DNA of 64,000 nucleotides from an uncultured Bacteroidota bacterium. Its GTDB lineage: Bacteria > Bacteroidota > Bacteroidia > Flavobacteriales_F > PHOS-HE28. Position numbers and translations under genes: made by a program. Positions 1 to 64,000 of the stretch are shown here, one piece after another (position 1 is the stretch's first letter; each line of letters opens with the position of its first letter). The stretch is taken from positions 68,667-132,666 of the forward strand of contig CADEDY010000004.1 of the NCBI GenBank assembly GCA_902826215.1. Reading direction: 5' to 3'. The notes below the pieces were generated by a model. The model saw nothing but the letters and a program-made list of their open reading frames with translations, did no database searches and was not told the origin of the DNA.

Positions 1-339
1 AACGGCTTTGCTGGAACCACCGGTGGACCCGCGATCGCGATCCAGACCATCGATGCCACGAGCATCGGCATCAACGAAAACGCGAACCGCGTAGAGATCA
101 CACCATACCCGAACCCGACAACCGACTACCTCCGTATTCCGATGAAGGGCTTCGCGGGCAAAGCAACGTTGCAGATCTTCGACCTGAATGGTTCAAAGGT
201 CGCTGAGCGCACGCTTGCGGTGGGTGGCAACAGCATCGCCACGGTGGACATGACCGGCATCGCAGCTGGTACCTACATGTTCCACATGGAGTTCGAGAAC
301 GGTCAGCGTTCCGATTTCCGTGCAGTGGTCGTGAAGTAA
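1..339 (+). CDS. C-terminal end of a T9SS-secreted protein (Por secretion C-terminal sorting domain); the 5' part lies upstream of the window
   Basis: The open frame runs from the window edge to a TAA at 337-339. The translated tail '...LQIFDLNGSKVAERTLAVGGNSIATVDMTGIAAGTYMFHMEFENGQRSDFRAVVVK' has the beta-sandwich pattern typical of T9SS type-A C-terminal domains (D.xG..V....., GxY, terminal K). Confidence 0.7.
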   Translation, partial: NGFAGTTGGPAIAIQTIDATSIGINENANRVEITPYPNPTTDYLRIPMKGFAGKATLQIFDLNGSKVAERTLAVGGNSIATVDMTGIAAGTYMFHMEFENGQRSDFRAVVVK

Positions 340-360
340 TTCAGTGCAGTCCGACCGAAT

Positions 361-395
361 GGCGGCCGCTCCGAAAGGGGCGGCCGCTTTTCATT
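361..395 (+). terminator. Rho-independent terminator hairpin
   Basis: GC-rich inverted repeat ggcggccgctcc-gaaa-ggggcggccgc followed by ttttcattc, immediately downstream of the stop at 339. Confidence 0.75.
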
Positions 396-491
396 CTGGG
401 AATGGTAGGTTGGTTCTGTGAGCAGGTTCGACCGGGATGCATACCGATCGCAGGATCCGAACGTTAGGCATCGAGATAAACCACCACGACC

Positions 492-2426
492 ATGTTCCGG
501 TATGCACTTCTGCTCGGCCTATTGTTCACCTCGCACCTGACCACCCACGCACAACAGGATGACCCCGACCACAGCCTTGCACCGCATTTCATCGTTCGCG
601 ATAGCACAGGCGCCCCGATAGAGGGCATCGACCTTCCCTTGATCTCGACACGCGCTGAAGTGCGGATCATCGGAACGATCGCGAATGTGACCATCCACCA
701 GTCCTATCGCAACGATCATCCCTCAAAACTTCAAGCCGAATACGTCTTTCCGGCGAGCACCCGTGCCGCTGTCCATGGCATGACGATGCGCGTCGGTGAG
801 CGCGTGATCGAAGCAAAGGTGAAGGAACGCGAAGAGGCCAAGAAGGAATTCGAGGAAGCACAGAAGGCGGGTAAGAAAGCGTCACTGCTCGAGCAGCACC
901 GGCCGAACGTATTCCAGATGAGTGTGGCCAACATAAGCTCGGGGATAGCGATCGACGTGGAGCTGCGGTACACCGAGAACATCATCCCGGAAGAGGGTGT
1001 GTACGAATTCATCTACCCCGTGGTGGTTGGCCAACGCTACGATGCCGGGCCACACGCATCCAACGAGAAATGGGCCCAGAATCCGCACACACAAACCTTG
1101 CAAAAGGACTTCGCTCAAGCTCGCCCGCGATTCGACTTCCACGCTACCATCGACGGTCCCTTGCCACTGAAGGACGTAGTGGTCCCGACCTACCCGTGCG
1201 ACATCACCTTTCCGAACGCGCAGCAAGCGGAGATCACCTTGAAGTCCAACGGCGCTAAGCATGACCATAACAATGACCTTGTGCTCCGATACCGGCTGAG
1301 CGATGAAGCCATCTCCACAGGTCTACTCACTGGCAGTAGCGGTGGCGAGAGTTTCTTCCTCCTGATGGCGGAGCCACCGAGGCGAGTACAAAGCACGCAA
1401 GTGGTGCCGCGCGAGTACGTGTTCATTCTTGATGTTTCGGGTTCCATGAACGGGTACCCGATCGACGTGGCGAAGAAAATGATGAAGCGGCTGTTCCGCG
1501 ACTTGCGTCCTCAGGACAAGTTCAATGTCATCCTCTTCGCAGGTGGATCAAGTCAATTGGCCGAGCGATCTCTGCATGCTACACCCGACGAACTGGCCGA
1601 AGCGTTCAGTTTTATTGCACAGCAGACCGGAAAAGGGGGAACAGAACTCCTGCCTGCCCTGGAGCGCGCCTTGAAGATCCCGCGTACCGAGGGCATTTCC
1701 CGCAGTTTCGTGATCGTGACGGATGGTTATGTCACCGTTGAGCGCGAGGCGTTCCAGCTGATCCGCGAGAACCTCGGGAATGCCAACGTATTTCCCTTCG
1801 GGATCGGGACGAGCGTGAACCGCTACTTGATCGAAGGATTGGCTCGTGCGGGACAGGGGCAGCCATTCATCGTGCTGGGTCAGAACGAAGTGGATGAAAC
1901 GGCCGAACAATTCGCGCAGTACGTGGAGGCGCCGGTGCTCACCGATATCTCCGTGAGCTATGAGGGTTTCGAGGTGGCCAAGGACGCCCCTGTGCACGTC
2001 GCCGACCTCTTCGCACAACGCCCGATCACACTGTATGGCAAGTACACGGGCAAGACCACAGGCATCATCGTCGTTCGCGGCACCACGGCTTCTGGAGCGT
2101 ACGAAAAGCGCATCGATGTGGCTTCCGCAACAGCACCCAAGGATGCCGATGCCCTGCGCTACCTGTGGGCACGGAACAGGATAGCGGAACTCGATGATGA
2201 CCAACAAACGACCAATGATGAGGACACCAAGGAGCGCATTGTCGAGCTCGGATTGAAGTACAACCTGCTCACCCGCTTCACGTCCTTCATTGCTGTGGAA
2301 GAGGACAAGGAGGTTGAAGAAACGACGATGCCTCCTGGTGCCGTTCCCGAGCCCCACGAATGGGCCATGATCGTGCTGGCCGGCCTCACGCTCCTATGGT
2401 TCGTACATCGTCAGCGCGCGGCTTGA
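492..2426 (+). CDS. XrtN-system VIT + von Willebrand A domain protein with a C-terminal PEP-CTERM sorting signal
   Basis: N-terminal signal peptide (MFRYALLLGLLFTSHLTTHAQ). A VIT-like region comes next, then a vWA MIDAS motif (VFILDVSGSMNGYPI...FNVILFAGGSS). The extreme C-terminus is VPEP-HEWAMIVLAGLTLLWFV-HRQRAA, i.e. PEP motif, TM helix and basic tail, the classic exosortase recognition signal. Confidence 0.85.
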   Translation: MFRYALLLGLLFTSHLTTHAQQDDPDHSLAPHFIVRDSTGAPIEGIDLPLISTRAEVRIIGTIANVTIHQSYRNDHPSKLQAEYVFPASTRAAVHGMTMRVGERVIEAKVKEREEAKKEFEEAQKAGKKASLLEQHRPNVFQMSVANISSGIAIDVELRYTENIIPEEGVYEFIYPVVVGQRYDAGPHASNEKWAQNPHTQTLQKDFAQARPRFDFHATIDGPLPLKDVVVPTYPCDITFPNAQQAEITLKSNGAKHDHNNDLVLRYRLSDEAISTGLLTGSSGGESFFLLMAEPPRRVQSTQVVPREYVFILDVSGSMNGYPIDVAKKMMKRLFRDLRPQDKFNVILFAGGSSQLAERSLHATPDELAEAFSFIAQQTGKGGTELLPALERALKIPRTEGISRSFVIVTDGYVTVEREAFQLIRENLGNANVFPFGIGTSVNRYLIEGLARAGQGQPFIVLGQNEVDETAEQFAQYVEAPVLTDISVSYEGFEVAKDAPVHVADLFAQRPITLYGKYTGKTTGIIVVRGTTASGAYEKRIDVASATAPKDADALRYLWARNRIAELDDDQQTTNDEDTKERIVELGLKYNLLTRFTSFIAVEEDKEVEETTMPPGAVPEPHEWAMIVLAGLTLLWFVHRQRAA

Positions 2427-3790
2427 TGGTCTTGCGCGGATCCATCCTTACTTCCGGAAAGTGGCGTGCAGGGCTCCTTTGTGTCGTGCTCTTCCTCTGT
2501 CTCTGGCCTGGACTGAGCGACCACGTGAGCGTGGAATGGGGCATGCGCTACTTCTGGCTCCTGCTACTACCGGTGATCATACGTGTCCGTGAGCCAGGGA
2601 ACTTTTCCTTGCGCTACCTCTTCGTCCTCGCTCCTTTGTTCGCGCTGGCTTTCTGGCTGCCACATCCGCTGTTCCGATTCGGTGTGCTGTTCGCTGCGAT
2701 CTTCCTGGTGATCGAAGCCTTCGTGGGCAAATTGGATCGCTTGGCTCCGGTCTTTGCTGTCCTCGTGGCACCCATCACCCATTACTTCATCAACACCTTC
2801 GGGTTCCACGTGCGATTGAGCATCAGCAAGGTCGTCGCTCGAACATTGAAGAGCATCGACCCGGAGGCGATGGACATCGGCAATGCGCTCATGTACCAGG
2901 GGCAGGAATTCCATGTGGACCCGGAATGCATGGGACTTCGGATGATCACCACTTCCTTGATCGTGACCATGGCGCTCATCGCCCTCCGCGAAAGACGCTT
3001 GAAGACCTCGCTTTCCGAGTTCGCGCTACCTGTTCTCCTGCTCGTGACCTTCGTGTTGGTCGCCGTTTCGAACTACGTGCGCATCCTACTGTTGGTGGTC
3101 AGTGCCGCGCCTGCGGGTGGTTTCTGGCATGAAGTCATCGGGTTGATCAGCTGGCTGCTCTTCGTGTTGCTACCCATGATCCACATTGTGGAGCGTTGGG
3201 ACCGGGTTCGATCCGTTGCCTCAATGACCAAGACCGTGTGGCCGATCTGGAAACAACGTCTTGTCACCACCGCGCTTCTCCCGACCATGCTGGTCGGGAT
3301 GATCCACCCGGTGGTACCAGTGGAGGATGAACGCGACCTCTTCGCTGAGCAATTGAACATACCCGGCTGTGAACGGACCATCCTTCCCAACAACGTGGTG
3401 AGCTTCACCAGTGATCATCTGCAGATCTTCATGAAACCCGGAAAGGCATTCTACAGCAACGACCACCACCCGATGAGCTGTTGGATCGGGAGTGGCTACC
3501 ACTTCACGCACGAAGTCCTCGAACCCTTCCGTGATGGCACGATCTGCTTCGGGCAATTGAGCAATGGCGCATCCACACGGTACTCCGCATGGTGGTATGA
3601 CAATGGTTCCACCCGCACCTGCGGTCAGTTGGAGTGGCGTTGGCTTGCCGCACTTGGCGAAGGTCCGTTCCGGTTGATCAATGTCACGGCCGACACGCCT
3701 CAAGAATTGATGCGGGAGGTATCGCGGCTTTACCGACCGTTGGAGGCTGAAGGGCACCTACTGAAAGGAACGCAGATGACGCTGATGTAG
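2426..3790 (+). CDS. Exosortase (XrtN-like) with a ~170-aa Cys/Trp/His-rich C-terminal extension
   Basis: Polytopic membrane protein (about 8 TM). It contains the exosortase catalytic motif ECMGLRMITTSL (Cys-x-Gly-Leu-Arg), and conserved Arg/His lie downstream. The ATG at 2426 overlaps the TGA of the upstream VIT gene (TGATG), indicating translational coupling. The six-frame track starts the ORF at 2360, but 2426 avoids the gene overlap. Confidence 0.8.
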   Translation: MVLRGSILTSGKWRAGLLCVVLFLCLWPGLSDHVSVEWGMRYFWLLLLPVIIRVREPGNFSLRYLFVLAPLFALAFWLPHPLFRFGVLFAAIFLVIEAFVGKLDRLAPVFAVLVAPITHYFINTFGFHVRLSISKVVARTLKSIDPEAMDIGNALMYQGQEFHVDPECMGLRMITTSLIVTMALIALRERRLKTSLSEFALPVLLLVTFVLVAVSNYVRILLLVVSAAPAGGFWHEVIGLISWLLFVLLPMIHIVERWDRVRSVASMTKTVWPIWKQRLVTTALLPTMLVGMIHPVVPVEDERDLFAEQLNIPGCERTILPNNVVSFTSDHLQIFMKPGKAFYSNDHHPMSCWIGSGYHFTHEVLEPFRDGTICFGQLSNGASTRYSAWWYDNGSTRTCGQLEWRWLAALGEGPFRLINVTADTPQELMREVSRLYRPLEAEGHLLKGTQMTLM

Positions 3791-3870
3791 CGGATCAACG
3801 CTGATCCGCTCAATCCCTCTCTATCTCAGATCTGCGCTCATCAAAACGATCCGCGTCATCCGTGTTCCAT
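3790..3870. repeat. Copy of the ~45-bp 'GAACGC-GATGACGCGGATC' intergenic repeat family, preceded by a near-palindrome GCGGATCAACGCTGATCCGC
   Basis: The sequence tcatcaaaacgatccgcgtcatccgtgttccat is the reverse complement of atggaacacggatgacgcggatcgttttgatga. This matches the copies at 7888, 7968, 8421, 9328, 9444 and 10279. Confidence 0.6.
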
Positions 3871-3871
3871 C

Positions 3872-4315
3872 CTACTCCCCGATATCCTCGTTCCACAGCT
3901 CCGGCTCGGCTGCGATGAACTCCTCCATCATCTGCACACACTCCGGCAGGTTCAGGTCGATCACCTCCACGCCGTGGCTCTCCATGAAGGCCTTGGCACC
4001 AGCGAATGTGCGGCTCTCGCCCACGATCACCTTCTTGATCTTGAACTGCACGATGGTGCCCGCGCACATGTAGCAGGGCATCAGCGTCGAATAGATCGTG
4101 GTGCCCTTGTAGCTGCCGATGCGGCCCGCGTTGTTCAGACAGTCCATCTCGCCATGCAGGATCGGGTTCTTCTCCTGCACGCGCTTGTTGTGCCCCCGTG
4201 CGATGATCTTGCCGTCGCGCACCAGCACCGAGCCGATCGGGATACCGCCCTGTGAACGGCCCAAGCGGGCTTCGTCGATGGCGGCTTGCATGTGGGGGTC
4301 CATGGTGTAGGTCAT
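3872..4315 (-). CDS. CDA-fold nucleoside deaminase, Fcy1-like; probably a cytosine deaminase feeding the pyrimidine catabolic pathway
   Basis: Zinc-ligand motifs HGE (…NPILHGEMDCLNNAG…) and PCYMCAG. About 147 aa, comparable to the ~158-aa yeast Fcy1 as recalled. Located inside the pyrimidine-catabolism operon. Confidence 0.7.
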   Translation of the reverse strand: MTYTMDPHMQAAIDEARLGRSQGGIPIGSVLVRDGKIIARGHNKRVQEKNPILHGEMDCLNNAGRIGSYKGTTIYSTLMPCYMCAGTIVQFKIKKVIVGESRTFAGAKAFMESHGVEVIDLNLPECVQMMEEFIAAEPELWNEDIGE

Positions 4316-4584
4316 TTATCCGTTACATCAGCCCGAAGCACTCCAGCGTCATTCTTTCCACACATGCCGCAATACTCGGACTCATTCTTCTTGTTGTCAC
4401 ACCACTTACATCCCTTCGGATTCTTCAATGGAAATAGATGAACTATGAAGTAGCCGAATATGGGCGTGGCCAAGACGCAAATGGCCAAGGCCCCTGCAAA
4501 ACCACATGTTCGCGGTCGTCCATCCTGCCACGCCATCCCAACAACTAAGACAAGGAAAATGACACCTATGATGTAGTCCATCAA
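4312..4584 (-). CDS. Small membrane protein with a C-terminal CxxC..CxxC zinc-ribbon (hypothetical)
   Basis: Two predicted TM helices are followed by CKWCDNKKNESEYCGMCGK. Its stop overlaps the start of the deaminase (ATGA), and it sits between preA and the deaminase gene. Confidence 0.45.
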   Translation of the reverse strand: MMDYIIGVIFLVLVVGMAWQDGRPRTCGFAGALAICVLATPIFGYFIVHLFPLKNPKGCKWCDNKKNESEYCGMCGKNDAGVLRADVTDK

Positions 4585-4597
4585 ACTTGTGATCTGG

Positions 4598-5947
4598 TTA
4601 CCCTTTGTAGTGCCTTGGCTTCTTCGTCACCAACGCCTCCGCTGGCTCCGGCACCCAATGATGCAGCCCACCAGCCAGCGGATCGTCAAACGTCTTCGGA
4701 ATGTTCCCTGCCGCCGTGCGCTCACCCCAAGTCAGTTGCTCCTTGCCGTCATCGCGGCGCTCCATGGTGATGCACTCTTCCACCGGACAAACGATGGAGC
4801 AGAGGTTGCAGCCCACGCAGTTCTCCTCGATGATGCTCGGAATGCGGATCAGCGGGTCGCTGGATAGACCGATGGCCTGGTGCGCACCGTCCTCGCAGGC
4901 GGTGTAGCACAGCTGGCAGCCGATGCACTTGTCGGCGTTGATCTCCGCGACGACCTTGTACTTCAGGTTGAGGTCCTCCCAATGCACGATGTTCGGCAGC
5001 GCCTTGCCCCGGAAATCATCCAAGGTCTTGAAGCCCTTCTCGTCCATGTAGCGCTCTAGGCCTGACTTGAGATCGCGGATGATGCCGAAGCCGTAGTGCA
5101 TGACCGCAGTGCAGACTTGCACCGAGGTGGCACCGAGCAGAATGAACTCCGCCGCATCGCGCCAGTTCTCGACACCACCTATACCGCTGATGGGTATTCC
5201 CACTTGCTTGTCCTGCGCACAGTTCTTCAGCATGTTCAAGGCGATCGGCTTCACGGCCGGACCGCAGTAGCCGCCGTTCGTGCTCTTGCCATCCACGTTG
5301 GGGTATGGCACGAAGGTGTCCAGGTCCACGCCCACCACACTTTGGATGGTGTTGATCAAGGAGATCGCATCGCTCCCACCAGCCCTGGCCGCGCGCGCCG
5401 GACGCGTGATATCCGAGATGTTCGGTGTGAGCTTCGTGATCACGGGGATCTTGGCCACTTCCTTCACCCACTCAACAATGGTCTGCAACACCTTCGGCTC
5501 CTGCCCCACCGCGCTGCCCATGCCGCGCTCGCACATGCCGTGGGGGCAACCGAAGTTCAGCTCGATGCCATCGGCGCCAGCGTTCTCCACGTCGCGGACG
5601 ATCTGGTGCCATTCCTCCTTCGTCTCCACCATCAGCGAGGCGATCACCGCATGGTCAGGGAAACGCTTCTTCACCTCGCTGATCTCGCGCAGGTTGTCCT
5701 TTAACGGCCGGTCGGTGATCAGCTCGATGTTGTTGAAACCCACCATGCGCTTGTCCCGGTAGTTCACAGCGCCGTAGCGGCTGCTGACATTCACCACTGG
5801 CACGCCGAGGGTCTTCCACACGGCACCGCCCCAGCCCGCGTCGAAGGCTTTCATGATCTGGTAGCCGCTGTTCGTGGGTGGCGCGGAGGCCAGCCAGAAA
5901 GGGTTCGGGGATTTGATACCGGCGAGATTGGTTCGGAGATCGGCCAT
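4598..5947 (-). CDS. preA: NAD-dependent dihydropyrimidine dehydrogenase subunit PreA (DHOD-like TIM barrel + 2x[4Fe-4S])
   Basis: N-terminus MADLRTNLAGIKSPNPFWLASAPPTN. FMN/DHODH-like core (GADGIELNFGCPHGM). Two C-terminal ferredoxin motifs, CIGCQLCYTACEDG and CVGCNLCSIVCPVEEC. Confidence 0.9.
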   Translation of the reverse strand: MADLRTNLAGIKSPNPFWLASAPPTNSGYQIMKAFDAGWGGAVWKTLGVPVVNVSSRYGAVNYRDKRMVGFNNIELITDRPLKDNLREISEVKKRFPDHAVIASLMVETKEEWHQIVRDVENAGADGIELNFGCPHGMCERGMGSAVGQEPKVLQTIVEWVKEVAKIPVITKLTPNISDITRPARAARAGGSDAISLINTIQSVVGVDLDTFVPYPNVDGKSTNGGYCGPAVKPIALNMLKNCAQDKQVGIPISGIGGVENWRDAAEFILLGATSVQVCTAVMHYGFGIIRDLKSGLERYMDEKGFKTLDDFRGKALPNIVHWEDLNLKYKVVAEINADKCIGCQLCYTACEDGAHQAIGLSSDPLIRIPSIIEENCVGCNLCSIVCPVEECITMERRDDGKEQLTWGERTAAGNIPKTFDDPLAGGLHHWVPEPAEALVTKKPRHYKG

Positions 5948-5949
5948 TT

Positions 5950-5986
5950 GATTAGCTGATTAGCTGATGTGACGATTAGCTGATGG
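5950..5986. repeat. Left terminal inverted repeat of the four-helix-bundle gene cassette (GATTAGCTGAT x3)
   Basis: gattagctgat-tagctgat-gtgac-gattagctgatgg. Its reverse complement, CCATCAGCTAATC, recurs at 6549-6561. Confidence 0.65.
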
Positions 5987-6000
5987 TTGGCGGGCGACAG

Positions 6001-6528
6001 CTACTTGGTGGACTTCGTTCGTTCGATCAAACGTTGCTTACTCGTTCCGATGATCTTATTGAGGATGCGCATGACACGTTGGATGCGGGCGATGAGGTCC
6101 TCATCAATGCCTTTGTCTTGGGTCGCGGCGATGAGGTAATACCAATATTCGGCTTCGTCGGCTTCCTTCAACGCGATCTTCAGCTTGTGAATGAAGTCCT
6201 TCAGGCTTTCGGCATTCTGGGCTTCCTTGGAATTCGCTCCTGGCGAACATGCCGACCGCTCGAACTGGTCGATCAACCATGCGCGCTCACAACCGAGTTG
6301 GTTCACGAATCGGATTGTGCGAACGGACAATTCAAAAGTCTCCTTGAGCAGCAGGTTCTCGCGATACAACGGGCTACCGGAATAGCTGGCCTGCGGCTCG
6401 TGAGCGACCATTGCGTCAAGCTGCTCCACACGATCTTCCTCGATCACAGCATCGCAGATCGCCAGCCAATCGGAGCGATCCCCAGTGATAAACTCATCAT
6501 GCTCTTCCATCATGCCAGGCATTTTCAT
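6001..6528 (-). CDS. Four-helix-bundle protein (TIGR02436-like; 23S rRNA intervening-sequence protein family) inserted between preT and preA
   Basis: The C-terminal half, SKEAQNAESLKDFIHKLKIALKEADEAEYWYYLIAATQ, matches the hallmark of this family. A possible shorter start lies at the ATG at 6411-6409 (MVAHEPQ...). Confidence 0.75.
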   Translation of the reverse strand: MKMPGMMEEHDEFITGDRSDWLAICDAVIEEDRVEQLDAMVAHEPQASYSGSPLYRENLLLKETFELSVRTIRFVNQLGCERAWLIDQFERSACSPGANSKEAQNAESLKDFIHKLKIALKEADEAEYWYYLIAATQDKGIDEDLIARIQRVMRILNKIIGTSKQRLIERTKSTK

Positions 6529-6561
6529 CAGCTGATCCGCTAATCATCCCATCAGCTAATC
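6527..6561. repeat. Right terminal inverted repeat of the four-helix-bundle cassette (ATCAGCTGATCC...CCATCAGCTAATC)
   Basis: It is the reverse complement of the left-hand GATTAGCTGATGG. It contains the cassette gene's start codon (6526-6528) and the preT stop codon (6560-6562). Confidence 0.65.
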
Positions 6562-7882
6562 ACTTCCCCAAGTAGGTATCGATCCCATGCGCCGCCTTCT
6601 TCGCTTCAGCCGCCGCGTTCACCACTTCCACACCACCGTTCATCGCATCCCCTGCAGTAAAGTATTTGGCGTTGGTCGTTTGGAAGCGCTCATTCACCAC
6701 GATGCGCCCTTTCTGATCCAACATGAGGCCTGAGACCTGCTTCAACAGTTCCACTTGTTTTCCTTGACCGGTCCCCAGCAACACCATATCACAAGGTTCC
6801 AGGAACTCGCTGCCCTTGATGGCTTCCAGCTTCCCATTGGCGGAACTGTTCCGGATGAACTTGACCCCGGTCACGGAGCCATTGCCCATCACTTCAACGG
6901 GCGTCACATTGAACAGTGCCTTCGCACCGCTCTTCTTCGCCAGATCGAACTCGAAGGTGTACGCACCCATCTCTTCCGGACCACGACGATAGGCTATCGT
7001 CACGCTCTCCGCGCCCATCCGGCAGCTTTCGCTCGCGGCATCCATCGCTGTGTTTCCGCCCCCGAGCACGATCACCTTGTTGCCGACCGGCGTTGCTTGG
7101 TGCTTGTTCCGCAGTACTTCCACGAACTCAAGCGCACCCATCACGCCTTTCTTGTCTTCGCCGGGAATGCCTAGCGCCGAAGTGCCGCCCAAGCCGATGC
7201 CGATGAAGATGGCGTCATAGTCCTTCTCCAAGCGCTCAAAGTCAACACGACCGGTCACTGGCTTGTTGTAGTGGGCGTTGAAACCGAACTGCTCCTGCAA
7301 GTAAGCGATCTCATCAACCGCTTCTTCGTTGGTGAGCTTGTACGGTGCGACGCCATAAACACACAAGCCACTTGGCTTTTCGCGCGCCTCGTAGATATCC
7401 ACCGCGTGGCCCAACATCCGCAATTCACACGCACAGGAAACACCCGCTGGCCCCGCACCGATCACAGCTACCTTCTTGCCTGTCGGCTTCCCGGTGATGA
7501 AGAGCTTCTTCTTCGCGTGGATCACCTTGTCCGTGGCATGTGCCTGCAAGCGCCCGATCTCGATCGGCTTCACATCGCTTTTGGTGTACACGCAGGCCCC
7601 TTCGCACAGTTCCTCCGTCGGACAGACGTTCCCGCAGGCATGTCCCATCCAGTTGCTGTCGTAGATCGTCTTCGCGGCCCCGTCCTTGTTGTCGTTGTTG
7701 ATCTGCCGGATGAAGGTCGGGATATCGATCCCCGTGGGGCACGCGTTGATGCACGGCGCATCGTAGCAATACAGGCAGCGCGAACTCTCGTAGTACGCCT
7801 CGGTATCGCTCATCAGCGGCTTCTTCGGGTGGAAGTTGGCTGTGAACTCGGCTTCGGTGGTGGGTCGTTTGTATTCTGCCAT
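6560..7882 (-). CDS. preT: Dihydropyrimidine dehydrogenase subunit PreT (glutamate synthase small-subunit-like, FAD/NAD(P) + [4Fe-4S])
   Basis: MAEYKRPTTEAEFTANF...YCYDAPCINACPTGIDIP...CGNVCPTEELCEGAC, followed by Rossmann motifs VAVIGAGPAG and VIVLGGGNTAMD. The six-frame track starts this ORF at 8110, but the 76 codons upstream of 7882 merely translate the tandem DNA repeat, so the start is placed at 7882. Confidence 0.88.
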   Translation of the reverse strand: MAEYKRPTTEAEFTANFHPKKPLMSDTEAYYESSRCLYCYDAPCINACPTGIDIPTFIRQINNDNKDGAAKTIYDSNWMGHACGNVCPTEELCEGACVYTKSDVKPIEIGRLQAHATDKVIHAKKKLFITGKPTGKKVAVIGAGPAGVSCACELRMLGHAVDIYEAREKPSGLCVYGVAPYKLTNEEAVDEIAYLQEQFGFNAHYNKPVTGRVDFERLEKDYDAIFIGIGLGGTSALGIPGEDKKGVMGALEFVEVLRNKHQATPVGNKVIVLGGGNTAMDAASESCRMGAESVTIAYRRGPEEMGAYTFEFDLAKKSGAKALFNVTPVEVMGNGSVTGVKFIRNSSANGKLEAIKGSEFLEPCDMVLLGTGQGKQVELLKQVSGLMLDQKGRIVVNERFQTTNAKYFTAGDAMNGGVEVVNAAAEAKKAAHGIDTYLGK

Positions 7883-7887
7883 GGGGA

Positions 7888-7934
7888 ATGGGACGCAGAT
7901 GGCGCGGATCTTTATGATTTCCGCTGATATGATT
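7888..7934. repeat. ~47-bp repeat element, copy 1 of a tandem pair with 80-bp period (gggacgcagatggcgcggatctttatgatttccgctgatatgatttg)
   Basis: Direct repeat of 7968-8015. Member of the GATGACGCGGATC family. Lies immediately upstream of the preT start. Confidence 0.7.
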
Positions 7935-7967
7935 TGTCGGTGTGGTGCGTGGGGTGCTTCATGCGAT

Positions 7968-8015
7968 GGGACGCAGATGACGCGGATCTTTATGATATCC
8001 GCTGATATGAGTTTG
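7968..8015. repeat. ~47-bp repeat element, copy 2; left inverted repeat of the GxxExxY cassette
   Basis: gggacgcagatgacgcggatctttatgatatccgctgatatgagtttg. The reverse complement of its core is found at 8421-8449. Confidence 0.7.
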
Positions 8016-8409
8016 TATGGACCTTCCTTTTGACTTGGGGCTTCTTGCCGAAGTTCAGGAGCAAGCCGACTTCCACATCGGTGGCTTTGAGGTAGTTGAT
8101 CAACTGGCACTCGTGCTCTTCGCAGATGCTCTCCGCAGCTTTGAGTTCCACGATGACCAGTCCCTCGACGATAAGGTCGGCATAGTAGCTACCGACCTCC
8201 ACGCCATCATAGAACACCGTGATCGGTTGTTGACGCTTTACCTCGAGCCCAGCGGAGATTAACTCATGGAACATGGCGTTCTCATAGACCTTTTCCAAAA
8301 ACCCGTAGCCCAAGGCGTTGTAGACCTTGTAGAACATCTGAATGACCTGCTCGGTCAGTTCAGAATGCATGTAGTTCTCTTTATTCAGATCAGGCATGGC
8401 AATTCGCAT
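7990..8409 (-). CDS. GxxExxY protein (TIGR04256-like, PD-(D/E)XK-related) inserted between the beta-ureidopropionase gene and preT
   Basis: YKVYNALGYGFLEKVYENAMFHEL ... VIVELKAAE ... GLLLNFG match the family signature. The 3' end of the ORF runs into repeat copy 2. Confidence 0.75.
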   Translation of the reverse strand: MRIAMPDLNKENYMHSELTEQVIQMFYKVYNALGYGFLEKVYENAMFHELISAGLEVKRQQPITVFYDGVEVGSYYADLIVEGLVIVELKAAESICEEHECQLINYLKATDVEVGLLLNFGKKPQVKRKVHTNSYQRIS

Positions 8410-8420
8410 TGATCCGCGCT

Positions 8421-8449
8421 CATCATAAAGATCCGCGTCATCAGCGTTC
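8421..8449. repeat. Right inverted repeat of the GxxExxY cassette (catcataaagatccgcgtcatcagcgttc)
   Basis: It is the reverse complement of gaacgctgatgacgcggatctttatgatg, which is copy 2 at 7968. Confidence 0.7.
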
Positions 8450-9315
8450 TACAACTCCGTCAGCCGTCCATACGTCTCCGGCCTCCGATCCCTGAAGAAC
8501 TGCCATGTGCTCCGCACCTCCTCGATCATGTCCAGGTCGAATTCTGCGACGAGCAGTTCATCGTCATCACGCGAGGCTTGCTTGAAGATCTGTCCGCGCG
8601 GATCCACGAAGTAGCTCTGCCCATAGAACTTGCCGAGGTTCCAAGGCTTCTCCTCCCCTACACGGTTGATGCAGCCCATGAAGTAGCCGTTCGCCGCAGC
8701 GTGCGCGGGTTGCTCCAGCTTCCAGAGGTATTCGCTGAGACCAGCCACGGTGGCGCTGGGGTTGTAGACGATCTCGGCACCGTTGAGGCCAAGGCAACGC
8801 GCGCCATCGGGGAAATGGCGGTCGTAGCAGATGTACACGCCCACCTTGGCGTACTTCGTCTGGAACACCGGATAGCCGAGGTTGCCGGGCTTGAAGAAGA
8901 ACTTCTCCCAGAAACCGCTCGTGTGCGGGATGTGGTTCTTGCGGTACTTGCCCAGGTAGGTGCCATCCGCATCGATCACCGCGGCGGTATTGTACAGCAC
9001 GCCGGCCTGCTCCTTCTCGTAGATCGGAACGATGATCACCATGTTGTACTTCTTCGCGTACTGCGCCATCAGCTCCGTGGTGGGACCGGGCACGCTCTCC
9101 GCGCTCTCGTACCATTTCCGGTCCTGGCCCGGGCAGAAGTAGGGCGTGTTGAAGATCTCCTGCAAACACAGGATCTGCACGCCTTGCTGGCCGGCCTTCT
9201 CGATGTACGGGATGTGCTTCTGCACCATCGCATCGATGATCTCCGGTATGGTGCCTTCGCCCTCCGTCTTAGGGAGGCTCATCTGGATAAGGCCGCTCTT
9301 GATGTTCCTCGGCAT
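8449..9315 (-). CDS. Beta-ureidopropionase (N-carbamoyl-beta-alanine amidohydrolase), nitrilase/CN-hydrolase superfamily
   Basis: CN-hydrolase fold with the catalytic Glu-Lys-Cys context (…ILCLQEIF…, …YRKNHIP…, …VGVYICYDRHFPD…). Sits in the pyrimidine-catabolism operon. Confidence 0.85.
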   Translation of the reverse strand: MPRNIKSGLIQMSLPKTEGEGTIPEIIDAMVQKHIPYIEKAGQQGVQILCLQEIFNTPYFCPGQDRKWYESAESVPGPTTELMAQYAKKYNMVIIVPIYEKEQAGVLYNTAAVIDADGTYLGKYRKNHIPHTSGFWEKFFFKPGNLGYPVFQTKYAKVGVYICYDRHFPDGARCLGLNGAEIVYNPSATVAGLSEYLWKLEQPAHAAANGYFMGCINRVGEEKPWNLGKFYGQSYFVDPRGQIFKQASRDDDELLVAEFDLDMIEEVRSTWQFFRDRRPETYGRLTEL

Positions 9316-9327
9316 GGGTTGAATGAT

Positions 9328-9370
9328 TGGAACGCTGATGACGCTGATTTAGGTGATCCGCGCTGATGGG
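9328..9370. repeat. ~45-bp repeat family copy (atggaacgctgatgacgctgatttaggtgatccgcgctgatggg)
   Basis: Direct repeat of 9444-9491. Located immediately upstream of the beta-ureidopropionase start. Confidence 0.6.
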
Positions 9371-9443
9371 TCTTGGGTTGCTGGAACCAATGTTAAGAGG
9401 AAGTACGCGCATTTCCTAGACTGGTCCAGGTGGGTGCGGAAGG

Positions 9444-9491
9444 ATGGAACGCTGATGACGCGGATTAGGCTGATCAACGCGGATCTAAGGG
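9444..9491. repeat. ~45-bp repeat family copy (atggaacgctgatgacgcggattaggctgatcaacgcggatctaaggg)
   Basis: Shares the GAACGCTGATGACGCGGAT core. Confidence 0.6.
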
Positions 9492-9519
9492 ACTGTTGGG
9501 TTGGACTAGGGTGATGTTT

Positions 9520-9610
9520 GGGCGTGCCCCTCGCAAAAGCCTCGGGTCGGGCTATCCGCTATACTCCTCGCTCGTTCCTCGCTGCGGGGTGCCGCTTCTA
9601 TCCCTCAGGC
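9520..9610. repeat. ~95-bp intergenic repeat family, copy 1 (GGGCGTGCCCCTCGCAAAGCCTCGGGTCGGGCTATCCGCTATACTCCTCGC...CTGCGGGGTGCCGCTTCTATCCCTCA)
   Basis: Near-identical to 11771-11897. Matches 14836-14933 and 10136-10262 in reverse complement. Confidence 0.7.
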
Positions 9611-9632
9611 AAGCGCTATAATATCAACCATA

Positions 9633-10121
9633 TCACCGGACTGGCCTATCCAATACTCGCAATGCCGCATCCGTAAGATTCGTCCGAGCAGGATGCCCCA
9701 TTCCTAAGAAGACCTTGAGCTTTTCGCCTAGAGTTTCTGGGGCAAGATCCTCCACGCTCCACATTGCTTGTCCCATCACTTCCGGAGGCCACAGCAACAT
9801 TGTGTCCCACCTTGCTGAACCCGTAAGTCTCGATGCAATTTCAGTCCCCAAGTACTCCGTGAGCAACTGCAACATGACCTCTCTTCCCTTTGCGTAAAAG
9901 GAGACCTGTTTGCAGTCCTTCTTCGACATGTAGAAGACGATAAACCAATCATCAATAACAGGTCCTTCCGCCGTCGTGTATTCTCCGATCAGGCGAACAT
10001 CGCTCAACACGATTTCCCCCACACGTTCGCCTTGGATCTCCCAAATCAGCTTACCACCCTCGCTGAAGACTCTACCCGAGAGTTCGGCTTCATCTCGCTC
10101 GGTCTTGCTCTTGACAGTCAT
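9633..10121 (-). CDS. Hypothetical cytoplasmic protein (no recognisable domain), start placed at MTVKSK
   Basis: 162-aa ORF between the beta-ureidopropionase and dihydropyrimidinase genes, flanked on both sides by copies of the ~95-bp repeat. The longer 198-aa ORF in the track would begin inside a repeat copy. Confidence 0.4.
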   Translation of the reverse strand: MTVKSKTERDEAELSGRVFSEGGKLIWEIQGERVGEIVLSDVRLIGEYTTAEGPVIDDWFIVFYMSKKDCKQVSFYAKGREVMLQLLTEYLGTEIASRLTGSARWDTMLLWPPEVMGQAMWSVEDLAPETLGEKLKVFLGMGHPARTNLTDAALRVLDRPVR

Positions 10122-10135
10122 CCTTGAGGAGTTAT

Positions 10136-10262
10136 GGATTTCGCGTGAGCGATTGCAGCGGAAAGCCCACAGCGCGGTAATCCGCGCGAGGACTTGCAGG
10201 CCCGGGTCGGAGCCCGGGCTGAACTCCAAGCGCGACGGCGAGTCTTCGAGCCGGCACGCCCA
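10136..10262. repeat. ~95-bp repeat family, diverged copy (reverse orientation)
   Basis: The reverse complement ggttttgggcgtgccggctcgaag...gtcctcgcgcg...cgctgtgggctttccgctgcaatcgctcacgcgaaatcc aligns with the copy at 14836-14933. Confidence 0.5.
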
Positions 10263-10278
10263 AAACCTTCCTCATCTG

Positions 10279-10328
10279 CATTTCATATCAGCGTTAATCT
10301 GCCCGATCCGCGTCATCTGCGTTCCATC
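10279..10328. repeat. ~45-bp repeat family copy (reverse complement: gatggaacgcagatgacgcggatcgggcagattaacgctgatatgaaatg)
   Basis: Same GGAACGCAGATGACGCGGATC ... GCTGATATGA organisation as 7888-7934. Confidence 0.6.
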
Positions 10329-10331
10329 TTT

Positions 10332-11711
10332 TCAAAGCATCCCGCTCACCTTGTTCCGCTTCACAAAGCTCCCATACCCCTTCTTGATCCGCACTTCGCC
10401 GTTGTGTACCGCCACCTGGCCGCGGAGGATGGTGGTCTTCACCTTGCCGGTGAGTTGCATGCCTTCGTAGCCGCTGTAGTCCACGTTCATGTGGTGCGTT
10501 TTGGCGCTGAGGGTGTGGCGCTCGTTGGGGTCGAGCAGGATGATGTCCGCGTCGCTGCCGATTCCGATGGTGCCTTTGCGCGGGAACATGCCGAAGATCT
10601 TCGCCGGGTTGGTGGCGGTGACTTCCACGAACTTGTTCACGGTGATGCGCTTCTTGTTCACGCCTTCGCTGAAGAGCAGTTCCATGCGGTGCTCGATGGC
10701 GGGGTGACCGTTCGGGATCTTCGAGAAATCGGCCGAGCCCATGGCCTTCTGCGCCATCATGAAGGGGCAATGGTCGGTGGCCACCACTTGCAAGCTGCCT
10801 TGTTCGATGCCGGCCCAGAGCTGCGTTTGATCCTTTTTCTCGCGTAGCGGCGGGCTCATCACCCACTTGGCGCCGTCGGCCCGTTCGTAGAGCGAGGCAT
10901 CGAGCAGCAGGTATTGGATGCAGGTCTCGGCGAGCACGCGCTGGCCCCGGCGCGCAGCATCGCGCACGGCGTTGAGCGCGCCTTCGCAGGTGAGGTGTAC
11001 GATGTACGCGGGCACGCCAGTGTAGCTGGCCATGTCGCAGAAGCGGTGACTGGCCTCGGCTTCGGTGATCTCCGGCTGGCTGAGGTAGTGGTACAGCGGC
11101 GAGAGCTTGCCTTCGCTGCGATGCTTCTGCACGAGGTAGTCGATCATGTCGCCGTTGGTGGCGTGTACGATCACCATGCCGCCGTGCTCCTTCACCTCCT
11201 GCATCAGGCCCACCATCTGGCGGTCGTCGATCATGAGCGCGCCCTTGTACGCCATGAAGGTCTTGAAGCTGGTGATGCCTTCCTGCTCGATCATCGTGCG
11301 CACTTCCTTCTTCGTGTCGTCGTTGAAATCGGTGACGGCCATGTGGAAGCTGAGGTCGCCGTAGAGGTTGCCGTTCATGCGGCCCTGCCAGCTTTCCAGC
11401 GCGTGGCGCAGGCTCTTGCCTTGTGTTTGCAGGATGAAGTCGATCACCGTCGTGGTGCCGCCATGCAGCGCGGCCAGCGTGCCGGTCTCGTAGTTGTCGC
11501 TGCTGAAGGTGCCCATGAAGGGCATGTCCAAATGCACGTGCGGATCGATGCCTCCAGGGAGCACGAACTGGCCTTTCGCGTCGATCACTTCGGCGTCGGG
11601 TGCATGCAGATCATGCCCGATGGCCTTGACGTGTTCGCCTTCGATGAGGACGTCGGCGCGGTGGAAGTCGGCGGCGGTGACGACGGTTCCGTTCTTGATG
11701 AGGAGGCTCAT
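10332..11711 (-). CDS. Dihydropyrimidinase / D-hydantoinase (cyclic amidohydrolase)
   Basis: MSLLIKNGTVVTA...VLPGGIDPHVHLDMPFMGT...: metal-binding HxH and the amidohydrolase-superfamily pattern. 459 aa. Confidence 0.9.
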   Translation of the reverse strand: MSLLIKNGTVVTAADFHRADVLIEGEHVKAIGHDLHAPDAEVIDAKGQFVLPGGIDPHVHLDMPFMGTFSSDNYETGTLAALHGGTTTVIDFILQTQGKSLRHALESWQGRMNGNLYGDLSFHMAVTDFNDDTKKEVRTMIEQEGITSFKTFMAYKGALMIDDRQMVGLMQEVKEHGGMVIVHATNGDMIDYLVQKHRSEGKLSPLYHYLSQPEITEAEASHRFCDMASYTGVPAYIVHLTCEGALNAVRDAARRGQRVLAETCIQYLLLDASLYERADGAKWVMSPPLREKKDQTQLWAGIEQGSLQVVATDHCPFMMAQKAMGSADFSKIPNGHPAIEHRMELLFSEGVNKKRITVNKFVEVTATNPAKIFGMFPRKGTIGIGSDADIILLDPNERHTLSAKTHHMNVDYSGYEGMQLTGKVKTTILRGQVAVHNGEVRIKKGYGSFVKRNKVSGML

Positions 11712-11770
11712 GGATCAGAAAATCAGATGATCAGACGATCAGTTGATCGAATGCGGTTCCAAGATAATGA

Positions 11771-11897
11771 GGGCGTGCCCCTCGCAAAGCCTCGGGTCGG
11801 GCTATCCGCTGTACTCCTCGCAGGGGCGATGCATGCTCTTCCTTCGGGCGAAGCATGCTTCGCCCCTACTGCGGGGTGCCGCTCCTATCCCTCACGC
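11771..11897. repeat. ~95-bp repeat family, copy 2, carrying an internal 16-bp perfect palindrome GCGAAGCATGCTTCGC
   Basis: gggcgtgcccctcgcaaagcctcgggtcgggctatccgctgtactcctcgc...ctgcggggtgccgctcctatccctcacgc. The 3' end of the element supplies the last codons and the TAG stop of the NCS1 permease. Confidence 0.7.
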
Positions 11898-13552
11898 AGC
11901 ACACGTTTACCCTTCAACGCCCAATACACGGCGAACGCCACACCCGTTCCGCTGAACCACGAGAGCGTGTAGAGGACCTCCAGCGGCTTCACCCAATATC
12001 CGATGATGGCAACGAACACACCAGCCACCAAAGCCACGATGGCTGCTCTGTTCACACCCGCGTGCGGTCCATCCTCCATGTACAGGTCAGCGATCACCAA
12101 CGTGCGCTTGCGGATGATAAAGTAGTCGCAGAGCAGGATGCCGAGCACGGGGCCGAGCAGTCCGCTGATGAAGATGAGGATCCCGCTGATCTCGTTCATC
12201 AACCACCACGGGCAGATGATGATGCCAACGAGTCCCGCCATAACACCACCAACACGGAAGCTGATCTTCTTCGGGAACAAATTGCTGAACGCATTCGCCG
12301 GTGCGATCACGTTCGCCGCGATGTTGGTGCTGAGCGTAGCGATGAGCATGGCGATCTGCGCGAAGATGACCACACCCGGGCTCTTGAACTTGTCCACCAG
12401 CGAGACCGGATCCCACGGCGCATCCTCGGCGATGAGCACATCATCGAAGGCCACCACGGCCGCGCTGGTGACGAAGATGCCCACGAACGAATAGAAGAGC
12501 ATGGTTCCCGGTAGCCCGATGAACTGTCCGGCTAACTGGTCCTTCTGGCTCTTCGCATGGCGTGTGATGTCGGAAATACTGATGGACATGGTGGCCCAGA
12601 AACCGACCATGGCGGTGAACCACATCAGGTATTGCCAATAGCCGACCTCGCTTGCACCGGCACTGTCGGCCTTGAACTCCAGCTTGGCCGACTCATGACC
12701 TTCCGCATCCTTGAACTGGATTTGCACCTGCGCATCCATGCCGATGTTGATTGCGGTCATCGGCGCGGTGATCGGCATCCATTCGCCCGGCCTGGTTTCG
12801 TTTTGCCTTGGATAGCTCAACCGATAGTGTGTGGCCTTCGGCGTGCCATCGGTGTTCAAGAGCGGTGACAATTGTAACGTGCGGCCGGGCGCATCGGCGT
12901 AAGGCAACTGCGTGATCGTGCTTTGCTGTAATTGCTTCCCTTGCTCCAATGCATTGGCAAAACCACCCGCACTATTCGCGCCCCACACGATCAGCACGAT
13001 GCCGATCAGGATCAATATCGGCGCACTCCAGTCCTCGAGCCAACGGATGCTCTCGGTGCCTTTCCAGATGAACCAGATGTTGATGAGCCAGAACACGCCG
13101 AAGCAGATGAACTTGCCGATGCTCAGCGCCACATCACCTTCCTGACCTGTTGCCGCGTTCCAGATGGAGTAGATCGCCAGCCCACCGATCCACGTCTGCA
13201 CACCGAACCAGCCGCAGGCGACGATGGCGCGGAGCAGACTCGCGATATGGATGCCTTGCGTCCCGAAAGCCGCTCGCCCTTGCACGGGGAACGGGATACC
13301 GTACTTCACGCCCGCATGACCGTTCAATACCATCGGTATGGTGATCACCAAGTTCGCCAGGCCGATGATCACCAAGGCCGCCCGCCAGCTGAGGCCCGCA
13401 CGCATCATGTACGAAGCGAGCAGGTAGGTGGGGATGCACACCGCCATGCCCACCCACAGCGCGGCGAGGTTCCACTTGGTCCAGGTGCGCTGCTCGGGCG
13501 GGATGGGCGCGAGGTCCGGGCTGTAGAGCGGGGAACGGGTGATATCTTCCAT
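11885..13552 (-). CDS. NCS1-family nucleobase:cation symporter (cytosine/uracil/hydantoin permease-like) with a ~95-aa hydrophilic insertion
   Basis: 12 predicted TM segments with the NCS1 pattern (…WNLAALWVGMAVCIPTYLLAS…, …GIPFPVQGRAAFG…). Start assigned to MEDITRSP at 13552. An alternative ATG 15 codons upstream at 13597 is not excluded. Confidence 0.8.
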   Translation of the reverse strand: MEDITRSPLYSPDLAPIPPEQRTWTKWNLAALWVGMAVCIPTYLLASYMMRAGLSWRAALVIIGLANLVITIPMVLNGHAGVKYGIPFPVQGRAAFGTQGIHIASLLRAIVACGWFGVQTWIGGLAIYSIWNAATGQEGDVALSIGKFICFGVFWLINIWFIWKGTESIRWLEDWSAPILILIGIVLIVWGANSAGGFANALEQGKQLQQSTITQLPYADAPGRTLQLSPLLNTDGTPKATHYRLSYPRQNETRPGEWMPITAPMTAINIGMDAQVQIQFKDAEGHESAKLEFKADSAGASEVGYWQYLMWFTAMVGFWATMSISISDITRHAKSQKDQLAGQFIGLPGTMLFYSFVGIFVTSAAVVAFDDVLIAEDAPWDPVSLVDKFKSPGVVIFAQIAMLIATLSTNIAANVIAPANAFSNLFPKKISFRVGGVMAGLVGIIICPWWLMNEISGILIFISGLLGPVLGILLCDYFIIRKRTLVIADLYMEDGPHAGVNRAAIVALVAGVFVAIIGYWVKPLEVLYTLSWFSGTGVAFAVYWALKGKRVLREG

Positions 13553-13621
13553 GCGACTTGTTCGGTACAGCAATGTAATCGGAATCGAACGTTCCATTCG
13601 GAAGCGTGTACTTCGTACTGC

Positions 13622-14338
13622 ATGGGCCGCCTCACCACCCTACTCCTTATTTGTACACTCCTGTGCGTTTCGACCGTTCGCGCACAAAAGACAGTCTACT
13701 TCCCCGTGCGTGGTGTGACCTGGCCGGTATGCGAAAGCGTACCCGATGCCTTTGTCCATCGCGTACGCCACGTCCTCGCCGATAGCGCGAAGATGTTCCC
13801 CGAATATCCGGACCCGGTGCCCTTCACCTGCGACCTCCTCAAAGGCCTTCAAGAAGCGATGACCGATGATTCCGTACGCTACCACTTCGAGCGTCTGTCG
13901 CAGCGCTATTGGTCGGTCGGTCCCCACTATAACAACGTAGAGCGCTACATCGATCGACACATTGACTTTCACTTGGCCATCGCATGCACAGGGCACTTCT
14001 TCTGCGACGTGCGCATCATGGGCCTGAAGAAGCTCTACGACTACCGACGCATGCGGCCGATGGTTTGCGCGACGCAAGAGCACTACGTCCAATTGGAAAA
14101 GCAGGATCGGCAAGCCGTGCGCTACCTGATCCATGTGCTGGAGAACACGCCGTGGAGCATCAGTGGCAGCGAGAACGCGACCATCCACGAGGTCTACATC
14201 CGGGAGATCGCCAAGACGCTCGATCTGTTCACCGGACAAGAACACGTCGACCCCAAGGATCTGCGGCAGTACCTGCCGCTCACCGATGAGAAGTTGCGCG
14301 TAGCGCTGATCGATTGGCGGAAATGGCTCGACCCATGA
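13622..14338 (+). CDS. Secreted hypothetical protein (signal peptide MGRLTTLLLICTLLCVSTVRAQ)
   Basis: The longer track ORF 12932-14338 overlaps the permease on the opposite strand. The first ATG followed by a signal peptide is at 13622. Confidence 0.5.
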   Translation: MGRLTTLLLICTLLCVSTVRAQKTVYFPVRGVTWPVCESVPDAFVHRVRHVLADSAKMFPEYPDPVPFTCDLLKGLQEAMTDDSVRYHFERLSQRYWSVGPHYNNVERYIDRHIDFHLAIACTGHFFCDVRIMGLKKLYDYRRMRPMVCATQEHYVQLEKQDRQAVRYLIHVLENTPWSISGSENATIHEVYIREIAKTLDLFTGQEHVDPKDLRQYLPLTDEKLRVALIDWRKWLDP

Positions 14339-14832
14339 GGTGTTTGTTGATCCTTGCATTCTGTACCGCGAACGCCTTGTGCGCGCAGGATGCTGATGCC
14401 CTGGCACGAGCACTTGAACGCAAGAGTCCACGCGCATTGGACCGCTGGATGAAGCGCGAACTGCATGAGCACCGCAAAGGCACGCGGATAACCTCACCGG
14501 GTAGTAGCTACACGAGCCACTCCGCTACCTACGACACCCTTGTCGCTTGGCTGCGGCTACAACCCGGCGTGGTGGATGCCGAATGGGACCGCTGCATCGG
14601 CAAGCTCGATCTCTGGCCAGGGCACTCCACCATCGGTGTGCAGGTGCGGCTTGGTGGTGTGGTGCGCGAGCGCTGCTACACGTTGCAGGAAGGACGGCCC
14701 GGCACCATCAAACTACCCGGCTGGCGGCCGAAAGTGCGGAAGACGCGGGAAGAGTTGAAGCTGGTGGGGATAAGGGAATGCGCGGGGTTCGTGACGGAGC
14801 AGCGAGGGTATTGCGCGGGGTTGTCGCGATGA
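14335..14832 (+). CDS. Secreted hypothetical protein (signal peptide MRCLLILAFCTANALCAQ)
   Basis: Its ATG overlaps the upstream stop (ATGA at 14335-14338), indicating translational coupling with the preceding gene. Confidence 0.45.
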   Translation: MRCLLILAFCTANALCAQDADALARALERKSPRALDRWMKRELHEHRKGTRITSPGSSYTSHSATYDTLVAWLRLQPGVVDAEWDRCIGKLDLWPGHSTIGVQVRLGGVVRERCYTLQEGRPGTIKLPGWRPKVRKTREELKLVGIRECAGFVTEQRGYCAGLSR

Positions 14833-14835
14833 AGG

Positions 14836-14933
14836 AATTCGCGTGAGCGATCGAAGTGGAAAGCCCACAGCGAGGCACGAGCGAGGACTTGCAACGAAGA
14901 GCGCGACCCGAGGCTTTGCGAGGGGCACGCCCC
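14836..14933. repeat. ~95-bp repeat family, copy 3 (reverse orientation)
   Basis: The reverse complement ggggcgtgcccctcgcaaagcctcgggtcgcgctcttcgttgcaagtcctcgctcgtgcctcgctgtgggctttccacttcgatcgctcacgcgaattcc matches the 9520 and 11771 copies. Confidence 0.65.
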
Positions 14934-14935
14934 AA

Positions 14936-15313
14936 TTAGAAAGATGGATCACCGCGACGCTGCAAATCCGCAACAGCTCCTGTGCATGAGAGAATCCAGG
15001 AGCCCATTTTGGCAAAGTCCAAGCTGAAGGCCACAGTATCCTTACCAGTTTCGATATCGAACATCTCAGGCCGCGAAATGGAGAGAAGCCATCCACCAAC
15101 AACCGAACCGGCTTCAGTTCCGTTTGATTCGACGATCTCGGCTTGAGAGAACGTGAGCTTCAGTCGACGATGTTCTGAAGTTAGGATAATCACGATCGTA
15201 GGACCCATGCGAAGGTCTTCGATCACGAAGTCCCGAATGTCCAGTTCCTCCTCGTTGATCACGAAGTCCACGACTGGAACGAAACCTACGACGTCGATGA
15301 GATCAAAGACCAT
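14936..15313 (-). CDS. Hypothetical acidic protein, last gene of the beta-alanine/pyrimidine operon
   Basis: Open frame abutting the aminotransferase stop. No recognisable motif. Confidence 0.35.
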   Translation of the reverse strand: MVFDLIDVVGFVPVVDFVINEEELDIRDFVIEDLRMGPTIVIILTSEHRRLKLTFSQAEIVESNGTEAGSVVGGWLLSISRPEMFDIETGKDTVAFSLDFAKMGSWILSCTGAVADLQRRGDPSF

Positions 15314-16665
15314 CACACACACGCTTCATCCGCGATCGCTATCGCCTTGCTCAAGATCTCCATCCCCTCATCCACCCCCGCCTTGTCGATGCACAGCGGC
15401 GGCGCGACGAAGATCCAGTTCCAACGCACGAAGGTGAACATGCCCAGCTCGTTGATCTTGGCGGCCACCTTGTTCATCACTGTCATTTCCTCGGGCTTCG
15501 CGTTCCACGGCGCCATCGGCTCCTTGGTGTCGCGGTTCTTCACCAGCTCGATGCAACCCAGCAGGCCGGTGTTGCGGAAGTCGCCGATGCTCGGGTGCTT
15601 CTCTGCCAGCTTCGCCACGCTCTCGTCCACGTAGCGACCCATGTTGGCGGCGTTGGTCACGAGGTGCTCTTCCTTGTAGATGTCGATGACGGCGTTCGCG
15701 GCGGCGCAGGCCACGGCGTGCGCGCTGTAGGTGAGGCCGATGGGCAGCGGCTTGTCGTCGAAGTGTTTGATGATCTCCTCGCGCACGATGAGGCCGCCAA
15801 GCGGGATGTAGCCGCTGGTGATCCCCTTCGCCATGCACAGGATGTCCGGCACCACGCCGTGGTGGTCGATGCCGAACCATTTGCCGGTGCGCCCGAAGCC
15901 GCTCATCACCTCGTCGCAGATGGTGAGGATGCCGTAGCGGTCCGCGATGGCCTTCACGCCTTTCCAGTAGCCCGGCGGGTATTTGATGCAACCGCTGCTG
16001 CCGCTCTCGCCTTCCAGCATGATCGCCGCGATGTACTGCGGGCCTTCATACTTCACGATGCGCTCCAGGTGCGACAGCGCGTTCTCCGTGCATTCCTCCG
16101 GCGTTTTGCTGTTCCACGGGCAGCGGTAGAAATACGGGTTCTCCACGTGGATGATGTTCGGCACGCCCTGGCTGTCGTGCGGCAAGCCGCGCGGATCGCC
16201 ACCGGCGCTAAGCGCTCCGTACGTGGCACCGTGGTAGCTCTGGTACAGCGTGATGATCTTGTGCCGGCCGGTGTACAAACGCGCGAGCTTCATCGCGTGC
16301 TCCACCGCCTCGGTGCCGCCGTTGGTGAAGAAGGTGCGGTTGAGGGACCCAGGCGTGATCTCCGCCAACGTCTTGCCCAGTTTACCGCGCGCCTCGGTGA
16401 TCATGCCCGGATGCACGTAGCTCACCTCGGCCATCTGCTTCGCCACCGCCTCCGCCACTTTCGGATGCCCATGCCCGATGTTCACGTTCATCAGCTGCGA
16501 ACTGAAGTCGATGTAGCGTTTGCCGCTTCGATCGTGCAGGTAAATGCCCTTGGCGCGCTCGATGTTCAGCGGGGCCAGACCGCTCTGCTTGCTCCAGGAG
16601 AAAATGGTGTGCTCGAGATTGTCCTTGAGGATCTCGGCGGGGTTCACCCGAAATGAAGTTTCCAT
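15313..16665 (-). CDS. Class-III (omega) aminotransferase, likely beta-alanine:pyruvate transaminase
   Basis: PLP fold-I class-III pattern (…TNGGTEAVEHAMKLAR…, …DEVMSGFGRTGKWFG…) with the lysine context CMAKGITSGYIPLGG. Co-operonic with the semialdehyde dehydrogenase. Confidence 0.85.
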   Translation of the reverse strand: METSFRVNPAEILKDNLEHTIFSWSKQSGLAPLNIERAKGIYLHDRSGKRYIDFSSQLMNVNIGHGHPKVAEAVAKQMAEVSYVHPGMITEARGKLGKTLAEITPGSLNRTFFTNGGTEAVEHAMKLARLYTGRHKIITLYQSYHGATYGALSAGGDPRGLPHDSQGVPNIIHVENPYFYRCPWNSKTPEECTENALSHLERIVKYEGPQYIAAIMLEGESGSSGCIKYPPGYWKGVKAIADRYGILTICDEVMSGFGRTGKWFGIDHHGVVPDILCMAKGITSGYIPLGGLIVREEIIKHFDDKPLPIGLTYSAHAVACAAANAVIDIYKEEHLVTNAANMGRYVDESVAKLAEKHPSIGDFRNTGLLGCIELVKNRDTKEPMAPWNAKPEEMTVMNKVAAKINELGMFTFVRWNWIFVAPPLCIDKAGVDEGMEILSKAIAIADEACV

Positions 16666-16668
16666 GCT

Positions 16669-17160
16669 CTAATTCTCAACTGGTCCGACATCCATGCCGT
16701 CGTATGACTCCAACCCCAATTCATCCGCAAGCTTGTACAGTTCGCCATTTCGGATGTGCAAGGACTGCGGTGTATGTGTCTCGATTCGCTCCACGTGGAG
16801 CCAATGTGTGCTCATATCATCCGCCTGATACACTTTAACGAAATGATAACCTCGCCCACTAAGTTCCTTAGCAGCACTCTCCAACTTCTCAGGGTTTGGA
16901 TCAGTGAAGAAATAGCCCCAAAGCATGTCTCCATCAACGTTCCATTTGGTTTCAGCGCGCATGTTCGCAAACATGTCCTTCATCTGCTCAAGGGTCATCT
17001 TCTCTTTCTGTTTCTGGGTCGTGCTATAGTCGCCTGCAACTTCGGTTGTACACGCACTGAAGACCGCAGCGCCAACCATCGCAGTGGCCAAGTGCAAGAT
17101 TTCGTTCGGGAATACTCGACTAGTCACGACATCCAATTGGTTTTGCCTTCCGGATTCCAC
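16669..17160 (-). CDS. Putative lipoprotein with an RraB-like (regulator of RNase activity B) domain; hypothetical
   Basis: Lipobox-like LATAMVGAAVFSAC. C-terminal segment WGYFFTDPNPEKLESAAKEL...GYHFVKVYQ resembles RraB/DUF695 proteins. The start is uncertain (17160 or the ATG at 17079). Confidence 0.4.
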   Translation of the reverse strand: MESGRQNQLDVVTSRVFPNEILHLATAMVGAAVFSACTTEVAGDYSTTQKQKEKMTLEQMKDMFANMRAETKWNVDGDMLWGYFFTDPNPEKLESAAKELSGRGYHFVKVYQADDMSTHWLHVERIETHTPQSLHIRNGELYKLADELGLESYDGMDVGPVEN

Positions 17161-18596
17161 TTCGTCGTGGTCTTCTTCAACTGCGTCCAGAACTCGATGC
17201 TGCTCTTTCCGGTGATGTCACAGGTACCGAACTTGCTGTCGTTCCAACCACCGAAGCTGAAGGGCTCGCGCGGCACGGGAACACCGATGTTCACGCCGAT
17301 CATGCCGGCGCTGGCGCGTTCCATCACTTGGCGGGCTTGTCCGCCACTTTGCGTGAAGACCGCGGCTGCGTTGCCATAGGGATTCTCGTTCTCGATGGCG
17401 ATGGCGGCGTCCAGGTCCTTCGCCCGCACGATGCTTATCACCGGTCCAAAGACCTCTTCCTGAGCGATGCGCATGTCGGTGGTCACGTGATCGATGATCG
17501 TGGGTCCGAGGTAGTAGCCGTCCTTCGCACCGCCTTCAACAGAAGGGTTGCGACCATCAAGGATGACCTTGGCCCCGGCCTTTTCCGCTTCAGCGATGAA
17601 ACCGGTGATGCGTTCGTACGCAGCCTTGCTGATCACCGGTCCCAGGTTCTTGCCGGGGATGAGCTTCTTCGCTTCGATGATCATCTGGTCGATGATGTGC
17701 TCCACGCCCCCTACACCGACCATCTGCGCAGCGGCCATGCAGCGTTGTCCCGCGCATCCGCTCATGCTGGCGACCACGTTGCTTGCGGTCATCTCCAAGT
17801 GCGCGTCTGGCAACACGATCAGGTGGTTCTTCGCGCCACCGAGGCAGAGTGCACGCTTCAAAGTGCTGGTCGCACGGACGTATACGATCTTGGCCACCTT
17901 GGTGCTTCCCACGAAGCTCACCGCCTTGATACCCGGATGATCGCAGATCGCTTCCACGATCTCGCGGTCACCGTTCACCACGTTGAAGACGCCATCGGGT
18001 AATCCTGCTTCCTTCAACAGTTCCGCAATGCGGATAGCGCTGATCGGCACCAATTCGCTTGGCTTCAGGATCATCGTATTCCCGAGCATCAGCGCGTTCG
18101 GGATGGTCCAATGCGGCACCATGTTCGGGAAGTTGAACGGCGCGATGCTTGCCACCACGCCCAACGGCTTCCGCTCAATGCGGCACTCCACCCCTTTGCT
18201 CACCTCCAGCACTTCACCCTGGATCAGCTGCGGCAGGCTGCAGGCGAATTCGGTCAGTTCCATGCTCTTATCCACCTCGGCGTACGACTCGTCCATCGTC
18301 TTGCCGTTCTCGGTGTGGACCAATGTGGCAAGCTCTTCACGATTCTTCCACAGCAGCTCGCGGTAGCGGAAGAAGATCTGCGAGCGTTCCTTGATCGGTG
18401 TGCCGCTCCAACCGGGGTAAGCAGCCTCTGCGGCTTTTACGGCTCTATCCAGATCATTGGCATTGCTGAGCGGGACCGTTGAGATGATGGAACCATCCAA
18501 AGGTGATCGCACATCCATCTTCTTCTGCCCGTTCACTTCGGGCTTACCCGCGATGTAGTTCTTGGTCTCGGGATAGGATAGGTCGGTGGTTGCCAT
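17124..18596 (-). CDS. mmsA: CoA-acylating methylmalonate/malonate-semialdehyde dehydrogenase (MmsA/IolA family)
   Basis: Aldehyde-dehydrogenase motifs (…KPSELVPISAIRIAELLKEAGLPDGVFNVVNG…, catalytic LGGAKNH...Cys region) and MmsA-type N-terminus MATTDLSYPETKNYIAGKPE. Start placed at the ATG at 18596 rather than the overlapping longer ORF in the track. Confidence 0.85.
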   Translation of the reverse strand: MATTDLSYPETKNYIAGKPEVNGQKKMDVRSPLDGSIISTVPLSNANDLDRAVKAAEAAYPGWSGTPIKERSQIFFRYRELLWKNREELATLVHTENGKTMDESYAEVDKSMELTEFACSLPQLIQGEVLEVSKGVECRIERKPLGVVASIAPFNFPNMVPHWTIPNALMLGNTMILKPSELVPISAIRIAELLKEAGLPDGVFNVVNGDREIVEAICDHPGIKAVSFVGSTKVAKIVYVRATSTLKRALCLGGAKNHLIVLPDAHLEMTASNVVASMSGCAGQRCMAAAQMVGVGGVEHIIDQMIIEAKKLIPGKNLGPVISKAAYERITGFIAEAEKAGAKVILDGRNPSVEGGAKDGYYLGPTIIDHVTTDMRIAQEEVFGPVISIVRAKDLDAAIAIENENPYGNAAAVFTQSGGQARQVMERASAGMIGVNIGVPVPREPFSFGGWNDSKFGTCDITGKSSIEFWTQLKKTTTKWNPEGKTNWMS

Positions 18597-18698
18597 TTGG
18601 ATGTCGCTCTTTTGCCCGTCGAAGATAGCGTGAGCGACCTCTGAAGGACCTATTCGCGCACGGATCCTACCTTCGCCGGAGACCGATCCACACCAACC

Positions 18699-19190
18699 AT
18701 GCCCTCCGTAGATATTCTCTCCAAGGTCGACCTGCAAATGCTCGACAATGCCATCAACGTTGTGAAACGCGAGATCGAGAGCCGGTACGACCTACGCGGG
18801 ACCAACAGCACGGTGGAAGTGGACAAGAAAGCACTGACCATCAAGATCAGCACCGAGGACCATATGAAACTGGACGCGGTGCTCGATATCCTGTTGGAAC
18901 GAAGCGGCAAACAGAAGGTGGACGTGCGCAGTTTCGACCTGAAGGAAGAGCCGGTGCCGAGCGGAAAGACCCTTTACCGCATCATCAAAGTGAAGCAAGG
19001 GATCGAACGCGAGACAGCTAAGAAGATCGTGAAGGCGATCAAGGATAGCGGGCTCAAGGTCCAACCACAGATCATGGACGACCTGATCCGTGTAACGGGC
19101 AAGAAGATCGATGACCTCCAAGCTGTGATGGCTGTTTGCAAGGAGAAGGATTTCGAATTGCCCCTGCAGTTCGACAACATGAAAAGCTGA
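18699..19190 (+). CDS. yajQ: YajQ-family (UPF0234) nucleotide-binding protein
   Basis: MPSVDILSKVDLQMLDNAINVVKREIESRYDLRGT... Full-length match to the YajQ family pattern (~163 aa). Confidence 0.85.
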   Translation: MPSVDILSKVDLQMLDNAINVVKREIESRYDLRGTNSTVEVDKKALTIKISTEDHMKLDAVLDILLERSGKQKVDVRSFDLKEEPVPSGKTLYRIIKVKQGIERETAKKIVKAIKDSGLKVQPQIMDDLIRVTGKKIDDLQAVMAVCKEKDFELPLQFDNMKS

Positions 19191-19193
19191 TCC

Positions 19194-20153
19194 GTGGCAC
19201 GCGAACGGGCAAAGCGCCTGGACTGCCCGAATTGCGGGCGTTCCATGACCGCAGAGGACTACTTCTGCGGCACCTGCGGACAGGAGAACCATACGCACAA
19301 GCTCCCTGTTCGACATTTTGTGGTCGAATTGCTTTCCGGGCTCTTCAACTTCGACACGAAACTTCTCCGCACGCTTCGTGATCTGTTCTGGCCACCCGGA
19401 CTGGTGATCCGAGAATTCAACGCGAACAAGCGTGCGCGCTACGTGCATCCTTTGCGCTTATACCTCTTCACCAGCGTCCTGTTCTTCCTGTTCCTTGCTT
19501 GGACCACGGCGAACCTCGAGAACGATGAAGGCCCAGTGCTGGTGGTCAGTGGGGATCTAACGGAAACCAACGATGATCCTGGCCTCACCGTGGAACTCGA
19601 GAACGGAAGTACGGTTACTGATAGCATGCTCACCGAACTATCCGCAAGACCACAGGTGACCGATGCCATGATCGACAGCATGCTCGTCGGGATCGGCAGC
19701 GAACCTTCCGTTATCACTCGCATCGTTGTTCGCATGGCCATGAACGCGAGCGGTAACAGTGTGCGCAAGGAAGCCTTCATAGCGCGGTTGTTCGCGGCAT
19801 TCAGCAAACTGCTTTTCCTACTGCTTCCGATCTTCGCACTTCTGCTCTATCTGTTGCATCGGCGCTCGGGCTACTACTACACGGAGCACCTTGTATTCGC
19901 CTTGTACTTCCATACAGTGGCCTTTCTTTTCATCGGTATTCGCATGCTCATCGGGCAGTTCATGGACATCGGAATACTGAGCCCGGCGGTGATCATTTTC
20001 GTGGCGTTCTATCTCGTTTGGGCGGTGCGAACGGTTTACGGCAAGCCTTGGTCCCGATCCATCCTCAACATTTTCGTTCTTCTCTTCCTTTACGGTATCC
20101 TCATCGTGTTGGGCTTCGGCGCGGCCGCAGTGATGGGGGCACTTCAGGATTGA
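19194..20153 (+). CDS. DUF3667-like membrane protein with an N-terminal zinc ribbon
   Basis: CPNCG...CGTCGQENHTH...VHPLRLYLFTSVLFF, followed by several TM helices. The gene begins 4 nt after the yajQ stop. Confidence 0.7.
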   Translation: MARERAKRLDCPNCGRSMTAEDYFCGTCGQENHTHKLPVRHFVVELLSGLFNFDTKLLRTLRDLFWPPGLVIREFNANKRARYVHPLRLYLFTSVLFFLFLAWTTANLENDEGPVLVVSGDLTETNDDPGLTVELENGSTVTDSMLTELSARPQVTDAMIDSMLVGIGSEPSVITRIVVRMAMNASGNSVRKEAFIARLFAAFSKLLFLLLPIFALLLYLLHRRSGYYYTEHLVFALYFHTVAFLFIGIRMLIGQFMDIGILSPAVIIFVAFYLVWAVRTVYGKPWSRSILNIFVLLFLYGILIVLGFGAAAVMGALQD

Positions 20154-20218
20154 CCCGAACGACAAGCAGCCTTTTTTGGCTTCAACGCGTCATCATCCTA
20201 TCATACAACCCAGTCACC

Positions 20219-21496
20219 ATGATCCGGACCCTACTCTCCGCCATTCTATTGGTCACTTCCTTGCACAGCGGTGCGCAGACGTATTTCTACATCGACGCGA
20301 TCACCGTATCGCCATCGGCACCAACAACGAGCGATGCGATCACCGTATCACTCACCGGGAACCTGAGCAGCAGCGGTGCGTACATCGTTTCCGCGAACTA
20401 CATGCTCATGGGGAACACGGTGCACCTGACCGTGGAGGCGGCCGATCCCGGTGGTTTGGCTGTTCTGGTTCCGCATACCGAAGTCATCCCCATCGGCAGT
20501 CTTGCAGCTGGCGACTATACCATTCTAGTTGATGGAACAGGTCTGCTCGACTCTGCATCGCCTTTACAGCACCAATTCACCGTCACTGGCGGAGGGTCGC
20601 CATGCGATGACCTGATCATCGACTTCGTACGTTGGGGTGCCTTCAGCGATACGGCCGTGCTCGTTCACGTATACAACAACAGCACGGAACTGTTCGACTA
20701 TCCAGGCTTCGTTCTGCTGGATGGAAGTGGGGACACCTTGGCGAACGAAACGGTGAACTTCTTCGGCATCGGACAAGAGAGCTACCACACGCTGGCCATT
20801 CACCCGGATGCAGTGTTACCCAACGGGTCTTTCACCGGGGGGCTTCACTTATGGACCGGTTTCTACGACGTACAAGCCTGCTCGTGGGAGTTCGAGATCG
20901 ACCTGTGCCCGCCTTCATCGTGCGACACTGTTATCGTCGGCCTGGAAAACTTCGGAAACGCCTTGACCTTGGGCGATTTCGACTGGACCCTGCTCGACGA
21001 GGCACTCGAAACCGTGGCTGCAGGACAGCTGACCTTGACGGCGAACATGCAATTCGACCGGGACACATTATGCCTTCCTCCCGCCCATTATACGTTCAAC
21101 TTGACCCCGGCCCAACCTTCCACTGGTGGCCAACCATACCTGACAGTGGATCGGACAGGCTGGCTTGGAGGCCCTTCCACTCCCTTGCTCTCCGACGAGC
21201 TGAATTCCTTGGAATTCGACTTCTATCCGAATTGCTTTGATGGAACGAACAACATTCCGGCATTCACGAAGGGCGAAGGACTTCGGATCCAGCAGCACGT
21301 GAATGGATTCGAGCTTACGAACCTGAACGGATCAACTATCGGTACGGTTGAAGTCTTCGACGCCGGAGGGCGACTCGTTCGATCGGAGCGCACCATGTCT
21401 AGCAACGTATACATCGATCTGCGTGGCACCCCGAATGGCCTAGTGATCGTTCGCGCAGCTGGTGAAGCCCGACGATTCCCTTGGCTGGCGCAATAG
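20219..21496 (+). CDS. T9SS-secreted hypothetical protein (signal peptide + Por C-terminal sorting domain)
   Basis: Signal peptide MIRTLLSAILLVTSLHSGAQ. C-terminus ...VEVFDAGGRLVRSERTMSSNVYIDLRGTPNGLVIVRAAGEARRF matches a T9SS C-terminal domain. Confidence 0.7.
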   Translation: MIRTLLSAILLVTSLHSGAQTYFYIDAITVSPSAPTTSDAITVSLTGNLSSSGAYIVSANYMLMGNTVHLTVEAADPGGLAVLVPHTEVIPIGSLAAGDYTILVDGTGLLDSASPLQHQFTVTGGGSPCDDLIIDFVRWGAFSDTAVLVHVYNNSTELFDYPGFVLLDGSGDTLANETVNFFGIGQESYHTLAIHPDAVLPNGSFTGGLHLWTGFYDVQACSWEFEIDLCPPSSCDTVIVGLENFGNALTLGDFDWTLLDEALETVAAGQLTLTANMQFDRDTLCLPPAHYTFNLTPAQPSTGGQPYLTVDRTGWLGGPSTPLLSDELNSLEFDFYPNCFDGTNNIPAFTKGEGLRIQQHVNGFELTNLNGSTIGTVEVFDAGGRLVRSERTMSSNVYIDLRGTPNGLVIVRAAGEARRFPWLAQ

Positions 21497-21755
21497 TCCA
21501 GAAAATGAAGTGGCTCTGGTGAGCGACCGGACCAAAGAACGGGTTCAGCTCCATCCGGTTCATCCTCGAACATCAAGTGCAATAACGGGCGAAGCCCGCC
21601 TTACGGGGCGGGCTTCTTAGTATCCCGATCTCCAGGCTTACGGGCTTGGACGAGGACTTTTAACGCCGCAAGGCTGATGTCCCCTGTGATCAGGTGTGCC
21701 TGTGGCTTGCTGAAAGCAAACCTCTGACTGTTGTAACGCACGGTTCTGGAGAATG

Positions 21756-21932
21756 TTACGTCTTCTTGATCTTTTCCTTCTCATACGCTTCCAGGAAGGA
21801 TTCGGCCTCGGCTCTTTTGAGATCACTGGCCTTTCGGTCGATCGTACTCAGCCTGTGCGATTCCGCCAGAAGTCCGCGATAATGATCCATGGCCTTTTGC
21901 TCTGGATCTTTCTTCTTGAAGAAATTGAACAT
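21756..21932 (-). CDS. Possible 58-aa small protein (MFNFFKKKDPEQKAMDHYRG...EKEKIKKT) in a lower-GC spacer
   Basis: ATG-to-TAA open frame not present in the >=60-aa ORF track. The region between 21500 and 22200 is otherwise non-coding. Confidence 0.25.
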   Translation of the reverse strand: MFNFFKKKDPEQKAMDHYRGLLAESHRLSTIDRKASDLKRAEAESFLEAYEKEKIKKT

Positions 21933-22208
21933 GCCTTTTGGGAACTAGAACACGCGCGGGAGATAAAGGTTCCATGATCGACCTATTCGCTAGTACACAA
22001 GGTGGGCACTTGTCAAGAAAAAGTACCAGTAGCTCGTGGAGACCTGTACCTGAAGATCAACTGGCCAAATGGGATGAGCAGTTCAATTTTCTTGCACTTG
22101 AACACCTCTGCGCGAGCGATCGGGCAACGAACAACAGGTACACTTCCAGACATTCACGACGCGGACAAGAAAAAGGAATAGGCCAGGTCAGAGCTGCCAA
22201 GCTGAACC

Positions 22209-22553
22209 TCAGAACATCGTCTCCCCTTTCAAGAAGAGCACGAAGATGAAGGTCATCAAAAAGTGATGGAACAACAGCAGTGCAGTGACAAGGGTCAGCA
22301 CCGTTTTCCCACTGGGCGTAAGCTCTGGGAAGAGTTTCTTATTGTTCACCGCGATGATCGGCAATGGGATCGTGGCCAGTAGAAAAGTGATCGCCAAAGC
22401 CTTGAACATGACCACATTGCTCATAAGTCCGAAGAACAAATGAGCGTAGTAGAAAACAAAGCCCACGAAGGACAATAGTCCCAGGCGGACGAAGAGCCGC
22501 GCTTCTGCTACCATTTTACCTCTGCTATCCATGACAAAAGACGCACGGTTCAA
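22209..22553 (-). CDS. Hypothetical integral membrane protein (3-4 TM)
   Basis: Hydrophobic ORF. Last gene of the 27238->22209 minus-strand cluster. Confidence 0.45.
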   Translation of the reverse strand: MNRASFVMDSRGKMVAEARLFVRLGLLSFVGFVFYYAHLFFGLMSNVVMFKALAITFLLATIPLPIIAVNNKKLFPELTPSGKTVLTLVTALLLFHHFLMTFIFVLFLKGETMF

Positions 22554-22612
22554 ACGGGGTTGCGTCCTCTGTGGTTACACATTATCCACAAGACCGGGTT
22601 CGGATCGGGATC

Positions 22613-23332
22613 CTATCCCACTGCACGGGCCCTCTGAAAGCAACGCAGCACGGCCAATATTCCGATGATGCATCCACTTACGAACCATTCCCAAGGAAAA
22701 TGCACTGGTATGTATGATCGGCCTCGCTGCAGGGCCATTGCTTGACTTTGCTGCACACCATCCGACAGCAGAAGGTCCTTTCCACTGAAGGAATTCAGGA
22801 GTGGATCCAAGGTGAAAGAAATGAAGATCAGCACAGCGGACAAGCCCAAAAGACTCCATGTCCACACATCTACGAGGCCAACAGGGCGTTTGGATCGTCC
22901 ATAGAGCAAGGTCAGGGCCAACACGATCAGTCCCAAGGACACGATGCACGGTGCCCATACAGGACCTACCCACGGCACTGGGATCAGGAACAAAAGGTCG
23001 CGACTGGAGAGGCTTTCTGGCCAACCCAGCAACACCTTAAGCCATACGTAGTAGAAGATGTCCCAAACGCCGAATCCGAAGCAGAACCAAGCGAACCGAG
23101 CCAATGCGCTCCGCGCCACAAGTGCACCAGGAACCAGCAGCATCAACAACGTGGCTGCCTCTCTTGCCACTTCCGTTGTGACCAGGTTCCGATCCATCGG
23201 CACCAACGGAAAATCGAAACCCGTCGGGTAATACAACGCCCGCAAATAGACCACCACCGCGCTTTCCAAGAATGCCATGGCCGCAAAAAAGATGGTCATC
23301 CAGATCACATGGCGGCGGAATTCACTGGGCAT
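22613..23332 (-). CDS. Hypothetical polytopic membrane protein
   Basis: About 7 hydrophobic segments. Overlaps the upstream EEP gene by 11 nt. Confidence 0.5.
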   Translation of the reverse strand: MPSEFRRHVIWMTIFFAAMAFLESAVVVYLRALYYPTGFDFPLVPMDRNLVTTEVAREAATLLMLLVPGALVARSALARFAWFCFGFGVWDIFYYVWLKVLLGWPESLSSRDLLFLIPVPWVGPVWAPCIVSLGLIVLALTLLYGRSKRPVGLVDVWTWSLLGLSAVLIFISFTLDPLLNSFSGKDLLLSDGVQQSQAMALQRGRSYIPVHFPWEWFVSGCIIGILAVLRCFQRARAVG

Positions 23333-24254
23333 GCTGCGGAAATTGTATCTCGGCGATAAGCCCTCGATGATCGCTTCCTGGAATATCGACCGTTCTCAAC
23401 GATCGAAGTGCTAGCCCATTGGAGACCAACACATGGTCCAGCGGGATGAATGCGAGCGGCCCCAAGGACGGCCAAGTGCGCTGTTGAAATGGCGTGGTCG
23501 AAGACAAGCCTGTTCGATAGCAAAATCGCTGATAGGTCCCATCCCAAGGCACCGTGTTCAGGTCGCCGACGACGATGGTTGCCGTATCACAGTTCATCAA
23601 GTGTCGGGCAAGGATCTCGAACTGCTCATTCCGTTGTTGGAAATGGCCGTAACTGACCGGTGAAGTGGTGTGTACAGTGACCAATCGAACGGTTCCACCC
23701 TCCAATTCGAACAAGGCTTCGATGACCGGAGTGCCTGCCAGATCAAACGTACAGATCTGCTTGAACGGCTGCTTGCTGAAGAAAGCGATCCCATGATAAC
23801 GCGCACCGGGGATCAAGTGGGCAAAAGGATAGGCTCCGCACAGACCGGTCTGCAAGGCATCGGCCCAATCCTCGCTTACTTCTTGCACAGAAACCACATC
23901 AGCACCACTTTCCAATGCCTCCGTGATCGCCTCATCGAATCGACGGTTCGGTTGGAGCACGTTCATGTGGAAGACACGCAGCGAAGGGCCGCGCTCCAAA
24001 TTGCTCATCGGCAGGACCGGGGTGATCATTTGGCCAGCAAGTAGCAATGCCCCGAACAGTGCCGTCCAGAAGGTCCATTGGTACTTCTTCCAAAGCGCAA
24101 GTCCTGAAATGAGCAACATGGTCAATGAAATGGGAAGCATGAATGCACGCGCCAGCATGGGCAGGTATGCATCAGGGGCGAAGGCCAGGGCGACAGAAAC
24201 GACCAACAGCACAGCGGTGTATCGAAAGTCGCGGTAGGGAATGGAGAGTATCAT
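23322..24254 (-). CDS. Membrane-anchored endonuclease/exonuclease/phosphatase (EEP)-family protein
   Basis: Three N-terminal TM helices, then EEP motifs (…RVFHMNVL…, …DVVSVQEV…, …GDLNTVPW…, …SDHRGLIAEI…). Start at the ATG at 24254 (MILSIPY...). Confidence 0.7.
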   Translation of the reverse strand: MILSIPYRDFRYTAVLLVVSVALAFAPDAYLPMLARAFMLPISLTMLLISGLALWKKYQWTFWTALFGALLLAGQMITPVLPMSNLERGPSLRVFHMNVLQPNRRFDEAITEALESGADVVSVQEVSEDWADALQTGLCGAYPFAHLIPGARYHGIAFFSKQPFKQICTFDLAGTPVIEALFELEGGTVRLVTVHTTSPVSYGHFQQRNEQFEILARHLMNCDTATIVVGDLNTVPWDGTYQRFCYRTGLSSTTPFQQRTWPSLGPLAFIPLDHVLVSNGLALRSLRTVDIPGSDHRGLIAEIQFPQHAQ

Positions 24255-24733
24255 GACCTGATCGTTGGAGTTGAAATAAGGCGATCGATACGGCGAAGCA
24301 CCATCCAAAGTGGAATGGCGCCGAGCACACCGAAAGAGGCATCCACGCAACGCCAGAAGAACGGGATACCGCGAACCGGAGCCCACAGGAAGGCCAAGGG
24401 TAGAACCAACAAGCAACACCAAAGTCCCCATTGGATCACCCAGCGGTTCTGCACCGGGTCACGGTAAGGCCCAACAAACGCCAAAGCGATCACCACATGC
24501 GCGAAAGCCAACCAATCTGTTCCATAGAACAGGAAGGGATACGTGGAACCAACATGGGCGACAGCCTCTGCCGCATGCGCGGACCAACCCGCCCAAGGAT
24601 CACCCCAAGAAACGGTGATCCCGGCCAACCATTCGGTGCCCCATTCCAGCGGTACAGCGGTCAGACCACTGATCACGAGGGCGACCATGAAGAACATGAT
24701 CCATCGCCGAATGAACCGAAGGTCCATACTCAT
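24251..24733 (-). CDS. Hypothetical membrane protein (4 TM)
   Basis: ATGA overlaps with both neighbouring genes. Start at MSMDLRF. Confidence 0.5.
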   Translation of the reverse strand: MSMDLRFIRRWIMFFMVALVISGLTAVPLEWGTEWLAGITVSWGDPWAGWSAHAAEAVAHVGSTYPFLFYGTDWLAFAHVVIALAFVGPYRDPVQNRWVIQWGLWCCLLVLPLAFLWAPVRGIPFFWRCVDASFGVLGAIPLWMVLRRIDRLISTPTIRS

Positions 24734-26292
24734 TGTGCTTCGGATAGTTCGTGAAGTGCGTTCGCCGTTCGCTGGTCGGCGAGGTTCCATTCTTGCCAAT
24801 GCTGTTCAGCGTAGCGCTGTTCGAACCGATCACGCTTCGCATCGAGTTCCATTCGAAAGGTCTGCGGATCGAGATGATCGACCCAGCGCACCGTTTTGGA
24901 TCTGTGTTGGGCCATTTGCGCTTCCACCTTGTCGATATCAGCATACAAAAGCGGCAGCACCTTGTCCGACATGGCCAGATAATTGTCCACGTCGATCTCG
25001 CCTTGGTTCCAGTGGTTCAAGTTGAACCGAACGATCACGCTGTCCCAATCAACAGTGGTCGAGGCGACCAGAATGGCGAATGCGGCCCAGCCATTGATGC
25101 GCGCGAGGTAGAATAGGCTCTTCTTGTCGCGCACTTTGAAATAGAGCGTCACCAAGCCCAACAAGACCAGACCCAAGAACACGATCACACCGATGCGCTT
25201 GTACGCCAATCCATGGAATGCGATGTAATGGTAGTTGCGCAAGAACACCGAGATCCCGAGCACCAGATTCTGACCGACCCACAGCAGAGCCAATGTTCTC
25301 AAGCCTTTGGATCGAGCATAGAAATTCAGGTTGTTGCGAAAGAGAACCATCAGGATCACCATGCTCAACAGAATGCTGATGATCAACATCCAGGTCCCTT
25401 CATGGACGAATTGCTTCAAACTGAAATCGACCGGGACCTCGAAGCCGAACCATATCCATTGAATGTCGATCACGTTCACGACGATCAATAAAAGGTTGAC
25501 CATCAATAGGAGGATGACACCCATTCGTCGTTCACGTTCGAGCCCGTCCATGTTCCGTGGTGATGCCCGATCAGGCAACCGTCGACGCGTTCGGACCAAT
25601 ACGTCCCTCCATTGCTCTTCCATGTCGACCACCGCTCGAGGCGCGAAGCGGTAGATCAAGCCTGCACAGACCAGAAGACCGAACGACAGAAAGAGCGTAT
25701 GCGCAGTAGGGATCCAGGAAAGTGCATCGCCGAGGAACTGCAATAGGCCATCCATGAATCCTGCTGTCAAATGATCGAACTTGGGGTTGCCCGCGCGGTA
25801 GAGTTGGGTGAAGAGAGAAAGCAGCAATAAGGGCATCGCACCCAACTTCACCCAGCGCCAACCTGTCCGTGGCACTCCATGGACCTTAGGCAACTGATCA
25901 AGGCTGCCTATGGCGATGAAAGGGGCAACCAGGAAGTTGGTGAAGGCGTGGAGCAAGGAATAGAACAAGGATCGCAAGCGTGCTTCCTGAGCGGTAGCCG
26001 AAGTCACCAGAAGAGCGACCATGGCTACCACAATGGCAAGAACACTATGGTGGACGTAAACCATGATCCCAGCCAACAACGAACCGCCCATGGTCATTCG
26101 GGCCGTGTCTGAAAGCCCGGTCCAACCTGCATTTCCCACAAGAACAAGCAATACAAGGATGATGAATACGAGGAGATCAAGGCCGAGCTCACGCTCCCAG
26201 AACAATTGGTCGAACGCCAATGTCAGGCACACCAACAACAGCGGTTGCCGCCACGCACGCAAAAAGGAGTCATTTACAGTTAACATATGCAC
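24730..26292 (-). CDS. DUF4173-like large polytopic membrane protein
   Basis: 520 aa and 12+ TM. The N-terminus (MHMLTVNDSFLRAWRQPLLLVCLTLAFDQLFWERELG) is typical of the DUF4173 family widespread in Bacteroidota. ATGA overlap with the downstream gene. Confidence 0.6.
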   Translation of the reverse strand: MHMLTVNDSFLRAWRQPLLLVCLTLAFDQLFWERELGLDLLVFIILVLLVLVGNAGWTGLSDTARMTMGGSLLAGIMVYVHHSVLAIVVAMVALLVTSATAQEARLRSLFYSLLHAFTNFLVAPFIAIGSLDQLPKVHGVPRTGWRWVKLGAMPLLLLSLFTQLYRAGNPKFDHLTAGFMDGLLQFLGDALSWIPTAHTLFLSFGLLVCAGLIYRFAPRAVVDMEEQWRDVLVRTRRRLPDRASPRNMDGLERERRMGVILLLMVNLLLIVVNVIDIQWIWFGFEVPVDFSLKQFVHEGTWMLIISILLSMVILMVLFRNNLNFYARSKGLRTLALLWVGQNLVLGISVFLRNYHYIAFHGLAYKRIGVIVFLGLVLLGLVTLYFKVRDKKSLFYLARINGWAAFAILVASTTVDWDSVIVRFNLNHWNQGEIDVDNYLAMSDKVLPLLYADIDKVEAQMAQHRSKTVRWVDHLDPQTFRMELDAKRDRFEQRYAEQHWQEWNLADQRTANALHELSEAQ

Positions 26293-26294
26293 GG

Positions 26295-26582
26295 TCAGGG
26301 TTTGGGGATCAAGCGTTCAATGGCATCCAAATGGGCACGAAAGGCTTTGGTTCCGGGAATGGTGGACCGGTAACTCGTGTTGGGTCGTTTACCGATGAAT
26401 CGCTTTCGGACCTGCACGTACTTCAACTCTTCCAATGCAGCTAAATGACTTGCCAGATTGCCATCGGTAACGCCCAAAAGCTCCTTGAATTGCGCGTGAT
26501 CCACCCACTCGTTCACCACGAGCACCGCCATGATGCCCAAACGCACACGACTCTCGAACGCTTTGTTCAGATCCTCGATCAT
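26295..26582 (-). CDS. Small winged-helix (PF13601-like) transcriptional regulator
   Basis: RLGIMAVLV...FKELLGVTDGNLASHLAALEELKYVQVRKRFIGKRPNTSYRSTIPGTKAF: the common Bacteroidota ~95-aa wHTH regulator. Its stop abuts the next gene's start. Confidence 0.7.
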   Translation of the reverse strand: MIEDLNKAFESRVRLGIMAVLVVNEWVDHAQFKELLGVTDGNLASHLAALEELKYVQVRKRFIGKRPNTSYRSTIPGTKAFRAHLDAIERLIPKP

Positions 26583-27238
26583 TCTGCAGATGAAGTGGCT
26601 TCCCGCTCGTAGCGCAGATACATGAGCGCCCCATAAATGATATGCAGCACGCCGAACCCAAGTGCCCAGAACAACAAGCCTGCTTCCAACCAGAAGATCG
26701 CAACAAGCCCAAGAGCGAGTTCACTGAAGCCCAACCAGCGTATCTCGTCTAGCGTGAACTTGCTGGCGTTGAACAAGGCCAAGCCATAGAAGATCAGGGT
26801 TGCTGGAGGCACAAGACCGGGGAGACCGTAGAAGAACAGTGCCAAGCAGAAAATGCCCCCAACGGCCAATGGTATGAGCATGTTCCACATCAACCGACGT
26901 GCGCTGGCATCCCAGAGGTATTGGCCTGCCTTGGTGCTACGACGCCAAGTGAACCAGCCTGCACCGAGCAGCGCCACGAGGAGCACCAATGCCGCATCGG
27001 TGATCAACGTGATGAGCAACGCATCCTCCGCGGTGAACGACCCACCGGTCCCGTACGTGAGCACATCGCGCGCTGGCCCGAGCGCTGCGTTGATATGGTA
27101 GCGCGCCAACACGGCTCCTGACAAAGCCACGCAGCCAGCGAACACGCCGCTAAGTCCACTTAGGCTCAAGAAACGGGTGCTGCGATCCATCAGCCCACGG
27201 ATGTGGGCGAGTTCCTTCAAGTGGTCGTTCTGATCCAT
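26579..27238 (-). CDS. Hypothetical membrane protein (first gene of the operon)
   Basis: 6 TM. Start at MDQNDHLKELAHIRGLM (27238). Confidence 0.5.
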   Translation of the reverse strand: MDQNDHLKELAHIRGLMDRSTRFLSLSGLSGVFAGCVALSGAVLARYHINAALGPARDVLTYGTGGSFTAEDALLITLITDAALVLLVALLGAGWFTWRRSTKAGQYLWDASARRLMWNMLIPLAVGGIFCLALFFYGLPGLVPPATLIFYGLALFNASKFTLDEIRWLGFSELALGLVAIFWLEAGLLFWALGFGVLHIIYGALMYLRYEREATSSAE

Positions 27239-27268
27239 TACAAAGTACTTTGCAGTACAAAGTAACGA
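27238..27268. promoter_or_regulatory. Candidate operator: ttACAAAGTACTTTGcagTACAAAGTAac (12-bp perfect palindrome CAAAGTACTTTG inside a TACAAAGTA direct repeat)
   Basis: Located in the 78-bp gap immediately upstream of the operon that encodes the wHTH regulator. Confidence 0.4.
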
Positions 27269-27316
27269 GATCAAGAAAGAAACATTGCATGCTGAAGTTA
27301 TTTCCCTTGGAAAGGC

Positions 27317-28015
27317 TCAGTGCATCGACACCATTGCAAGCGCCGCTCCCACCAGCACAGCCACGAACCGGGCGGCATTGAACCGATGCTCAGGGGCACT
27401 TTCAAAGATGATGGTGGTGCTGATGTGTAACAACATCCCAATGGCCAAGCCCAGCATATCATGCAGGAAGGCATGCCCTAGACCCTCTCCTACCAGCAAA
27501 CCTGTACCGATCCCCAAAGGCGCAGCAGAAGCGAACACCAGGATCATGATCCAACTGGAAGCGGTTCCAGTTCCTGATCGGAGCAGGACAGTAGCCAGTG
27601 CTATGGCCATGGGCATCTTGTGCAACAACACCCCGATGAGGAACGGGAGATCACCTGCGACCTTCGGATCGGCAAAAGGGATCCCTTCGGCGTAGGAATG
27701 CAGGCACAAGCTCACCAAGGTCACCAAGGGAAGAGCCTTTCCAGGTGTGGTATGTACGTGGCCATGCTCAATGCCATGGCTGAAGAACTCAAGCACTACT
27801 TGAAGGAGAAAGCCTCCAAGAACCCAGAAACCGATACGCATGCCTTCCTCGGCATACAGTTCCGGCAACATGTGCAGGAACACCACACCGAGCAGGAAAG
27901 CACCACTGAAGGAGAGCAGGATGCGCAACCAACGCGCTTCAGGGCGTAACACACGCACCAAAGCAGCAGCGATCAAAGGCAAGAGAAAGAAGGCAAGAAC
28001 GGTGATCCTGGTCAT
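27317..28015 (-). CDS. ZIP-family divalent-metal transporter (ZupT-like)
   Basis: 8 TM. Histidine-rich loop HGIEHGHVHTT. Conserved HSYAEG and HKMPMA motifs. Confidence 0.8.
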   Translation of the reverse strand: MTRITVLAFFLLPLIAAALVRVLRPEARWLRILLSFSGAFLLGVVFLHMLPELYAEEGMRIGFWVLGGFLLQVVLEFFSHGIEHGHVHTTPGKALPLVTLVSLCLHSYAEGIPFADPKVAGDLPFLIGVLLHKMPMAIALATVLLRSGTGTASSWIMILVFASAAPLGIGTGLLVGEGLGHAFLHDMLGLAIGMLLHISTTIIFESAPEHRFNAARFVAVLVGAALAMVSMH

Positions 28016-28740
28016 TGCACGGGTTTACGCATCCAAAGGACGAATCGGTCCGATCGCTCGGGATCGAACGGGGTCAGCACAGGTCCGTTCGTGCGATCCT
28101 CGATAAGGAAGCCTGCTTCCAGAGCCATGGACTCCAGTTCCAAAGGTGTCAACGTCTGAACGCGTTCCTCGAATTCGTGCACCTCGGCGCCATCCTTCAC
28201 ATGAATGCGTTTAACAAGGATCCCGTCTTCACAGGCTCGGTCGATGCGGAACCCAATTCCAGAACGTTCCAATGTCTCTGCTGCGACCAAGTCCCGGACA
28301 ACAAGGTCAGAATTCATGAAATCCAGCACAAAGCGCCCACCGGGACGCAGTGCATCGAATACGGCACGGAACACGGCCCGGTCATCATCCAAGGTTTCGA
28401 AGTACCCCAGGCTGGTGAACAAGCAGCATCCGAGATCAAAATCCTCATGAGCAAAAGGCTCGCGCATATCATGCACATGGAAGGTGGCGTCCGGAACAGA
28501 CACACGTGCCTCGCTGATACTGGTCTCAGAGATGTCCACCCCGGTGACTTTCAAGCCCTGTTCCGTGAAATAGCGGGCATGACGTCCCCTACCGCAGGCC
28601 AGATCCAGGATACGATCACCGGAGGAGGGGCTCCATTGGCTCATGATGGCGTCCACCCACAGCTCCGCATCTCCTTCGTCCCGATGGCCATACAGCAGGG
28701 CGTAGTACCGTGTTCCGAACCAGTGTTTGAACCAACCCAT
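28012..28740 (-). CDS. Class I SAM-dependent methyltransferase
   Basis: Motif I ILDLACGRGRHARYF. Start at MGWFKHWF (28740). The stop overlaps the ZIP start (ATGA). Confidence 0.75.
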   Translation of the reverse strand: MGWFKHWFGTRYYALLYGHRDEGDAELWVDAIMSQWSPSSGDRILDLACGRGRHARYFTEQGLKVTGVDISETSISEARVSVPDATFHVHDMREPFAHEDFDLGCCLFTSLGYFETLDDDRAVFRAVFDALRPGGRFVLDFMNSDLVVRDLVAAETLERSGIGFRIDRACEDGILVKRIHVKDGAEVHEFEERVQTLTPLELESMALEAGFLIEDRTNGPVLTPFDPERSDRFVLWMRKPVQ

Positions 28741-28881
28741 TTGCGACCGACGAACGGACGGCGAATGTACCGGCTGCCGGGCGGGTTGACAATTCCGTGG
28801 AAAACTCCTGCTGGGCCGACCCCTCTGGGCTGAACCGGTACTTGTTCTTTGTAGGACAAGTACCGAACAGGCCCAAGATCC

Positions 28882-29439
28882 ATGTTGAACCGCATCCACG
28901 ACCTCTACGACGAGTTGGAACGCGAGCGTGTGATGCTGTCCTTCAAAGGCGCTTTGACACCGGAACTGGTGACTGCGCTGCTCGGCGCGGTGGAGAGGAA
29001 GGTGGGATCCTTGGAACCCGATCCACGTACCCGGAAAAGGGTATTCAACGTCGTGATGGAGTGTCTCCAGAACCTGTATCACCACAATGCCGAGCCTAAG
29101 TTGGAGAACAGCGATCCCGGTGCGGCGATCGAGCCACACGGCGTGGTAATGATCGTCCATACGGAAAAGGGCTACTCTGTGCTTACCGGCAACTTCATGG
29201 ACGGAGCAGAAGTTGAACGTCTGAAGACCCACCTGGACAGGATCAATTCCTTGCAGGTGGAAGAACTCCGCGAATTCTACCGCGCCACCTTGGCCGATGG
29301 GAAATACGGTCGCAATGGCGGCGGGGGTTTAGGTATGATCGATATCGCCAGGAAGAGCGGCGGAAAGTTGGAATACGGCTTCGTGGCCTACGACAAGGAC
29401 AATGCATTCTTCAGTTTGAACGTGAACGTGACCTCATAG
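28882..29439 (+). CDS. SiaB-like GHKL-ATPase serine kinase / anti-sigma-type partner-switch protein
   Basis: GHKL ATP-lid NGGGGLGMIDIARKSGG. About 185 aa. Confidence 0.6.
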   Translation: MLNRIHDLYDELERERVMLSFKGALTPELVTALLGAVERKVGSLEPDPRTRKRVFNVVMECLQNLYHHNAEPKLENSDPGAAIEPHGVVMIVHTEKGYSVLTGNFMDGAEVERLKTHLDRINSLQVEELREFYRATLADGKYGRNGGGGLGMIDIARKSGGKLEYGFVAYDKDNAFFSLNVNVTS

Positions 29440-29449
29440 ACCGCAAAAC

Positions 29450-29842
29450 ATGGCACCGCTACAATTGGAAGGAAGTCCGAAGACACCCACCGTGAACTTC
29501 GATCCCGAGACCGGCTTGCTCGAACTCAAGGGCCGATCCATCCCTGAGAACTCCATCGACTTCTACAAACCATTGATCGATTGGTTGGACAAGTACGGGC
29601 GTGAGCCCAAGCCAAAGACCGCTCTGCACGTGCAGCTGGAGTACTTCAATACAAGCTCCTCGAAGTGCATTCTGGACGTATTCAAGAAACTCGAAGGGGT
29701 GCGAGCAACGGGTAACGAGGTGACCGTGCTTTGGCACTACGAGGCTGATGACGAGGATATGTTGGAAGCCGGCGAGGACTATGCGGGGATAATCAATATC
29801 CCTTTCAAGATGATCCAGATCGAAGAGGTGGACGGAAATTGA
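29450..29842 (+). CDS. DUF1987 (SiaC-like) protein, putative substrate/partner of the upstream kinase
   Basis: MAPLQLEGSPKTPTVNFDPETGLLELKGRSIPENSIDFYKPLIDWL matches the DUF1987 family. Begins 10 nt after the kinase gene. Confidence 0.6.
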   Translation: MAPLQLEGSPKTPTVNFDPETGLLELKGRSIPENSIDFYKPLIDWLDKYGREPKPKTALHVQLEYFNTSSSKCILDVFKKLEGVRATGNEVTVLWHYEADDEDMLEAGEDYAGIINIPFKMIQIEEVDGN

Positions 29843-29891
29843 AATCCACGCACTTTCTAGGAAAGCCCTGGCTTCGGTCGGGGCTTTGCCG

Positions 29892-32800
29892 TTAGTGGGT
29901 CCGACGGGTAGGAATGGCGCGCATCAGTCGAGGGAAGACCTCGGCATACAGTGTTGCAGCTAGCAACAGCGCCATACCCCAAAGCACGAGCACATTGGCC
30001 CAAAGCGTCGGTATGCGGATACCAACAAGCCATTTTGCCGGTGCGTAGAAGTGCGCGCCGAAGAAACCATTCTCCACGGGCTCGAGATAGATCGGATCGC
30101 TTTTCTGAACGAGTTCCCCTTTGTCCACCACGATCACATTCACATCGTTCTTATTGGTCACCACGTCGGCAAGGCTCTCGTTGCGGTAGGAGTCGAGAAG
30201 CATGAAGTAGTTCGTTCGAAGTTCAGGAGTAGCGGTCATTTCGGCGATGCGTTTCTCCTTATCCGCTTCTGCAACCTTGTAGGTATTCCGGAAATGCTGT
30301 GTGAGCAGTTCCAAACTGGACTCCACCTCAACGAGCAGATCCGGTGTCACTTTCTCAGGGTTCAGTTCTTGGAGCCTGTCGAAACGGAATCCACTGATCT
30401 GCTTTTGGGCTTTGGTCAATTCTCCACGGATCAATTGAAGCTCGAACGATACATCCACCCCCTCAGGATGCCCATTGATCGCCCTGCGCACGTTGCCTAC
30501 GCTGTTCTCCAATTCGCGTACCCAAAGATCCTTCTTCCAATTGGCCGATTTCATGCGCTGATCCATCCCATAGAACAGACGCTCGTAGTCATTGTCCATG
30601 AACTGCGTTACGGCGAGGCCTTCGTACGCCCATCGCGAGGCCATCACATTCCCAAGCAAGGGCACACTGCGCTCAGATGCGAACCACGGATGCAGTTTAT
30701 CGAATTTGACGATGATACCACTGAAGAGAAGCTGCGGAATGATGAGCACCGGGATCATGATGTAGATCACTTTGGCGCTGTTGAAACTGGCGCTGACATT
30801 CAGGCCGAGCACATTGGCGAAACAAGAAGTGCTGAACAACAACAGCCAATGCTGCATATGCAGCCCGTGTATGCCCAATACCCCATGTCCGACAAGCACG
30901 AAAAGGAATGTCTGCATCGCGGAGATAAGGAAGAGGATCCCGATCTTACTGAGCAGGTAGCTCATCCAGCTTAGGTCAAGGAATTTCTCGCGTTGCAGGA
31001 TCTTGCGGTCACGGATGATCTCCTCAGCGCTCACGGTCAGTCCTAGGAAAAGGGCCACGATCACTGCGATGAACAAATATTGCGGGATGTTGTCGTTCTG
31101 GCGAAAGATGTAAGTCCCCGCTGTACCGTGTCCTACCCGATAGAACTTCAGGAAGAACGCCATCAAGAAAGCAAGCGCTGGTGCTTCGAGCAAATTGATG
31201 AGGACGTACTGACGATTGGCCAATTTGCTGAGTAGGTCACGTTTGAAATAGACCTTGAGCTGCCGGAGCTTGTCGGGTACGGCGAAGGTGCTCTTGGGCA
31301 CGCTTCGTTCCTCTGCTACCAGTGCAACACGACCATCCATCTGCGCGCGGAACACTTCATTCCAAGCCTCTGGACTGATGCGCCGCTGATCGGTCTCGTT
31401 ACCGTACTCGTCCACCAACTTGGCTTCGAGGATATTGAAGATCTGTTCGGGATTCACGTTCCCGCACGCGCCGCATTGGCCCACCTCGCTGTTCACCTGG
31501 CCGGTGACACGCTTGAAGTAGACCACGGCATCCACTGGATCGCCGTAATAGACAGGATGCCCTTCCTGATCCATGAGCAACAACCGATCGAAGAGCTTGA
31601 AGATGTCCGATGAGGGTTGGTGGATCACCACGAACACCAGCCTGCCCTTGAGCGCGAGCTCCTTCAGCAGATCCATGATGTTCTCGGAATCACGGGAACT
31701 GAGGCCACTGGTGGGCTCATCCACGAACAATACACTCGGCTCCCGGATGAGTTCCAACGCGATGTTCAAACGTTTGCGCTGGCCGCCGCTGATGGTCTTC
31801 TCCAGTGGGCTGCCCACCTTCAGGTCCTTGGTCTCATACAGACCAAGCGTTTGAAGCATGCGCAATACGCGCTCTGCCACCTGCTCGTTGTTCTGATCGC
31901 CGAAGCATAACTTGGCATTGTAGAAGAGGTTCTGGAAGACCGTGAGTTCCTCGATAAGCAGATCGTCCTGGCTTACGTGCCCGATCACACCGCGAATGCG
32001 GGCACGCTCCGAATGAACATCAATACCGTTGATGGTGACGTGTCCACGGCTCGGTTTCAGATTACCGTTGAGTATGTTCAGCAGGGTGCTCTTACCGCTC
32101 CCGCTCCCGCCCATGATGCCGATCAGCTTTCCACCGGTCTCTGCCAGCTTCAATTCGTGAAGACCCAATCGTCCGTTCGGGAAAGCATACTCGATGGCAT
32201 CCGCCTTGAAAACGATCCGAGACCGGCCGCCCTTGTTCATGAAGGCGCCGAGGATGTCGCTGTAATAGATGGGGGCACCATTCGGTGGCCGTACGCTCGT
32301 ACCATTGCTGAGAACGTAGTGGCTGTCGTTGCCCATGCGCTGACCGTTCAGGAGCACTTCGTCCTGCCCGGTGTAACGCATCACGTACAAATTCACACTC
32401 GGCACATGGAGCACACGGAGTTCACCTTGCAACCCGTGTGCATGGATGTGACGAGCCTTGTCCATCCCGTTCTGAACGGCAGCGTCGATGTACAGCAAGT
32501 TCGCCGCGTCCACGCGCTCGGACTGTTGCGTTTCGACGAACCGACGACATTGCGCGAAATCCTCCTGACCGATGTTGAAGGTCTCTGCAACGGTGGAGAC
32601 GAACTCGGCCTCCTGCTCGGACACTTCATCGTTGGAGCGAATGAATTCCAAGAGATGGACAAGCACCACGAACTTCTGATGTTGGTTGAGCTCTTCGTTG
32701 ACCTGCGTGCAGATCTTGAGAACCTTCACCGAATTGAGCGAAGTTCGCTTCCGTCCGCTGCGGCTTTGACCACCGCTCGCATGGAACGCCTGCACGAAGG

Positions 32801-32966
32801 CCTGATAGCGTGCCATATGGGCCGCAGCCAGTTCAGAACTGAACTGCTTCCGCAGGAACCGCTCCAGGATCGCCGCATTGTCCGGACGCGCACCTTCGGC
32901 CACGGCATCGCCTTTGGCGATGATGGCGAACAGTTGCAGTAAAGCCTTGAGTATCTTCTCGCTCAT
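29892..32966 (-). CDS. FHA-domain-containing ABCG-type (ABC-2) transporter: N-terminal helical domain + FHA-like + ABC ATPase + 6-TM permease
   Basis: Walker A GGSGSGKST. ABC signature ISGGQRKRLNIA. Walker B LFVDEPTSGL. FHA-like GNDSHYVLSNGTSV. C-terminal ABC-2 membrane domain. Start at MSEKILKALL (32966). Confidence 0.8.
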   Translation of the reverse strand: MSEKILKALLQLFAIIAKGDAVAEGARPDNAAILERFLRKQFSSELAAAHMARYQAFVQAFHASGGQSRSGRKRTSLNSVKVLKICTQVNEELNQHQKFVVLVHLLEFIRSNDEVSEQEAEFVSTVAETFNIGQEDFAQCRRFVETQQSERVDAANLLYIDAAVQNGMDKARHIHAHGLQGELRVLHVPSVNLYVMRYTGQDEVLLNGQRMGNDSHYVLSNGTSVRPPNGAPIYYSDILGAFMNKGGRSRIVFKADAIEYAFPNGRLGLHELKLAETGGKLIGIMGGSGSGKSTLLNILNGNLKPSRGHVTINGIDVHSERARIRGVIGHVSQDDLLIEELTVFQNLFYNAKLCFGDQNNEQVAERVLRMLQTLGLYETKDLKVGSPLEKTISGGQRKRLNIALELIREPSVLFVDEPTSGLSSRDSENIMDLLKELALKGRLVFVVIHQPSSDIFKLFDRLLLMDQEGHPVYYGDPVDAVVYFKRVTGQVNSEVGQCGACGNVNPEQIFNILEAKLVDEYGNETDQRRISPEAWNEVFRAQMDGRVALVAEERSVPKSTFAVPDKLRQLKVYFKRDLLSKLANRQYVLINLLEAPALAFLMAFFLKFYRVGHGTAGTYIFRQNDNIPQYLFIAVIVALFLGLTVSAEEIIRDRKILQREKFLDLSWMSYLLSKIGILFLISAMQTFLFVLVGHGVLGIHGLHMQHWLLLFSTSCFANVLGLNVSASFNSAKVIYIMIPVLIIPQLLFSGIIVKFDKLHPWFASERSVPLLGNVMASRWAYEGLAVTQFMDNDYERLFYGMDQRMKSANWKKDLWVRELENSVGNVRRAINGHPEGVDVSFELQLIRGELTKAQKQISGFRFDRLQELNPEKVTPDLLVEVESSLELLTQHFRNTYKVAEADKEKRIAEMTATPELRTNYFMLLDSYRNESLADVVTNKNDVNVIVVDKGELVQKSDPIYLEPVENGFFGAHFYAPAKWLVGIRIPTLWANVLVLWGMALLLAATLYAEVFPRLMRAIPTRRTH

Positions 32967-33078
32967 GCGTCCTTCCTTCCACGCTCCCTTGGATCGTTCC
33001 AAAAAAGAGCGCCCCTCTTTACGGGAGGAGCGCTTGAAAGTTGCGTTCGGAAAGGAAAAGGGCCCAGCCCCGAGAGTC

Positions 33079-33498
33079 CTACTTCTTGAAGCCGATCAAC
33101 ATCACGGCGCAGCCACTACCAGCCTTGGAGGGATCCAATGAAGCCTCCACCTTCACATCAATGGTGTTGGTGACAGCAAGATCCCAATAGGGTGCGTTAC
33201 CTTGGTCCCTGTTGGTGAAGAGCACGTGGTCATCCTTGTCCACGACACTGAACACCAGGATGCCATCCGTGTCCCCGCTACACGCTGCAACGCGGTACGT
33301 GGTGCCTCCGAACAACGTAAGGTTGAACTCTGCTTGTTCATCGCCCTGCAACAGTGCCCGGTAGAACTGCCCATCGGGAATGTACTGGGTGGTGATGTGC
33401 TTTTCGCAGCGATCCGCGATGGTGCCGCACAATTCCTGAGCTGGGGCTCCGATGCCCGCTGCCAAAGTGAGTAGAAGGATGGTCGAGCGCATGTTCAA
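33079..33498 (-). CDS. Secreted hypothetical protein
   Basis: Signal peptide MNMRSTILLLTLAAGIGAPAQ. Confidence 0.4.
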   Translation of the reverse strand: MNMRSTILLLTLAAGIGAPAQELCGTIADRCEKHITTQYIPDGQFYRALLQGDEQAEFNLTLFGGTTYRVAACSGDTDGILVFSVVDKDDHVLFTNRDQGNAPYWDLAVTNTIDVKVEASLDPSKAGSGCAVMLIGFKK

Positions 33499-34397
33499 GC
33501 AAGCATCATGTTACGAATGGCAGTGACTTTGGCCACGATGGCGGTCAACTTCTCTGCTGGAATGTTGACGGAACTTGTGCTGTTGATGAAGGTGGTTTTC
33601 TTCGCCGCGTCGGTAACTGGCTCTTGGAACGTATAGGTGCTGCTCACACCGGAGAACAGACCCTGCAATTCCTTCAACGCTGCCAACAATGGTCCGGCGG
33701 CCTTTTCCTTGTCGCTGTTCTCCAATACTTCCACCAGTGCATTGAGACCGGCCTTCTGTTCGCCAACACGGTTCATCAACGCCTGATCCTTCACCGCTTC
33801 CGGGTCGGAAACAGTGAGGTACAGCGATTCGATCCAGCCTCCAGCAAGGACCAAGGCGCTTACGTCATCGCGGTCGTTGTTCTTGAGATATTGATCCGCA
33901 GCGCGGAACGCCGTACCGCTCAACTGTAACAGGCTGTCCTCGCTACCCAAGTTGGTTTTGAAACGATCCAGCATCGAACGATCGAACGAATTGGTGAGTT
34001 CCAACTTTCCCCCCAACTTCTCGATGGCTTGCATCGTGGCCATGGCACGCTGTCCGTCCTTGTGTACGGCTGCGTATGCGAGGTCTGCACCGAAAAGACC
34101 AAGTCGGGTGCTTTGCGAAACCTTGTCCACGGCAGCCTCCCCTTTCTCCAAAGGCGCGGTCATGTCCTTCTTATAGGCCAGCCCGGACTTCCGGATAGCC
34201 AGCGCGGCTTGTACCGGCGAGGGAATGCTGAAGACCTTCCCGCCCACGTTGAGCAGCTGGTTCTCCGATGGGGAGGTTTCCACGGCGAGTGTGTCCGTGT
34301 GGTCAGTGGTATCGGTGGTGCCCGAACCGCCACAGGCCACCAAAAGGGAACCTAGGCTGAGTAGGAGAACCGGTCTCCAAGTGGTTGACGATGACAT
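33495..34397 (-). CDS. Hypothetical lipoprotein
   Basis: Lipobox LLVACGGSG. Helical, Ala/Leu-rich. Confidence 0.45.
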   Translation of the reverse strand: MSSSTTWRPVLLLSLGSLLVACGGSGTTDTTDHTDTLAVETSPSENQLLNVGGKVFSIPSPVQAALAIRKSGLAYKKDMTAPLEKGEAAVDKVSQSTRLGLFGADLAYAAVHKDGQRAMATMQAIEKLGGKLELTNSFDRSMLDRFKTNLGSEDSLLQLSGTAFRAADQYLKNNDRDDVSALVLAGGWIESLYLTVSDPEAVKDQALMNRVGEQKAGLNALVEVLENSDKEKAAGPLLAALKELQGLFSGVSSTYTFQEPVTDAAKKTTFINSTSSVNIPAEKLTAIVAKVTAIRNMMLA

Positions 34398-34515
34398 GGT
34401 GTACGCAATGAACGTTCGTTATCCGGGTGTCGAAGGTAGGGTCCGAGGTATGCGAGCACCTCCCGGGCCCTTTTCAGTTTTCAACACCCAACCGGGGTAT
34501 TGACTCACCGGAACC

Positions 34516-35769
34516 TCACCAGCGCGCTATAAGTGCACCTTTCAGCGCATACCAGAGGATGAAGAGGTAGCATGGTATCATGACCCAATAGGCCTGTTGC
34601 GGGCCGATCGACGCATGTGCCGAGAGTGATCCATATACCAAGGGTAGAATGGCACCACCCGCGATGGCCATGATCAGGAATGCACTTCCCGTCTTCGTAT
34701 GCACGCCCAGTCCAGATATGGCCAAAGGCCAAATGGCTGGCCATACCAATGCATTTGCCAAACCAAGTATGGCGATGCAGTACACGCTGATCGGGCCGTT
34801 CAAGAAGATCGCAGCGATCGTGAATACCACGCCTAGTATCGCTGAAGCGGCCAGTGCTTGGGATTGGCTGAACAAACGAGGAATACCAATGATGCCGATC
34901 ACATATCCGACCACCATGCAGCCCAAGGTGTAACTGGTCAGCACTTTCGAGGCTTCCAAGGACATTCCTTGTGACTGGCCATACAGACCGATGGTGTCAC
35001 CTGCCATCACTTCGACCCCAACATAAAGGAACAAGGCCAACGCGCCGAGCAACAGGCCAGGGAACGAGAATACACTGCGGCCGTCCGAAGTTGGAAGATG
35101 CGTATCCACCTCCGGATCCAATTCCGGCAGCGGCGAATAAAGCACCATGAAACCCAAACCCACCAGCACCACGGCCATGATGCCATAGGGCAGGATGACA
35201 CGAGACGCCACCTCGTCCAGGCGTGTAGCGTACGCGTCCGGTGTCAGCGAAGCCAACTCCGATTGGAGCGTATCGGCATCGCCAAGGAGGACGAACCCCA
35301 AAATGATCGGAGCCAACACACCGGCCATCTTATTGCAGATGCCCATGATGCTGATGCGAACCGCGGCACTCTCGATAGGACCTACGACCGTGATGTATGG
35401 GTTGCTCGCCGTTTGCAGGAGCGAAAGACCGGTCCCGATGACGAACAGGCCCACGAGGAACAACGGATACGATCGCGCCTGCGCCGCGGGGACGAATAAC
35501 AAGGCACCTAGCGCCATGGTAAAGAGCCCATACATCATACCGCGCTTCATCCCTGTTCGGCCAAGAACAGCGGACATGGGCAAGGCCGTCACAAAGTAGG
35601 CGATGTAGAAGGCGAAGGTCACGTAGAACGGTTCTGCCCCATCCTTCAACTCGCAGATGATCTTCAAATACCCGATCAATGGCCCGTTGAGCCATGTGGT
35701 GAAGCCGAACAGGAAGAACAACGCACCGAGCACGGCGACCGCCGCAGCGGTATGGGAAGAACGGGACAT
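34516..35769 (-). CDS. MFS sugar transporter (FHS family; fucose/glucose/galactose:H+ symporter-like)
   Basis: 12 TM. N-terminus FGFTTWLNGPLIGYLK and GxLxxxxGRK(R) motifs. Confidence 0.75.
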   Translation of the reverse strand: MSRSSHTAAAVAVLGALFFLFGFTTWLNGPLIGYLKIICELKDGAEPFYVTFAFYIAYFVTALPMSAVLGRTGMKRGMMYGLFTMALGALLFVPAAQARSYPLFLVGLFVIGTGLSLLQTASNPYITVVGPIESAAVRISIMGICNKMAGVLAPIILGFVLLGDADTLQSELASLTPDAYATRLDEVASRVILPYGIMAVVLVGLGFMVLYSPLPELDPEVDTHLPTSDGRSVFSFPGLLLGALALFLYVGVEVMAGDTIGLYGQSQGMSLEASKVLTSYTLGCMVVGYVIGIIGIPRLFSQSQALAASAILGVVFTIAAIFLNGPISVYCIAILGLANALVWPAIWPLAISGLGVHTKTGSAFLIMAIAGGAILPLVYGSLSAHASIGPQQAYWVMIPCYLFILWYALKGALIARW

Positions 35770-35861
35770 GGGGTGAAAGTACCGGGCCGCCAACTATGTT
35801 GCACGGCAGCCAGCCCAAGGTCGCGAACAGCGGTCTGTGAATGTCGGACGGCAGGTCGAAC

Positions 35862-36047
35862 CTACCAGTTCAACGAACGCTTGTAGTAGCGCGGAAAGCG
35901 GATGCTCTTTCGAACTTCCTTGTAATATTTCGCCCACAACGGCGTCGACAGGTCGTAGGCATCCTTGGTGACTTCTTCACCCTCCTCTTCGCGCACCAAC
36001 CGGGCCTTGGCAGTGGCGTTGTTGAATTCTGCACGCTTACGTTTCAT
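35862..36047 (-). CDS. Possible small basic protein (MKRKRAEFNNATAKARLVREEEGE...)
   Basis: Open frame only. Low confidence. Confidence 0.2.
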   Translation of the reverse strand: MKRKRAEFNNATAKARLVREEEGEEVTKDAYDLSTPLWAKYYKEVRKSIRFPRYYKRSLNW

Positions 36048-36152
36048 GCCTATAGGACAAGCTGTTCGGTGGAATTGTTGCCCACCGTTCCTCGTTCTGC
36101 ACGCGCCTGACACTTCGGTGACAACGACCGGTGATCCCTACATGCCCCACCT

Positions 36153-38618
36153 TTGTGTCCGATCCTCCCCACCGTGTTCGTAGATGTGATCCTTCCTTTG
36201 GCCGTTCCCGGCGCCTTCACCTACGCCATTCCAAACGACTTGGCAACGGTGGAACCTGGCATGCGTGTGGTGGTGCCGTTCGGTAGGGGTCGGAAACTTT
36301 ACAGCGGAGTAGTGCACCGTGTTCATGAGGAAGCACCTCCTCACCGGAACGTGCGTTCCATTCTTTCCGTGTTGGATCTCGCCCCCATCATCAGGCCTGA
36401 GCAACGTGCACTCTGGGATAGGATCTCCACGCACTATCTGTGCATGCTCGGCGAGGTGATGATCGCAGCGCTGCCAGGTCCGCTCACCCTTTCGAGTGAA
36501 ACGCGATTGGTCGCAGGCCCACACATTGCCTTGGATGTCGACCACCATGCTCGTGCCTCGGTGCTTCTGCAAGTTCTGGAAGAGCAGCAGGTGATCACCT
36601 TGCAGCAAGCAGGCGAATTACTGGGGCTGAAGGACCCCTTACCCGCTGTGAAACGCTTGATGGAAAGCGGTGCTCTGCACTTGGAGGAGCAGCTGAAGGA
36701 TGACTGGAAGCCACGCATGGCGACGTACGTGCGTTTGGTGCCGGAAGCAGCGAACGAAGAAGCCTTGCACGGGTGGTTCGACCGGTTGGAACGAGCGCCG
36801 AGGCAATTGCAGGTATTGATGCGTTTCGTGGAGTTGAGCCGTTGCCTCAGCGATTCACCGAAAGAAGTGGAGCGTGCCAAGCTGGTGCACGCCAGTGGAT
36901 CCACGACTGCCGTGGTGAACCAGTTGATCGAAAAAGGATTGTTGCAGCGCTACGAGCGAGAGGTCGGCCAACCCGATCCGACCGCTCCGCTCCTTTCCAT
37001 GCCGGATCTCTCGAGCGCACAGTTCGACGCATTGCTCTCGATCCGAAAGCAGTGGGATGCGCACGACGTGGTGCTACTGCGCGGCGTCACCTCATCCGGG
37101 AAGACCGAATTGTACATCACCTTGATCGCAGAAGCACTGGAACGCGGCGAACAGGTCTTGTACCTCTTGCCGGAGATCGCCCTTACCACGCAGATCATCG
37201 CCAGGTTGCGGCAGCGCTTCGCGGATCGTATAGCTGTTTTCCATTCGCGCATGGCACAGCACGAGCGCACCGCCTTGTGGATGCGATGCACGAAGGACGA
37301 CGGGCCAAGTGTCATCATCGGTGCGCGATCAGCACTCTTCCTTCCTTTCGCGGAACTCGGCCTGGTGATCGTCGATGAAGAGCACGACCCGAGCTACAAG
37401 CAGCATGATCCGGCCCCGCGTTACCATGCTCGCGACATGGCAGTGGTGCTAGCGGATCTACACAAAGCCAAAGTGCTCCTCGGTTCCGCTACACCGAGCA
37501 TGGAAAGTCAACACAATGCCCGTACCGGCAAATACGGGCATGTGGAATTGCTGGTTCGTTTCGGTGAAGTGCAGATGCCGGTGATCACACGTGTGGACCT
37601 GCGCGATTCGGCGAAACGGAAATTGATGCGTGGGCACTTCACGAGCACCCTGATCGATGGGATCCAGCAAGCCCTGGATCGGCGGGAACAGGTGATCGTT
37701 TTCCAGAACCGCCGCGGCTACGTGCCCGTTTGGCAATGCGAAACATGCAGTTGGGTGCCCGAGTGCGACCAGTGCGACGTGAGCTTGACTTATCACAAGC
37801 AGCAGCACCAGTTACGCTGCCACTATTGCGGAAGGCATTACACACCGCCGACCCATTGTGGAAGCTGCGGCAGCCCTCGTTTGCGCATGTTGGGGTTCGG
37901 CACCGAGAAGATCGAAGAGGAGATCGGCGAACTCTTCCCGAATGCGAAGGTGGCCCGCATGGATCAGGATACAACGCGGGGCAAGCATGCACTCGAACGG
38001 ATCCTCACCGCTTTTGGGCAAGGTGCGGTGGATATCCTGGTCGGCACACAAATGGTGACCAAGGGCTTGGACTTCGACCATGTTAGCACCGTGGGGATCC
38101 TGAATGCCGACAATCTGATGCGCTTTCCTGACTTTCGAGCACACGAGCGGGCATTTCAATTGATGGCACAAGTGGCGGGTCGTTCAGGGCGCCGGAAGCA
38201 TGCAGGCTCCGTTATCATACAAGCCCAGGATGTGCAGCACCCGGTATTGGAATTGGTCGTCCACCATGACGTGGATGGCATGTACGAGCGCGAGATCCAG
38301 CATCGCATGGCGCACGGGTATCCACCCTTCACCCGGTTGGTGCAATTGACCTTGAAGCACCGGAATGAGGAACGCGTTGCGAACACCGCCAGTTACTTGG
38401 CTGCGGCGCTGCGTGAAGGTCTCGGCGACAACGTGCTCGGTCCTGAGATCCCCATCGTTTCCAGGATCCGTGACAAGCACCTTCGACGTTTGCTGGTCAA
38501 GCTCGGGCGTTCGCAACACCATACAGCGAAGGCATTCGTTCGCGAAACCATCGACCGTGTCTTCGGTGACCCAGCGCACTCACCGGTGCAGTTGGTGACG
38601 GACGTGGATCCGATGTGA
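36153..38618 (+). CDS. priA: Primosomal protein N' (PriA helicase)
   Basis: 3'-DNA-binding N-terminus FVDVILPLAVPGAFTYAIP. Walker A TSSGKTELY. DEEH box IVDEEHD. Cys-rich zinc-binding insertion CETCSW...CDQC...CHYCG...CGSCGS. Confidence 0.93.
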   Translation: MCPILPTVFVDVILPLAVPGAFTYAIPNDLATVEPGMRVVVPFGRGRKLYSGVVHRVHEEAPPHRNVRSILSVLDLAPIIRPEQRALWDRISTHYLCMLGEVMIAALPGPLTLSSETRLVAGPHIALDVDHHARASVLLQVLEEQQVITLQQAGELLGLKDPLPAVKRLMESGALHLEEQLKDDWKPRMATYVRLVPEAANEEALHGWFDRLERAPRQLQVLMRFVELSRCLSDSPKEVERAKLVHASGSTTAVVNQLIEKGLLQRYEREVGQPDPTAPLLSMPDLSSAQFDALLSIRKQWDAHDVVLLRGVTSSGKTELYITLIAEALERGEQVLYLLPEIALTTQIIARLRQRFADRIAVFHSRMAQHERTALWMRCTKDDGPSVIIGARSALFLPFAELGLVIVDEEHDPSYKQHDPAPRYHARDMAVVLADLHKAKVLLGSATPSMESQHNARTGKYGHVELLVRFGEVQMPVITRVDLRDSAKRKLMRGHFTSTLIDGIQQALDRREQVIVFQNRRGYVPVWQCETCSWVPECDQCDVSLTYHKQQHQLRCHYCGRHYTPPTHCGSCGSPRLRMLGFGTEKIEEEIGELFPNAKVARMDQDTTRGKHALERILTAFGQGAVDILVGTQMVTKGLDFDHVSTVGILNADNLMRFPDFRAHERAFQLMAQVAGRSGRRKHAGSVIIQAQDVQHPVLELVVHHDVDGMYEREIQHRMAHGYPPFTRLVQLTLKHRNEERVANTASYLAAALREGLGDNVLGPEIPIVSRIRDKHLRRLLVKLGRSQHHTAKAFVRETIDRVFGDPAHSPVQLVTDVDPM

Positions 38619-39218
38619 TCAGTTCACGACAAATCGGCCATTCAGCCTTCTACCATCTGCAATGGCTTGATAGATGTAAACGCCTGCCGGCCAGGTTGCG
38701 GCGGGCACATCCAAACGACCACCTCGACCCACCACATCATGGACCAAGCGGCCTTGCGCAGACCAGATCCGAAGGACCACGCGCGTCTCTGGATCCACCC
38801 GCAACAACAAGGTGCCATTGTCGAGCATAGGAGACGGGAAGACCCGATGCTCAGCCATGAACAACCGCTTCAAGTCGATGCGTTGAATGGAAGAGAAGCC
38901 ATTCGTGCCCAGTTGCAAGCGATAATAGACGGTGGTGAGTTCGGGTGGGTCACTATCCTCGTGATGGAAATAGGTGGGCGTTGAAATGGACCCACAAAGG
39001 CCGCTGAGCGATCCGATCTCCACGAAGTTCAGGCTGTCCAGAGAGCGAAGGATCCGCGTTCCGTCGCAGGTATTCCCACTCTCCATGGTCCAATCCAAAA
39101 AGACCTGCCCATCGCCTTCCGTGATATCGAACCGGGACAGGTACGGATGCTCCTGAGCATGAACGACCAAACTTGCCCAAAGAGCTAGGGACAGAGTCCC
39201 GGTGCGCAGGTCCATCAT
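38619..39218 (-). CDS. T9SS-secreted hypothetical protein
   Basis: Signal peptide plus C-terminus ...WPAGVYIYQAIADGRRLNGRFVVN (T9SS C-terminal domain). Confidence 0.6.
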   Translation of the reverse strand: MMDLRTGTLSLALWASLVVHAQEHPYLSRFDITEGDGQVFLDWTMESGNTCDGTRILRSLDSLNFVEIGSLSGLCGSISTPTYFHHEDSDPPELTTVYYRLQLGTNGFSSIQRIDLKRLFMAEHRVFPSPMLDNGTLLLRVDPETRVVLRIWSAQGRLVHDVVGRGGRLDVPAATWPAGVYIYQAIADGRRLNGRFVVN

Positions 39219-39895
39219 GATCCGAAAGTGCTATTGGTGCGCTGTGCCATGAATATCTGCCAGATGGTCGTCAGTGGTGGTTCAGCATGACAGGTATTTC
39301 GGGTCGTACTTCCAGGCAACCAGAACGTTATCGATCGGGCATGTAGCGCAATGCTCCGATCCTTTTCGCCACGTCGGGCACCGTATTTCACATCACCCTT
39401 GATCGGAAACCCGGCGGCAGCGAGTTGCGCACGGATCTGGTGAAAAGCGCCACCCTCGGGCTTCAGTTCCAAAAGACTGTATCGATCACCTTGTGCCAGA
39501 ACGCGCACCTTCAGGCTTGCCCCTTCCTCATCGGAAACGGCCACTTCCTTCGCACGCGCCTTGTGCGCCTTGGCGTCGTGGACGAGAACGTGCCTCAGGT
39601 TCCGATCCCCAGGAAACCGGCCTTCTACGATGGCCCAGTACACCTTCTGGATCGTCCGCTCCCGGAACTGCGCACTCAACGTCGCTGTGGCGGCTGCTGT
39701 CCGCCCGAAGAGCATCACCCCGCTCACCGGTCTATCCAAACGATGGATCAATCCGAGGAGAGGTTCATTGCGCTGTGATCGCAGAAGGGTGAGCACATCC
39801 GGATCACCGGTCGGGTCGGGCTGTGAAGGCATTCCGCCGGGTTTGTATGCTGCGATGACCGTGTCATCGAACCACAAGACCTCAACCGCCCCCAT
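39215..39895 (-). CDS. RluA-family pseudouridine synthase
   Basis: Catalytic motif HRLDRPVSGVMLF with conserved Asp. Confidence 0.8.
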   Translation of the reverse strand: MGAVEVLWFDDTVIAAYKPGGMPSQPDPTGDPDVLTLLRSQRNEPLLGLIHRLDRPVSGVMLFGRTAAATATLSAQFRERTIQKVYWAIVEGRFPGDRNLRHVLVHDAKAHKARAKEVAVSDEEGASLKVRVLAQGDRYSLLELKPEGGAFHQIRAQLAAAGFPIKGDVKYGARRGEKDRSIALHARSITFWLPGSTTRNTCHAEPPLTTIWQIFMAQRTNSTFGS

Positions 39896-39900
39896 CCTAT

Positions 39901-40719
39901 TCAGTACTGCTCCTCTGCGTTCGGGAAATCGGTGGACCGCACATCGCGAACGTAGCTCGAGACCGCATCGGTGATCACGCCATGCAGATCGGCGTAACGG
40001 CGCAGGAACCGTGGATTGAACTCATGATTGATACCAAGCATGTCGTGCACTACAAGCACCTGACCATCTACGCCGCCACCTGCACCTATACCGATTACGG
40101 GTATGCTGACACTGCTCGCCACCTCCTTCGCCAATGCCGCTGGGATCTTCTCCAGCACAAGGGCGAAGCAGCCCGCTTCTTCCAGCAACTTGGCATCGGA
40201 CCGCAGGCGATCAGCTTCTTCCTGCTCCTTGGCCCGCACCACGTAGGTACCGAACTTGTAGATGCTCTGCGGGGTCAAGCCCAAATGTCCCATAACGGGA
40301 ATTCCGGCGGTCAGGATCCGTTGGATCGATGTGATCACTTCACGACCGCCTTCCAATTTCACAGCATGGGCACCGCTCTCCTTCATGATGCGGATGGCGG
40401 AATTCAAGGCGCCCTTGGAGTTCCCTTGATAGGTGCCGAACGGCAGATCCACTACGATCAGTGCGCGTTCGCTGCCTCGCACCACACCACTGGCATGATA
40501 GATCATCTGGTCCAGCGTGATCGGCAAGGTGGTCTCGTGGCCGGCCATCACATTGCTGGCACTGTCGCCCACGAGGATCACATCGATACCTGCACCGTCA
40601 ACCAGCCGAGCCAATGAGTAATCATAGGCCGTGAGCATGGCGATCTTTTGGCCATTCGCCTTCATCTCCTGCAACACGTGGGTGGTCACGCGCTTCACAT
40701 TCTTCAAGCTGGTGCTCAT
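39901..40719 (-). CDS. panB: 3-methyl-2-oxobutanoate hydroxymethyltransferase
   Basis: [10 protein letters not shown]...[15 protein letters not shown]...HAVKLEGG...[11 protein letters not shown]. Start at MSTSLKN (40719). Confidence 0.92.
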
Positions 40720-40925
40720 AGGCTGGGCGCCGGTGTTGATGCACTGACGATGGGCCAAAACTAAGCGCTTGGTGACCGGAACAAGCGCTTCCAACGATTC
40801 TGAATTGCAATGTTGACGGTTGCTTTGGCATTCGAAGGAGCATCGGGCATGCTGAGCCTTCTATCTTTGGCCTCCTTCCCCCTATCAATGGTTCGGGAAG
40901 TGAACTGAAGTCGATCGAAACACGC

Positions 40926-42002
40926 ATGAAACGAGCCGCCATCATCATTGGTGCTGCCGCCACGCTTTGGGGCTGTAGCACGGATCTGGACATAAACGCA
41001 CCCTACAAGGACATTACCGTGGTGTATGGCCTGCTGAATACAAGGGACTCAGTTCAATACGTGAAGATCAATAAGGCCTATCTCGGCGAGGGCGATGCGT
41101 ATGTCTTCGCACAGATCCCGGACTCGAACGAATGGGGCAATTCGATCAACCTGGCCAAGGTTCATCGGGTAGTGAACGGGGTGCGTCAAGCTTCATTCGA
41201 CTTGCGCGACACGCTCATTACCAACCGCGAACCAGGGGACTTCTATTCACCGGAACAAACTGTGTTCAAGTTCGAGGATACGTTCCGGGAAACGGTCCTT
41301 CAGAATGGTCAGCCGGTTACTCTCTACTTGGATGAGGATGCGGACTATGAACTCGAGTTGGAGGTCAAAGGACAACCTGTTTCTTCCACGACCAGTATTG
41401 TGAACGACTTCAGTTTTCAAGCTGCGGATCAGAGCCTTACGATCCCAGTGAACCTGATGAACGGAAGCAATTACAGCAGCTTCGAACTGAACTGGAACAG
41501 CAACCGCGACGGTAAGCGCTATGTAGCCGAATACCGCTTCAACTACAAGGAGGTGCGAGGATCCGACACCACGGAACTACTGACCATCACTCAACGGCTT
41601 GGAACCCAAGTTAGCACGAGTTCGACCACGAACCAACCCATGGCCGCTACGGTGGAGGGCTTGCAGTTCTTCAATACCCTCATCAACGTTATCCCTGATG
41701 ATCCAACAGTCAGCAAAAGGATCTTCCTCGGATTGGATTTCGTCGTCAGCGTTGCCAATGACGAGTTCCATACCTACCTCACCTTGACGGAGCCCGTATC
41801 CGGGATCATCGAGGACCGCCCGACCTACTCGAACGTGACGAACGGATATGGGATCTTCGGTAGTCGATACAACAAGTACATCATCGGAAAGAACCTAGGG
41901 CCGACCACGATGGCTGAACTCGTTGACGGTAACATCACTGCCAATCTCCGGTTCTGCACAGCAATACCGATCGATGTGAACAGTCCGTACTACTGTCCCT
42001 GA
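40926..42002 (+). CDS. DUF4249-like lipoprotein
   Basis: Lipobox AATLWGCSTD. Length and composition are typical of DUF4249 proteins in Bacteroidota. Confidence 0.45.
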   Translation: MKRAAIIIGAAATLWGCSTDLDINAPYKDITVVYGLLNTRDSVQYVKINKAYLGEGDAYVFAQIPDSNEWGNSINLAKVHRVVNGVRQASFDLRDTLITNREPGDFYSPEQTVFKFEDTFRETVLQNGQPVTLYLDEDADYELELEVKGQPVSSTTSIVNDFSFQAADQSLTIPVNLMNGSNYSSFELNWNSNRDGKRYVAEYRFNYKEVRGSDTTELLTITQRLGTQVSTSSTTNQPMAATVEGLQFFNTLINVIPDDPTVSKRIFLGLDFVVSVANDEFHTYLTLTEPVSGIIEDRPTYSNVTNGYGIFGSRYNKYIIGKNLGPTTMAELVDGNITANLRFCTAIPIDVNSPYYCP

Positions 42003-42153
42003 CGATCTGTCCTTTTGGCAGTCATGAAGCCCGCTAGATCAGCGGGCTTCATACGTATTGGCAGTCCCCATGCCTCTGGAAGCCAATGGCATGGACCTTG
42101 ACAACTGCGGGCGTCGCCCGTAACAGTACGGGTTGATGAACGCAACAAAGAGC

Positions 42154-44067
42154 ATGAGCAAGATCATTGGCATCGACCTGGGAACCACCAACAGCTGTGT
42201 AGCTGTCATGGAGGGCAATGAGCCGGTCGTAATCGCGAACAGCGAAGGCAAGCGGACCACACCAAGCATTGTGGCCTTCGTGGAAGGTGGCGAGCGCAAA
42301 GTGGGAGATCCCGCCAAGCGTCAAGCCATCACCAACCCGACCAACACCATCTTCTCCATCAAGCGCTTCATGGGCAATACCTACGAAGAGGATGCGAAGG
42401 AGATCGCTCGCGTGCCGTACAAGGTGGTGCGCGGAGGGAATGGCATGCCTCGGGTGGCCATCGGAGACCGCGAGTTCACTCCGCAGGAGATCAGTGCGAT
42501 GATCCTGCAAAAGATGAAGAAGACAGCTGAGGATTACCTCGGCACCACGGTGACTGAAGCGGTGATCACCGTACCAGCCTACTTCAACGATGCGCAGCGC
42601 CAAGCCACCAAAGAGGCTGGTGAGATCGCGGGCCTGAAAGTGCGCCGTATCATCAACGAACCGACCGCTGCTGCCTTGGCCTATGGCTTGGACAAGAAGC
42701 ACATCGACCAGAAAGTGGTGGTGTTCGACTGCGGCGGCGGAACACACGACGTCAGCGTACTCGAATTGGGCGACGGTGTCTTCGAAGTGAAGAGCACCGA
42801 TGGCGATACACACCTTGGTGGCGACGACTTCGATCAGGTCATCATCGACTGGTTGGCCGATGAGTTCAAGAATGACGAAGGCCTCGACCTCCGCAAGGAC
42901 CCGATGGCCTTGCAGCGTTTGAAGGACGCGGCTGAGAAGGCCAAGATCGAGTTGAGCTCCACGACCAGCAGCGAGATCAACCTGCCCTACATCATGCCGG
43001 TGAACGGAATGCCCAAGCACTTGGTGCGCTCCCTCACCCGTGCCAAGTTCGAGCAATTGGCCGATAGCCTGATCAAGCGGACCATCGCCCCTTGCGAAAG
43101 CGCATTGAAGAACGCAGGACTGAAGGTTTCCGACATCGACGAGGTCATTCTTGTTGGTGGAAGCACCCGTATCCCTGCCATTCAGGAGGCCGTGAAGAAA
43201 TTCTTCGGTAAAGAACCAAGCAAAGGTGTGAACCCGGATGAAGTCGTTGCCATTGGCGCGAGCATCCAAGGTGGCGTGCTCACCGGCGAAGTGAAGGACG
43301 TGTTGCTTCTGGACGTTACCCCGCTGAGCCTCGGTATCGAGACCATGGGCGGCGTGATGACCAAATTGATCGAAGCCAACACGACGATCCCTACCAAAAA
43401 GAGCGAGACCTTCAGCACGGCGAGCGACAGCCAGCCGAGCGTGGAGATCCATGTACTGCAAGGCGAGCGCCCCATGGCGAACGGCAACCGCACCATTGGT
43501 CGTTTCCACTTGGACGGCATCCCACCTGCACCACGTGGTACGCCACAGATCGAAGTCACTTTCGACATCGATGCGAACGGCATTCTGCACGTTGGTGCTA
43601 AGGACAAAGCCACCGGCAAAGAGCAGAGCATCCGTATCGAAGCGAGCAGCGGCTTGAGCAAGGAGGACATCGAAAAGATGAAGAAAGAGGCCGAGTTGAA
43701 CGCTGATTCCGACAAGGCCGCACGTGAGCTGGTGGACAAGCTGAACCAAGCGGACAGCCTCATCTTCCAGACCGAGAAGCAACTGAAGGAGTTCGGCGAC
43801 AAGATCCCTGCAGATAAGAAACAACCGATCGAGGACGCCTTGGCCAAATTGAAGACTGCCCACGCTGCACAAGACATCGCAGGTGTGGACAGTTCCATAG
43901 CTGAACTGAACAGCGTGTTCTCAGCAGCAAGCGAAGAGATGTACAAGGCTGCCCAAGAAGCGCAAGCAAGTGGCGCTTCTGGAGGAAGTCAGGACAACAC
44001 CTCTTCCACCGCTGACGCCGAAGTGACCGACGTCGACTTCGAGGAAGTGAAGGACGACAAGAAATAA
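42154..44067 (+). CDS. dnaK: Molecular chaperone DnaK (Hsp70)
   Basis: [25 protein letters not shown] and the rest match Hsp70 throughout. Start at the ATG at 42154. Confidence 0.98.
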
Positions 44068-44082
44068 GAGGCAGAACCAAGA

Positions 44083-44118
44083 AGGAAGCCCCGCTGCGGA
44101 GAACCGCAGCGGGGCTTT
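44083..44118 (+). terminator. Rho-independent terminator downstream of dnaK
   Basis: ccccgctgcgg-agaa-ccgcagcgggg followed by ctttttcatt. Confidence 0.85.
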
Positions 44119-44141
44119 TTCATTCTCGAATGATGGCGGGC

Positions 44142-44879
44142 TTAGTGGACCATGGCCACCTTTCCTTCTTCATAGTCCTCATGCCTCACAACACCGCCGA
44201 CAAGGTCATAGTAGGTCCAAGTTCCGATGCGTTGGGAATCCATCCGTCGCGGGTCGTATCGGGCACGGCCTTCGCACTTGAGCGCACCACCAGGGTGGAA
44301 TTCCTTCTGAACGAATTCGACGCGCTTCTTGTCGACCAATTGCAATTGGCTGACCGGCTTACCATCGGCGGCGAAGAGATCCATTCGGATGTAGTACGGT
44401 TCACTCTTGTGTCGCTCCTCGGCATAGCGCAATCCCCCATTCACATAGTGATCCTCATAGGAAACGGAAACGCCATTGACATAGCGCGTCGCGGAACGTA
44501 ACTGGCCATTGTCGTGGTAGGTGCGCTGCATGCTCTTCACGGCATCGATCGCCTTGTACTCACGTTCAATCGTCCCGTTCTTGTGATAGTTGCGGTAAAC
44601 GGTCAATTGGCCATTGTCATAGTAGCCTCGGTGCTTCAATGTTCCGTCCAAGTAATGATCTTCCACCCAGCCGATGCAGGGGTGACCTCCGCACGTTCGG
44701 ACAGAATCACCTCCCAGCGTTCGGTTCAGCGCCTCGTAGGCGAACAGTTCCGGCGATGGATCCTCACCCACATCGCCCATGGCGAAATGCTCGTCCTCGT
44801 TGATCAATTCAGGTTGGGCGATGGCGGGTTGAGCCAAGACCAGAAAGACCAGCAATGCGGTCCGGAAACAGGGTAACAT
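44142..44879 (-). CDS. MORN-repeat (YwqK-like) secreted protein
   Basis: Signal peptide. Repeated G.W..Y..NG.L...G.Y.NG...G-type MORN-variant motifs. Confidence 0.6.
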   Translation of the reverse strand: MLPCFRTALLVFLVLAQPAIAQPELINEDEHFAMGDVGEDPSPELFAYEALNRTLGGDSVRTCGGHPCIGWVEDHYLDGTLKHRGYYDNGQLTVYRNYHKNGTIEREYKAIDAVKSMQRTYHDNGQLRSATRYVNGVSVSYEDHYVNGGLRYAEERHKSEPYYIRMDLFAADGKPVSQLQLVDKKRVEFVQKEFHPGGALKCEGRARYDPRRMDSQRIGTWTYYDLVGGVVRHEDYEEGKVAMVH

Positions 44880-44911
44880 GGTCCGGTTGAACGGAACCAT
44901 GGCCTCAGGGG

Positions 44912-46357
44912 TTACTCTGGACCTTTGTTACGAAGCTTGGCTATCCGGAACCCGATGGCCCCTTGGAATACTGTCATCAGCGGACTCAATAGGTTGAAGA
45001 AGCAGAACGGCACGTAGGCAAGGGTTGCTACACCAAGAACGGACCCCATGTACGCTCCACAGGTATTCCACGGAACCAGAGCGGAGGTAACCGTCCCACT
45101 ATCCTCCAAGGTCCGGCTCAGGACCCGTGGATCCAGGCCCCTGTCCTGGAACACGGGTGCGAACATGCGCCCGGGAAGCACTATGCTCAAGTACTGATCA
45201 GAAGCGGTCGCGTTCACGAAAATGCAGCTACCCGCCGTTGTCGCGATCAAAGCCCCATCGCTGTGGACCCTCGATATCAATGCGGAGGTGATCCGTTGCA
45301 ACAGCCCTGCTCCCTCCATGGCCCCACCGAAGACCATGGCGCAGAGGATCAACCAGATCGTCTTAAGCATACCGTACATACCGCCAGCAGAAAGCAATTC
45401 ATCCATGGCCGCATTGCCCGTGACGACAGAAATGCCTGAACCCATTGCGGTGAGCACCACTTTGTACGCTTTGTAGCCATAGTTACCCTGCGAGCCGGCC
45501 AGTTCAGAGATCAGTTGCGATTGAAAGACCAAGGCGAAAACGCCACCAAGAACTGCTCCTATGAACAAAGCGGGAATGGCCGGCACCTTGCGCCAGATCA
45601 TGACGATCACTGATAGCGGGACCAGATAGAGCCACCAACCCAGTTCGAACTTGGTAGCCACAGCAAGTCGGAAAACAACCACATCCGTCGCCTGCGAGCC
45701 GCTTCCCGAGAACAGACCTATTCCAATGAATATCAGCAAGGTGATCGCCATCGTGGGAACCGTTGTCAACAGCATATAGCGGATGTGGGTGAAGAGATCG
45801 GTACCCGCTACGGCCGGGGCCAGGTTCGTGGTGTCACTCAATGGGCTGAGTTTATCGCCGAAATAGGCACCACTGATCACAGCGCCGGCCACGAGGCCTT
45901 CGGAGAAGCCCAGCGCGCGTCCGATTCCCATAAGGGCGATACCGACCGTGGCCGCTGTACTCCACGAACTTCCAGTAGCCAAGGAGATCACCGCACAAAC
46001 AGCGCAGCTAGCGACCAGGAAAACCTTGGGCGAAAGCAGTCGCAGCCCATCGGTGATCATCATGGGCACCACGCCACTGAGCAACCACGTGCCAGCCAGC
46101 GCCCCGATCAAGAGAAGAATCAGCAAGGCACCCAACGCTGTATGGATGCTACGGAGGATGTGATCAAGCAGATCGCTGAAGGAATGACCATTGATCAAGC
46201 CGATCAACAGCGCACTGGCCGCTGCAAAGAGCAAAGCCAATTGGTTCGGGCCATCCAAGCCCCCATCCCCGAAGACAAAGAGGTTCGCCGTCAATAGCCC
46301 CATCAGGAGACCGATCGGCAAGAAGGCTTGAAGAAGGGATGGAGTGCGACCCGGCAT
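44912..46357 (-). CDS. nhaC: Na+/H+ antiporter NhaC family
   Basis: 481 aa and 12 TM. NhaC-type sequence throughout (…GSSWSTAATVGIALMGIG…). Confidence 0.8.
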   Translation of the reverse strand: MPGRTPSLLQAFLPIGLLMGLLTANLFVFGDGGLDGPNQLALLFAAASALLIGLINGHSFSDLLDHILRSIHTALGALLILLLIGALAGTWLLSGVVPMMITDGLRLLSPKVFLVASCAVCAVISLATGSSWSTAATVGIALMGIGRALGFSEGLVAGAVISGAYFGDKLSPLSDTTNLAPAVAGTDLFTHIRYMLLTTVPTMAITLLIFIGIGLFSGSGSQATDVVVFRLAVATKFELGWWLYLVPLSVIVMIWRKVPAIPALFIGAVLGGVFALVFQSQLISELAGSQGNYGYKAYKVVLTAMGSGISVVTGNAAMDELLSAGGMYGMLKTIWLILCAMVFGGAMEGAGLLQRITSALISRVHSDGALIATTAGSCIFVNATASDQYLSIVLPGRMFAPVFQDRGLDPRVLSRTLEDSGTVTSALVPWNTCGAYMGSVLGVATLAYVPFCFFNLLSPLMTVFQGAIGFRIAKLRNKGPE

Positions 46358-46772
46358 GCGCTGGAGCCGAAGATAGATGGCTTAATGTTCAACCTCGAAG
46401 CCTCCTCTATTCGTCAAGGAGGATGACAGAAGCCGAATTGCTCCGGCAGATCATCGCTTCATGGGGTCCATAGCCACTATCCTAAACACAGCTATCGACG
46501 ATAAAACAACGTTCATCGACAATCAGGACTCATCCATGCATACCGGACAAACTCCGACAAGTTGACCGGATTCAGGTATATCTACTTGATATTCAGAACA
46601 TTAGCCCTACAATACCCCACTTCTTTCGCCCAATGGTCAATTCGCACTTGAACGATATTGGTCGACGATATTTAGACATTCATGGGATGTATTTTGAACT
46701 TGGACGACATAAAGGGCTTGACAAATGAATGTCACTTCTCTCAAATTGCATTCAGAAACACGAAAAACAAGT

Positions 46773-49700
46773 TACATGAAGCACTCTCCTCATCAATCGT
46801 TACTAAGCAGTATCTGTTCGCGGATCCTGTTAGTGGCTGGTCTGTTCTTGGCGCAGATCGCCGAAGCTCAAGTTGTGAGCACATTTACAAGCTCTGGCAC
46901 GTTCACGGTACCTGCGGGTGTAAGCCAGGTGACCGTTGAATGCTGGGGTGCAGGTGGCCGCGGTGGGATGCGCACGAACAATGGAAGAGGCGGTGGAGGT
47001 GGAGGAGGTGCCTATTCACGCTCGGTGATCTCGGTCATTGAAGGAAATTCGTATACGGTTACGGTGGGTAGTGGTAGCTCTGATACCGACCCAGGTGAAG
47101 ACTCTTGGTTCGGCACCGCCACCACGGTCATGGCCAAAGGTGGTGCATCGGCTGGCAACAATAGTTCCAGCGGAGCCAATGGCGGTAGCGCCGGAGCTTC
47201 TATCGGAACGGTGAAATTCAGTGGTGGAAATGGCGCGAATGCACCTGGCAGTACGGGTGGCGGAGGAGGATCCTCAGCCGGTACCGCAACGAACGGCGCC
47301 AATGGCAGTAACCAATCCGGTGGTAATGCACCAGCTGGGGGTGGGGATGGTGGAGATGGCGGAAATGGAACATTTGACGCTGGCGATGCGGGTAGTGTTC
47401 CTGGTGGTGGTGGTGGTGGCGCAGAGCGCGGCTGCTGTATCACTGTGAATGGTGGTGCCGGTGCCAATGGCCGCGTTATCCTGACCTATACACCCTGCAG
47501 CGGACCCATTGTGTCCGTTCTGCCAAGCGCCCCATCGATCTGTAGTGGTTCAAGCATAGTGCTAACAGCCTCTGGTGCAAGTGCTGGATACACTTGGTCT
47601 CCAGCTATTGGTCTTAGTGGAACTAGCGGTGCAGTAGTTACGGCCAACCCGACCACGACCACGACCTATACTCTTACCGGTACGAATACGGGATGCTCGA
47701 TCACGGGGTCTGCCACAGTGACCGTGACTGTTGATGAGGCGCCTACGGCCCCGGTGATGAGCCCGACGAGTGTCACCACTTGTTCTGGTTCGTCCACTGT
47801 GCTGGGTGCAGCCTCTAGCACGAACGCAACGCTGTCCTCCTCACCGTTCAACAGTACAGGCGGACCAGCTACGACAACCACTGGAGCGGCCCAAAATGCC
47901 TCTATCTATCCTTGGAACATCAGCGTGAGCGGCTTACCGACCACTGGAGTCACCGTTGAATCCGTAACGATCAACGGCATTACGCACACCTTTCCGGATG
48001 ACCTGGACATTCTACTTCAGTCTCCAACTGGCACGAACGTGATCTTGATGTCTGATGCTGGAGCAGGAGATAACATCACGGGCCTTACATACACCTTCAA
48101 GGACGGAGAAGTGTCACTTCAGGACGCTGTCACCAACCCGAGCGGAACTTACAGCCCATCGAACTACACCGGCACAGGCGATGAAACATGGTCAGCACCG
48201 GGTCCAGGGGGATTAACTCAACCTAGCCCTGCTTTGTCCATGTTCACTGGGAACGTGAATGGCGTATGGAAACTCTTGATCCGTGATGATGAAACTGGAG
48301 ATGCTGGTTCCATCGGAAGTTGGAGCATCACCTTCACGATACCCGCGACCGTATCCTACACCTGGAGCCCCAATGTCGCGTTGAGCAGTACAACAGGTCC
48401 TAGTGTAACAGCTTCACCAACAAGTGACCAATCCTATACGGTAACTGTGTCGCACAACGCGAACGGGTGCACAAGTCAAGGTACGGTGGTTGTCACAGCA
48501 GTAGCGCTTCCTGATGCCGGAAGCAATGGCACCATGGCCATCTGCAGCAACGGTGCTGCGATCGGTCTTCTCTCCCAATTGGGCGGCTCACCTGACGTTG
48601 GTGGCACGTGGTCCGGTCCGAGTGCGGTGATCAGCGGGCTGTACGACCCTTTGACAATGGATCCTGGTACTTATACCTACACGGTTACAGCAGCACCTTG
48701 CACGAACGCCACCGCCGATGTGGTCGTCTCCGAGAACATGGCTACCGCATGGTATGCAGATGATGATGGCGATGGTTTCGGCGACGTCGGCGATGTGCTT
48801 ATGGCTTGCTCGCCTCCTGTAGGGTATGTGGCCAACAACACCGATTGCAACGACAGCCAGATCACTTACGCCGACGCAGATGGCGACGGATTCGGAGCAG
48901 GCGCCCCTACCCCATGTGGTGTGGCGAACAACAGTGATTGCAATGATTCCGCGATCCTTCACGCCGACGTGGACGGTGATGGATTCGGGGCTGCAGCCAA
49001 CGCGCCATGCGGCATAGCGGACAACAGTGATTGTGACGATATGCAATTCCTGTATGTGGATGGCGATGGTGATGGCTACGGAACAGGAGTACCGGTCGCA
49101 TGCGGTGTTCCGAATAACACCGATTGCAACGACACCCAGATCCTCTATGCTGACACCGATGGTGATGGCTACGGGGCCGGAGCACCTGCCGCGTGCGGTG
49201 TGACGAACAACGGTGACAACTGCCCGAATATCGTTGGACTCCAAGGCGATTACTGCGACGTGAACAACGGCTCTGGTCCGTTCCTCTTCGGTCAGATCAA
49301 TGGCAGTTGCCAGTGTGTTGCCGTTCCATGCACCGAAACAGTGACCATGGAGCTACGCACCGATGCGTTGAGCAGTCAAGCTTCTTGGCAGATCCTGTTG
49401 CAAGGCACCAACCAGGTTGTTTGCCAGTTCAGCATTCCGATCAATGGCATCACGAGCCCGATAACCGATAACTGCTGCTTGCCCGTTGGTTGCTACCGAC
49501 TGCGTGTGAACGATAGCGGTGGAGATGGTTTCGTAAGCGGTGGCATCACCGGTGGCTATCAACTGCGTGAAAGCGGACCGACCGGAAGTCGTATCATCGA
49601 CAACCTCGGCAACTTCACCAGCGGATCGACCAGTGCTTTATCATCGACCTATGGCGATGGCGCATTCTGTGTACCCGTTGGAAGCGACCGTCCGATCTTC

Positions 49701-50783
49701 AGCAGTTGCGATAAGATGGATTGGGTGAATGACAAATTCATCGTTGCCACAGAGAACACGGCCGTGAGCGCTCAATATGGCATCACCAACACCACGAGTG
49801 GCTACCAGTTCTGGTTCTTCGATCCGAATGGAACCTATAGCTATCGTCGCTTCCGCAACCACGCAACGAGCGACGGCTTCGGATCGGGTGCATTGCGGGC
49901 CAACCACTTCCGTGTGAACGGTTGGTCGAATACCATGACGACTCCGCACATTCCAAGCGACATTCTGCTGAACGTGCGTATCCGCGGCCGTGTAGCCGGC
50001 GTGGATCAACCATTCGGTCCTGCATGTCTCTTCAAGATCGACGCGGTCCGTGCCGCTGCTCCATTAGTGAAATTGCAGGACAACCCGCTGAGCAACGACT
50101 TCAGCTGTGGCGTAACGAAAGTGTTCGGCGGCAGCAACAGCGCTGCCAACCGGATCACGGTGAACCCGCCGCAACCTGTTCCTGCTGTGAGCAGCGGCAA
50201 CGTGCGCTACCAGTTCCGCTTCCGCCTGCCTGGCGAGGTACCGAACCCCGGTTCTTGCATCGTACGCCCAATGCAGACCAGCCCAACTCTTTACTTGAAC
50301 TGGGCGACCGGTGACAAGCTCAAGTGCAATACCCAATACGAGGTGGATGTACGTGCCAGCCTCGATGGTGGCTTGACCTGGAACATCGCGAATGCGGAAG
50401 CTGAGTGCGATCCGAACCCGACACCATGGGGTAAGGTGTGCATGGTGAACATCAGTTCCAGCACCTACTGCCCTGGTTCGTTGCAAGGATCGAGCAGCAG
50501 CATGGCGCAGCAAACGAACGGCGACCTCACCATGTACCCGAACCCGAACCGTGGCGAGCAACTGTTCATCAACCTGAGCTCCGTGGAGAGCAACGTGAAT
50601 ACCGTTAGCGTGGACATCTATGACCTCACCGGAAAGCGCGTTGTGGCTCGCACCATCGCCGTGAACGAAGGCTTCGTAAAGACCACACTCGATCTGAACG
50701 GTGACCTGAACAGCGGTATGTACCTAGTGAATGTCACCTCCGGTAGCAAGACCTACACCGAACGACTGGTGATCCAGAAGTAA
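46773..50783 (+). CDS. Very large T9SS-secreted protein: Gly-rich N-domain, Ig-like region, proprotein-convertase P-domain, 5 tandem MopE-like metal-binding repeats, T9SS C-terminal sorting domain
   Basis: Signal peptide MKHSPHQSLLSSICSRILLVAGLFLAQIAEAQ. TVECWGAGGRGG...GGGGGGGAYS. P-domain segment PDDLDILLQSPTGTNVILMSDAGAGDN...GVWKLLIRDDETGDAGSIGSWSITF. Five copies of D.DGDG(F/Y)G...CG..NN.DCND. C-terminal YPNPNRGEQLFINL...GMYLVNVTSGSKTYTERLVIQK. Confidence 0.85.
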   Translation, partial: YMKHSPHQSLLSSICSRILLVAGLFLAQIAEAQVVSTFTSSGTFTVPAGVSQVTVECWGAGGRGGMRTNNGRGGGGGGGAYSRSVISVIEGNSYTVTVGSGSSDTDPGEDSWFGTATTVMAKGGASAGNNSSSGANGGSAGASIGTVKFSGGNGANAPGSTGGGGGSSAGTATNGANGSNQSGGNAPAGGGDGGDGGNGTFDAGDAGSVPGGGGGGAERGCCITVNGGAGANGRVILTYTPCSGPIVSVLPSAPSICSGSSIVLTASGASAGYTWSPAIGLSGTSGAVVTANPTTTTTYTLTGTNTGCSITGSATVTVTVDEAPTAPVMSPTSVTTCSGSSTVLGAASSTNATLSSSPFNSTGGPATTTTGAAQNASIYPWNISVSGLPTTGVTVESVTINGITHTFPDDLDILLQSPTGTNVILMSDAGAGDNITGLTYTFKDGEVSLQDAVTNPSGTYSPSNYTGTGDETWSAPGPGGLTQPSPALSMFTGNVNGVWKLLIRDDETGDAGSIGSWSITFTIPATVSYTWSPNVALSSTTGPSVTASPTSDQSYTVTVSHNANGCTSQGTVVVTAVALPDAGSNGTMAICSNGAAIGLLSQLGGSPDVGGTWSGPSAVISGLYDPLTMDPGTYTYTVTAAPCTNATADVVVSENMATAWYADDDGDGFGDVGDVLMACSPPVGYVANNTDCNDSQITYADADGDGFGAGAPTPCGVANNSDCNDSAILHADVDGDGFGAAANAPCGIADNSDCDDMQFLYVDGDGDGYGTGVPVACGVPNNTDCNDTQILYADTDGDGYGAGAPAACGVTNNGDNCPNIVGLQGDYCDVNNGSGPFLFGQINGSCQCVAVPCTETVTMELRTDALSSQASWQILLQGTNQVVCQFSIPINGITSPITDNCCLPVGCYRLRVNDSGGDGFVSGGITGGYQLRESGPTGSRIIDNLGNFTSGSTSALSSTYGDGAFCVPVGSDRPIFSSCDKMDWVNDKFIVATENTAVSAQYGITNTTSGYQFWFFDPNGTYSYRRFRNHATSDGFGSGALRANHFRVNGWSNTMTTPHIPSDILLNVRIRGRVAGVDQPFGPACLFKIDAVRAAAPLVKLQDNPLSNDFSCGVTKVFGGSNSAANRITVNPPQPVPAVSSGNVRYQFRFRLPGEVPNPGSCIVRPMQTSPTLYLNWATGDKLKCNTQYEVDVRASLDGGLTWNIANAEAECDPNPTPWGKVCMVNISSSTYCPGSLQGSSSSMAQQTNGDLTMYPNPNRGEQLFINLSSVESNVNTVSVDIYDLTGKRVVARTIAVNEGFVKTTLDLNGDLNSGMYLVNVTSGSKTYTERLVIQK
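48750..49215 (+). repeat. Five in-frame tandem ~93-bp coding repeats (MopE-like units) inside the large T9SS gene
   Basis: Periodic tggcgacgga/tggtgatggc...gattgcaacga(c/t) units. Confidence 0.8.
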
Positions 50784-50851
50784 CTACCACGACCGACCAA
50801 GAGAAGCCCCGTTCATCGAAAGGTGAGCGGGGTTTCTCGTTCGATGCACGT

Positions 50852-52096
50852 TCAATGATCGAAGTCCGGATACAACAGATACTTCGCTCGGATCGGAAGG
50901 AAAGCCTTCAAGCCATTCTCCCAAGAAGTACGGATCGCTAACTCATCCGCCCCGGCGATGATCTGCTTCTTCAACTCCGCGGTGCCCGCCAACTTGTCGA
51001 AATAGGGCGTGAAGAAAAAGGCCTTATCAGGTGCTTTGACAAACATCTCGATCAGCCAATCCAGTTCGATCCTCCGATCCAACCGGGCTTGAATCCGACC
51101 GTATTCGCGCAAGTCGAAACCGGTGAACAACAGATCCTTGTGTGGTGGTGTCTTGGAGGCCGACGTGGAATGCGGGGTGAATTCGAACTCACCGATCGGA
51201 CAACCCGGATAACCAATGCATTGGAAGGGAAACTCCGTGCCTCTCCCTACACTGACGATCGTTCCCTCGAAGAGGCCCAGAGAAGGATACAGAAGTACGG
51301 CGGCATCGTTCGGCAGGTTCGGCGAAGGGCGAACCGGAAGTGAATACAGCGTAGCGTGATCATATCCCTGGCACGGGACCACGGTCAAGTTGCACTGCAC
51401 CCCACCCTTCAACCACCCCTCTCCATTGATCATTCCGGCCAGTTCACCGATCGTCAAACCGTGCACGAGCGGAATGGAATGCATGCCGACGAAGGAAGCG
51501 TACGCCAGATCCAAGACCGGCCCATCCACATAGAATCCATTCGGGTTGGGGCGGTCCAGCACGATCACCTCCTTCCCATTCTCAGCCGCCGCCTCCATCA
51601 CGAGATGCAGGGTGCTGATGAAGGTGTAGAATCGAACACCCACATCCTGGATATCGAAGAGCAGCACATCCACATCCTTCACCTGTTCCGATTCGGGCTT
51701 CTTGTTCGATCCATAGAGCGAGATCAACGGCAGACCCGAGCGCTCATCCACCTCGTTCTTAACATGCTCACCATCCGGCGCTTCTCCCCGAAAGCCATGC
51801 TCCGGCCCGAAGACCTTCACGATGTTCACCTTCAAAGTGAGCAGCGAATCCACGAGATGTGCATTCCCGATGCGGCCGGTCTGGTTGGTGACCACAGCGA
51901 CGCGCTTCCCATTCAAGAGGGGCAGGTATTCACCAGTTCGATCAGCGCCCACTTGGATCACGGATGCCCCGATCGTTCGCACCTTCGGGGACTGGGTGTG
52001 ACCGCATGCGGAAAGCAGTAAGGCCGCCCAGAGGGTCGCTCCTATCTTCGCCGCAGCCTGTCCAATCGGCAACTGTTTGAACCTATCGCATTTCAT
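50852..52096 (-). CDS. DUF1343 / NamZ-like exo-beta-N-acetylmuramidase family protein
   Basis: …GKRVAVVTNQTG...VKVFGPEHGFRGEA...LLFDIQDVGVRFYT... Lipoprotein-like signal ...AALLLSACGH. The start is uncertain (52096, 52108 or an in-frame TTG at 52073). Confidence 0.7.
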   Translation of the reverse strand: MKCDRFKQLPIGQAAAKIGATLWAALLLSACGHTQSPKVRTIGASVIQVGADRTGEYLPLLNGKRVAVVTNQTGRIGNAHLVDSLLTLKVNIVKVFGPEHGFRGEAPDGEHVKNEVDERSGLPLISLYGSNKKPESEQVKDVDVLLFDIQDVGVRFYTFISTLHLVMEAAAENGKEVIVLDRPNPNGFYVDGPVLDLAYASFVGMHSIPLVHGLTIGELAGMINGEGWLKGGVQCNLTVVPCQGYDHATLYSLPVRPSPNLPNDAAVLLYPSLGLFEGTIVSVGRGTEFPFQCIGYPGCPIGEFEFTPHSTSASKTPPHKDLLFTGFDLREYGRIQARLDRRIELDWLIEMFVKAPDKAFFFTPYFDKLAGTAELKKQIIAGADELAIRTSWENGLKAFLPIRAKYLLYPDFDH

Positions 52097-53597
52097 CGCA
52101 CGTCGCATCCTTGTCGACAAGGACCGGGCTGAACGCTTTTCGCGGCCGATCGTGAGCATTGCGGTATTGGGCATCGTCATCGGTATGGCGGTCATGATCG
52201 TCACCGTGGGCATCACCACGGGCTTCCAACGTGAAGTGCGGACGAAGGTAACCGGCGCGGGCGGGCACCTCCAGATCACGGCCATCCGACAAGTGGACCC
52301 GAAGGAGACGCCACGCATCGTGATCGGTCAACCGTTCTATCCGTCGCTGGATACGGTGCCTGGGATCGCGCATATCCAGGTCTACGCCACGCGACCGGGC
52401 ATCATCGAAACGGAACAGGACATCGAGGGTGTGGTGCTGAAAGGCGTTGGTGCTGATCACGACTGGAGCTTCTTGGCGCAACATCTGGTTGCTGGATCAG
52501 TCCCTGCGATCGGAGACACGACACGCCCGATCGACCTGCTGCTCTCCAAATACCTCGGCGAGCGCTTACTGATCGGCGTGGACGATACGATCACGGTCTA
52601 CCTCGTGAAAGGTCGTGATGACATCAGGCCACGTAAATTCAGGGTGAGCGGCTTGTATGAGACCGGCTTGGAGCAGTTGGACCATCAGTTGGTCTACGTC
52701 GATATCGACCATCTGCAGCGGTTCGCGCAGTGGGGCTTGAAAGCCGAGATCCTTGTGGGTGATCCGGACGAAAATGGCTTCGCGAGCGTGGAGGCGATGG
52801 CGTATGGCGGCGATCGTATCTACACCTACACGTGGCCGGGATCCGATGTGCGCGGCAAAGGACCACACCTTTTTCGCCCGAATGGCGACACAACGATCAC
52901 CGTGATCGTCAGCGATGCAGACCACACCATTCCGGATACCGCATGGGTGCACCTGACCTTCACCGGAGCGTCTGAAAAGGGGGAAGCCATGGCTGTATTA
53001 CGAGGTGGTAGTGGTGGCAGCCACACCAAGTATTGCGGTGGTTTTGAAGTAGAGTTGGATCACTTCGAAGATCTTATGGCCATGGACGACCTTGTCTATC
53101 GCCGTTACTTGGACATCGGCTTGCGGTCGTTGAGCGTGCGTGATCGCTTCCCGGAGATCTTCGCTTGGCTGGAACTGCTGGACACGAACGTCATGGTCAT
53201 CATCCTGCTCATGATCATCGTGGCCATCATCAACATGACCTCGGCGCTGCTCATCATCATCCTGGAACGTACACCCATGATCGGCGTATTGAAAGCACTC
53301 GGCAGCAGCAGCGGTGCCATCCGCAGGATCTTCTTGATCGATGCGGCCTACATCCTTGGCATCGGCATCATCCTCGGGGACCTGCTGGGCATCGGCCTCT
53401 GCTTGCTCCAACAGCAATTCGGGATCGTGCGACTTCCGGTACAGAGCTACTATGTGGATGCCGTGCCGGTCCAGTTGGAATGGATGCCGATCCTGCTGCT
53501 GAACGTCGGCACCATGCTCATTTGCGTGCTCGCACTGCTGATCCCGAGCATGTTGGTCACGCGCATTGCGCCGGCCAAGGCCATTCGGTTCGATTGA
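52077..53597 (+). CDS. FtsX-like ABC permease (LolC/E family) with an enlarged periplasmic domain
   Basis: N-terminus MNLSHFIARRILVDKDRAERFSRPIVSIAVLGIVIGMAVMIV and C-terminal FtsX 3-TM block. About 100 extra residues relative to the ~410-aa LolE recalled. Confidence 0.75.
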   Translation: MNLSHFIARRILVDKDRAERFSRPIVSIAVLGIVIGMAVMIVTVGITTGFQREVRTKVTGAGGHLQITAIRQVDPKETPRIVIGQPFYPSLDTVPGIAHIQVYATRPGIIETEQDIEGVVLKGVGADHDWSFLAQHLVAGSVPAIGDTTRPIDLLLSKYLGERLLIGVDDTITVYLVKGRDDIRPRKFRVSGLYETGLEQLDHQLVYVDIDHLQRFAQWGLKAEILVGDPDENGFASVEAMAYGGDRIYTYTWPGSDVRGKGPHLFRPNGDTTITVIVSDADHTIPDTAWVHLTFTGASEKGEAMAVLRGGSGGSHTKYCGGFEVELDHFEDLMAMDDLVYRRYLDIGLRSLSVRDRFPEIFAWLELLDTNVMVIILLMIIVAIINMTSALLIIILERTPMIGVLKALGSSSGAIRRIFLIDAAYILGIGIILGDLLGIGLCLLQQQFGIVRLPVQSYYVDAVPVQLEWMPILLLNVGTMLICVLALLIPSMLVTRIAPAKAIRFD

Positions 53598-53662
53598 CGA
53601 CCGGCCGCCGGTCCGAAAGCACCGAGGTACATTTGCGCACCGGGCAAGGCCTGCAACCTGAC

Positions 53663-55018
53663 ATGAAGATCCACGACAACATCCTCACCACCATCGGCAA
53701 CACGCCCATGGTGCGCCTCAACAAGATCACCAAGGACGTAGCTGCCACCGTACTCGCCAAGGTCGAAACCTTCAACCCTGGCAACTCGATCAAGGACCGC
53801 ATGGCCATCAAGATGGTGGAGGATGCGGAGAAAGCGGGCCTACTGAAGCCCGGCTATACCATCATCGAAGGCACGAGCGGCAACACGGGCATGGGCCTCG
53901 CGATCGCGGCCATCATCAAAGGGTATAAGTGCATCTTCACCACTACGGACAAGCAAAGCCGGGAGAAGGTGGACATCCTGCGCGCCTTCGGTGCCGAGGT
54001 GATCGTGTGCCCCACCAATGTGGATCCGGAAGATCCCCGCTCCTACTATTCCGTATCGTCGCGTTTGGTGAATGAGACACCGAATAGCTGGAAGGCCAAC
54101 CAGTACGACAATCCAAGTAACGCACAGGCCCACTACGAAAGCACCGGACCTGAGATCTGGGACCAGACCGACGGCAAAGTGGACCACCTCGTCGTAGGCG
54201 TTGGCACGGGCGGCACCATCAGCGGCACCGCGAAATACCTGAAGGAGAAGAACCCCAACTTGAAGGTCTGGGGCATCGACACCTACGGCTCGGTATTCAA
54301 AAAGCTGAAGGAGACCGGCATCTTCGATAAGAACGAGATCTACCCCTACATCACCGAAGGCATCGGCGAGGATTTCGTACCCGCCAACGTGGACATGGAC
54401 CTGATCGACCACTTCGAAAAGGTGACCGATCGCGACGCCGCCATCTTCACCCGGAAGATCGTGAAGGACGAAGGGATCTTCGTAGGCAACAGCGCGGGGA
54501 GCGCCATGGCGGGCTTGCTGCAACTGAAGGACAACTTCAAGAAAGGCGAAACGGTGGTGGTGATCTTCCACGACCACGGCACGCGCTACGTGGGCAAGAT
54601 GTTCAACGACGATTGGATGCGCGAACGTGGTTTCCTCGTGGAAGAAAAGCCGACAGCTGGTGATCTCCTCAAAGGCAAGGACCTTCAGTTGCTGAGCGTA
54701 GAAGCCGACGAACCAGTGCTCAATGCCATCGACAAAATGCGGGCGCACAACATCGATCAATTGCCCGTATTCGAAGGTGGCAAACCGGTTGGAACCATCA
54801 CCGATGCTCGCCTGTTCGATGCGATCCTCGAAGATGCCGAAGTGCGCCACCAAAAGGCGCGTGTGGTCATGGGTCCTGCCCTGCCCGTTGTCGGATTGGA
54901 CGCAACCTTGGAAGAAGTGGCGAAGCGTCTAGGCAACGGAAGTCCTGCGGTTCTTGTGGAACAGGTGAATGGTTATGGGATCCTGACAAAGCAGGATATC
55001 ATTGGGAAGCTGAAATAG
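53663..55018 (+). CDS. Cystathionine beta-synthase-like PLP enzyme (cysteine-synthase fold + tandem CBS domains)
   Basis: PLP lysine motif NPGNSIKDRMA. Glycine loop GVGTGGTISG. C-terminal CBS pair. Start at MKIHDNIL (53663). Confidence 0.85.
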   Translation: MKIHDNILTTIGNTPMVRLNKITKDVAATVLAKVETFNPGNSIKDRMAIKMVEDAEKAGLLKPGYTIIEGTSGNTGMGLAIAAIIKGYKCIFTTTDKQSREKVDILRAFGAEVIVCPTNVDPEDPRSYYSVSSRLVNETPNSWKANQYDNPSNAQAHYESTGPEIWDQTDGKVDHLVVGVGTGGTISGTAKYLKEKNPNLKVWGIDTYGSVFKKLKETGIFDKNEIYPYITEGIGEDFVPANVDMDLIDHFEKVTDRDAAIFTRKIVKDEGIFVGNSAGSAMAGLLQLKDNFKKGETVVVIFHDHGTRYVGKMFNDDWMRERGFLVEEKPTAGDLLKGKDLQLLSVEADEPVLNAIDKMRAHNIDQLPVFEGGKPVGTITDARLFDAILEDAEVRHQKARVVMGPALPVVGLDATLEEVAKRLGNGSPAVLVEQVNGYGILTKQDIIGKLK

Positions 55019-55024
55019 GAGGTC

Positions 55025-55201
55025 ATGGAAGACCTCCTGAACCTTTTCTATTGGGTCGGAGACTTCGCACGCAGGGCATTTAGCCGTGCGCGGAATGGAC
55101 CAAAGGACGACTACTTCTATTGGAGCAATCTACTGATCGGGCCCGCTGTCCTTCTAGCAGCGTTCTTCCTTATTTACGTCATCTTCGAGATCGCCCATTG
55201 A
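55025..55201 (+). CDS. Possible 58-aa small membrane protein (MEDLLNLFYWVGDF...LLAAFFLIYVIFEIAH)
   Basis: ATG 7 nt after the CBS stop. One TM helix. Below the ORF-track size cut-off. Confidence 0.3.
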   Translation: MEDLLNLFYWVGDFARRAFSRARNGPKDDYFYWSNLLIGPAVLLAAFFLIYVIFEIAH

Positions 55202-55211
55202 CCAGAGCAAC

Positions 55212-55991
55212 ATGGAAAGCGTTGACCAGATGGGCCGCCAGGTCCCAGTGCCTTCCGCCCCGCAGCGCATCGTCTCCCTGGTCCCCTCCAAAACCGAACT
55301 CCTCTATGACCTCGGCCTTGGCGAGCGCGTCGTAGGCATCACCAAATTCTGCATCCATCCGGAAACGTGGTTCAAGACCAAGCACCGAGTAGGCGGAACC
55401 AAGAAGGTGGACATGGAGAAAGTGCGTGCTTTGAAGCCCGACCTGATCATCGGCAACAAGGAGGAGAACGATCGCAGCGACATCGAAGCACTGTCCGCAG
55501 AATTCCCGGTCTGGATGAGCGATGTGCGCGACCTGCCGGGTGCACTGGAGATGATCGAAGGCATCGGCGCATTGACCGGGACGCAAGAGAAGGCAGCAAG
55601 CTTGACGAAGGGCATCGATGCTGCGTTCGAAGGTCTCGGCAAGCGTGAAGAGCCAAGGACCGTGGCCTATCTGATCTGGCGGGAACCCTTCATGGCCGCA
55701 GGTCATGGCACCTTCGTGGATGATATGCTGCAACGATGCGGTCTGGTGAACGTATTCGACGAGGGAGACGCGCGCTATCCGGAGTTCAGTGCGCAAGGTT
55801 TGGCCGAAGCCGATCCGGAGGTTGTACTGCTCTCCTCCGAGCCCTACCCGTTCCAGGAAAAGCACATCGCCGAGATCAACATGATCCTGCCGGGGACACC
55901 GGTTCGGCTGGTGGATGGCGAACTCTTCAGCTGGTATGGCAGTCGCTTGTTGAAGGCCCCGGGATACTTCAACGGTCTGTCCATCGTTTGA
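55212..55991 (+). CDS. BtuF/TroA-like (class III) periplasmic-binding-fold protein without a signal peptide (cobalamin-binding-protein-like)
   Basis: IVSLVPSKTELLYDLGLGERVVGIT...LKPDLIIG: the BtuF-like pattern. Confidence 0.6.
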   Translation: MESVDQMGRQVPVPSAPQRIVSLVPSKTELLYDLGLGERVVGITKFCIHPETWFKTKHRVGGTKKVDMEKVRALKPDLIIGNKEENDRSDIEALSAEFPVWMSDVRDLPGALEMIEGIGALTGTQEKAASLTKGIDAAFEGLGKREEPRTVAYLIWREPFMAAGHGTFVDDMLQRCGLVNVFDEGDARYPEFSAQGLAEADPEVVLLSSEPYPFQEKHIAEINMILPGTPVRLVDGELFSWYGSRLLKAPGYFNGLSIV

Positions 55992-56041
55992 GCGGGGGCG
56001 CTGGGTGGCCGATGCGGCTACTTTTGCCTTGCCTACTGCCC

Positions 56042-58324
56042 ATGTCCCGATCCATCCTCTCCATGCTACTTTGCCTCAGCCTCTCGGCAGGCCTGGCACA
56101 GCGCGTGGGTCTGGTGCTCAGCGGTGGCGGTGCCGTAGGCCTCACGCATATCGGCGTCATGAAGGCGTTGGAGGAGAACGAGATCCCCATCGACTACATC
56201 ACGGGCAGCAGTATGGGTGCCTTGATCGGTGCTCTGTACTCCTCTGGATGGTCACCGTGGGAGATCGATTCCTTGTTCCGCACAGAACAATTCCGGGTCA
56301 TGGCCGAAGGCGGCATCGAACCGCGCTATCAATACTTCTTCAAGCAGGATCAGATCGATGCTTCGCTGATCAGCCTGAAGCTGGACCTGGATACCGCCCT
56401 GACCACTTCGTTGCCCACCAACCTCCGCAGTCCTGCCCTCATCGACTTCGAGCAGATGCGCAGTTACGGGCCGGTCACGGCGTTGTGCAATGGGAACATG
56501 GATAGCCTTTTCGTGCCGTACCGCTGCGTGGCTTCGGACATCACCGATCAGCGCTCGGTGGTCTTCAGCAAAGGCGATCTAGCCCAGGCCGTGCGAGCGA
56601 GCATGAGCTATCCGTTCTACTTCAAGCCCATTCGAGTAGATGGTCATTTGATGATGGATGGCGGCCTGTATAACAACTTCCCGAGTGACGTGATGTACAA
56701 CGATTTCCTGCCGGATTTCATCGTCGGCAGCAACGTCTCGTACAACTCTCCACCGCCCAGTGAAGATGACCTGGTCAGCCAGTTGCGCGCCATGATGCAA
56801 GAGCGCACGGACTATTCGATCGAGTGCGAGCACGGCGTGATCATCGAGCCGAGAACGGCTACCTCGCTCTTCGATTTCAGCGACCCCGCACTGCCCATTG
56901 CCGATGGCTATGCAGCAGCCATGGCACGCATGCCGGAGATCCTTGCTCAAGTGAAGCGAAGGGTACCACGTGAAGAGCTCGCCGCCAAACGCAAGGCATT
57001 CCGTTCGCAGCGGCCTCCGATGATCTTCGATGAACTGCGGATCCATGGATTGACCCGATCCCAAACGCGTTACGTGGAGCAGAGCTTGGACCGCGGAGTT
57101 GGCTTGCTCACTCCCGAACTCTTGAAGCCGAAGTACTTCCGATTGATCGCGGATCGCAACATCGCCATGCTCTATCCGAAAGCGACCTGGAAGCCGGAAA
57201 TGCAGCGCTTCGATCTGGACCTGTATGCCAAAACGGAGAAGGACCTGATGGTCCGCTTCGGTGGCATGTTCTCTTCTCGTCCGATCAATACAGGTATGAT
57301 CGGCCTGCGCTACAACTTGTTCGGTCGATCCTCGGCGCACGTGGAAGCGCTTTCCTATTTCGGGAAGTTCTACGCAGCAGGTCAGCTCAGCCTGCGGGCT
57401 TACCTGTCCACTAAGGCTCCTATCTATTTGGAACCGCAGTTCACCCTGCACCGTTGGGATTACTTCCGCAGCTTCAGCACCTTCTTCGATGAAGTGAAAC
57501 CATCCTTCATCGTGACCCGTGAAGCGTTCGGAGGCGTGAACGTGGGAATGGGTTTGGGCAACAAAGGACTGCTGCGACTGGACGTCAAATTGGCGGAAAC
57601 CTTGGACAAGTACTACCAGAGTCCGGATTTCACCGGTCAGGATACGGCGGATGCGACGACGTTCCGGCACTTCACCACCGGCTTGATGACCGAGCGGAAC
57701 TCGCTCAACCGCAAGCAGCATCCGAATACCGGCGGCTCGTTGAAGGCTTCGTTGCGTTACGTGACAGGCGATGAACTAACGGATCCGGGCTCTACGCGGA
57801 TCAACAAGGACATCGATTACCGGGAACACCATGACTGGGCTAACGCGAAAGTCACCTTGGATCAGTACTTCCTTCCGCGTGGGGTATTGCGCTTCGGGGT
57901 CTTGGCGGAAGGGGTCTTCAGCACCATGCCAACCTTCCAGAATTACACGGCCAGCATCATCCGATCCCCGGCGTTCCAACCGACACCGGAAAGCCGTACG
58001 TATTACATGGAGCAGTTCCGATCACCGAAGTACGTTGCTGGTGGCGTTCGGGCGATCATCGCAGTAGCACGCGAGAAGTTCGATCTGCGGCTGGAAGCTT
58101 TCGTGTTCCAGCCCTACGAACCCTTTGTTCGAGGTGAGGACAATGAACCGTTGCGCGCTGCAGCCTTCACGCAACGCTATTACCTCGGTTCGGGATCGTT
58201 GATCTACCAAAGCCCGCTCGGTCCGGTCTGGTTCAACCTCAGCTATTTCGACGGGCTGAAGGAGCCGTGGGCCTGGAGCCTGAACTTCGGGTACATTCTC
58301 TTCAACCAGAAAGCGCAGGATTGA
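56042..58324 (+). CDS. Patatin-like phospholipase fused to a C-terminal Omp85/surface-antigen beta-barrel (PlpD-like, type Vd secretion architecture)
   Basis: Signal peptide MSRSILSMLLCLSLSAGLAQ. GGGAVG oxyanion loop. GSSMG serine lipase motif. DGG catalytic Asp. C-terminal beta-barrel ending ...LNFGYILF. Confidence 0.8.
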   Translation: MSRSILSMLLCLSLSAGLAQRVGLVLSGGGAVGLTHIGVMKALEENEIPIDYITGSSMGALIGALYSSGWSPWEIDSLFRTEQFRVMAEGGIEPRYQYFFKQDQIDASLISLKLDLDTALTTSLPTNLRSPALIDFEQMRSYGPVTALCNGNMDSLFVPYRCVASDITDQRSVVFSKGDLAQAVRASMSYPFYFKPIRVDGHLMMDGGLYNNFPSDVMYNDFLPDFIVGSNVSYNSPPPSEDDLVSQLRAMMQERTDYSIECEHGVIIEPRTATSLFDFSDPALPIADGYAAAMARMPEILAQVKRRVPREELAAKRKAFRSQRPPMIFDELRIHGLTRSQTRYVEQSLDRGVGLLTPELLKPKYFRLIADRNIAMLYPKATWKPEMQRFDLDLYAKTEKDLMVRFGGMFSSRPINTGMIGLRYNLFGRSSAHVEALSYFGKFYAAGQLSLRAYLSTKAPIYLEPQFTLHRWDYFRSFSTFFDEVKPSFIVTREAFGGVNVGMGLGNKGLLRLDVKLAETLDKYYQSPDFTGQDTADATTFRHFTTGLMTERNSLNRKQHPNTGGSLKASLRYVTGDELTDPGSTRINKDIDYREHHDWANAKVTLDQYFLPRGVLRFGVLAEGVFSTMPTFQNYTASIIRSPAFQPTPESRTYYMEQFRSPKYVAGGVRAIIAVAREKFDLRLEAFVFQPYEPFVRGEDNEPLRAAAFTQRYYLGSGSLIYQSPLGPVWFNLSYFDGLKEPWAWSLNFGYILFNQKAQD

Positions 58325-58328
58325 AACG

Positions 58329-58571
58329 ATGATCCACCACGCCTTCCTTGATGTGTACGAAGCTGCCGCCGGTGATCCGGACAGGTTATCGGCTGCCGAT
58401 CGCCGGTTGATCGGTGCAGATTGGACCACCGTGGATGAATTGCTCTTGGACCTGCACATGATCAAGCACGGCTATACCTCGGAAGGATACGAACGCCACG
58501 TCGATCGCCGGTTGAAAGAGGTTTGTGCCGATGAGAGTGTTGTCGAGCGGATGAAAGGGCTACGATTGTGA
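58329..58571 (+). CDS. Hypothetical small protein
   Basis: Open frame 5 nt after the patatin stop. Confidence 0.3.
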   Translation: MIHHAFLDVYEAAAGDPDRLSAADRRLIGADWTTVDELLLDLHMIKHGYTSEGYERHVDRRLKEVCADESVVERMKGLRL

Positions 58572-58683
58572 TCCGGACCGGATCGCATTCCGGTCAGTCC
58601 CGGGACGTTCGTTATGAATGACTTCATGGAATGCGAAAAGCCCTCCGATCCGGAGGGCTTTCCCTTTTGTGGTATGAAAACGT

Positions 58684-59004
58684 TCAAGCCTGCGCGGTAG
58701 GTCCACCGAAATTCATCGGGATCTCGGGCATCTCCGATTCGTGGATGCTTCCGTGCACGCTCTCGAACTTCTGGATATTGTCGGCCAAAGCGCGCATGAG
58801 GCGCTTGGCGTGTTGCGGTGTCAAGAGCACACGGGCGCGCACCTTGGCTTTGGGTACACCGGGCATCACGCGTACGAAGTCCAGCACGAACTCCGAATTG
58901 CTGTGGGTGATGATCGCGAGGTTGCTGTAGATACCGTCCGCTACCTCTTCGCTGATCTCGATGTTCAACTGGTTCGGGCGGGGTTGATCCTTCTGGTCTG
59001 CCAT
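58684..59004 (-). CDS. DUF3467-like protein (conserved downstream partner of rpoC in Bacteroidota)
   Basis: MADQKDQPRPNQLNIEISEEVADGIYSNLAIITHSNSEFVLDF... Confidence 0.75.
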   Translation of the reverse strand: MADQKDQPRPNQLNIEISEEVADGIYSNLAIITHSNSEFVLDFVRVMPGVPKAKVRARVLLTPQHAKRLMRALADNIQKFESVHGSIHESEMPEIPMNFGGPTAQA

Positions 59005-59094
59005 TTTGTAGGGGTTCTATGAGCTTGGAACCGAAACGGCGAGTAGCACCCGAAGATGTACTCGCCGCTTCTATTCACGTTCCAACACCCGGTT

Positions 59095-62000
59095 TCAATC
59101 GTTCACCTCTTCGGTCTCAACGTTCTCCGCGAGCATACGCTGGTATTCGTCCTTGTTCGCTACAATGATGTTCTGGTACGAACGCGCTCCGGTACCTGCA
59201 GGGATCAAGTGACCAACGATCACGTTCTCCTTCAGGCCGTTCAAGTGATCCTCTTTCGCGCTCACGGCAGCCTCGTTCAACACCTTGGTGGTCTCCTGGA
59301 AGGAAGCCGCTGAGATGAAGCTCTCGGTCTGCAACGATGCACGGGTGATCCCTTGCAGCATGGTGCGAGCAGTCGCCGGATTCGCCGTGCGCGCCTCCGC
59401 GAGCTTGGCATCCTTGCGCTTCAGGCCGCTGTTCTCATCACGAAGTTTGCGCATGGTCACGATCTGGCCCACTTTCAAGGTGGCGCTGTCACCGGACTCG
59501 GTGATCACCATCTTGTCGTAAACCTGATCATTCTCCTCCATGAACTCCGTCTTGTTCACGCTCTGGCGCTCGAGGAACTTGGTATCACCTGGGTCCTCGA
59601 TCTCCACTTTGCGCATCATCTGACGCACGATCACTTCGAAGTGCTTGTCGTTGATCTTCACACCCTGCATACGGTACACCTCTTGGACTTCGTCCACGAG
59701 GTATTCCTGCACACGTGTCGGACCTTGGATATCGAGGATGTCACCTGGGGCGATGCTACCATCGCTCAGCGGCTGACCGGCCTTGATGAAGTCGTTCTCC
59801 TGCACGAGGATGTGCTTGCTCAAAGGCACCAAGTAGAACTTCTTCTCCCCAGTGCGGCTTTCCACGATGATCTCGCGGTTACCACGCTTGATCTTGCCGT
59901 AGGAGATGATACCGTCGATCTCACTGACCACAGCGGGATTGCTCGGGTTACGTGCTTCGAACAATTCGGTAACGCGGGGCAGACCACCGGTGATGTCACC
60001 ACCCTTGCCGGAGCTACGGGGGATCTTCACCATGACATCGCCCGCTTCGATCTTCTTACCGTCCTCCACGATGATGTGCGCTCCAACAGGCAGGCTGTAG
60101 CTCTTCAGCTCTTCCTTGCCTTTCGGATCCATGATCTTGATGGTCGGATTCTTCCGCTTGTCGCGGCTCTCCACGATCACCTTCTCGGCGAAACCGGTCT
60201 GTTCGTCGATCTCTTCACGGTAGGTCGCATTCTCTTCGATGCTCTCGAATTCGACCTTACCGGCCATTTCGGAGATGATCACCGCGTTGTAAGGATCCCA
60301 AGTGCAGATGAGATCGTTCTTCTTGATCTTCTTACCCGCCTTGTTGTACATCATGGCGCCGTACGGGATGTTGCTCGTGGTGAGCACGATACCCGTGTTG
60401 CCGTCAACGATGCGCATCTCCGTGCTACGACTGATCACCACTTCGGCATCCTCGCCTTTGCGATCCTTCTTCTTCACGGTACGCAGTTCATCGATCTCGA
60501 GAACTCCATCGTACTTCGCGCGGATCTCGTTCTCTTCGGTGATCTTACCGGCCACACCACCCACGTGGAAGGTCCGGAGGGTAAGCTGTGTACCTGGCTC
60601 ACCGATGGATTGCGCTGCGATCACACCGACTGCTTCGCCCATCTGCACCAGACGGCCTGTGGCGAGGTTACGTCCGTAGCACTTCACGCACACGCCCTGC
60701 TTCTGCTCGCAGGTGAGTACGCTGCGGATCTCCACTTCTTCGATCGGGCTGTTCGCGATCGCCTTGGCGGTATCCTCGTTGATGTTGTCTCCGCTCGCAA
60801 CCAGCAGATCGCCGGTCTGTGGATGGTACACATCGTGCACAGCCGTACGGCCGAGCACACGGTCGTAGAGGCTCTCCACGATCTCTTCGTTCTTCTTCAG
60901 CGCGGTCGCGATCAATCCACGCAGGGTACCACAGTCCTCGGTGGTGATCACCACGTCCTGGGCAACGTCCACGAGTCGACGTGTGAGGTAACCCGCATCC
61001 GCTGTCTTCAACGCCGTATCCGCAAGACCCTTACGGGCACCGTGGGTGGAGATGAAGTACTCAAGAATGGACAATCCTTCTTTGAAGTTGGAGAGGATCG
61101 GGTTCTCGATGATGTCCTGACCGCCGCCGCCGCCGCTCTTCTGGGGCTTGGCCATCAGACCACGCATACCGCTCAACTGACGGATCTGCTCCTTGGAACC
61201 ACGAGCACCCGAATCCATCATCATGTAGATGGAGTTGAAGCCTTGGCGGTCGTTCTTGATCTGCTCCATCAAGGTGAAGGTCACCTTGCTGTTGGTGTGT
61301 GTCCAGATGTCGATGGTCTGGTTGTAACGCTCGTTGTTGGTGATCAGGCCCATGTTGTAGTTGCCCGTCACTTCGTCCACTTCGGTCTGCGCGGCCTTCA
61401 CCAGCTTGTCCTTTGCTGGCGGAATGACCACGTCGTCCAAGTTGAAGCTCAAACCACCACGGAACGCACTCATGAATCCGAGGTCCTTGATGTCGTCCAA
61501 GAACTGGGCGGCGCGTGCCGTACCTGTTTCCTTGGTCACCAGTCCGATGATGTCACGCAGCGCTTTCTTGGTCAACACCTCATTGATGAAGCCCACTTCC
61601 TTCGGCACCACCTCGTTGAAGAGGGTACGGCCACAGGTTGTTTCGATGATGCTGGTCTTGCCATTGATATCGGCCCAACGCAATTTGACATGCGTGTGCA
61701 GATCCAACTGACCCTCATTGAATGCGATGATCACTTCCTCCGGGCTGTAGAACGTGCGGCCCTCACCTTTCATGGTGCGCTCTGCATCGGTCTTGCGGCC
61801 TTTGGTGATGTAGTAAAGGCCCAACACCATGTCCTGGCTCGGTACCGCAATAGGTGCACCGTTCGCAGGGTTCAAGATGTTGTGGCTGGCGAGCATCAAC
61901 AGCTGCGCCTCCAGGATCGCGGCGTTGCCCAAGGGCACGTGCACAGCCATCTGGTCACCATCGAAGTCAGCGTTGAACGCCGTACAAACCAGAGGGTGCA

Positions 62001-63390
62001 ACTGGATCGCCTTGCCCTCGATCAGCTTTGGTTGGAAAGCTTGGATACCGAGGCGGTGAAGGGTCGGTGCACGGTTGAGTAGCACAGGGTGGCCACGCAA
62101 TACGTTCTCGAGGATATCCCACACCACAGGTTCCTTCTTGTCCACGATCTTCTTGGCGCTCTTCACCGTCTTCACGATGCCGCGCTCGATAAGTTTGCGG
62201 ATGATGAACGGCTTGAAGAGCTCAGCGGCCATGTCCTTCGGCAGACCGCACTCGTGCAATTTCAGCTCAGGTCCGACAACGATCACGGAACGTGCGCTGT
62301 AGTCCACACGCTTACCGAGCAGGTTCTGACGGAAGCGGCCTTGCTTGCCCTTCAGTGAATCGCTCAAGGACTTCAGCGGGCGGTTGCTCTCGCTCTTCAC
62401 AGCGCTGCTCTTCCGGCTGTTGTCGAAGAGGCTATCAACGGCCTCTTGCAACATGCGCTTCTCGTTACGCAGGATCACTTCCGGCGCTTTGATCTCCATC
62501 AATCGCTTCAAGCGGTTGTTGCGGATGATCACACGACGGTAAAGATCATTCAGATCGGAGGTTGCGAAACGGCCACCATCCAAGGGGACCAATGGGCGCA
62601 GTTCGGGTGGGATAACAGGAACCACCTTCACGATCATCCACTCCGGGTTGTTGCTCCGGCGGCTGATCGCATCGCGGAAAGCTTCCACGACATTCAGTCG
62701 TTTCAATGCTTCGTTCTTCCGCTGCTGGCTGGTCTCGGTGTTCGCTTTGTGGCGCAGGTCGTAGCTCAAGGTGTCGAGGTCCAAACGCTTCAGCAGATCA
62801 TGCAGGGCATCGGCCCCCATTTTCGCGATGAACTTGTTCGGATCACTTTCATCCAAGTGCTGGTTCTCCTTGCCCAAGGTCTCGAGGATGTCCAAATACT
62901 CTTCTTCCGTGAGGAAGTCGAGGTGTTGAACAGCGACGCCTTCCTTGTTCATGGCAGTACCGGCCTGGATCACCACGTAACGCTCGTAATAGATGATCTG
63001 ATCGAGCTTCTTGGTGGGGAGGCCCAACAGGTAACCGATCTTGTTCGGGAGGCTGCGGAAATACCAGATGTGGGCCACAGGCACCACCAACTGGATGTGA
63101 CCCATGCGCTCGCGACGCACCTTCTTCTCGGTCACTTCCACTCCGCAACGATCGCAAACGATCCCTTTGTATCGGATGCGCTTGTACTTTCCGCAGTGGC
63201 ATTCGAAATCCTTCACAGGACCGAAAATGCGCTCGCAGAAGAGGCCATCACGCTCCGGCTTGTACGTCCGGTAGTTGATCGTCTCCGGCTTGATCACCTC
63301 GCCATGGCTGCGCTCGAGGATCTGCTCGGGGCTGGCCAGGCTGATGACGATCTTATTGAAGTTGCTGTTCAGCTTTACTTCCTTCTTCAT
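59095..63390 (-). CDS. rpoC: DNA-directed RNA polymerase subunit beta'
   Basis: 1431 aa. Zinc finger [23 protein letters not shown]. Active site [12 protein letters not shown]. Trigger loop and C-terminal Bacteroidota-type extension. Confidence 0.98.
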
Positions 63391-63441
63391 GTTCTCGCGT
63401 TGCTTGCTTCCGTTCGACGTTCAAATTCTACTACCCGCGGA

Positions 63442-64000
63442 TCACTCGAGTGAAACGTTCAGTGCCAAGCCACGGAGTTCGTGGAGCAACACGTTGAACG
63501 ATTCCGGAATGCCTGGCTGTGGGAGTGGCTCGCCCTTCACGATGGCCTCGTAGGCCTTGGCGCGGCCGATCACGTCATCGCTCTTCACGGTGAGGATCTC
63601 CTGCAGGATGTTGGCGGCACCGAAAGCCTCCAACGCCCACACTTCCATTTCACCGAAGCGCTGACCACCGAACTGCGCCTTACCTCCCAACGGCTGCTGG
63701 GTGATCAAGCTGTACGGTCCGATAGAACGAGCGTGCATCTTATCGTCCACCATGTGCGCGAGCTTGATCATGTAGATCACGCCCACCGTAGCAGGTTGGT
63801 CGAAGCGAACACCCGTGCCACCATCGGTGAGGTAGGTCTTACCGTTGCGCGGTACACCGGCCTCATCGGTCTCGGCATTGATCTGATCGTGCGTTGCACC
63901 GTCGAAGATCGGCGTTGCGTACTTGCGACCCAGGTTCTTACCAGCCCATCCAAGAACGGTTTCGTAGATCTGACCCAGGTTCATCCGGCTTGGTACACCC
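63442..64000 (-). CDS. rpoB: DNA-directed RNA polymerase subunit beta, C-terminal part (gene continues beyond the window)
   Basis: ...[47 protein letters not shown]... is the conserved RpoB C-terminus. Confidence 0.95.

Follow-up and report, generated by a model that had tools for sequence, protein, structure and literature searches.

What kind of element separates preT from preA at this locus, and how did it come to be there? In the 64-kb stretch of DNA analysed here (the window), a 175-codon TIGR02436/PF05635 four-helix-bundle (4HB) gene lies on the minus strand between the two genes, with imperfect 37-nt inverted arms on both sides. Coordinates and shuffles confirm this arrangement, which the original prediction had read as the precise insertion of a small mobile cassette. 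The PF05635 and GxxExxY protein families are very large and, to our knowledge, neither has a known function; the short tandem repeats found between genes in Bacteroidota and Cyanobacteria have likewise, as far as we know, gone unexplained for decades. The preT-preA locus and about 80 relatives tie these three together.

The arms are made of GATTAGCT-type 8-nt units (Table 1). Exact copies of GATTAGCTGAT occur on the plus strand at 5950, 5958 and 5974, matching the three left copies first described, and its reverse complement is exact at 6551-6561, with one-mismatch copies at 6527 and 6535. The right-hand reverse complement had been placed at 6549-6561, and an exact 13-mer indeed occupies that position, pairing GATTAGCTGATGG (5974-5986) with CCATCAGCTAATC. 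In a repeat search the two arms were 78% complementary over 37 nt and 89% in a 28-nt register, and the arm-to-arm alignment scored 13 SD above shuffled flanks. A search of the whole window found seven GATTAGCTGAT matches against 0.83 expected, with seven or more in none of 100 shuffles. The single match outside the cassette, at 51051, carries one mismatch.

Both arms are fitted closely to the flanking coding sequence. The 5' arm TGATTAGCTGAT opens with the preT stop TGA (6562-6560), and in all orthologues, too, preT takes its stop codon from the arm, as was claimed for this locus. Between the preA ATG and the GATTAGCTGAT copy at 5950 the distance is 2 nt, not the 3 nt first reported; to the extended arm it is 1 nt. 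The last unit of the 5' arm contains the first in-frame ATG (6528-6526), where the longest 4HB ORF begins. This ATG is neither conserved nor in frame in orthologues, and it is the start codon on which the claim of a cassette ATG inside the repeat depends. The conserved start is probably an ATG-GAR-GAR about 15-18 nt downstream of 6528, near 6513-6508. The GTG at 8110 is not the true start of preT, which lies at the ATG at 7885. The start and stop of preT are easily mis-called in annotation, as are spurious long ORFs through repeat arrays. Rfam detected no rRNA in 3500-10500; the cassette sits between protein-coding genes.

Table 1. Features of the preT-preA region, in window coordinates.
Feature	Position	Strand	Description
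Gene-less hairpin	3765..3871	-	GxxExxY-type arms back to back, just past deaminase gene at operon end; -46.9 kcal/mol, z -4.7
preA (NAD-dependent dihydropyrimidine dehydrogenase subunit PreA), downstream host gene	4598..5947	-	NF006183 equivalog, E 4e-204
Cassette 3' (downstream) arm	5949..5985	-	CATCAGC TAATCGTCA CATCAGC TAATCAGC TAATCA; ends 1 nt before preA ATG (5947-5945)
4HB ORF	6001..6528	-	TIGR02436, 69.3 bits (cut-off 24), E 2.9e-19, residues 62-163
Cassette 5' (upstream) arm	6526..6562	-	TGATTAGC TGATGGGA TGATTAGC GGATCAGC TGATG; five NGAT units at 8-nt spacing
preT-like subunit (GltD family: Fer4_20 + Pyr_redox_2), upstream host gene	6560..7885	-	profile match
Cassette of the same kind, amidase-preT junction	7888..8453	-	GxxExxY / PDDEXK_3 gene 7990-8409; inverted arms of a different unit, GAACGCnGATGACGCGGATCTTTATGAT, z 15.5

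A profile search of the 4HB protein detected PF05635/TIGR02436 as its sole domain and no nuclease domain. A profile of 44 homologues matched PDB entry 2RLD (E 8e-29). The AF2 monomer model (pLDDT 85.5, pTM 0.82) has core helices at 59-78, 83-103, 109-136 and 143-174, preceded by an extra N-terminal helix (18-37). Its top Foldseek matches were 2RLD (TM-score on target 0.82), 2GSC and then Avd of diversity-generating retroelements (DGR; 4DWL, with 8UB7 also matched); the model has the same up-down four-helix bundle fold. Avd is an accessory protein of these retroelements, a pentamer that binds nucleic acid. Besides the homologous fold, slot paralogues gave weak matches to the Avd profile PF22296. 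Unlike an Avd locus, the cassette has no reverse transcriptase, template repeat or variable repeat in or next to it, its neighbours being preT and preA in the window and at all orthologous loci.

The cassette was then compared with those of related genomes, in a sample dominated by one operon within one order of Bacteroidota. At least 14 relatives with intact operons have an empty preT-preA junction, 5-8 nt long; the two whose PreA is most similar (96% identity) are among them. At the filled site the sequence is AAG/TGATTAGC...GCTAATCA/A/ATG, and empty sites read AAA/TAGGCC/ATG, AGA/TAGTC/ATG and AAG/TAAAGGCC/ATG. Alignment with insert-free relatives, proposed as a way to define the empty site and any target-site duplication, recovered the former but not the latter: comparing filled with empty sites shows neither a duplication nor a simple point of insertion, both the spacer and the stop codon having been replaced. 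A cassette with the identical arm type is present in L005, L009, L010, L015, L020, L023, L026, L032 and L097. Because it is common to at least nine species-level MAGs, with a dS about that of preT and preA and a dN/dS of 0.08-0.15, the insertion is, to judge from sequence comparison, not recent. A cassette 100% identical to that of the window lies in L003 beside a preT only 53-85% identical, and cassette dS is low in L010; both cases come from short metagenome contigs that could be assembly chimeras, and they give a thin indication of recent transfer.

The slot itself turns over. Relatives with 94% PreT and 96% PreA identity have four slot contents (4HB-A, 4HB-B at 52% identity, an ORF of unknown type, or nothing). 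The slot also holds a HicBA toxin-antitoxin pair (L016, L019, L031 and L039), solo repeat arrays (L021, L029, L030, L054 and L085), unrelated genes, and right-arm remnants (L039 and L028). Its contents have been gained, lost and replaced among close relatives. A discrete cassette, an empty junction and slot turnover support the predicted insertion; a recent date and a simple insertion point are not supported.

A classical DNA transposon or MITE-like element, its arms serving as terminal inverted repeats for a transposase in trans and the 4HB gene being a passenger, would account for the inverted termini and the presence/absence polymorphism, and an IS110 transposase does lie near the operon in L009. 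We regard this as the least credible reading. In addition to the lack of target-site duplication, the arms are tandem arrays of variable unit number, and the window holds a single copy with no linked transposase. Moreover, arm sequence differs among cassettes within one genome, and therefore no single transposase could recognise all of them. The cassette occurs once in the window and nowhere else in about 800 kb of relatives, except for arrays at one other junction.

Purifying selection on the 4HB gene (dN/dS as above) hints at some function, as a purely selfish element fixed for a dS of about 0.7 should decay. The gene could have been domesticated, its product serving the PreT/PreA dihydropyrimidine dehydrogenase as an accessory factor or as a regulator, with the arms as a regulatory RNA element of the operon. 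In keeping with this, synteny is stable in at least nine species-level genomes, dN/dS is about 0.1 with a dS equal to that of the flanks, and the gene is co-oriented and tightly packed with the operon. Slot turnover makes domestication very unlikely, however: the closest relatives have intact operons without the cassette, and elsewhere the slot holds HicBA, unrelated genes or the 4HB of 52% identity, which has different arms. The same 4HB clade and arm type are also found in unrelated operons (hmgA-hppD, nuo and Aldedh), and the GC3 of the 4HB gene is below that of the host genes (0.68 vs 0.75-0.83 in flanking genes).

Inverted arms recur among inserts of this type. It had been considered that relatives might carry the gene without flanking repeats, but all 26 4HB/GxxExxY inserts of two slots were armed (26/26; z 7-20, vs z < 4.5 for other gap ORFs). 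A wider survey gave z > 6 for 67-75% of 4HB/GxxExxY genes, compared with 2% of 292 control genes. Arm type follows 4HB clade across unrelated junctions, among them hmgA-hppD, Aldedh-Aldedh, metC-like-thiolase and one next to nuoD (Spearman rho 0.56; 0/2000 permutations as high), and the clade-specific units recur at different loci across genomes of differing GC content. Since the arm unit is particular to each 4HB clade, even where the operon junctions differ, the gene and its arms are, on this sequence evidence, one unit that is inherited or moved together. Within a cassette, a change in the spacer unit of one arm is matched in the other (GGGA/TCCC, GGGG/CCCC and GTGT/ACAC). Inserts had the orientation of the neighbouring genes in 55 cases and the opposite one in eight.

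The architecture resembles that of ORF-bearing intervening sequences (IVS) of 23S rRNA, known from Coxiella burnetii (helix 45), Leptospira, Brucella and Xanthomonas. The Coxiella IVS consists of an S23p ORF within a 28-bp terminal inverted-repeat stem, has two to three tandem GACAGAT heptamers and is cleaved by RNase III (PMC4990558). The cassette shares with 23S rRNA IVS a sense-oriented S23p (PF05635/TIGR02436) ORF, terminal inverted repeats with a stem of about 28 bp (predicted for the cassette), tandem 7-8-nt direct repeats within the arm that immediately precedes the ORF, their count varying between strains, and a patchy distribution (PMC4990558). Among orthologues of the cassette the 3' arm has 4-6 units. 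The suggested family link to rRNA intervening sequences is thus upheld by both protein family and arm architecture. The cassette differs from the IVS in its host, an mRNA operon junction instead of rRNA, in arms of which one overlaps a stop codon and the other adjoins a start codon, and in strong purifying selection on its ORF; that of Coxiella, by contrast, is in decay and apparently not translated. This ORF and inverted-array architecture, known from rRNA intervening sequences, is also found at ordinary operon stop/start junctions, with arm sequence tracking protein clade.

RNA folding predicts a strong stem. Joined by GAAA, the two arms fold at -39 kcal/mol (z -7.5), and in both the MFE and the centroid fold of the 641-nt RNA the arm stem closes the whole cassette. 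Three properties of the arms weigh against the IVS-type reading set out below. Their complementarity in the window is no higher than 78-89%, and in the best register 9 nt ahead of the preA ATG stay unpaired. Moreover, arm mismatches favour G·U on neither strand (25 sense, 27 antisense and 99 transversions), which makes the arms look like inverted copies at the DNA level and not like sequences moulded by pairing in RNA.

With modest confidence, we favour an IVS-type gene cassette in a protein-coding operon, dependent on operon transcription, whose arms form an RNA stem of about 30 bp. The unit would comprise a promoter-less 4HB (S23/IVP, Avd-like) gene and two inverted arms of its own, both built as short tandem arrays of units of about 8 nt; it would fill, in sense orientation, the 5-8-nt gap between preT stop and preA start. 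Operon read-through would transcribe the cassette; the arms of the transcript would pair as a stem of about 28-37 bp, looping out the 4HB message and drawing the preT stop close to the preA start. Such a stem may be an RNase III substrate, like that of the homologous 23S rRNA IVS with ORFs in Coxiella and Leptospira, and processing would limit the harm of the insert to the host transcript. Whether the arms are an RNase III 'self-excision' device, letting a foreign gene sit in an operon or rRNA without breaking it, is testable now. The cassette would spread and be lost chiefly by homologous recombination in the conserved genes on either side, possibly with the help of nucleases such as the neighbouring GxxExxY protein, rather than by transposition.

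The cassette also has features of free-standing homing endonuclease genes, such as T4 seg/mob and the LAGLIDADG and GIY-YIG inserts in CPR rRNA genes. Like these, it occupies precise sites between conserved genes without target duplication and is patchy among close relatives, with possible co-conversion tracts in L003 and L010 (the short metagenome contigs above). PF05635 ORFs lie beside homing endonucleases in rRNA-insert niches, and slots neighbouring the cassette hold GxxExxY PD-(D/E)XK and DUF559 nuclease-family genes. Unlike homing endonucleases, the 4HB has no nuclease fold or motif and no known cleavage site, and inverted arms are not known as a feature of such genes.

A different role for the arms follows if 4HB and repeat form a cognate system, like REP/REPIN-RAYT or TRAP. 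RAYT genes are reportedly flanked by inverted cognate REP repeats, with repeat type tracking protein clade (Nunvar 2010; Bertels & Rainey 2011). A pentameric 4HB would bind specifically, in RNA or single-stranded DNA, to the 8-nt units of the arms flanking its gene, controlling its own translation and/or maintaining and spreading gene-less hairpins of its unit; the arms would then exist for protein recognition and not mainly as an RNase III stem. We consider this unlikely. The cassette is like the RAYT system in having a single gene between inverted copies of a cognate short repeat, each 4HB clade with its own arm unit at various loci and GC contents, in gene-less hairpins at intergenic operon sites (for GATTAGCT, on other metagenome contigs), and in long-term vertical inheritance with purifying selection. 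It is unlike it in encoding a four-helix bundle, not an HUH (Y1) tyrosine transposase, and in arms that are tandem arrays of 7-9-nt units where REP is a single 20-40-nt palindrome. In 10/10 cassettes of the preT-preA slot the 5' arm consists of exactly five NGAT units in identical layout, and the family crystal entries 2RLD and 2GSC are pentameric, with five chains each (the 4HB here being modelled as a monomer). Avd, a homologue, belongs to a complex of RNA and protein (8UB7), and the absent G·U bias suits recognition of sequence over pairing.

Several observations weaken the cognate-binding reading. Unit number is not constant elsewhere, with 12 and about 25 units in L212, and 4HB proteins have no known catalytic motif able to move DNA. 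The association of clade and arm is explained equally well by co-inheritance of arm and gene. The GATTAGCT unit is confined to the cassette within the window, which has no gene-less GATTAGCT hairpin. Ubiquitous, non-specific repeats had been named as grounds for refuting the insertion. GATTAGCT arrays are not unique to this cassette: more than 120 metagenome contigs have them, the majority standing alone or forming hairpins that enclose no gene (such hairpins in L094, L125, L135 and L150). They are not non-specific, because arm type tracks 4HB clade. This abundance in many genomes favours a cognate system, but a 4HB gene accompanies the arrays at only 3/80 metagenome loci on the stretch examined. 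Recognition of their own flanking repeats by 4HB and GxxExxY proteins can be tested now.

Solo arrays of this kind recall the STRR heptamers of cyanobacteria and the TAACTGA arrays of Beggiatoaceae, Cyanobacteria and Bacteroidetes, 7-8-nt units between a stop and the next start that often overlap the stop, lack a Shine-Dalgarno sequence and have no known function (PMC4679880). Likewise, 7-8-nt units occupy stop/start gaps here, with solo arrays in the preT-preA slot too; unlike the cassette arms, those repeats are reported as direct arrays, and the text makes no mention of inverted pairing around a 4HB or GxxExxY gene ('23S' and 'four helix' are absent) (PMC4679880). Tentatively, and at rather low probability, Avd-like pentameric 4HB proteins and, in parallel, GxxExxY nucleases could be trans-acting partners of their own 7-9-nt tandem-unit hairpin repeats. 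They would form an undescribed class of protein and cognate-repeat modules at operon stop/start junctions and rRNA helices ('IVS'), the protein binding the five-unit array in its own leader, with the intergenic heptamer/octamer arrays of Bacteroidota and Cyanobacteria (STRR, TAACTGA) as gene-less members.

The neighbouring amidase-preT cassette has one 5' arm (8410-8450) and two copies of the 3' arm (7966-8013 and 7888-7935). GxxExxY-type arms occur at no fewer than five sites around the single GxxExxY gene of the window, a distribution that also fits a protein acting on its cognate repeat.

The pyrimidine-degradation cluster lies at 3.8-11.7 kb of the window, with every gene on the minus strand, and a four-helix-bundle (4HB) ORF occupies its preT-preA junction. 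The repeats that the original prediction placed around this ORF were borne out: GATTAGCTGAT copies and their complement are present where predicted, and the seven GATTAGCTGAT-type matches in the 64-kb window compare with 0.83 expected, a count reached in 0 of 100 shuffles. They belong to two imperfect inverted arms, complementary at 78% over 37 nt or at 89% over 28 nt. In gene orientation the 5' arm, on the preT side, reads TGATTAGC TGATGGGA TGATTAGC GGATCAGC TGATG, and the preT stop codon is its first triplet. The 3' arm ends in GCTAATCA, followed by A and the preA ATG, which lies 2 nt from the GATTAGCTGAT copy at 5950 and not the 3 nt first reported. The ATG at 6528-6526, proposed as the gene start, does open the longest ORF, but several orthologues lack it or have it out of frame, and their comparison places the conserved start at an ATG-GAR-GAR about 15-18 nt further inward. 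The cassette has a lower GC3 (0.68) than preT (0.75), preA (0.83) and the amidase gene (0.86).

Features of the pyrimidine-degradation cluster and other repeat-bearing sites (window positions)
Feature	Position	Strand	Remarks
Amidohydrolase	10332-11711	minus	
ORF between GxxExxY-type arms	9633-10229		198 codons, no Pfam match
CN-hydrolase/amidase	8449-9315	minus	
GxxExxY cassette	7888-8453	minus	inverted GAACGCnGATGACGCGGATC-type arms
GxxExxY/PDDEXK_3 gene	7990-8409	minus	TIGR04256, E 3e-40; between inverted GAACGCnGATGACGCGGATCTTTATGAT arms
GxxExxY cassette, doubled 3' arm	7966-8013; 7888-7935		
preT-like GltD-family subunit	6560-7885	minus	true start, ATG at 7885
4HB cassette, 5' arm	6526-6562		GATTAGCTGAT complement at 6551; one-mismatch copies of the complement at 6527, 6535
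4HB ORF (preT-preA gap)	6001-6528	minus	175 codons; TIGR02436, 69 bits against a cut-off of 24
4HB cassette, 3' arm	5949-5985		GATTAGCTGAT on the plus strand at 5950, 5958, 5974
preA	4598-5947	minus	NF006183, E 4e-204
Membrane ORF (preA-deaminase gap)	4312-4584	minus	90 codons
CMP/dCMP-type deaminase	3872-4315	minus	
Further GxxExxY-type arm copies	3765-3871; 9327-9374; 9444-9491; 10275-10328		
Flavo-1 RNA match	9541-9615	minus	sub-threshold, 34.7 bits against a gathering score of 42
Flavo-1 element, again	11786-11898		
Tandem 93-nt copies	48827-49216		four copies, 63-77% identical

Assignment of the protein to the PF05635/TIGR02436 family is secure, because a profile of 44 homologues matches the crystal structure 2RLD (BT_0352, 'S23 ribosomal protein family'; E 8e-29), the AlphaFold model (pLDDT 85.5) has a four-helix core with an additional N-terminal helix, and Foldseek ranks 2RLD, 2GSC and then the DGR accessory protein Avd. 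The 4HB and GxxExxY profiles used locally were made ad hoc, and ancestry shared among cassettes is left uncorrected in the E-values and in the shuffle-based z-scores.

The state of the junction was compared across relatives, labelled 'MAG: Flavobacteriales bacterium' and mostly from activated sludge. Scanning with PreA, with one genome taken for each species, gave 80 loci whose PreA is 96-81% identical. The identical 4HB protein occurs in the same context in four metagenome contigs, and proteins 84-90% identical keep the preT-preA position and GATTAGCT-type arms in 'Flavobacteriales bacterium' MAGs. Orthologous cassettes fill the junction in some of the scanned relatives, and in five loci (L036, L037, L056, L064 and L072) the occupant is a more distant 4HB gene that has other arms. 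In at least 14 genomes, among them the two whose PreA is most similar, the junction is empty, with only 5-8 nt between the genes (for example 'aga TAG TC atg' in locus L012 and 'aag TAA AGGCC atg' in L033). Four species carry a HicB-like/HicA toxin-antitoxin pair (L016:4520-5000, L019, L031 and L039; HicA_toxin E 6e-10); these ORFs were considered as decayed 4HB genes and rejected, as they have no residual similarity. In the remaining loci the junction holds larger, unrelated genes, hairpins without a gene, or 7-8-nt units in solo arrays. A GATTAGCT 3' arm persists beside preA without a 4HB gene in L039, where it accompanies the HicB-like/HicA pair, and in L028, where it adjoins the gene for a 434-aa BNR/Por-tail protein. 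Filled, empty and other states are interleaved on both the PreA and PreT trees. The turnover is clearest in four genomes that are about 94% identical in PreT and about 96% in PreA, where the slot holds 4HB type A, type B (52% identical to type A, with AATTAGCGAAT arms), an unknown ORF and nothing.

Aligning filled and empty junctions, as the original prediction had proposed, revealed no duplicated bases in common and no footprint; the junctions therefore bear no target-site duplication. A classical transposon is unlikely because this duplication is lacking, the arms are cassette-specific and the element is single-copy in the 64-kb window.

The arms mark a class of cassette, although the comparison draws mostly on MAGs and short contigs from a single bacterial order, and to a large extent on one operon. 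At the preT-preA and amidase-preT junctions, inverted arms flank 26 of 26 4HB or GxxExxY inserts at 7-20 SD above shuffled flanks (shared ancestry uncorrected), whereas other small ORFs and the preA-deaminase gap score below 4.5 SD. Over all fetched loci, arms with z > 6 accompany 67-75% of 4HB/GxxExxY genes against 2% of 292 control genes. Inserts run in the same orientation as their neighbours in 55 cases and opposite in 8, in a sample dominated by one operon. In every case the arms are tandem arrays of 7-9-nt units, and the unit is specific to the cassette (GATTAGCT, GGGTATTGAGTAC, AATATTGAATTTTGAAT, AATGATGAGTGATGAAT, ATTGCTTC and others). Two descriptions of the arms were discarded. GATTAGCT is not a signature unique to the window cassette, since more than 120 metagenome contigs have it; and although TGATTAGCTGA stops all three frames in the window cassette, 16 arm types stop an average of 2.0 frames against 1.74 when shuffled, ruling out all-frame translation stops as a general rule. 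The search for a known RNA family in the arms gave only a chance snoRNA match (E 0.34), with a sub-threshold Flavo-1 elsewhere.

Arm type follows the protein. Clades in the tree built from 4HB core domains are each marked by an arm unit of their own. Clade-A proteins, 43-52% identical to the window protein, have GATTAGC-type arms also at unrelated junctions: hmgA-hppD (L212, where the hmgA TGA also opens TGATTAGCCGATTAGCC), between two Aldedh ORFs (L213, L216), between genes for a Cys/Met-PLP enzyme and a thiolase (L133), and downstream of nuoD (L122). When cassettes at different loci are paired, those with more similar proteins share more arm 6-mers (rho 0.56, reached in 0 of 2000 permutations). 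Gene and arms thus travel together or co-evolve. The gene is unlikely to serve as a dedicated PreT/PreA factor, since some alleles are empty, others hold replacements, and cassettes of this type also sit in unrelated operons.

As the main rival explanation, the 4HB protein would recognise its own repeat units, in a REP/RAYT-like or TRAP-like manner; (GATTAGCU)5 would then be the cognate array of the window protein, and GGGUAUUGAGUAC-type arrays would be non-cognate. The association of clade and unit favours this, as do the gene-less GATTAGCT hairpins and arrays across more than 120 metagenome contigs and the long-term purifying selection on the gene. In preT-preA cassettes the 3' arm has 4-6 units and the 5' arm five in every case; this invariant five-unit arm, together with pentameric crystal forms, also favours self-recognition. 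It is not exclusive of the reading that we prefer, an intervening-sequence (IVS) type of cassette; the two are mutually compatible.

The closest described object is the ORF-bearing IVS of 23S rRNA, and the original prediction's link between this family and rRNA IVSs held. The Coxiella burnetii IVS is a 428-nt element in helix 45 with an S23p ORF inside, a 28-bp stem made of its terminal inverted repeats and cut by RNase III, and two or three tandem GACAGAT heptamers directly upstream of the ORF (PMC4990558). All four of these anatomical features recur in the window cassette, but its host is an mRNA and not 23S rRNA. In CPR bacteria, rRNA inserts also hold PF05635 ORFs, at sites otherwise used by homing endonucleases. 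The window element is best read as an IVS-type cassette.

Folding of the 641-nt sense RNA paired the two arms in both MFE and centroid structures, and the arms alone gave -39 kcal/mol with a z of -7.5 (shuffle-based, shared ancestry uncorrected). Tandem units permit two pairing registers 8 nt apart, so any single arm structure is arbitrary. By eye, the single non-GATTAGCT spacer unit of preT-preA cassettes co-varies between arms (GGGA/TCCC, GGGG/CCCC, GTGT/ACAC), the window having only a near-match, GGGA against GTGA. The cassette, without a promoter of its own, would be transcribed along with the operon; its arms would form a long stem with the 4HB message looped out, a likely RNase III substrate, and such processing would limit harm to the host transcript. 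With the preT stop and the preA start joined at its base, the stem could, speculatively, also keep termination-reinitiation coupling across 615 nt. A purely RNA-level rationale has one result against it: neither strand has a bias towards G·U among the arm mismatches (25 sense, 27 antisense, 99 transversions).

Against eight orthologues the cassette gene has a dN/dS of 0.08-0.15, and in most comparisons its dS (0.7-0.8) equals that of preT/preA (0.6-0.9). The cassette is therefore old despite the turnover of its slot. Two loci suggest recent exchange, although both are short metagenome assemblies that could be chimeras: in L003 the cassette DNA is 100% identical to the window and the adjoining preT only 53-85%, and in L010 cassette dS is 0.33 against 0.8-1.2 in the flanks. 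Spread and loss would most simply occur by homologous recombination via the conserved flanking genes, which is frequent given the mosaic PreT/PreA relationships. The originally proposed precise insertion of a mobile cassette thus stands as regards a polymorphic, IVS-like cassette, but this is old and under selection and not a simple recent insertion.

The link of the 4HB family to rRNA IVSs, the Coxiella arm anatomy and the Avd homology are already published or archived, and TAACTGA heptamer arrays are known between stop and start codons in intergenic positions (PMC4679880). Searches of open-access full text brought up only the Coxiella IVS paper, the TAACTGA paper and a PD-(D/E)XK survey as related work, and nowhere were 4HB/GxxExxY genes described as cassettes set between inverted arrays at operon junctions, nor arm type as following protein clade.

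Unit number can vary widely, as the hmgA-hppD locus has 12 units on the 5' side of its 4HB gene and about 25 tandem GCTAATCR/ATTAATCR units on the 3' side (L212:2869-3098). The Aldedh-flanked cassettes (L213:1032-3811, L216:924-3796) lie downstream of a DeoC aldolase gene, between Aldedh-family ORFs of 485-488 aa and 289-293 aa; the shorter may be a gene in its own right or the tail end of one that the cassette has split.

One junction upstream, between the amidase gene and preT, the window has a second cassette, with a GxxExxY/PDDEXK_3 gene and a doubled 3' arm. PDDEXK_3 is listed as 'unknown' in a PD-(D/E)XK survey. Reading through these arms creates, as an artefact, a longer GTG-started 'preT' ORF (to 8110). 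In relatives this slot holds GxxExxY, other 4HB, ORF6N or DUF559 genes, or nothing. Of the loci L048:3032-3592 and L075:2740-3315, one has the ORF6N-domain gene, with no flanking inverted repeat, and the other the DUF559 endonuclease-family gene, with a weak and different one (z 4.5); these are further families of small 'hitch-hiker' type in the operon. The GxxExxY-type arm sequence GGAACGCWGATGAC has nine good matches in the 64-kb window, every one of them within 3767-10325. After the deaminase gene a back-to-back GxxExxY-type arm pair makes a gene-less hairpin, another pair brackets the 198-codon ORF, and in the related locus L005 such arms flank an unrelated SUKH-4 gene.

The 90-codon ORF between preA and the deaminase gene has a predicted membrane segment, a CxxC...CxxC motif and the lowest GC3 of the cluster (0.54), and no flanking inverted repeat. 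It occurs in L005 and L009 and not in L010, L029, L032 and L033, where preA and the deaminase gene abut. Inverted Flavo-1-like copies of about 90 nt bracket a hypervariable amidohydrolase-amidase stretch in relatives (L023:990-1120, L036, L015, L034); its ORFs differ from genome to genome, and the stop codon of the amidohydrolase gene is followed there by a GATTAGCT array. The tandem 93-nt copies elsewhere in the window are probably a repeat-containing coding region, unrelated to the cassette.

Follow-up and report, generated by a model that had tools for sequence, protein, structure and literature searches.

A GxxExxY-family gene enclosed by palindromic intergenic repeats in a pyrimidine-catabolism operon of Bacteroidota

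The window, by which we mean the whole 64,000-nucleotide stretch of Bacteroidota DNA analyzed here, contains a GxxExxY-family gene lodged between two genes of a pyrimidine-catabolism operon and bounded on both sides by inverted repeats. A preliminary description of the locus had recognized this arrangement, which our profile matches and the complementarity of the arms (86%) confirm. It had also regarded the repeat as the terminal repeat of the gene itself, and here our results differ: the repeat belongs to a widespread and mostly ORF-less family. The interpretation that we tentatively favor, at slightly less than an even chance, is that the gene encodes a vertically inherited nuclease recognizing these ends, and that the gene-less hairpins are its non-autonomous partners; both the nuclease activity and the mobility are features that we infer.

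The GxxExxY cassette and its repeat arms

The features of the operon, in window coordinates, are the following:

3767-3868, no strand assigned: ORF-less inverted doublet of the arm family of the cassette, between the deaminase gene and orf178
5949-6562, minus strand: companion cassette with a four-helix-bundle (23S_rRNA_IVP) gene at 6001-6528 and its own inverted repeats of GATTAGCTGAT units
6560-7882, minus strand: preT, dihydropyrimidine dehydrogenase small subunit, true start at 7882
7888-7935, minus strand: distal downstream arm, duplicated in direct orientation at a period of 78 bp
7936-7965, minus strand: 30-nt spacer between the two downstream arms
7966-8013, minus strand: proximal downstream (3') arm, from repeat comparison and profile
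7990-8397, minus strand: GxxExxY/PDDEXK_3 gene, 135 aa from a conserved ATG (139 aa if the start is 8409)
8412-8449, minus strand: upstream (5') arm in the sense of the operon strand, outer end GAAC, from repeat comparison and profile
8449-9315, minus strand: bup, CN-hydrolase, beta-ureidopropionase-like, upstream neighbor of the cassette (PF00795 in related loci)
9329-9367, minus strand: solo arm, 12 nt upstream of the bup start
9446-10325, no strand assigned: doublet enclosing orf198, again of this arm family, with 84% complementarity between arms 9446-9484 and 10287-10325

The GxxExxY ORF matches both TIGR04256 (E 3e-40, 137 bits against a cut-off of 35) and PF13366 PDDEXK_3 (E 7e-42, 142.9 bits against a cut-off of 22). 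The family given earlier for a 139-aa ORF at 7990-8409 therefore stands, with the qualification that translation probably begins at the 8397 ATG and not at 8409, because the orthologues start with a conserved MPDLNK. The residues G36-F-L-E39-K-V-Y42, D78, E88 and K90 (numbered on the 139-aa form) are invariant across 44 homologues, and the protein shows the restriction-endonuclease-like alpha-beta fold. Among its structural neighbors, Cas4-type and restriction-enzyme-type DNA nucleases rank best and tRNA-splicing endonucleases are included in the weak ones, and a PDB sequence search returned no match at E up to 1. As judged from its sequence, the gene product belongs to the PD-(D/E)XK proteins, retains the active-site signature intact and is a predicted nuclease. 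The GxxExxY/PDDEXK_3 family is very large, with at least ~8000 clusters in each of both searches, and its function is given as 'Unknown' (PMC3424549). In the searchable literature 'GxxExxY' appears in passing mentions only and the end motif in no paper, and no description of a partnership of nuclease and hairpin was found there.

The upstream arm takes in the GxxExxY 5' UTR, its outer GAAC sharing one base with the bup stop codon TAG, and the proximal downstream arm reaches into the gene over its final ~8 codons and stop codon. Segments of 36 nt each from these two arms (7971-8006 and 8412-8447) show the 86% complementarity mentioned above. The two direct copies downstream of the gene are 94% identical over 48 nt (47/50 identical in a gapped alignment of 51 columns), and the distal copy, which stops 5 nt short of the preT start codon, occupies the position of the single arm in the orthologue L221. 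All arms reported earlier, including the duplicate upstream of preT, are thus present, with limits corrected to 7966-8013 and 8412-8449 and with a period of 78 rather than 80 bp. A duplication reaching into the 3' end of the GxxExxY gene, as in L048, was rejected for the window, the similarity of the spacer to that end not being significant (p 0.13). The preT start ATGGCAGAATAC at 7882 is kept in all orthologues, so that the 76-aa extension (to 8110) in the 516-aa ORF 6560-8110, which contains ISADIIKIRVICVP and ISAEIIKIRAICVP, is an artefact of reading through two arms and, as previously noted, only apparent. False N-terminal extensions of this kind and spurious small ORFs are caused by the arms in gene calls.

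A search with a 19-mer arm core, allowing up to 3 mismatches, gave 8 matches in the window, compared with a shuffle-based expectation of 0.03, and an nhmmer profile built from the arms recovered exactly 8 arms (E 3e-12 to 9e-11; next match E 0.23). All eight fall within 6.6 kb around the GxxExxY gene, the five additional ones (3767-3805, 3830-3868, 9329-9367, 9446-9484 and 10287-10325) being located in the same operon. The solo arm at 9329-9367 is found in L207, L213 and L221 and is missing from L001; a 3-4-nt ACC(C) repeat around it is the sole candidate for a target-site duplication, and microhomology-mediated deletion fits it equally well. Within the doublet 9446-10325, orf198 carries its own inverted Flavo-1-like repeats and represents a nested element. 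The inverted repeats of the four-helix-bundle neighbor (5949-5985 and 6526-6562) differ from the GxxExxY arms, in agreement with the preliminary description.

Folding and pairing of the arms

Folding of the 586-nt transcript predicts pairing of the 5' arm with one or the other downstream arm (z -3.85), and the RNA minimum-free-energy fold pairs the arm at 8412-8449 with the proximal arm at 7966-8013. The doublet 3767-3868 folds both as RNA (-49 kcal/mol, z -3.8) and as DNA (-23 kcal/mol, z -4.6). Single arms have no significant fold of their own (z -0.6 to -1.8), and hairpins within them were rejected. These folds would suit an RNA-level element of the 23S-rRNA intervening-sequence type, in which the paired arms form a stem that is a substrate of RNase III or of the encoded nuclease, cassette RNA is freed and the flanking cistrons are separated, the gene being either cargo or processing enzyme. 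Such intervening sequences are excised by RNase III (PMC4990558), and the neighboring cassette encodes the very protein family that was first found in them and that is still uncharacterized (PMC11270868). The exact placement of the elements at cistron boundaries and the tRNA-splicing endonucleases among the weak structural neighbors point in the same direction.

We nevertheless consider an RNA-level element unlikely. The arm mismatches comprise 28 that are G.U in the sense strand, 24 that are G.U in the antisense strand and 118 that pair on neither strand; the transcribed strand therefore has no G.U excess over A.C, the strand asymmetry that served as the test for RNA function is not found, and most mismatches disrupt pairing on both strands. 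Likewise, the complementarity of an inner arm to its own partner hardly exceeds that to the arms of other elements (10.05/18 matches within against 8.86/18 between elements). In these comparisons it is the sequence of the arms that is conserved and not the pairing between them, and a purely structural role would leave the conservation of primary sequence over 29-68% GC unexplained. Furthermore, the cassette is antisense to the operon in L014 and lies outside operons in L231, and the best structural neighbors of the protein are DNA nucleases.

The end family beyond the window

The ends belong to a family of the form AAT(A/G)GAACGCNGATGACGCNGAT, whose exact motif of 17 specified bases occurs in at least 120 metagenome stretches on contigs of 29-68% GC; an intact GxxExxY gene is present in only one of these stretches. 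The copies are mostly ORF-less inverted doublets of 80-125 bp. We found no target-site duplications flanking the 47 doublets (74-200 bp) of the metagenome loci; these flanks are often inverted themselves, the palindrome running on outward for varying distances. The N positions of the core gave a mixed and uninformative pattern. A phage or plasmid origin was considered and rejected, since a single viral locus (IMG/VR) and a single plasmid record (Trichlorobacter) indicate that phages and plasmids are not the main carriers of the element. A known RNA family was similarly rejected: Rfam at E up to 1 gave no match on the GAACGC arms, the sub-threshold Flavo-1 matches all falling on another repeat.

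For the GxxExxY genes of subfamily 1 the end type considered was, in short form, GAACGCNGATGACGC. Inverted ends of the GAAC(G/A)CNGAT type were found at 10/10 further independent loci of this subfamily (L014, L015, L048, L096, L221, L225 with two genes, L230, L231 and, more loosely, L224); L230 derives from Methylococcaceae, and L224 is a viral contig with a looser match to the ends. The second GxxExxY subfamily, for which the result rests on one orthologous group, has a different end, TTTCACGCAAAGG, and the four-helix-bundle genes have other, unrelated repeat types, which implies that the end type follows the protein type. Inverted repeats are present at all other GxxExxY loci examined and have been retained by the orthologues; the repeat-less loci that the preliminary description had named as evidence against its claim were not encountered among them.

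The prevalence of ORF-less copies could alternatively mean that the repeats are REP/BIME-like hairpins of the host, acting as mRNA stabilizers, attenuators or host-protein sites, with the GxxExxY gene an unrelated tenant that lasts in the loop because an insertion there does no harm. Consistent with such a role, doublets of the window arm family occur at pyrimidine-catabolism operon junctions in L001, L005, L018 and L051, none of which shows a GxxExxY gene nearby (for the latter three, within 10-20 kb), and this enrichment in the operon even at loci with no GxxExxY gene seen nearby also fits a role of the arms in the operon itself. About 31% of the ends lie at most 40 nt downstream of a long ORF, and there are other tenants nested in doublets, such as orf198. 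We also considered that the TAG of ATAGAAC supplies the upstream stop codon, as it does in the window and in L225, but with 5/52 ends after a long ORF this is only a weak trend. Against host hairpins with a chance tenant, GxxExxY is the only protein family that is repeatedly and directly bounded by these ends, and the four-helix-bundle genes, which are as small and as common at the same junctions, never have them; covariation of protein and end would not be expected of a random tenant. In the window the arms lack a following T-run and are thus not classical intrinsic terminators. We hold this explanation to be quite improbable.

Inheritance and turnover

The bup|preT junction is likewise the site of the orthologues (93, 91, 87 and 73% protein identity), each exact GxxExxY protein maps to one locus only, and no identical gene copies at different loci were found, the closest relatives being likewise restricted to single loci. 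The upstream arm is identical to those of L207 and L213 at 49-50 of 51-52 nt (94-96%), as against 54-67% identity at fourfold-degenerate sites in bup and the GxxExxY gene. The cassette has thus been vertically inherited at the bup|preT junction of a clade and is not recently mobile, and both the protein and the arm are under purifying selection. The strong conservation of the upstream arm could also reflect promoter or 5' UTR function and not nuclease recognition. The number of arms is by comparison labile: L221 has a single downstream arm, L207, L213 and the window have two each and L048 has three, and an identical subfamily-2 protein is accompanied by 1, 2 or 4 hairpin units upstream and by 2, 3 or at least 5 downstream. 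The duplication in the window is one case of a recurrent and fast-changing amplification of arms or hairpin units beside GxxExxY genes. As a separate observation, the arms produce strain-level length variation at operon junctions.

The occupancy of junctions in this operon differs from lineage to lineage. In L221 the four-helix-bundle cassette is absent and preT and preA are 3 nt apart; in L213 it is replaced by a gene for a HicA-family toxin preceded by a UPF0150-like ORF, and YhcG/DUF1016 nucleases are found at junctions in L207 and L213. L225 has several (two) GxxExxY genes in one operon. The earlier view of 'selfish' small genes at operon junctions is borne out as regards this variable occupancy, and overstates mobility, given vertical inheritance, single-locus occurrence and purifying selection. 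In L001, a nested relative and the closest genome, the cassette has been lost. It offers no clean empty site, as its bup|preT junction shares no sequence with that of the window and holds a different hairpin, and the boundaries of the insertion cannot be read from it. The cassette-less L001, the nuclease-fold gene between conserved genes, the patchy distribution over lineages and junctions and the other selfish modules there would be compatible with a free-standing homing endonuclease that cuts cassette-less operon alleles near the junction and is copied in by repair with the repeats as by-products, but this is very improbable, since homing neither needs nor explains the conserved inverted ends or the ORF-less doublets at unrelated loci, the gene also occurs at non-homologous sites (beside a tRNA gene; between signaling genes), homing endonuclease genes do not typically persist vertically for so long under purifying selection, and L001 has another hairpin in place of a recognizable empty site.

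A proposed nuclease-hairpin partnership

Under the favored interpretation, that of a nuclease with gene-less partners, the GxxExxY gene lies in the interior of one member of a widespread palindromic intergenic element family. The predicted nuclease would recognize the AAT(A/G)GAACGCNGATGACGCNGAT ends, probably as paired or extruded DNA, would probably act as a dimer on the tandem GACGCNGAT units, and would work in trans to maintain, copy or amplify the hairpins without a gene, in a relationship like that of RAYT transposases to REPINs, with an enzyme of unrelated kind. The arms might secondarily pair in the operon transcript and loop out the cassette, which may explain the tolerance of insertions at operon junctions. 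Tying the GxxExxY family to a specific conserved DNA motif provides a directly testable biochemical substrate. Should the nuclease maintain the hairpins, they would constitute a second, mechanistically independent, long-lived and vertically inherited system of repeat plus enzyme in bacteria, one reaching well past the Pseudomonas and enterobacterial REPIN paradigm.

A broader and more doubtful proposition is that GxxExxY nucleases are the enzyme partners of phylum-spanning palindromic elements, a PD-(D/E)XK counterpart of REPIN-RAYT, and that together with other small proteins they define an undescribed class of persistent hairpin-bounded mini-cassettes. Members of such a class would consist of inverted arrays of 7-9-nt units around a gene of ~120-200 aa, would also exist as gene-less hairpins and would populate operon junctions in Bacteroidota and beyond; candidates are the Avd-like four-helix-bundle proteins (23S_rRNA_IVP), whose arms are of the GATTAGCTGAT type, and ORFs of unknown kind with Flavo-1-like arms. 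If so, 'Flavo-1 RNA' and the 23S intervening-sequence phenomena could be special cases of it.

Comparison with known systems

Integron attC sites have RYYYAAC/GTTRRRY cores, one at the 3' end of each cassette, in an array beside the integrase. They were rejected as a model here: the ends ATAGAAC...GTTCTAT agree with the core in AAC/GTT only, the ORF has arms on either side instead of one 3' site, and the neighbors form a catabolic operon. The Cas4/RecB-type and restriction-type nucleases are 13-25% identical in sequence to the GxxExxY protein, which differs from them in being a bare nuclease core of 135 aa; the window has no CRISPR or restriction-modification context. With MITEs, Correia and ERIC elements and palindromic intergenic repeats the elements share terminal inverted repeats of ~20-23 nt, an excess of gene-less short forms that far outnumber the gene-bearing form, and intergenic placement near gene ends. 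They differ from MITEs and insertion sequences in that the doublets show no target-site duplication, there is no known transposase family and there are no multiple identical copies, and the cassette keeps its orthologous position over long divergence.

As in 23S rRNA intervening sequences with an ORF (PMC4990558), a small ORF lies inside terminal inverted repeats within a transcribed unit, and the protein family of those sequences is present with the same architecture at the next junction of the operon. The predicted RNA fold contains the stem around the ORF, and covariation and G.U asymmetry are absent. Unlike those sequences, the GxxExxY cassette lies between protein-coding operon genes and not in a 23S/16S rRNA helix, and it encodes another protein family.

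The closest resemblance is to REPIN-RAYT systems. In accounts of RAYT genes (10.1101/2022.05.22.493013, PMC5581495, PMC3116915) these are described as single-locus, vertically inherited and under purifying selection. The likeness consists in a single protein gene flanked by inverted copies of a repeat, in the window and at ten other loci, in the occurrence of that repeat elsewhere mostly as ORF-less inverted doublets forming hairpins, and in a gene that, unlike an insertion sequence, is single-locus, vertically inherited and under purifying selection. REP sequences are lineage-specific, whereas GxxExxY-type ends are conserved across phyla at 29-68% GC. REPIN-RAYT systems have tens to hundreds of repeats per genome; here, with 64 kb of genome covered, 8 arms lie within 6.6 kb. 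The arms are further distinguished as tandem ~9-nt CGCNGAT units, and several GxxExxY genes are possible per operon (L225). Finally, RAYT is an HUH/Y1 (IS200/IS605-like) transposase and the GxxExxY protein has the PD-(D/E)XK fold; as the latter matches only PD-(D/E)XK families, the elements described here would represent an analogue of REPIN-RAYT and not a member of it.

The GxxExxY gene and its arms in the pyrimidine-catabolism operon

The cassette belongs to a pyrimidine-catabolism operon encoded on the minus strand, in which a clear member of the GxxExxY/PDDEXK_3 family, with its start set by orthologue comparison at the ATG at 8397, separates bup from preT. The repeats that the preliminary description had placed around this ORF are real: two direct copies (7888-7935 and 7966-8013) are 94% identical, and the inverted partner at 8412-8449 gives 36-nt arms that are 86% complementary. 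The proposed tandem duplication is also present, with a period of 78 bp start-to-start rather than 80, and the 76 aa that seem to extend preT at its N-terminus are, as had been supposed, only apparent, an artefact of following the ORF through the two arms. With ≤3 mismatches allowed, the window has 8 copies of a 19-nt core (0.03 expected), and an arm profile search of the 64-kb window recovered the same 8 arms and nothing else, all within 3767-10325.

Operon genes in operon order, and further members of the arm family, in the window
13597-11885, minus: permease, first in the order
11711-10332, minus: dihydropyrimidinase (dht), after the permease
10229-9633, minus: orf198, between dht and bup
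9315-8449, minus: bup, beta-ureidopropionase-like, between orf198 and the GxxExxY ORF
start ATG 8397, minus: GxxExxY ORF, between bup and preT
7882-6560, minus: preT, after the GxxExxY ORF
6528-6001, minus: four-helix-bundle gene, between preT and preA
5947-4598, minus: preA, after the four-helix-bundle gene
last in the order listed, minus: deaminase, after preA
3767-3868, same operon: ORF-less doublet of inverted arms, folding well both in RNA form (z -3.8) and in DNA form (z -4.6)
9446-9484 / 10287-10325, same operon: doublet arms whose interior holds orf198
9329-9367, same operon: solo arm of the same family

In the window the small inserted ORFs have a GC3 of 0.55-0.62, and the operon genes one of 0.83-0.90. 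High-GC3 genes are also interspersed with other small ORFs whose GC3 is low (0.54-0.60), at 3221-3757, 4312-4584, 13640-14497, 14713-15102, 16669-17160 and 18792-19448; these ORFs may be additional junction tenants, and most of these six had no match in Pfam or NCBIfam, and 16669-17160 matched RraB (PF06877). A motif upstream of bup, TAGGAAATGCGCGTACTTCCTCTTAACATTG, is kept in the window (9386-9416, minus strand) and the related loci L001 (8010-8040), L207 (4978-5010) and L213 (4982-5010) and is missing in locus L221; one possibility is a native promoter or regulatory site that has come to lie between two arms.

The arm family beyond the gene

The repeat had been taken for the terminal repeat of the GxxExxY gene; it does bracket the gene, but the arms belong to a larger, mostly ORF-less family. 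A metagenome scan for GAACGCNGATGACGCNGAT returned at least 120 stretches, on contigs with a GC content of 0.29-0.68. Among those listed, an intact GxxExxY gene is found only in L096, inside an element of 502 bp whose ends are the same, and fragments of such a gene in two others; the most frequent form, ~80-125 bp long, is an inverted doublet that has no ORF and the ends AAT(A/G)GAACGC...GCGTTC(T/C)ATT. Elsewhere in the Bacteroidota, too, ORF-less doublets are found at junctions of this operon (L051, L018, L005, L001), one in L051 being exactly at the bup/preT junction.

The orf198 doublet is a nested element, because inverted copies of another repeat enclose orf198 in turn. This third repeat family (GGGCGTGCCCCTCGCAAAGCCTCGGGTCGGGCTATCCGC...) occurs in the window at 9517-9611, 11765-11898, 14834-14938 and 10136-10177, with sub-threshold matches to Rfam Flavo-1 (RF01705; 34.7, 33.6 and 24.7 bits versus a gathering score of 42). 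As inverted copies of this family enclose orf198 in the window and, at the corresponding dht/bup junction of L001, another ORF, the 'Flavo-1 RNA' may be an arm of a further element that bounds an ORF.

The preT/preA junction varies among close relatives (window 5949-6562; L221 7780-7784; L213 7836-8302). A four-helix-bundle cassette occupies it in the window, L001 and L207; in L213 its place is taken by a HicA-family toxin gene (PF07927, 33 bits) with a UPF0150-like ORF ahead of it, without inverted repeats; L221 has no insert and 3 nt between the genes. At the permease/dihydropyrimidinase junction a PD-(D/E)XK-type YhcG/DUF1016 gene (356-366 aa) is seen in L207 (265-1335) and L213 (2132-3232), and the window has repeats only.

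End type, inheritance and amplification

The association of gene and repeats extends to every further gene examined of subfamily 1, the window's type: all have inverted GAAC(G/A)CNGAT-type ends (L014, where the gene is antisense to the operon; L015; L048; L096; L221; two genes in L225; L230, annotated Methylococcaceae; and L231, adjoining a tRNA gene). A second GxxExxY subfamily (KYGPGLFESVYEE), at the preT/preA junction of Chitinophagaceae-type operons, has ends of the form TTTCACGCAAAGG, unlike subfamily 1, and four-helix-bundle genes at similar junctions have unrelated repeats (GATTAGCTGAT units or AT-rich 7-8-nt units). Therefore end type tracks protein type, the subfamily 2 case being one orthologous group. 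An outer inverted repeat, TAGTAACTACTCAGTAC / GACTGCTGAGTAGTTAC, encloses the L230 cassette (2432-2449 / 2925-2942), which looks nested in another palindromic element.

The exact window protein was found on six metagenome contigs, in the order bup-Gxx-preT in all, and relatives of 93, 91, 87 and 73% identity (L207, L213, L221 and L225, respectively) occupy the same junction; no exact GxxExxY protein occurred at two different loci among those examined. Judged by pairwise Bup, Dht and PreT identities, L001 falls beside L207 and L213, within the group that bears the cassette, which makes loss of the cassette in L001 most likely. Its 141-bp bup/preT junction shares no sequence with that of the window and has a hairpin whose sequence is of a further type (8949-8966 / 9033-9050; 18 nt, 83% complementary, GTTGTC units). 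Between the window and L207 or L213 the upstream arm together with the 5' UTR (51 nt) is 94-96% identical, versus 54-67% at fourfold-degenerate sites in bup and the GxxExxY gene, which argues that this arm is under purifying selection or kept uniform by some copying process.

Downstream of the gene, L221 has one arm, ending GCGTTCCATTCCC right before the preT ATG, L207 and L213 have two at a 57-nt period with the proximal arm decaying, and the window has two, 94% identical, at a 78-nt period. Arms are also duplicated in L015, L018 and the orf198 doublet, and in L048 there are three copies, spaced at a 155-bp period, each taking in the gene 3' end. In subfamily 2, tandem arrays of whole hairpin units (89 or 125 nt) lie on both sides of the gene: L243, L244 and L245 encode an identical protein (gene 1501-1878) flanked upstream by 1, 2 or 4 units of 89 nt and downstream by 2, 3 or at least 5 units of ~125 nt, which is strain-level copy-number variation. 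Thus the duplication upstream of preT is real, though not singular: it is one case of a recurrent, fast process. Arrays of 8-nt units (GATCAGNN / GATTAGCT) without an enclosed gene were seen in the window (11712-11750) and L221 (4900-4960), and a hybrid arm in L221 joins GATTAGCTGAT and GACGCTGAT units, which suggests recombination between arms of different families, or arm growth through the addition of units.

Proposed sequence recognition and a possible role for the nuclease

At positions 20-37 the arms match their own partner just slightly better than arms of other elements (10.05 versus 8.86 of 18 sites). Among the mismatches of 20 elements whose transcriptional orientation is known, 28 were sense-strand G.U, 24 antisense G.U and 118 paired on neither strand, with no excess of the sense over the antisense class. 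The conserved feature of the arms is sequence, not pairing. This weak pairing signal, together with conservation of the ends from 29 to 68% GC, points to a protein that recognises the end sequence, rather than to hairpin formation itself, in RNA or DNA, as the selected property. A rival reading as an IVS-like element for RNA processing (PMC4990558), which would accord with arms pairing in the transcript, is rated lower; such pairing may nevertheless be why insertions inside the operon are tolerated. No target-site duplications were seen.

The GxxExxY/PDDEXK_3 family is very large and nearly absent from viral contigs, and its function is given as "Unknown" in the one survey listing it (PMC3424549). 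In the best-supported reading the GxxExxY gene would be the protein-coding member of a palindromic element family, its nuclease would recognise the conserved ends, many gene-less doublets would be its non-autonomous partners, and gene and doublets would persist through vertical descent. We infer that the nuclease binds or cuts the ends, and that it copies or amplifies the hairpins. Host REP-like hairpins with the gene as an unrelated tenant are rated lower, as is a free-standing homing endonuclease. We found no paper on inverted repeats around GxxExxY genes or containing the motif, which, coverage being incomplete, is absence of evidence only.

The REPIN-RAYT relationship is the closest analogue of this proposed nuclease-doublet partnership (10.1101/2022.05.22.493013, PMC5581495, PMC3116915); the GxxExxY system falls outside that class because the enzyme fold differs. 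Repeat-plus-enzyme systems are already known, and what would be new in this one is the enzyme, along with ends that are conserved to an unusual degree.

Follow-up and report, generated by a model that had tools for sequence, protein, structure and literature searches.

Flavo-1-like structured repeats as constant landmarks of hypervariable intergenic sites in uncultured Flavobacteriales

The window analysed here is a 64,000-nucleotide stretch (contig CADEDY010000004.1, positions 68,667 to 132,666) from an uncultured Bacteroidota bacterium. Four copies of a non-coding repeat unit of about 100-110 nt, named c1 to c4, sit inside an operon-like gene cluster of this window (Table 1). The backbone of the cluster includes a CN-hydrolase gene (94-97% identity in 9 loci) and an amidohydrolase gene (88-99% protein identity in 12 related loci), read from their sequences as a putative beta-ureidopropionase and a putative dihydropyrimidinase, respectively. 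The 162-aa gene was already described as bracketed by two repeats, and c1 and c4 do enclose it, each with its 5′ end (GCCTGAG in c1) pointing toward the gene. Units are oriented here by the strand of the Rfam family Flavo-1, and 5′ and 3′ of units follow it; the preliminary description used the opposite strand as forward and did not recognise the Flavo-1 family.

Table 1. Repeat units and neighbouring genes in the window
Feature	Position	Strand	Evidence and context
CN-hydrolase backbone gene	8449-9315	-	Pfam CN_hydrolase; flanks hypervariable site A
Unit c1	9517-9612	-	R1 87.1 bits, full length; Rfam Flavo-1 34.7 bits, E=1e-4, at 9541-9615
162-aa cargo gene	9633-10121	-	No Pfam match; c1 and c4 surround it head to head
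Unit c4, diverged	10141-10264	+	R1 45.3 bits, full length
Amidohydrolase backbone gene	10332-11711	-	Pfam Amidohydro_1; flanked by the tails of c4 and c2
Unit c2	11768-11899	-	R1 79.7 bits; Rfam Flavo-1 24.7 bits
Enlarged apical hairpin of c2	11823-11866		Sequence; 20-nt self-match at 100%; fold z-scores
NCS1 permease gene	11885-13552	-	Pfam Transp_cyt_pur, 2e-87
Two small genes	13622-14832	+	5′ side of c3, between NCS1 and aminotransferase genes; no Pfam match
Unit c3	14839-14935	+	R1 107.2 bits; Rfam Flavo-1 33.6 bits at 14836-14912
128-aa ORF	14936-15322	-	Tail side of c3; GC3 0.56 (low)

BLASTN against the window, repeat finding and a covariance model (R1) built from related copies and scanned over the 64 kb all recovered exactly four copies at the same four places, all inside 9.5-15 kb; the family first described is therefore real, and its copy coordinates were correct to within a few bases. 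The probability that four copies would fall by chance within 5.4 kb of 64 kb was estimated at about 0.002, so the clustering is not due to chance. Identity between copies is high, although the range is 80-96% rather than the 85-95% given before: c1 and c2 share 96% over 52 nt and 93% over 30 nt, c1 and c3 80% over 96 nt, and c3 and c4 84% over 63 nt, with c4 alignable to the other copies across its 5′ half only. The copy nearest the family consensus is c3, and c1 has a canonical tail. In c4, the 3′ arm carries a nested mini-hairpin (GCCCGGGTCGGAGCCCGGGC), also present in the related loci L031 and L040, and the tail hairpin is a variant with GGC..GCC replacing CCC..GGG. A 50-bp insert with a 16-bp palindrome had been reported in c2. 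The palindrome, GCGAAGCATGCTTCGC at 11848-11863, is real and is perfect over 20 nt (11846-11865), but the "insert" is a variant apical stem-loop; it is also found in L067 and is therefore older than that split. The ORFs at 10914-11972 and 14713-15102 exist as claimed, the peptide GVPLAKPRV is the translation of GGC GTG CCC CTC GCA AAG CCT CGG GTC, and ORF 10914-11972 has codon-position GC like that of a non-coding frame (GC1 0.82 > GC3 0.62).

The 5′ end of c2 overlaps the 3′ end of the NCS1 gene. The permease ORF ends in ...VLREG-TAG, and its last five codons (V-L-R-E-G) and the TAG stop (11885-11887, within c2) lie within c2 and its 5′ extension, at about 11885-11902. A counterpart of c2 is found at the identical place in L067 and L097, and the unit-bearing permeases end in ...GKRVLREG* (window and L067) or ...GKRVLR* (L097), while the orthologues lacking the unit (L026 and L044) end in ...YWALMRRSV*, followed by an unrelated small palindrome. 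This comparison had been named as the refuting test of the proposal that c2 supplies the final residues and stop codon of the permease; since repeat-free permeases end differently, the proposal stands. The further claim that an insertion remodelled the protein terminus holds in that the terminus was altered, but about 60 nt were replaced, the old stop codon and a hairpin among them, so it was not a clean insertion. This replacement is the sole case available; no comparison of a filled with an empty locus gave a clean, precise insertion. The C-terminal change would be a by-product of a unit that landed on, or recombined at, the stop codon, after which the reading frame would have extended 5 codons into the unit, to the TAG.

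Boundary profiles gave sharp unit ends, G..TTC|GCGTGAG ... GGCACGCCC|AAA, which form a short imperfect terminal inverted repeat (TTTnnGCGTG...CACGCnnAAA). A 5-bp closing helix (P0; GCGUG/CACGC) surrounds a long bulged hairpin, the Flavo-1 hairpin, and a second small hairpin. Both arms of the bulged hairpin carry invariant GCAGCGGAAAGC-like boxes, and its apical stem-loop is freely variable across the family. Compensatory changes were found in all three helices: P0 alternates between GCGUG..CACGC and GCGUU..AACGC, and the tail hairpin between CCC..GGG, GGCGC..GCGCC and GGUGU..ACACC. The covariation score over 145 copies was 0.242 versus 0.067 in shuffles (0 of 500 reached it), and slid partners gave at most 0.041.

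The window repeats are a GC-rich, extended, sub-threshold subfamily of Flavo-1 (RF01705), an RNA motif described by Weinberg et al. 2010 (PMC2864571). The window copies score 25-35 bits against the Rfam model (best 34.7), below its cut-off of 42 bits, and the matches cover the entire model (E=1e-4); likewise, at the Rfam threshold there was no match in 131 kb of related loci, and all copies tested fell below the cut-off. A published Flavobacterium johnsoniae seed (NC_009441.1/2016697-2016781) matches the window copies at 84-86% identity, and one related copy is 92% identical to a published seed. Both families have the bulged hairpin with the boxes GAU.G.AGCGGAAA and AGCGGA.AGC, the GCGUGAGGGAU...AGCCCGACC frame and a host range in Flavobacteria; the window units differ in being GC-rich and in extending past the 76-nt model with two further elements, the closing helix and, on the 3′ side, a hairpin of about 28 nt.

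The search pattern matched in 99 genome stretches and 119 metagenome stretches. About 310 matches were found in Flavobacteriales MAGs and metagenome contigs, and about 51 further copies lay in the 663 kb surrounding the seeded copies. By rough extrapolation, genomes of this clade of uncultured Flavobacteriales may carry on the order of a hundred copies each. Of the 157 matches in the genome-derived set, 142 lie clear of called genes. The median distance to stop codons is 57 nt, and a quarter of the units lie within 21 nt of one.

This closeness to stop codons, the location in an operon-like cluster and the strong covariation would fit cis-acting RNA structures in operon transcripts, such as intercistronic or 3′-UTR stabilisers, processing sites or insulators, foldable from both strands and kept by selection. 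Some 5′ transcribed regions of F. psychrophilum also coincide with Flavo-1 matches (PMC9723704); in the same species, however, matches fall on either strand relative to transcripts, and many are in regions that are not transcribed (PMC9723704). Covariation alone cannot separate DNA hairpins from RNA hairpins. G-U pairs (21) are in no excess over A-C mismatches (19), a comparison of low power; no terminator-like tail or U-tract was found at the units; and shuffled sequences are predicted to fold just as stably as the basic unit (z +0.6 to -1.1), with z-scores of -3.2 and -3.5 only for c2 with its enlarged apical hairpin. These features, together with the sense and antisense matches in F. psychrophilum, disfavour a strand-specific RNA role. 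Units also point the same way as the upstream gene about as often as the opposite way (14 versus 11), and a cis-RNA role leaves their sharp ends, their targeting by IS110 elements and their link with cargo turnover unexplained. We consider such a role unlikely, although it deserves to be kept in mind. Rfam files Flavo-1 as "Gene; sRNA", with its function unexplained (RF01705), and the conserved structure agrees with that filing; yet genes for trans-acting small RNAs are a very improbable identity for units of high copy number with many subtypes per genome, which occur in either orientation within operons, overlap a coding region in one case, tolerate nested insertions and IS interruptions, and showed no promoter or terminator signals.

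The size of about 100 nt, the sharp ends with a short imperfect terminal inverted repeat, the multicopy intergenic distribution and the overlap of one unit with a gene end, as in Correia and RPE elements, recall classical MITEs, that is, internally deleted derivatives of DDE-transposase IS elements moved by cut-and-paste in trans. Against this, 119 copies searched at every boundary offset showed no target-site duplication of 2-8 nt. No transposase gene was found in or beside the loci examined except in two IS110-family copies, and none was found among about 35 cargoes inspected. The IS110-family copies interrupt units at fixed positions, adjoining unit sequence that is broken at model positions 57 and 13. 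Subfamilies differ by compensatory stem changes, which argues for recognition of structure and not of ends alone. We therefore judge a MITE origin improbable. Neisseria Correia and Rickettsia palindromic elements are likewise small non-coding repeats. They can fall across the end of a gene and give it new last residues or a new stop codon, much as seen for c2 and NCS1; they differ in having defined terminal inverted repeats and, in Correia elements, TA duplications, whereas no duplication accompanies the present units. Because units occupy orthologous places in many species, most copies are old residents. The two members of a pair resemble each other no better than randomly paired units do (0.767 versus 0.783), so the pairs are not fresh transposon ends. 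Among close pairs, 37 of 49 were head-to-head before syntenic loci were collapsed, and one doublet (L149) had a 45-nt spacer; with syntenic loci counted once, about 6 head-to-head, 4 tail-to-tail and 4 tandem pairs remained, so on these data head-to-head arrangement is not a general rule.

At three independent chromosomal sites, inverted unit pairs enclose unrelated, lower-GC single-gene cargoes between conserved flanks. Site A, between the CN-hydrolase and amidohydrolase genes, holds 13 unrelated cargo families across 16 loci of related genomes, site B 7 families in 9 loci, and site C 8 families in 10 loci. The variable protein-coding cargo separates the units of a pair by 0.3-1.4 kb, its GC content is typically 5-10 points under that of the locus, and it includes DUF4238, CAP12/Pycsar TIR domain, ApeA-HEPN, HerA-like and XamI/Eco57I restriction-modification proteins. 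In the window, the cargo at site A is the 162-aa gene (GC3 0.59, low), homologues of which occur at site A in L056 and L102 only. In an alignment of 10 genome-derived site A loci, the homology between loci stops where the units have their 5′ ends, and at least one flanking unit remains in place while the cargo changes. At the aminotransferase/NCS1 junction, variable genes occur on both sides of the unit: L027 is empty, L044 has a unit with a 59-aa ORF on its tail side, L026 has the two small genes and a unit, and the window has these two genes, c3 and the 128-aa ORF. The two genes, whose products have putative signal-peptide-like N-termini, are missing in L027 and L044, and the position of the 128-aa ORF is taken in other genomes by a different ORF or none. 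The preliminary description suggested that these repeat-bordered genes were imported into the catabolic locus. This applies to the 162-aa gene, one of 13 cargoes in 16 genomes, but the repeats did not arrive together with the genes; different species have them at matching positions, while the DNA between or beside them turns over.

Imperfect palindromes with a variable apical region that border single-gene cassettes also bring integrons to mind, and a distant homologue of the 162-aa protein, 36% identical, sits in a true attC-type cassette array. However, the units lack RYYYAAC...GTTRRRY core sites, their closing helix GCGTG...CACGC has the opposite polarity, cargo-flanking units are inverted and not direct, no integrase gene was seen in the loci, and at least one flanking unit stays resident through cargo change, so that attC-like sites of an integron-type system are the most doubtful identity of all. 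Like attC sites and the pdif modules of Acinetobacter plasmids, which are short structured or recombinase-type sites delimiting interchangeable gene modules, the units border exchangeable genes, and the inverted arrangement of the flanking units at sites A-C is also that of pdif modules. They differ in having neither an Xer-type 28-bp site nor an attC core, in that no dedicated recombinase was identified for them, and in that singletons away from cargo are widespread.

A close parallel can be drawn with the REP/BIME/REPIN repeats of Proteobacteria, which are also GC-rich imperfect palindromes, intergenic and of high copy, often of alternating orientation and without target-site duplication. 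REP elements are also the targets of IS110-family members, IS621 and ISPpu9/10 among them, and inverted REPs flank RAYT genes. The present unit is 3-4 times longer, with two hairpins and no GTAG head, no RAYT was identified with it, and its pairs are spaced by coding cargo whereas REP pairs have short spacers. We did not find dispersed-repeat behaviour at cassette sites or IS110 targeting of Flavo-1 in the searchable literature.

We favour, with a probability of roughly 0.6, the reading that the units are structured, REP/BIME-like repeats working at the level of DNA, and that they mark hot spots of cassette exchange. Against it, selection for some host function, an RNA one included, could be what maintains the units, or they may simply accumulate in dispensable DNA, which would make the association a correlation and not a cause; no mobilising enzyme for the units was identified in the loci examined. 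The units are constant landmarks of hypervariable intergenic sites at which unrelated, lower-GC single genes interchange. As a selfish or domesticated REP/BIME-like repeat, the unit would act at the DNA level, a protein would recognise it through its structure and conserved boxes, and it may take part in the exchange of accessory-gene cassettes, either as a substrate for insertion or recombination or by providing portable homology.

The four-copy repeat family proposed in the preliminary description was recovered in full. BLASTN with the proposed copies, a repeat finder and R1, a covariance model built from related copies, alike found exactly four places in the 64 kb (c1 to c4, see table). Pairwise identity of the copies by BLASTN is 80-96% over the alignable parts, c4 being alignable to the others over part of its length only. 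An E-value scan of Rfam revealed that the strand opposite to that first read as forward matches Flavo-1 (RF01705) over the whole 76-nt model (positions 1-76), with scores of 34.7, 33.6 and 24.7 bits (E = 1e-4 to 0.07), and c4 gave no Flavo-1 match. The gathering cut-off of Rfam for Flavo-1 is 42 bits and only the E-value mode revealed the family; no match at or above the curated thresholds was found in the window or in 18 related loci (131 kb). The seed alignment (Weinberg et al. 2010, PMC2864571) includes Flavobacterium johnsoniae sequences with the same frame, GCGUGAGGGAUAGAAGUGGAAAGCCCGCAG...GGACUUGUAACGGAUAGCCCGACCCGGA; the window copies are 84-86% identical to one of these seed sequences, and a related copy is 92% identical (71-76 aligned nt). 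Since copies below the cut-off are still 84-92% identical to the published seed, we infer that the repeat is a GC-rich Flavo-1 subfamily that standard annotation misses.

Flavo-1, found in Flavobacteria, has carried the label of a small RNA of unexplained function since 2010 (PMC2864571); in the ranking of one review it is one of Rfam's most abundant sRNA families (PMC9029176). In F. psychrophilum, Flavo-1 matches lie sense or antisense to transcripts, many of them outside transcribed regions, and the evidence for sRNA expression is equivocal (PMC9723704). The literature searched on REP or MITE elements in Flavobacteria and on cassette systems held nothing on this element.

Coordinates of the repeat units and associated features
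Feature	Stretch	Positions	Strand	R1 score (bits)
Unit c1	window	9517-9612	-	87
Unit c2	window	11768-11899	-	80
Unit c3	window	14839-14935	+	107
Unit c4	window	10141-10264	+	45
Enlarged apical hairpin of c2	window	11823-11866		
Perfect palindrome in the c2 hairpin	window	11846-11865		
TAG stop codon of NCS1	window	11885-11887		
Mid-protein insert of NCS1 (residues ~205-300)	window	12637-12960		
Catabolic backbone cluster	window	6560-16665	-	
Small ORF beside a unit	window	9633-10121		
Small ORF beside a unit	window	14936-15322		
Spurious ORF	window	10914-11972		
GATCAG / ATCAGC-type repeat	window	9328-9367		
GATCAG / ATCAGC-type repeat	window	9445-9484		
GATCAG / ATCAGC-type repeat	window	10287-10331		
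GATCAG / ATCAGC-type repeat	window	11712-11760		
ATG of dihydropyrimidinase gene	window	11711		
Interrupted units flanking TIR gene	L018	101-2558		
Cut unit and frameshifted ORF	L088	1260-2715		
Three diverged units	L100	1789-2214		
attC array	L103	1-4500		
Flavo-1-like segment	L108	3501-3565		

The structure of the unit was derived from A1, an alignment of 74 canonical copies, read in the Flavo-1 orientation with the GCGTGAG side as the 5′ end and the opposite end as the tail. RNAalifold predicted the bulged Flavo-1 hairpin with its conserved internal-loop boxes, in which compensatory changes abound. Of the copies, 40 have CG and 33 have GC at pair 13-84; at pair 17-80, AU occurs in 31, UA in 26 and CG in 15. 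The prediction further includes a closing helix of 5 bp (GCGUG/CACGC) and, on the 3′ side, a small hairpin. Copies found without requiring a canonical tail showed that the closing helix covaries (GCGUU pairs with AACGC) and that the tail stem occurs as CCC/GGG, GGCGC/GCGCC, GGUGU/ACACC and GGCGUU/AACGCC. The covariation score of 145 model-aligned copies was 0.242, against 0.067 for column shuffles (none of 500 reached the observed value) and at most 0.041 for slid partners, with two-sided changes in 17 of 25 pairs. The unit thus outlined is about 100-110 nt long and has two hairpins, its ends reading G..TTCGCGTG and CACGCCCAAA. Conservation ends sharply 7 nt 5′ of GCGTGAG and 3 nt past CACGCCC. 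With about 8 of 10 nt matching, the ends form a short, imperfect terminal inverted repeat. Both the sequence and the length of the apical stem-loop are free to vary, and several copies, c4 included, have nested mini-hairpins at the GCAG^CGGAAAGC position. These data point to a full unit larger than the Rfam Flavo-1 model. The thermodynamic stability of the basic unit was no better than that of shuffled sequence; c2 alone stands out, owing to its apical hairpin.

Copy c2 does supply the C-terminus and stop codon of the NCS1 permease, as first described: the ORF ends in ...VLREG, with the TAG inside c2. The extra segment with a 16-bp palindrome reported for this copy is present as an enlarged apical hairpin, in which the palindrome is perfect over 20 nt. 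Orthologues in stretches from other genomes (L numbers) were compared at this point. The permease ends in ...YWALKGKRVLREG in the window and in ...YWVLMGKRVLREG in L067, which carries the window's unit with the insert at the NCS1 3′ end. In L097, where the unit is without the insert, the protein ends in ...YRVLMGKRVLR and its stop lies in the unit's GCGTTAGGG. L026 and L044 have no unit at the NCS1 3′ end; there the protein ends differently, in ...YWALMRRSV, and a palindrome, ttgt(a/g)ca(a/g)cgatcgctgcacaa, follows, so that the same ending in genomes lacking the repeat, which would indicate coincidental similarity, was not seen. The view that the repeat remodelled the NCS1 terminus is therefore supported, but not as a simple insertion, about 60 nt of the unit-free version having been replaced. 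Among the genome-derived loci this is the only case of filled versus empty sites, and it is a replacement rather than a clean insertion. The peptide GVPLAKPRV common to ORFs in the repeats is the direct translation of GGCGTGCCCCTCGCAAAGCCTCGGGTC, and ORF 10914-11972, suspected to be spurious, indeed runs through a repeat and shows a distribution of GC over codon positions like that of a non-coding frame. The repeat accounts for such spurious ORFs and for altered gene ends in MAG annotation. Separately, the Pfam match of NCS1 (555 aa) falls in two stretches, revealing a mid-protein insert of about 100 aa that is far more variable than the rest; nucleotide alignments to the L097 and L044 orthologues break exactly there.

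A search pattern of 22 nt, taken from the conserved tail, matched 99 stretches of species-representative genomes. Nearly all of these lie in MAGs of Flavobacteriales, or of Bacteroidota, that come from sludge, freshwater and soil, with several stretches per MAG; this agrees with the occurrence of Flavo-1 in Flavobacteria. The pattern also matched 119 stretches of metagenome contigs and a single stretch of a viral contig. Searched with a profile, the 99 genome loci and the window gave 157 matches, about 51 of them beyond the seeded copies, or about 1 per 13 kb; extrapolated, and biased upward by clustering, the copy number would very roughly be of the order of a hundred per genome. With genes called by a GC3-based caller, 142 of the 157 matches are free of overlap with called genes, the overlaps being mostly with short, doubtful ORFs, and the nearest stop codon lies a median of 57 nt from the unit. 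In the contig classed as viral (L100, IMG/VR UViG_3300020026_000065), two of the three diverged units are head to head with 240 nt between them. Bacteroides fragilis plasmid NZ_CP018939.1 (L108) and 33 other plasmids of Bacteroides, Phocaeicola and Butyricimonas each have, in unannotated DNA, a Flavo-1-like segment (about 65 nt, 77-79% identity to c3), and most of this set are predicted to be conjugative. The segment was placed in one plasmid, where 12 nt separate it from the preceding stop codon of a gene for a 197-aa "recombinase family protein". A separate family of GATCAG / ATCAGC-type low-complexity repeats adjoins the units at their tail ends. The single case checked has it immediately before the dihydropyrimidinase ATG, as is also so in L026, L033 and L089, and it may be a 5′-UTR element of this clade.

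A cis-acting RNA role of the units appears unlikely, as there is no orientation bias relative to the upstream gene (14 same, 11 opposite) and no G-U excess in the Flavo-1 orientation (21 G-U pairs versus 19 A-C mismatches). No terminator-like tails were found at the units, the sole weak match to an intrinsic terminator being the flank of c2. That they are classical MITEs is less probable still, indeed quite improbable: flanks of 119 copies showed no excess of matches at k = 2-8 with any boundary offset, so no target-site duplication of 2-8 nt is detectable. No parent insertion sequence sharing the unit termini was found in the pieces examined around units.

The main new point is the cassette sites. 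At site A, the gap between the CN-hydrolase and dihydropyrimidinase genes, the 10 window-related genome-derived loci (flanking proteins 88-99% identical) always have two inverted units whose 5′ (GCGTGAG) ends face each other; 6 metagenome loci assigned by flank clustering bring the total to 16. The enclosed DNA (cargo) is 333-1436 nt long, with a GC content typically 5-10 points under that of the locus, and belongs to 13 unrelated families in the 16 loci. In the 10 aligned loci, inter-locus homology resumes at the unit 5′ ends. Sites B and C, at unrelated chromosomal places, have the same layout, with 7 cargo families in 9 loci and 8 in 10, respectively. Among the cargo proteins are DUF4238 (twice), a TonB_C protein, a CAP12/Pycsar-type TIR protein, ApeA-HEPN, a HerA-like ATPase, a XamI/Eco57I restriction-modification fusion, and TPR and MORN proteins. 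One of the 13 site A families is that of the window's 162-aa gene, which is shared with L056 and one JGI contig only. GC3 of the two small ORFs beside units in the window is 0.56-0.59, versus 0.71-0.89 in the surrounding catabolic genes, a base composition consistent with foreign origin.

The backbone is a minus-strand cluster encoding a class-III aminotransferase, the NCS1 permease, a dihydropyrimidinase-type amidohydrolase, a beta-ureidopropionase-type CN-hydrolase and a dihydropyrimidine-dehydrogenase-like protein, which fits reductive pyrimidine catabolism; an exact look-up of the window's CN-hydrolase protein returned no record. The aminotransferase/NCS1 junction forms an allelic series: a 12-nt spacer with no unit in L027, a unit and a 59-aa ORF in L044, two genes and a unit in L026, two genes, c3 and a 128-aa ORF in the window, and a unit and a different ORF in L085. 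There is therefore variable DNA on both sides of the unit at this junction.

Among adjacent units, inverted arrangements prevail in the raw counts: genomes gave 29 head-to-head, 19 tail-to-tail and 9 tandem, and metagenomes 22, 6 and 8, respectively. Once syntenic loci were clustered, the close pairs reduced to about 14 independent sites (about 6, 4 and 4, not significant), and a head-to-head arrangement as a general rule was not established. One head-to-head pair, in L149, encloses a 45-nt spacer only. The paired units were also considered as ends of recent transposons, a reading we rejected: the two units of a pair resemble each other no more closely than units paired at random do. Because of this, and because the dihydropyrimidinase-proximal unit of site A is orthologous across loci with different cargo, the pairs are resident landmarks.

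Among known systems, REP/BIME/REPIN elements resemble the units in being intergenic, of high copy number and free of target duplication; they are, however, 20-40-nt imperfect palindromes with a 5′ GTAG, which the longer, two-hairpin unit lacks. No Y1 transposase (RAYT) was found among the cargo ORFs examined (pieces of up to 14 kb around units, up to 8 kb for genome-derived loci), and no recombinase or transposase able to move units or cargo was identified in the loci examined. The modules of pdif type likewise lie between inversely oriented sites, as at sites A, B and C, but the likeness is one of layout only; their site is a 28-bp XerC/XerD binding site, and the unit is far longer and structured. 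A reading of the units as integron attC sites was rejected on core-site polarity and orientation: attC sites have R″/R′ cores RYYYAAC ... GTTRRRY and are direct, whereas the unit has the closing helix GCGTG...CACGC and the units on either side of a cargo are inverted. For contrast, a true array of attC cassettes is found in another organism (L103, JGI contig Ga0310689_0018065). This array comprises six small same-strand genes, one of which encodes a relative, 36% identical, of the window's 162-aa cargo protein. Between the genes lie imperfect inverted repeats that span about 110-150 nt and end in AAC...GTT, as is typical of attC arrays.

IS110-family elements are known to target REP sequences as dispersed palindromes. 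Two units of L018 break off at model position 57 and continue into identical sequence; directly next to one of the two is a 337-aa ORF that has DEDD_Tnp_IS110 and Transposase_20 domains. For units of L034, L088 and L005 the break is at position 13, and a common sequence follows it; about 0.8 kb from the cut unit of L088 lies a frameshifted ORF, without a Pfam match, that is 35% identical to the L018 transposase (BLASTP, E = 1e-17). These observations point to IS110-family elements that target the unit at fixed model positions, 57 and 13. The gene flanked by the two interrupted units of L018 encodes a CAP12/Pycsar TIR domain.

Taken together, a DNA-level, structure-dependent element of the REP/BIME kind fits the repeat best. 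On this reading some protein would recognise the unit, which would mark, or perhaps mediate, the exchange of accessory-gene cassettes, with the change of the NCS1 tail as a side effect. We tentatively propose, at roughly one chance in four, that Flavobacteriales have an undescribed system for exchanging gene cassettes, with Flavo-1-type units as its recombination sites, in which inverted units delimit slots where single accessory genes, often for defence, are inserted and replaced by a putative structure-recognising recombinase or HUH enzyme. If so, one of the most abundant "sRNA" families of Rfam would be a DNA element. The results point to a divergent Flavo-1 subfamily that behaves as a dispersed, structured DNA repeat and frames slots in which mutually unrelated genes, several of them of defence type, swap between otherwise conserved genes. 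This offers a testable hypothesis for the role of the long-unexplained Flavo-1 motif, and makes the units practical markers for variable gene slots in Flavobacteriales genomes.
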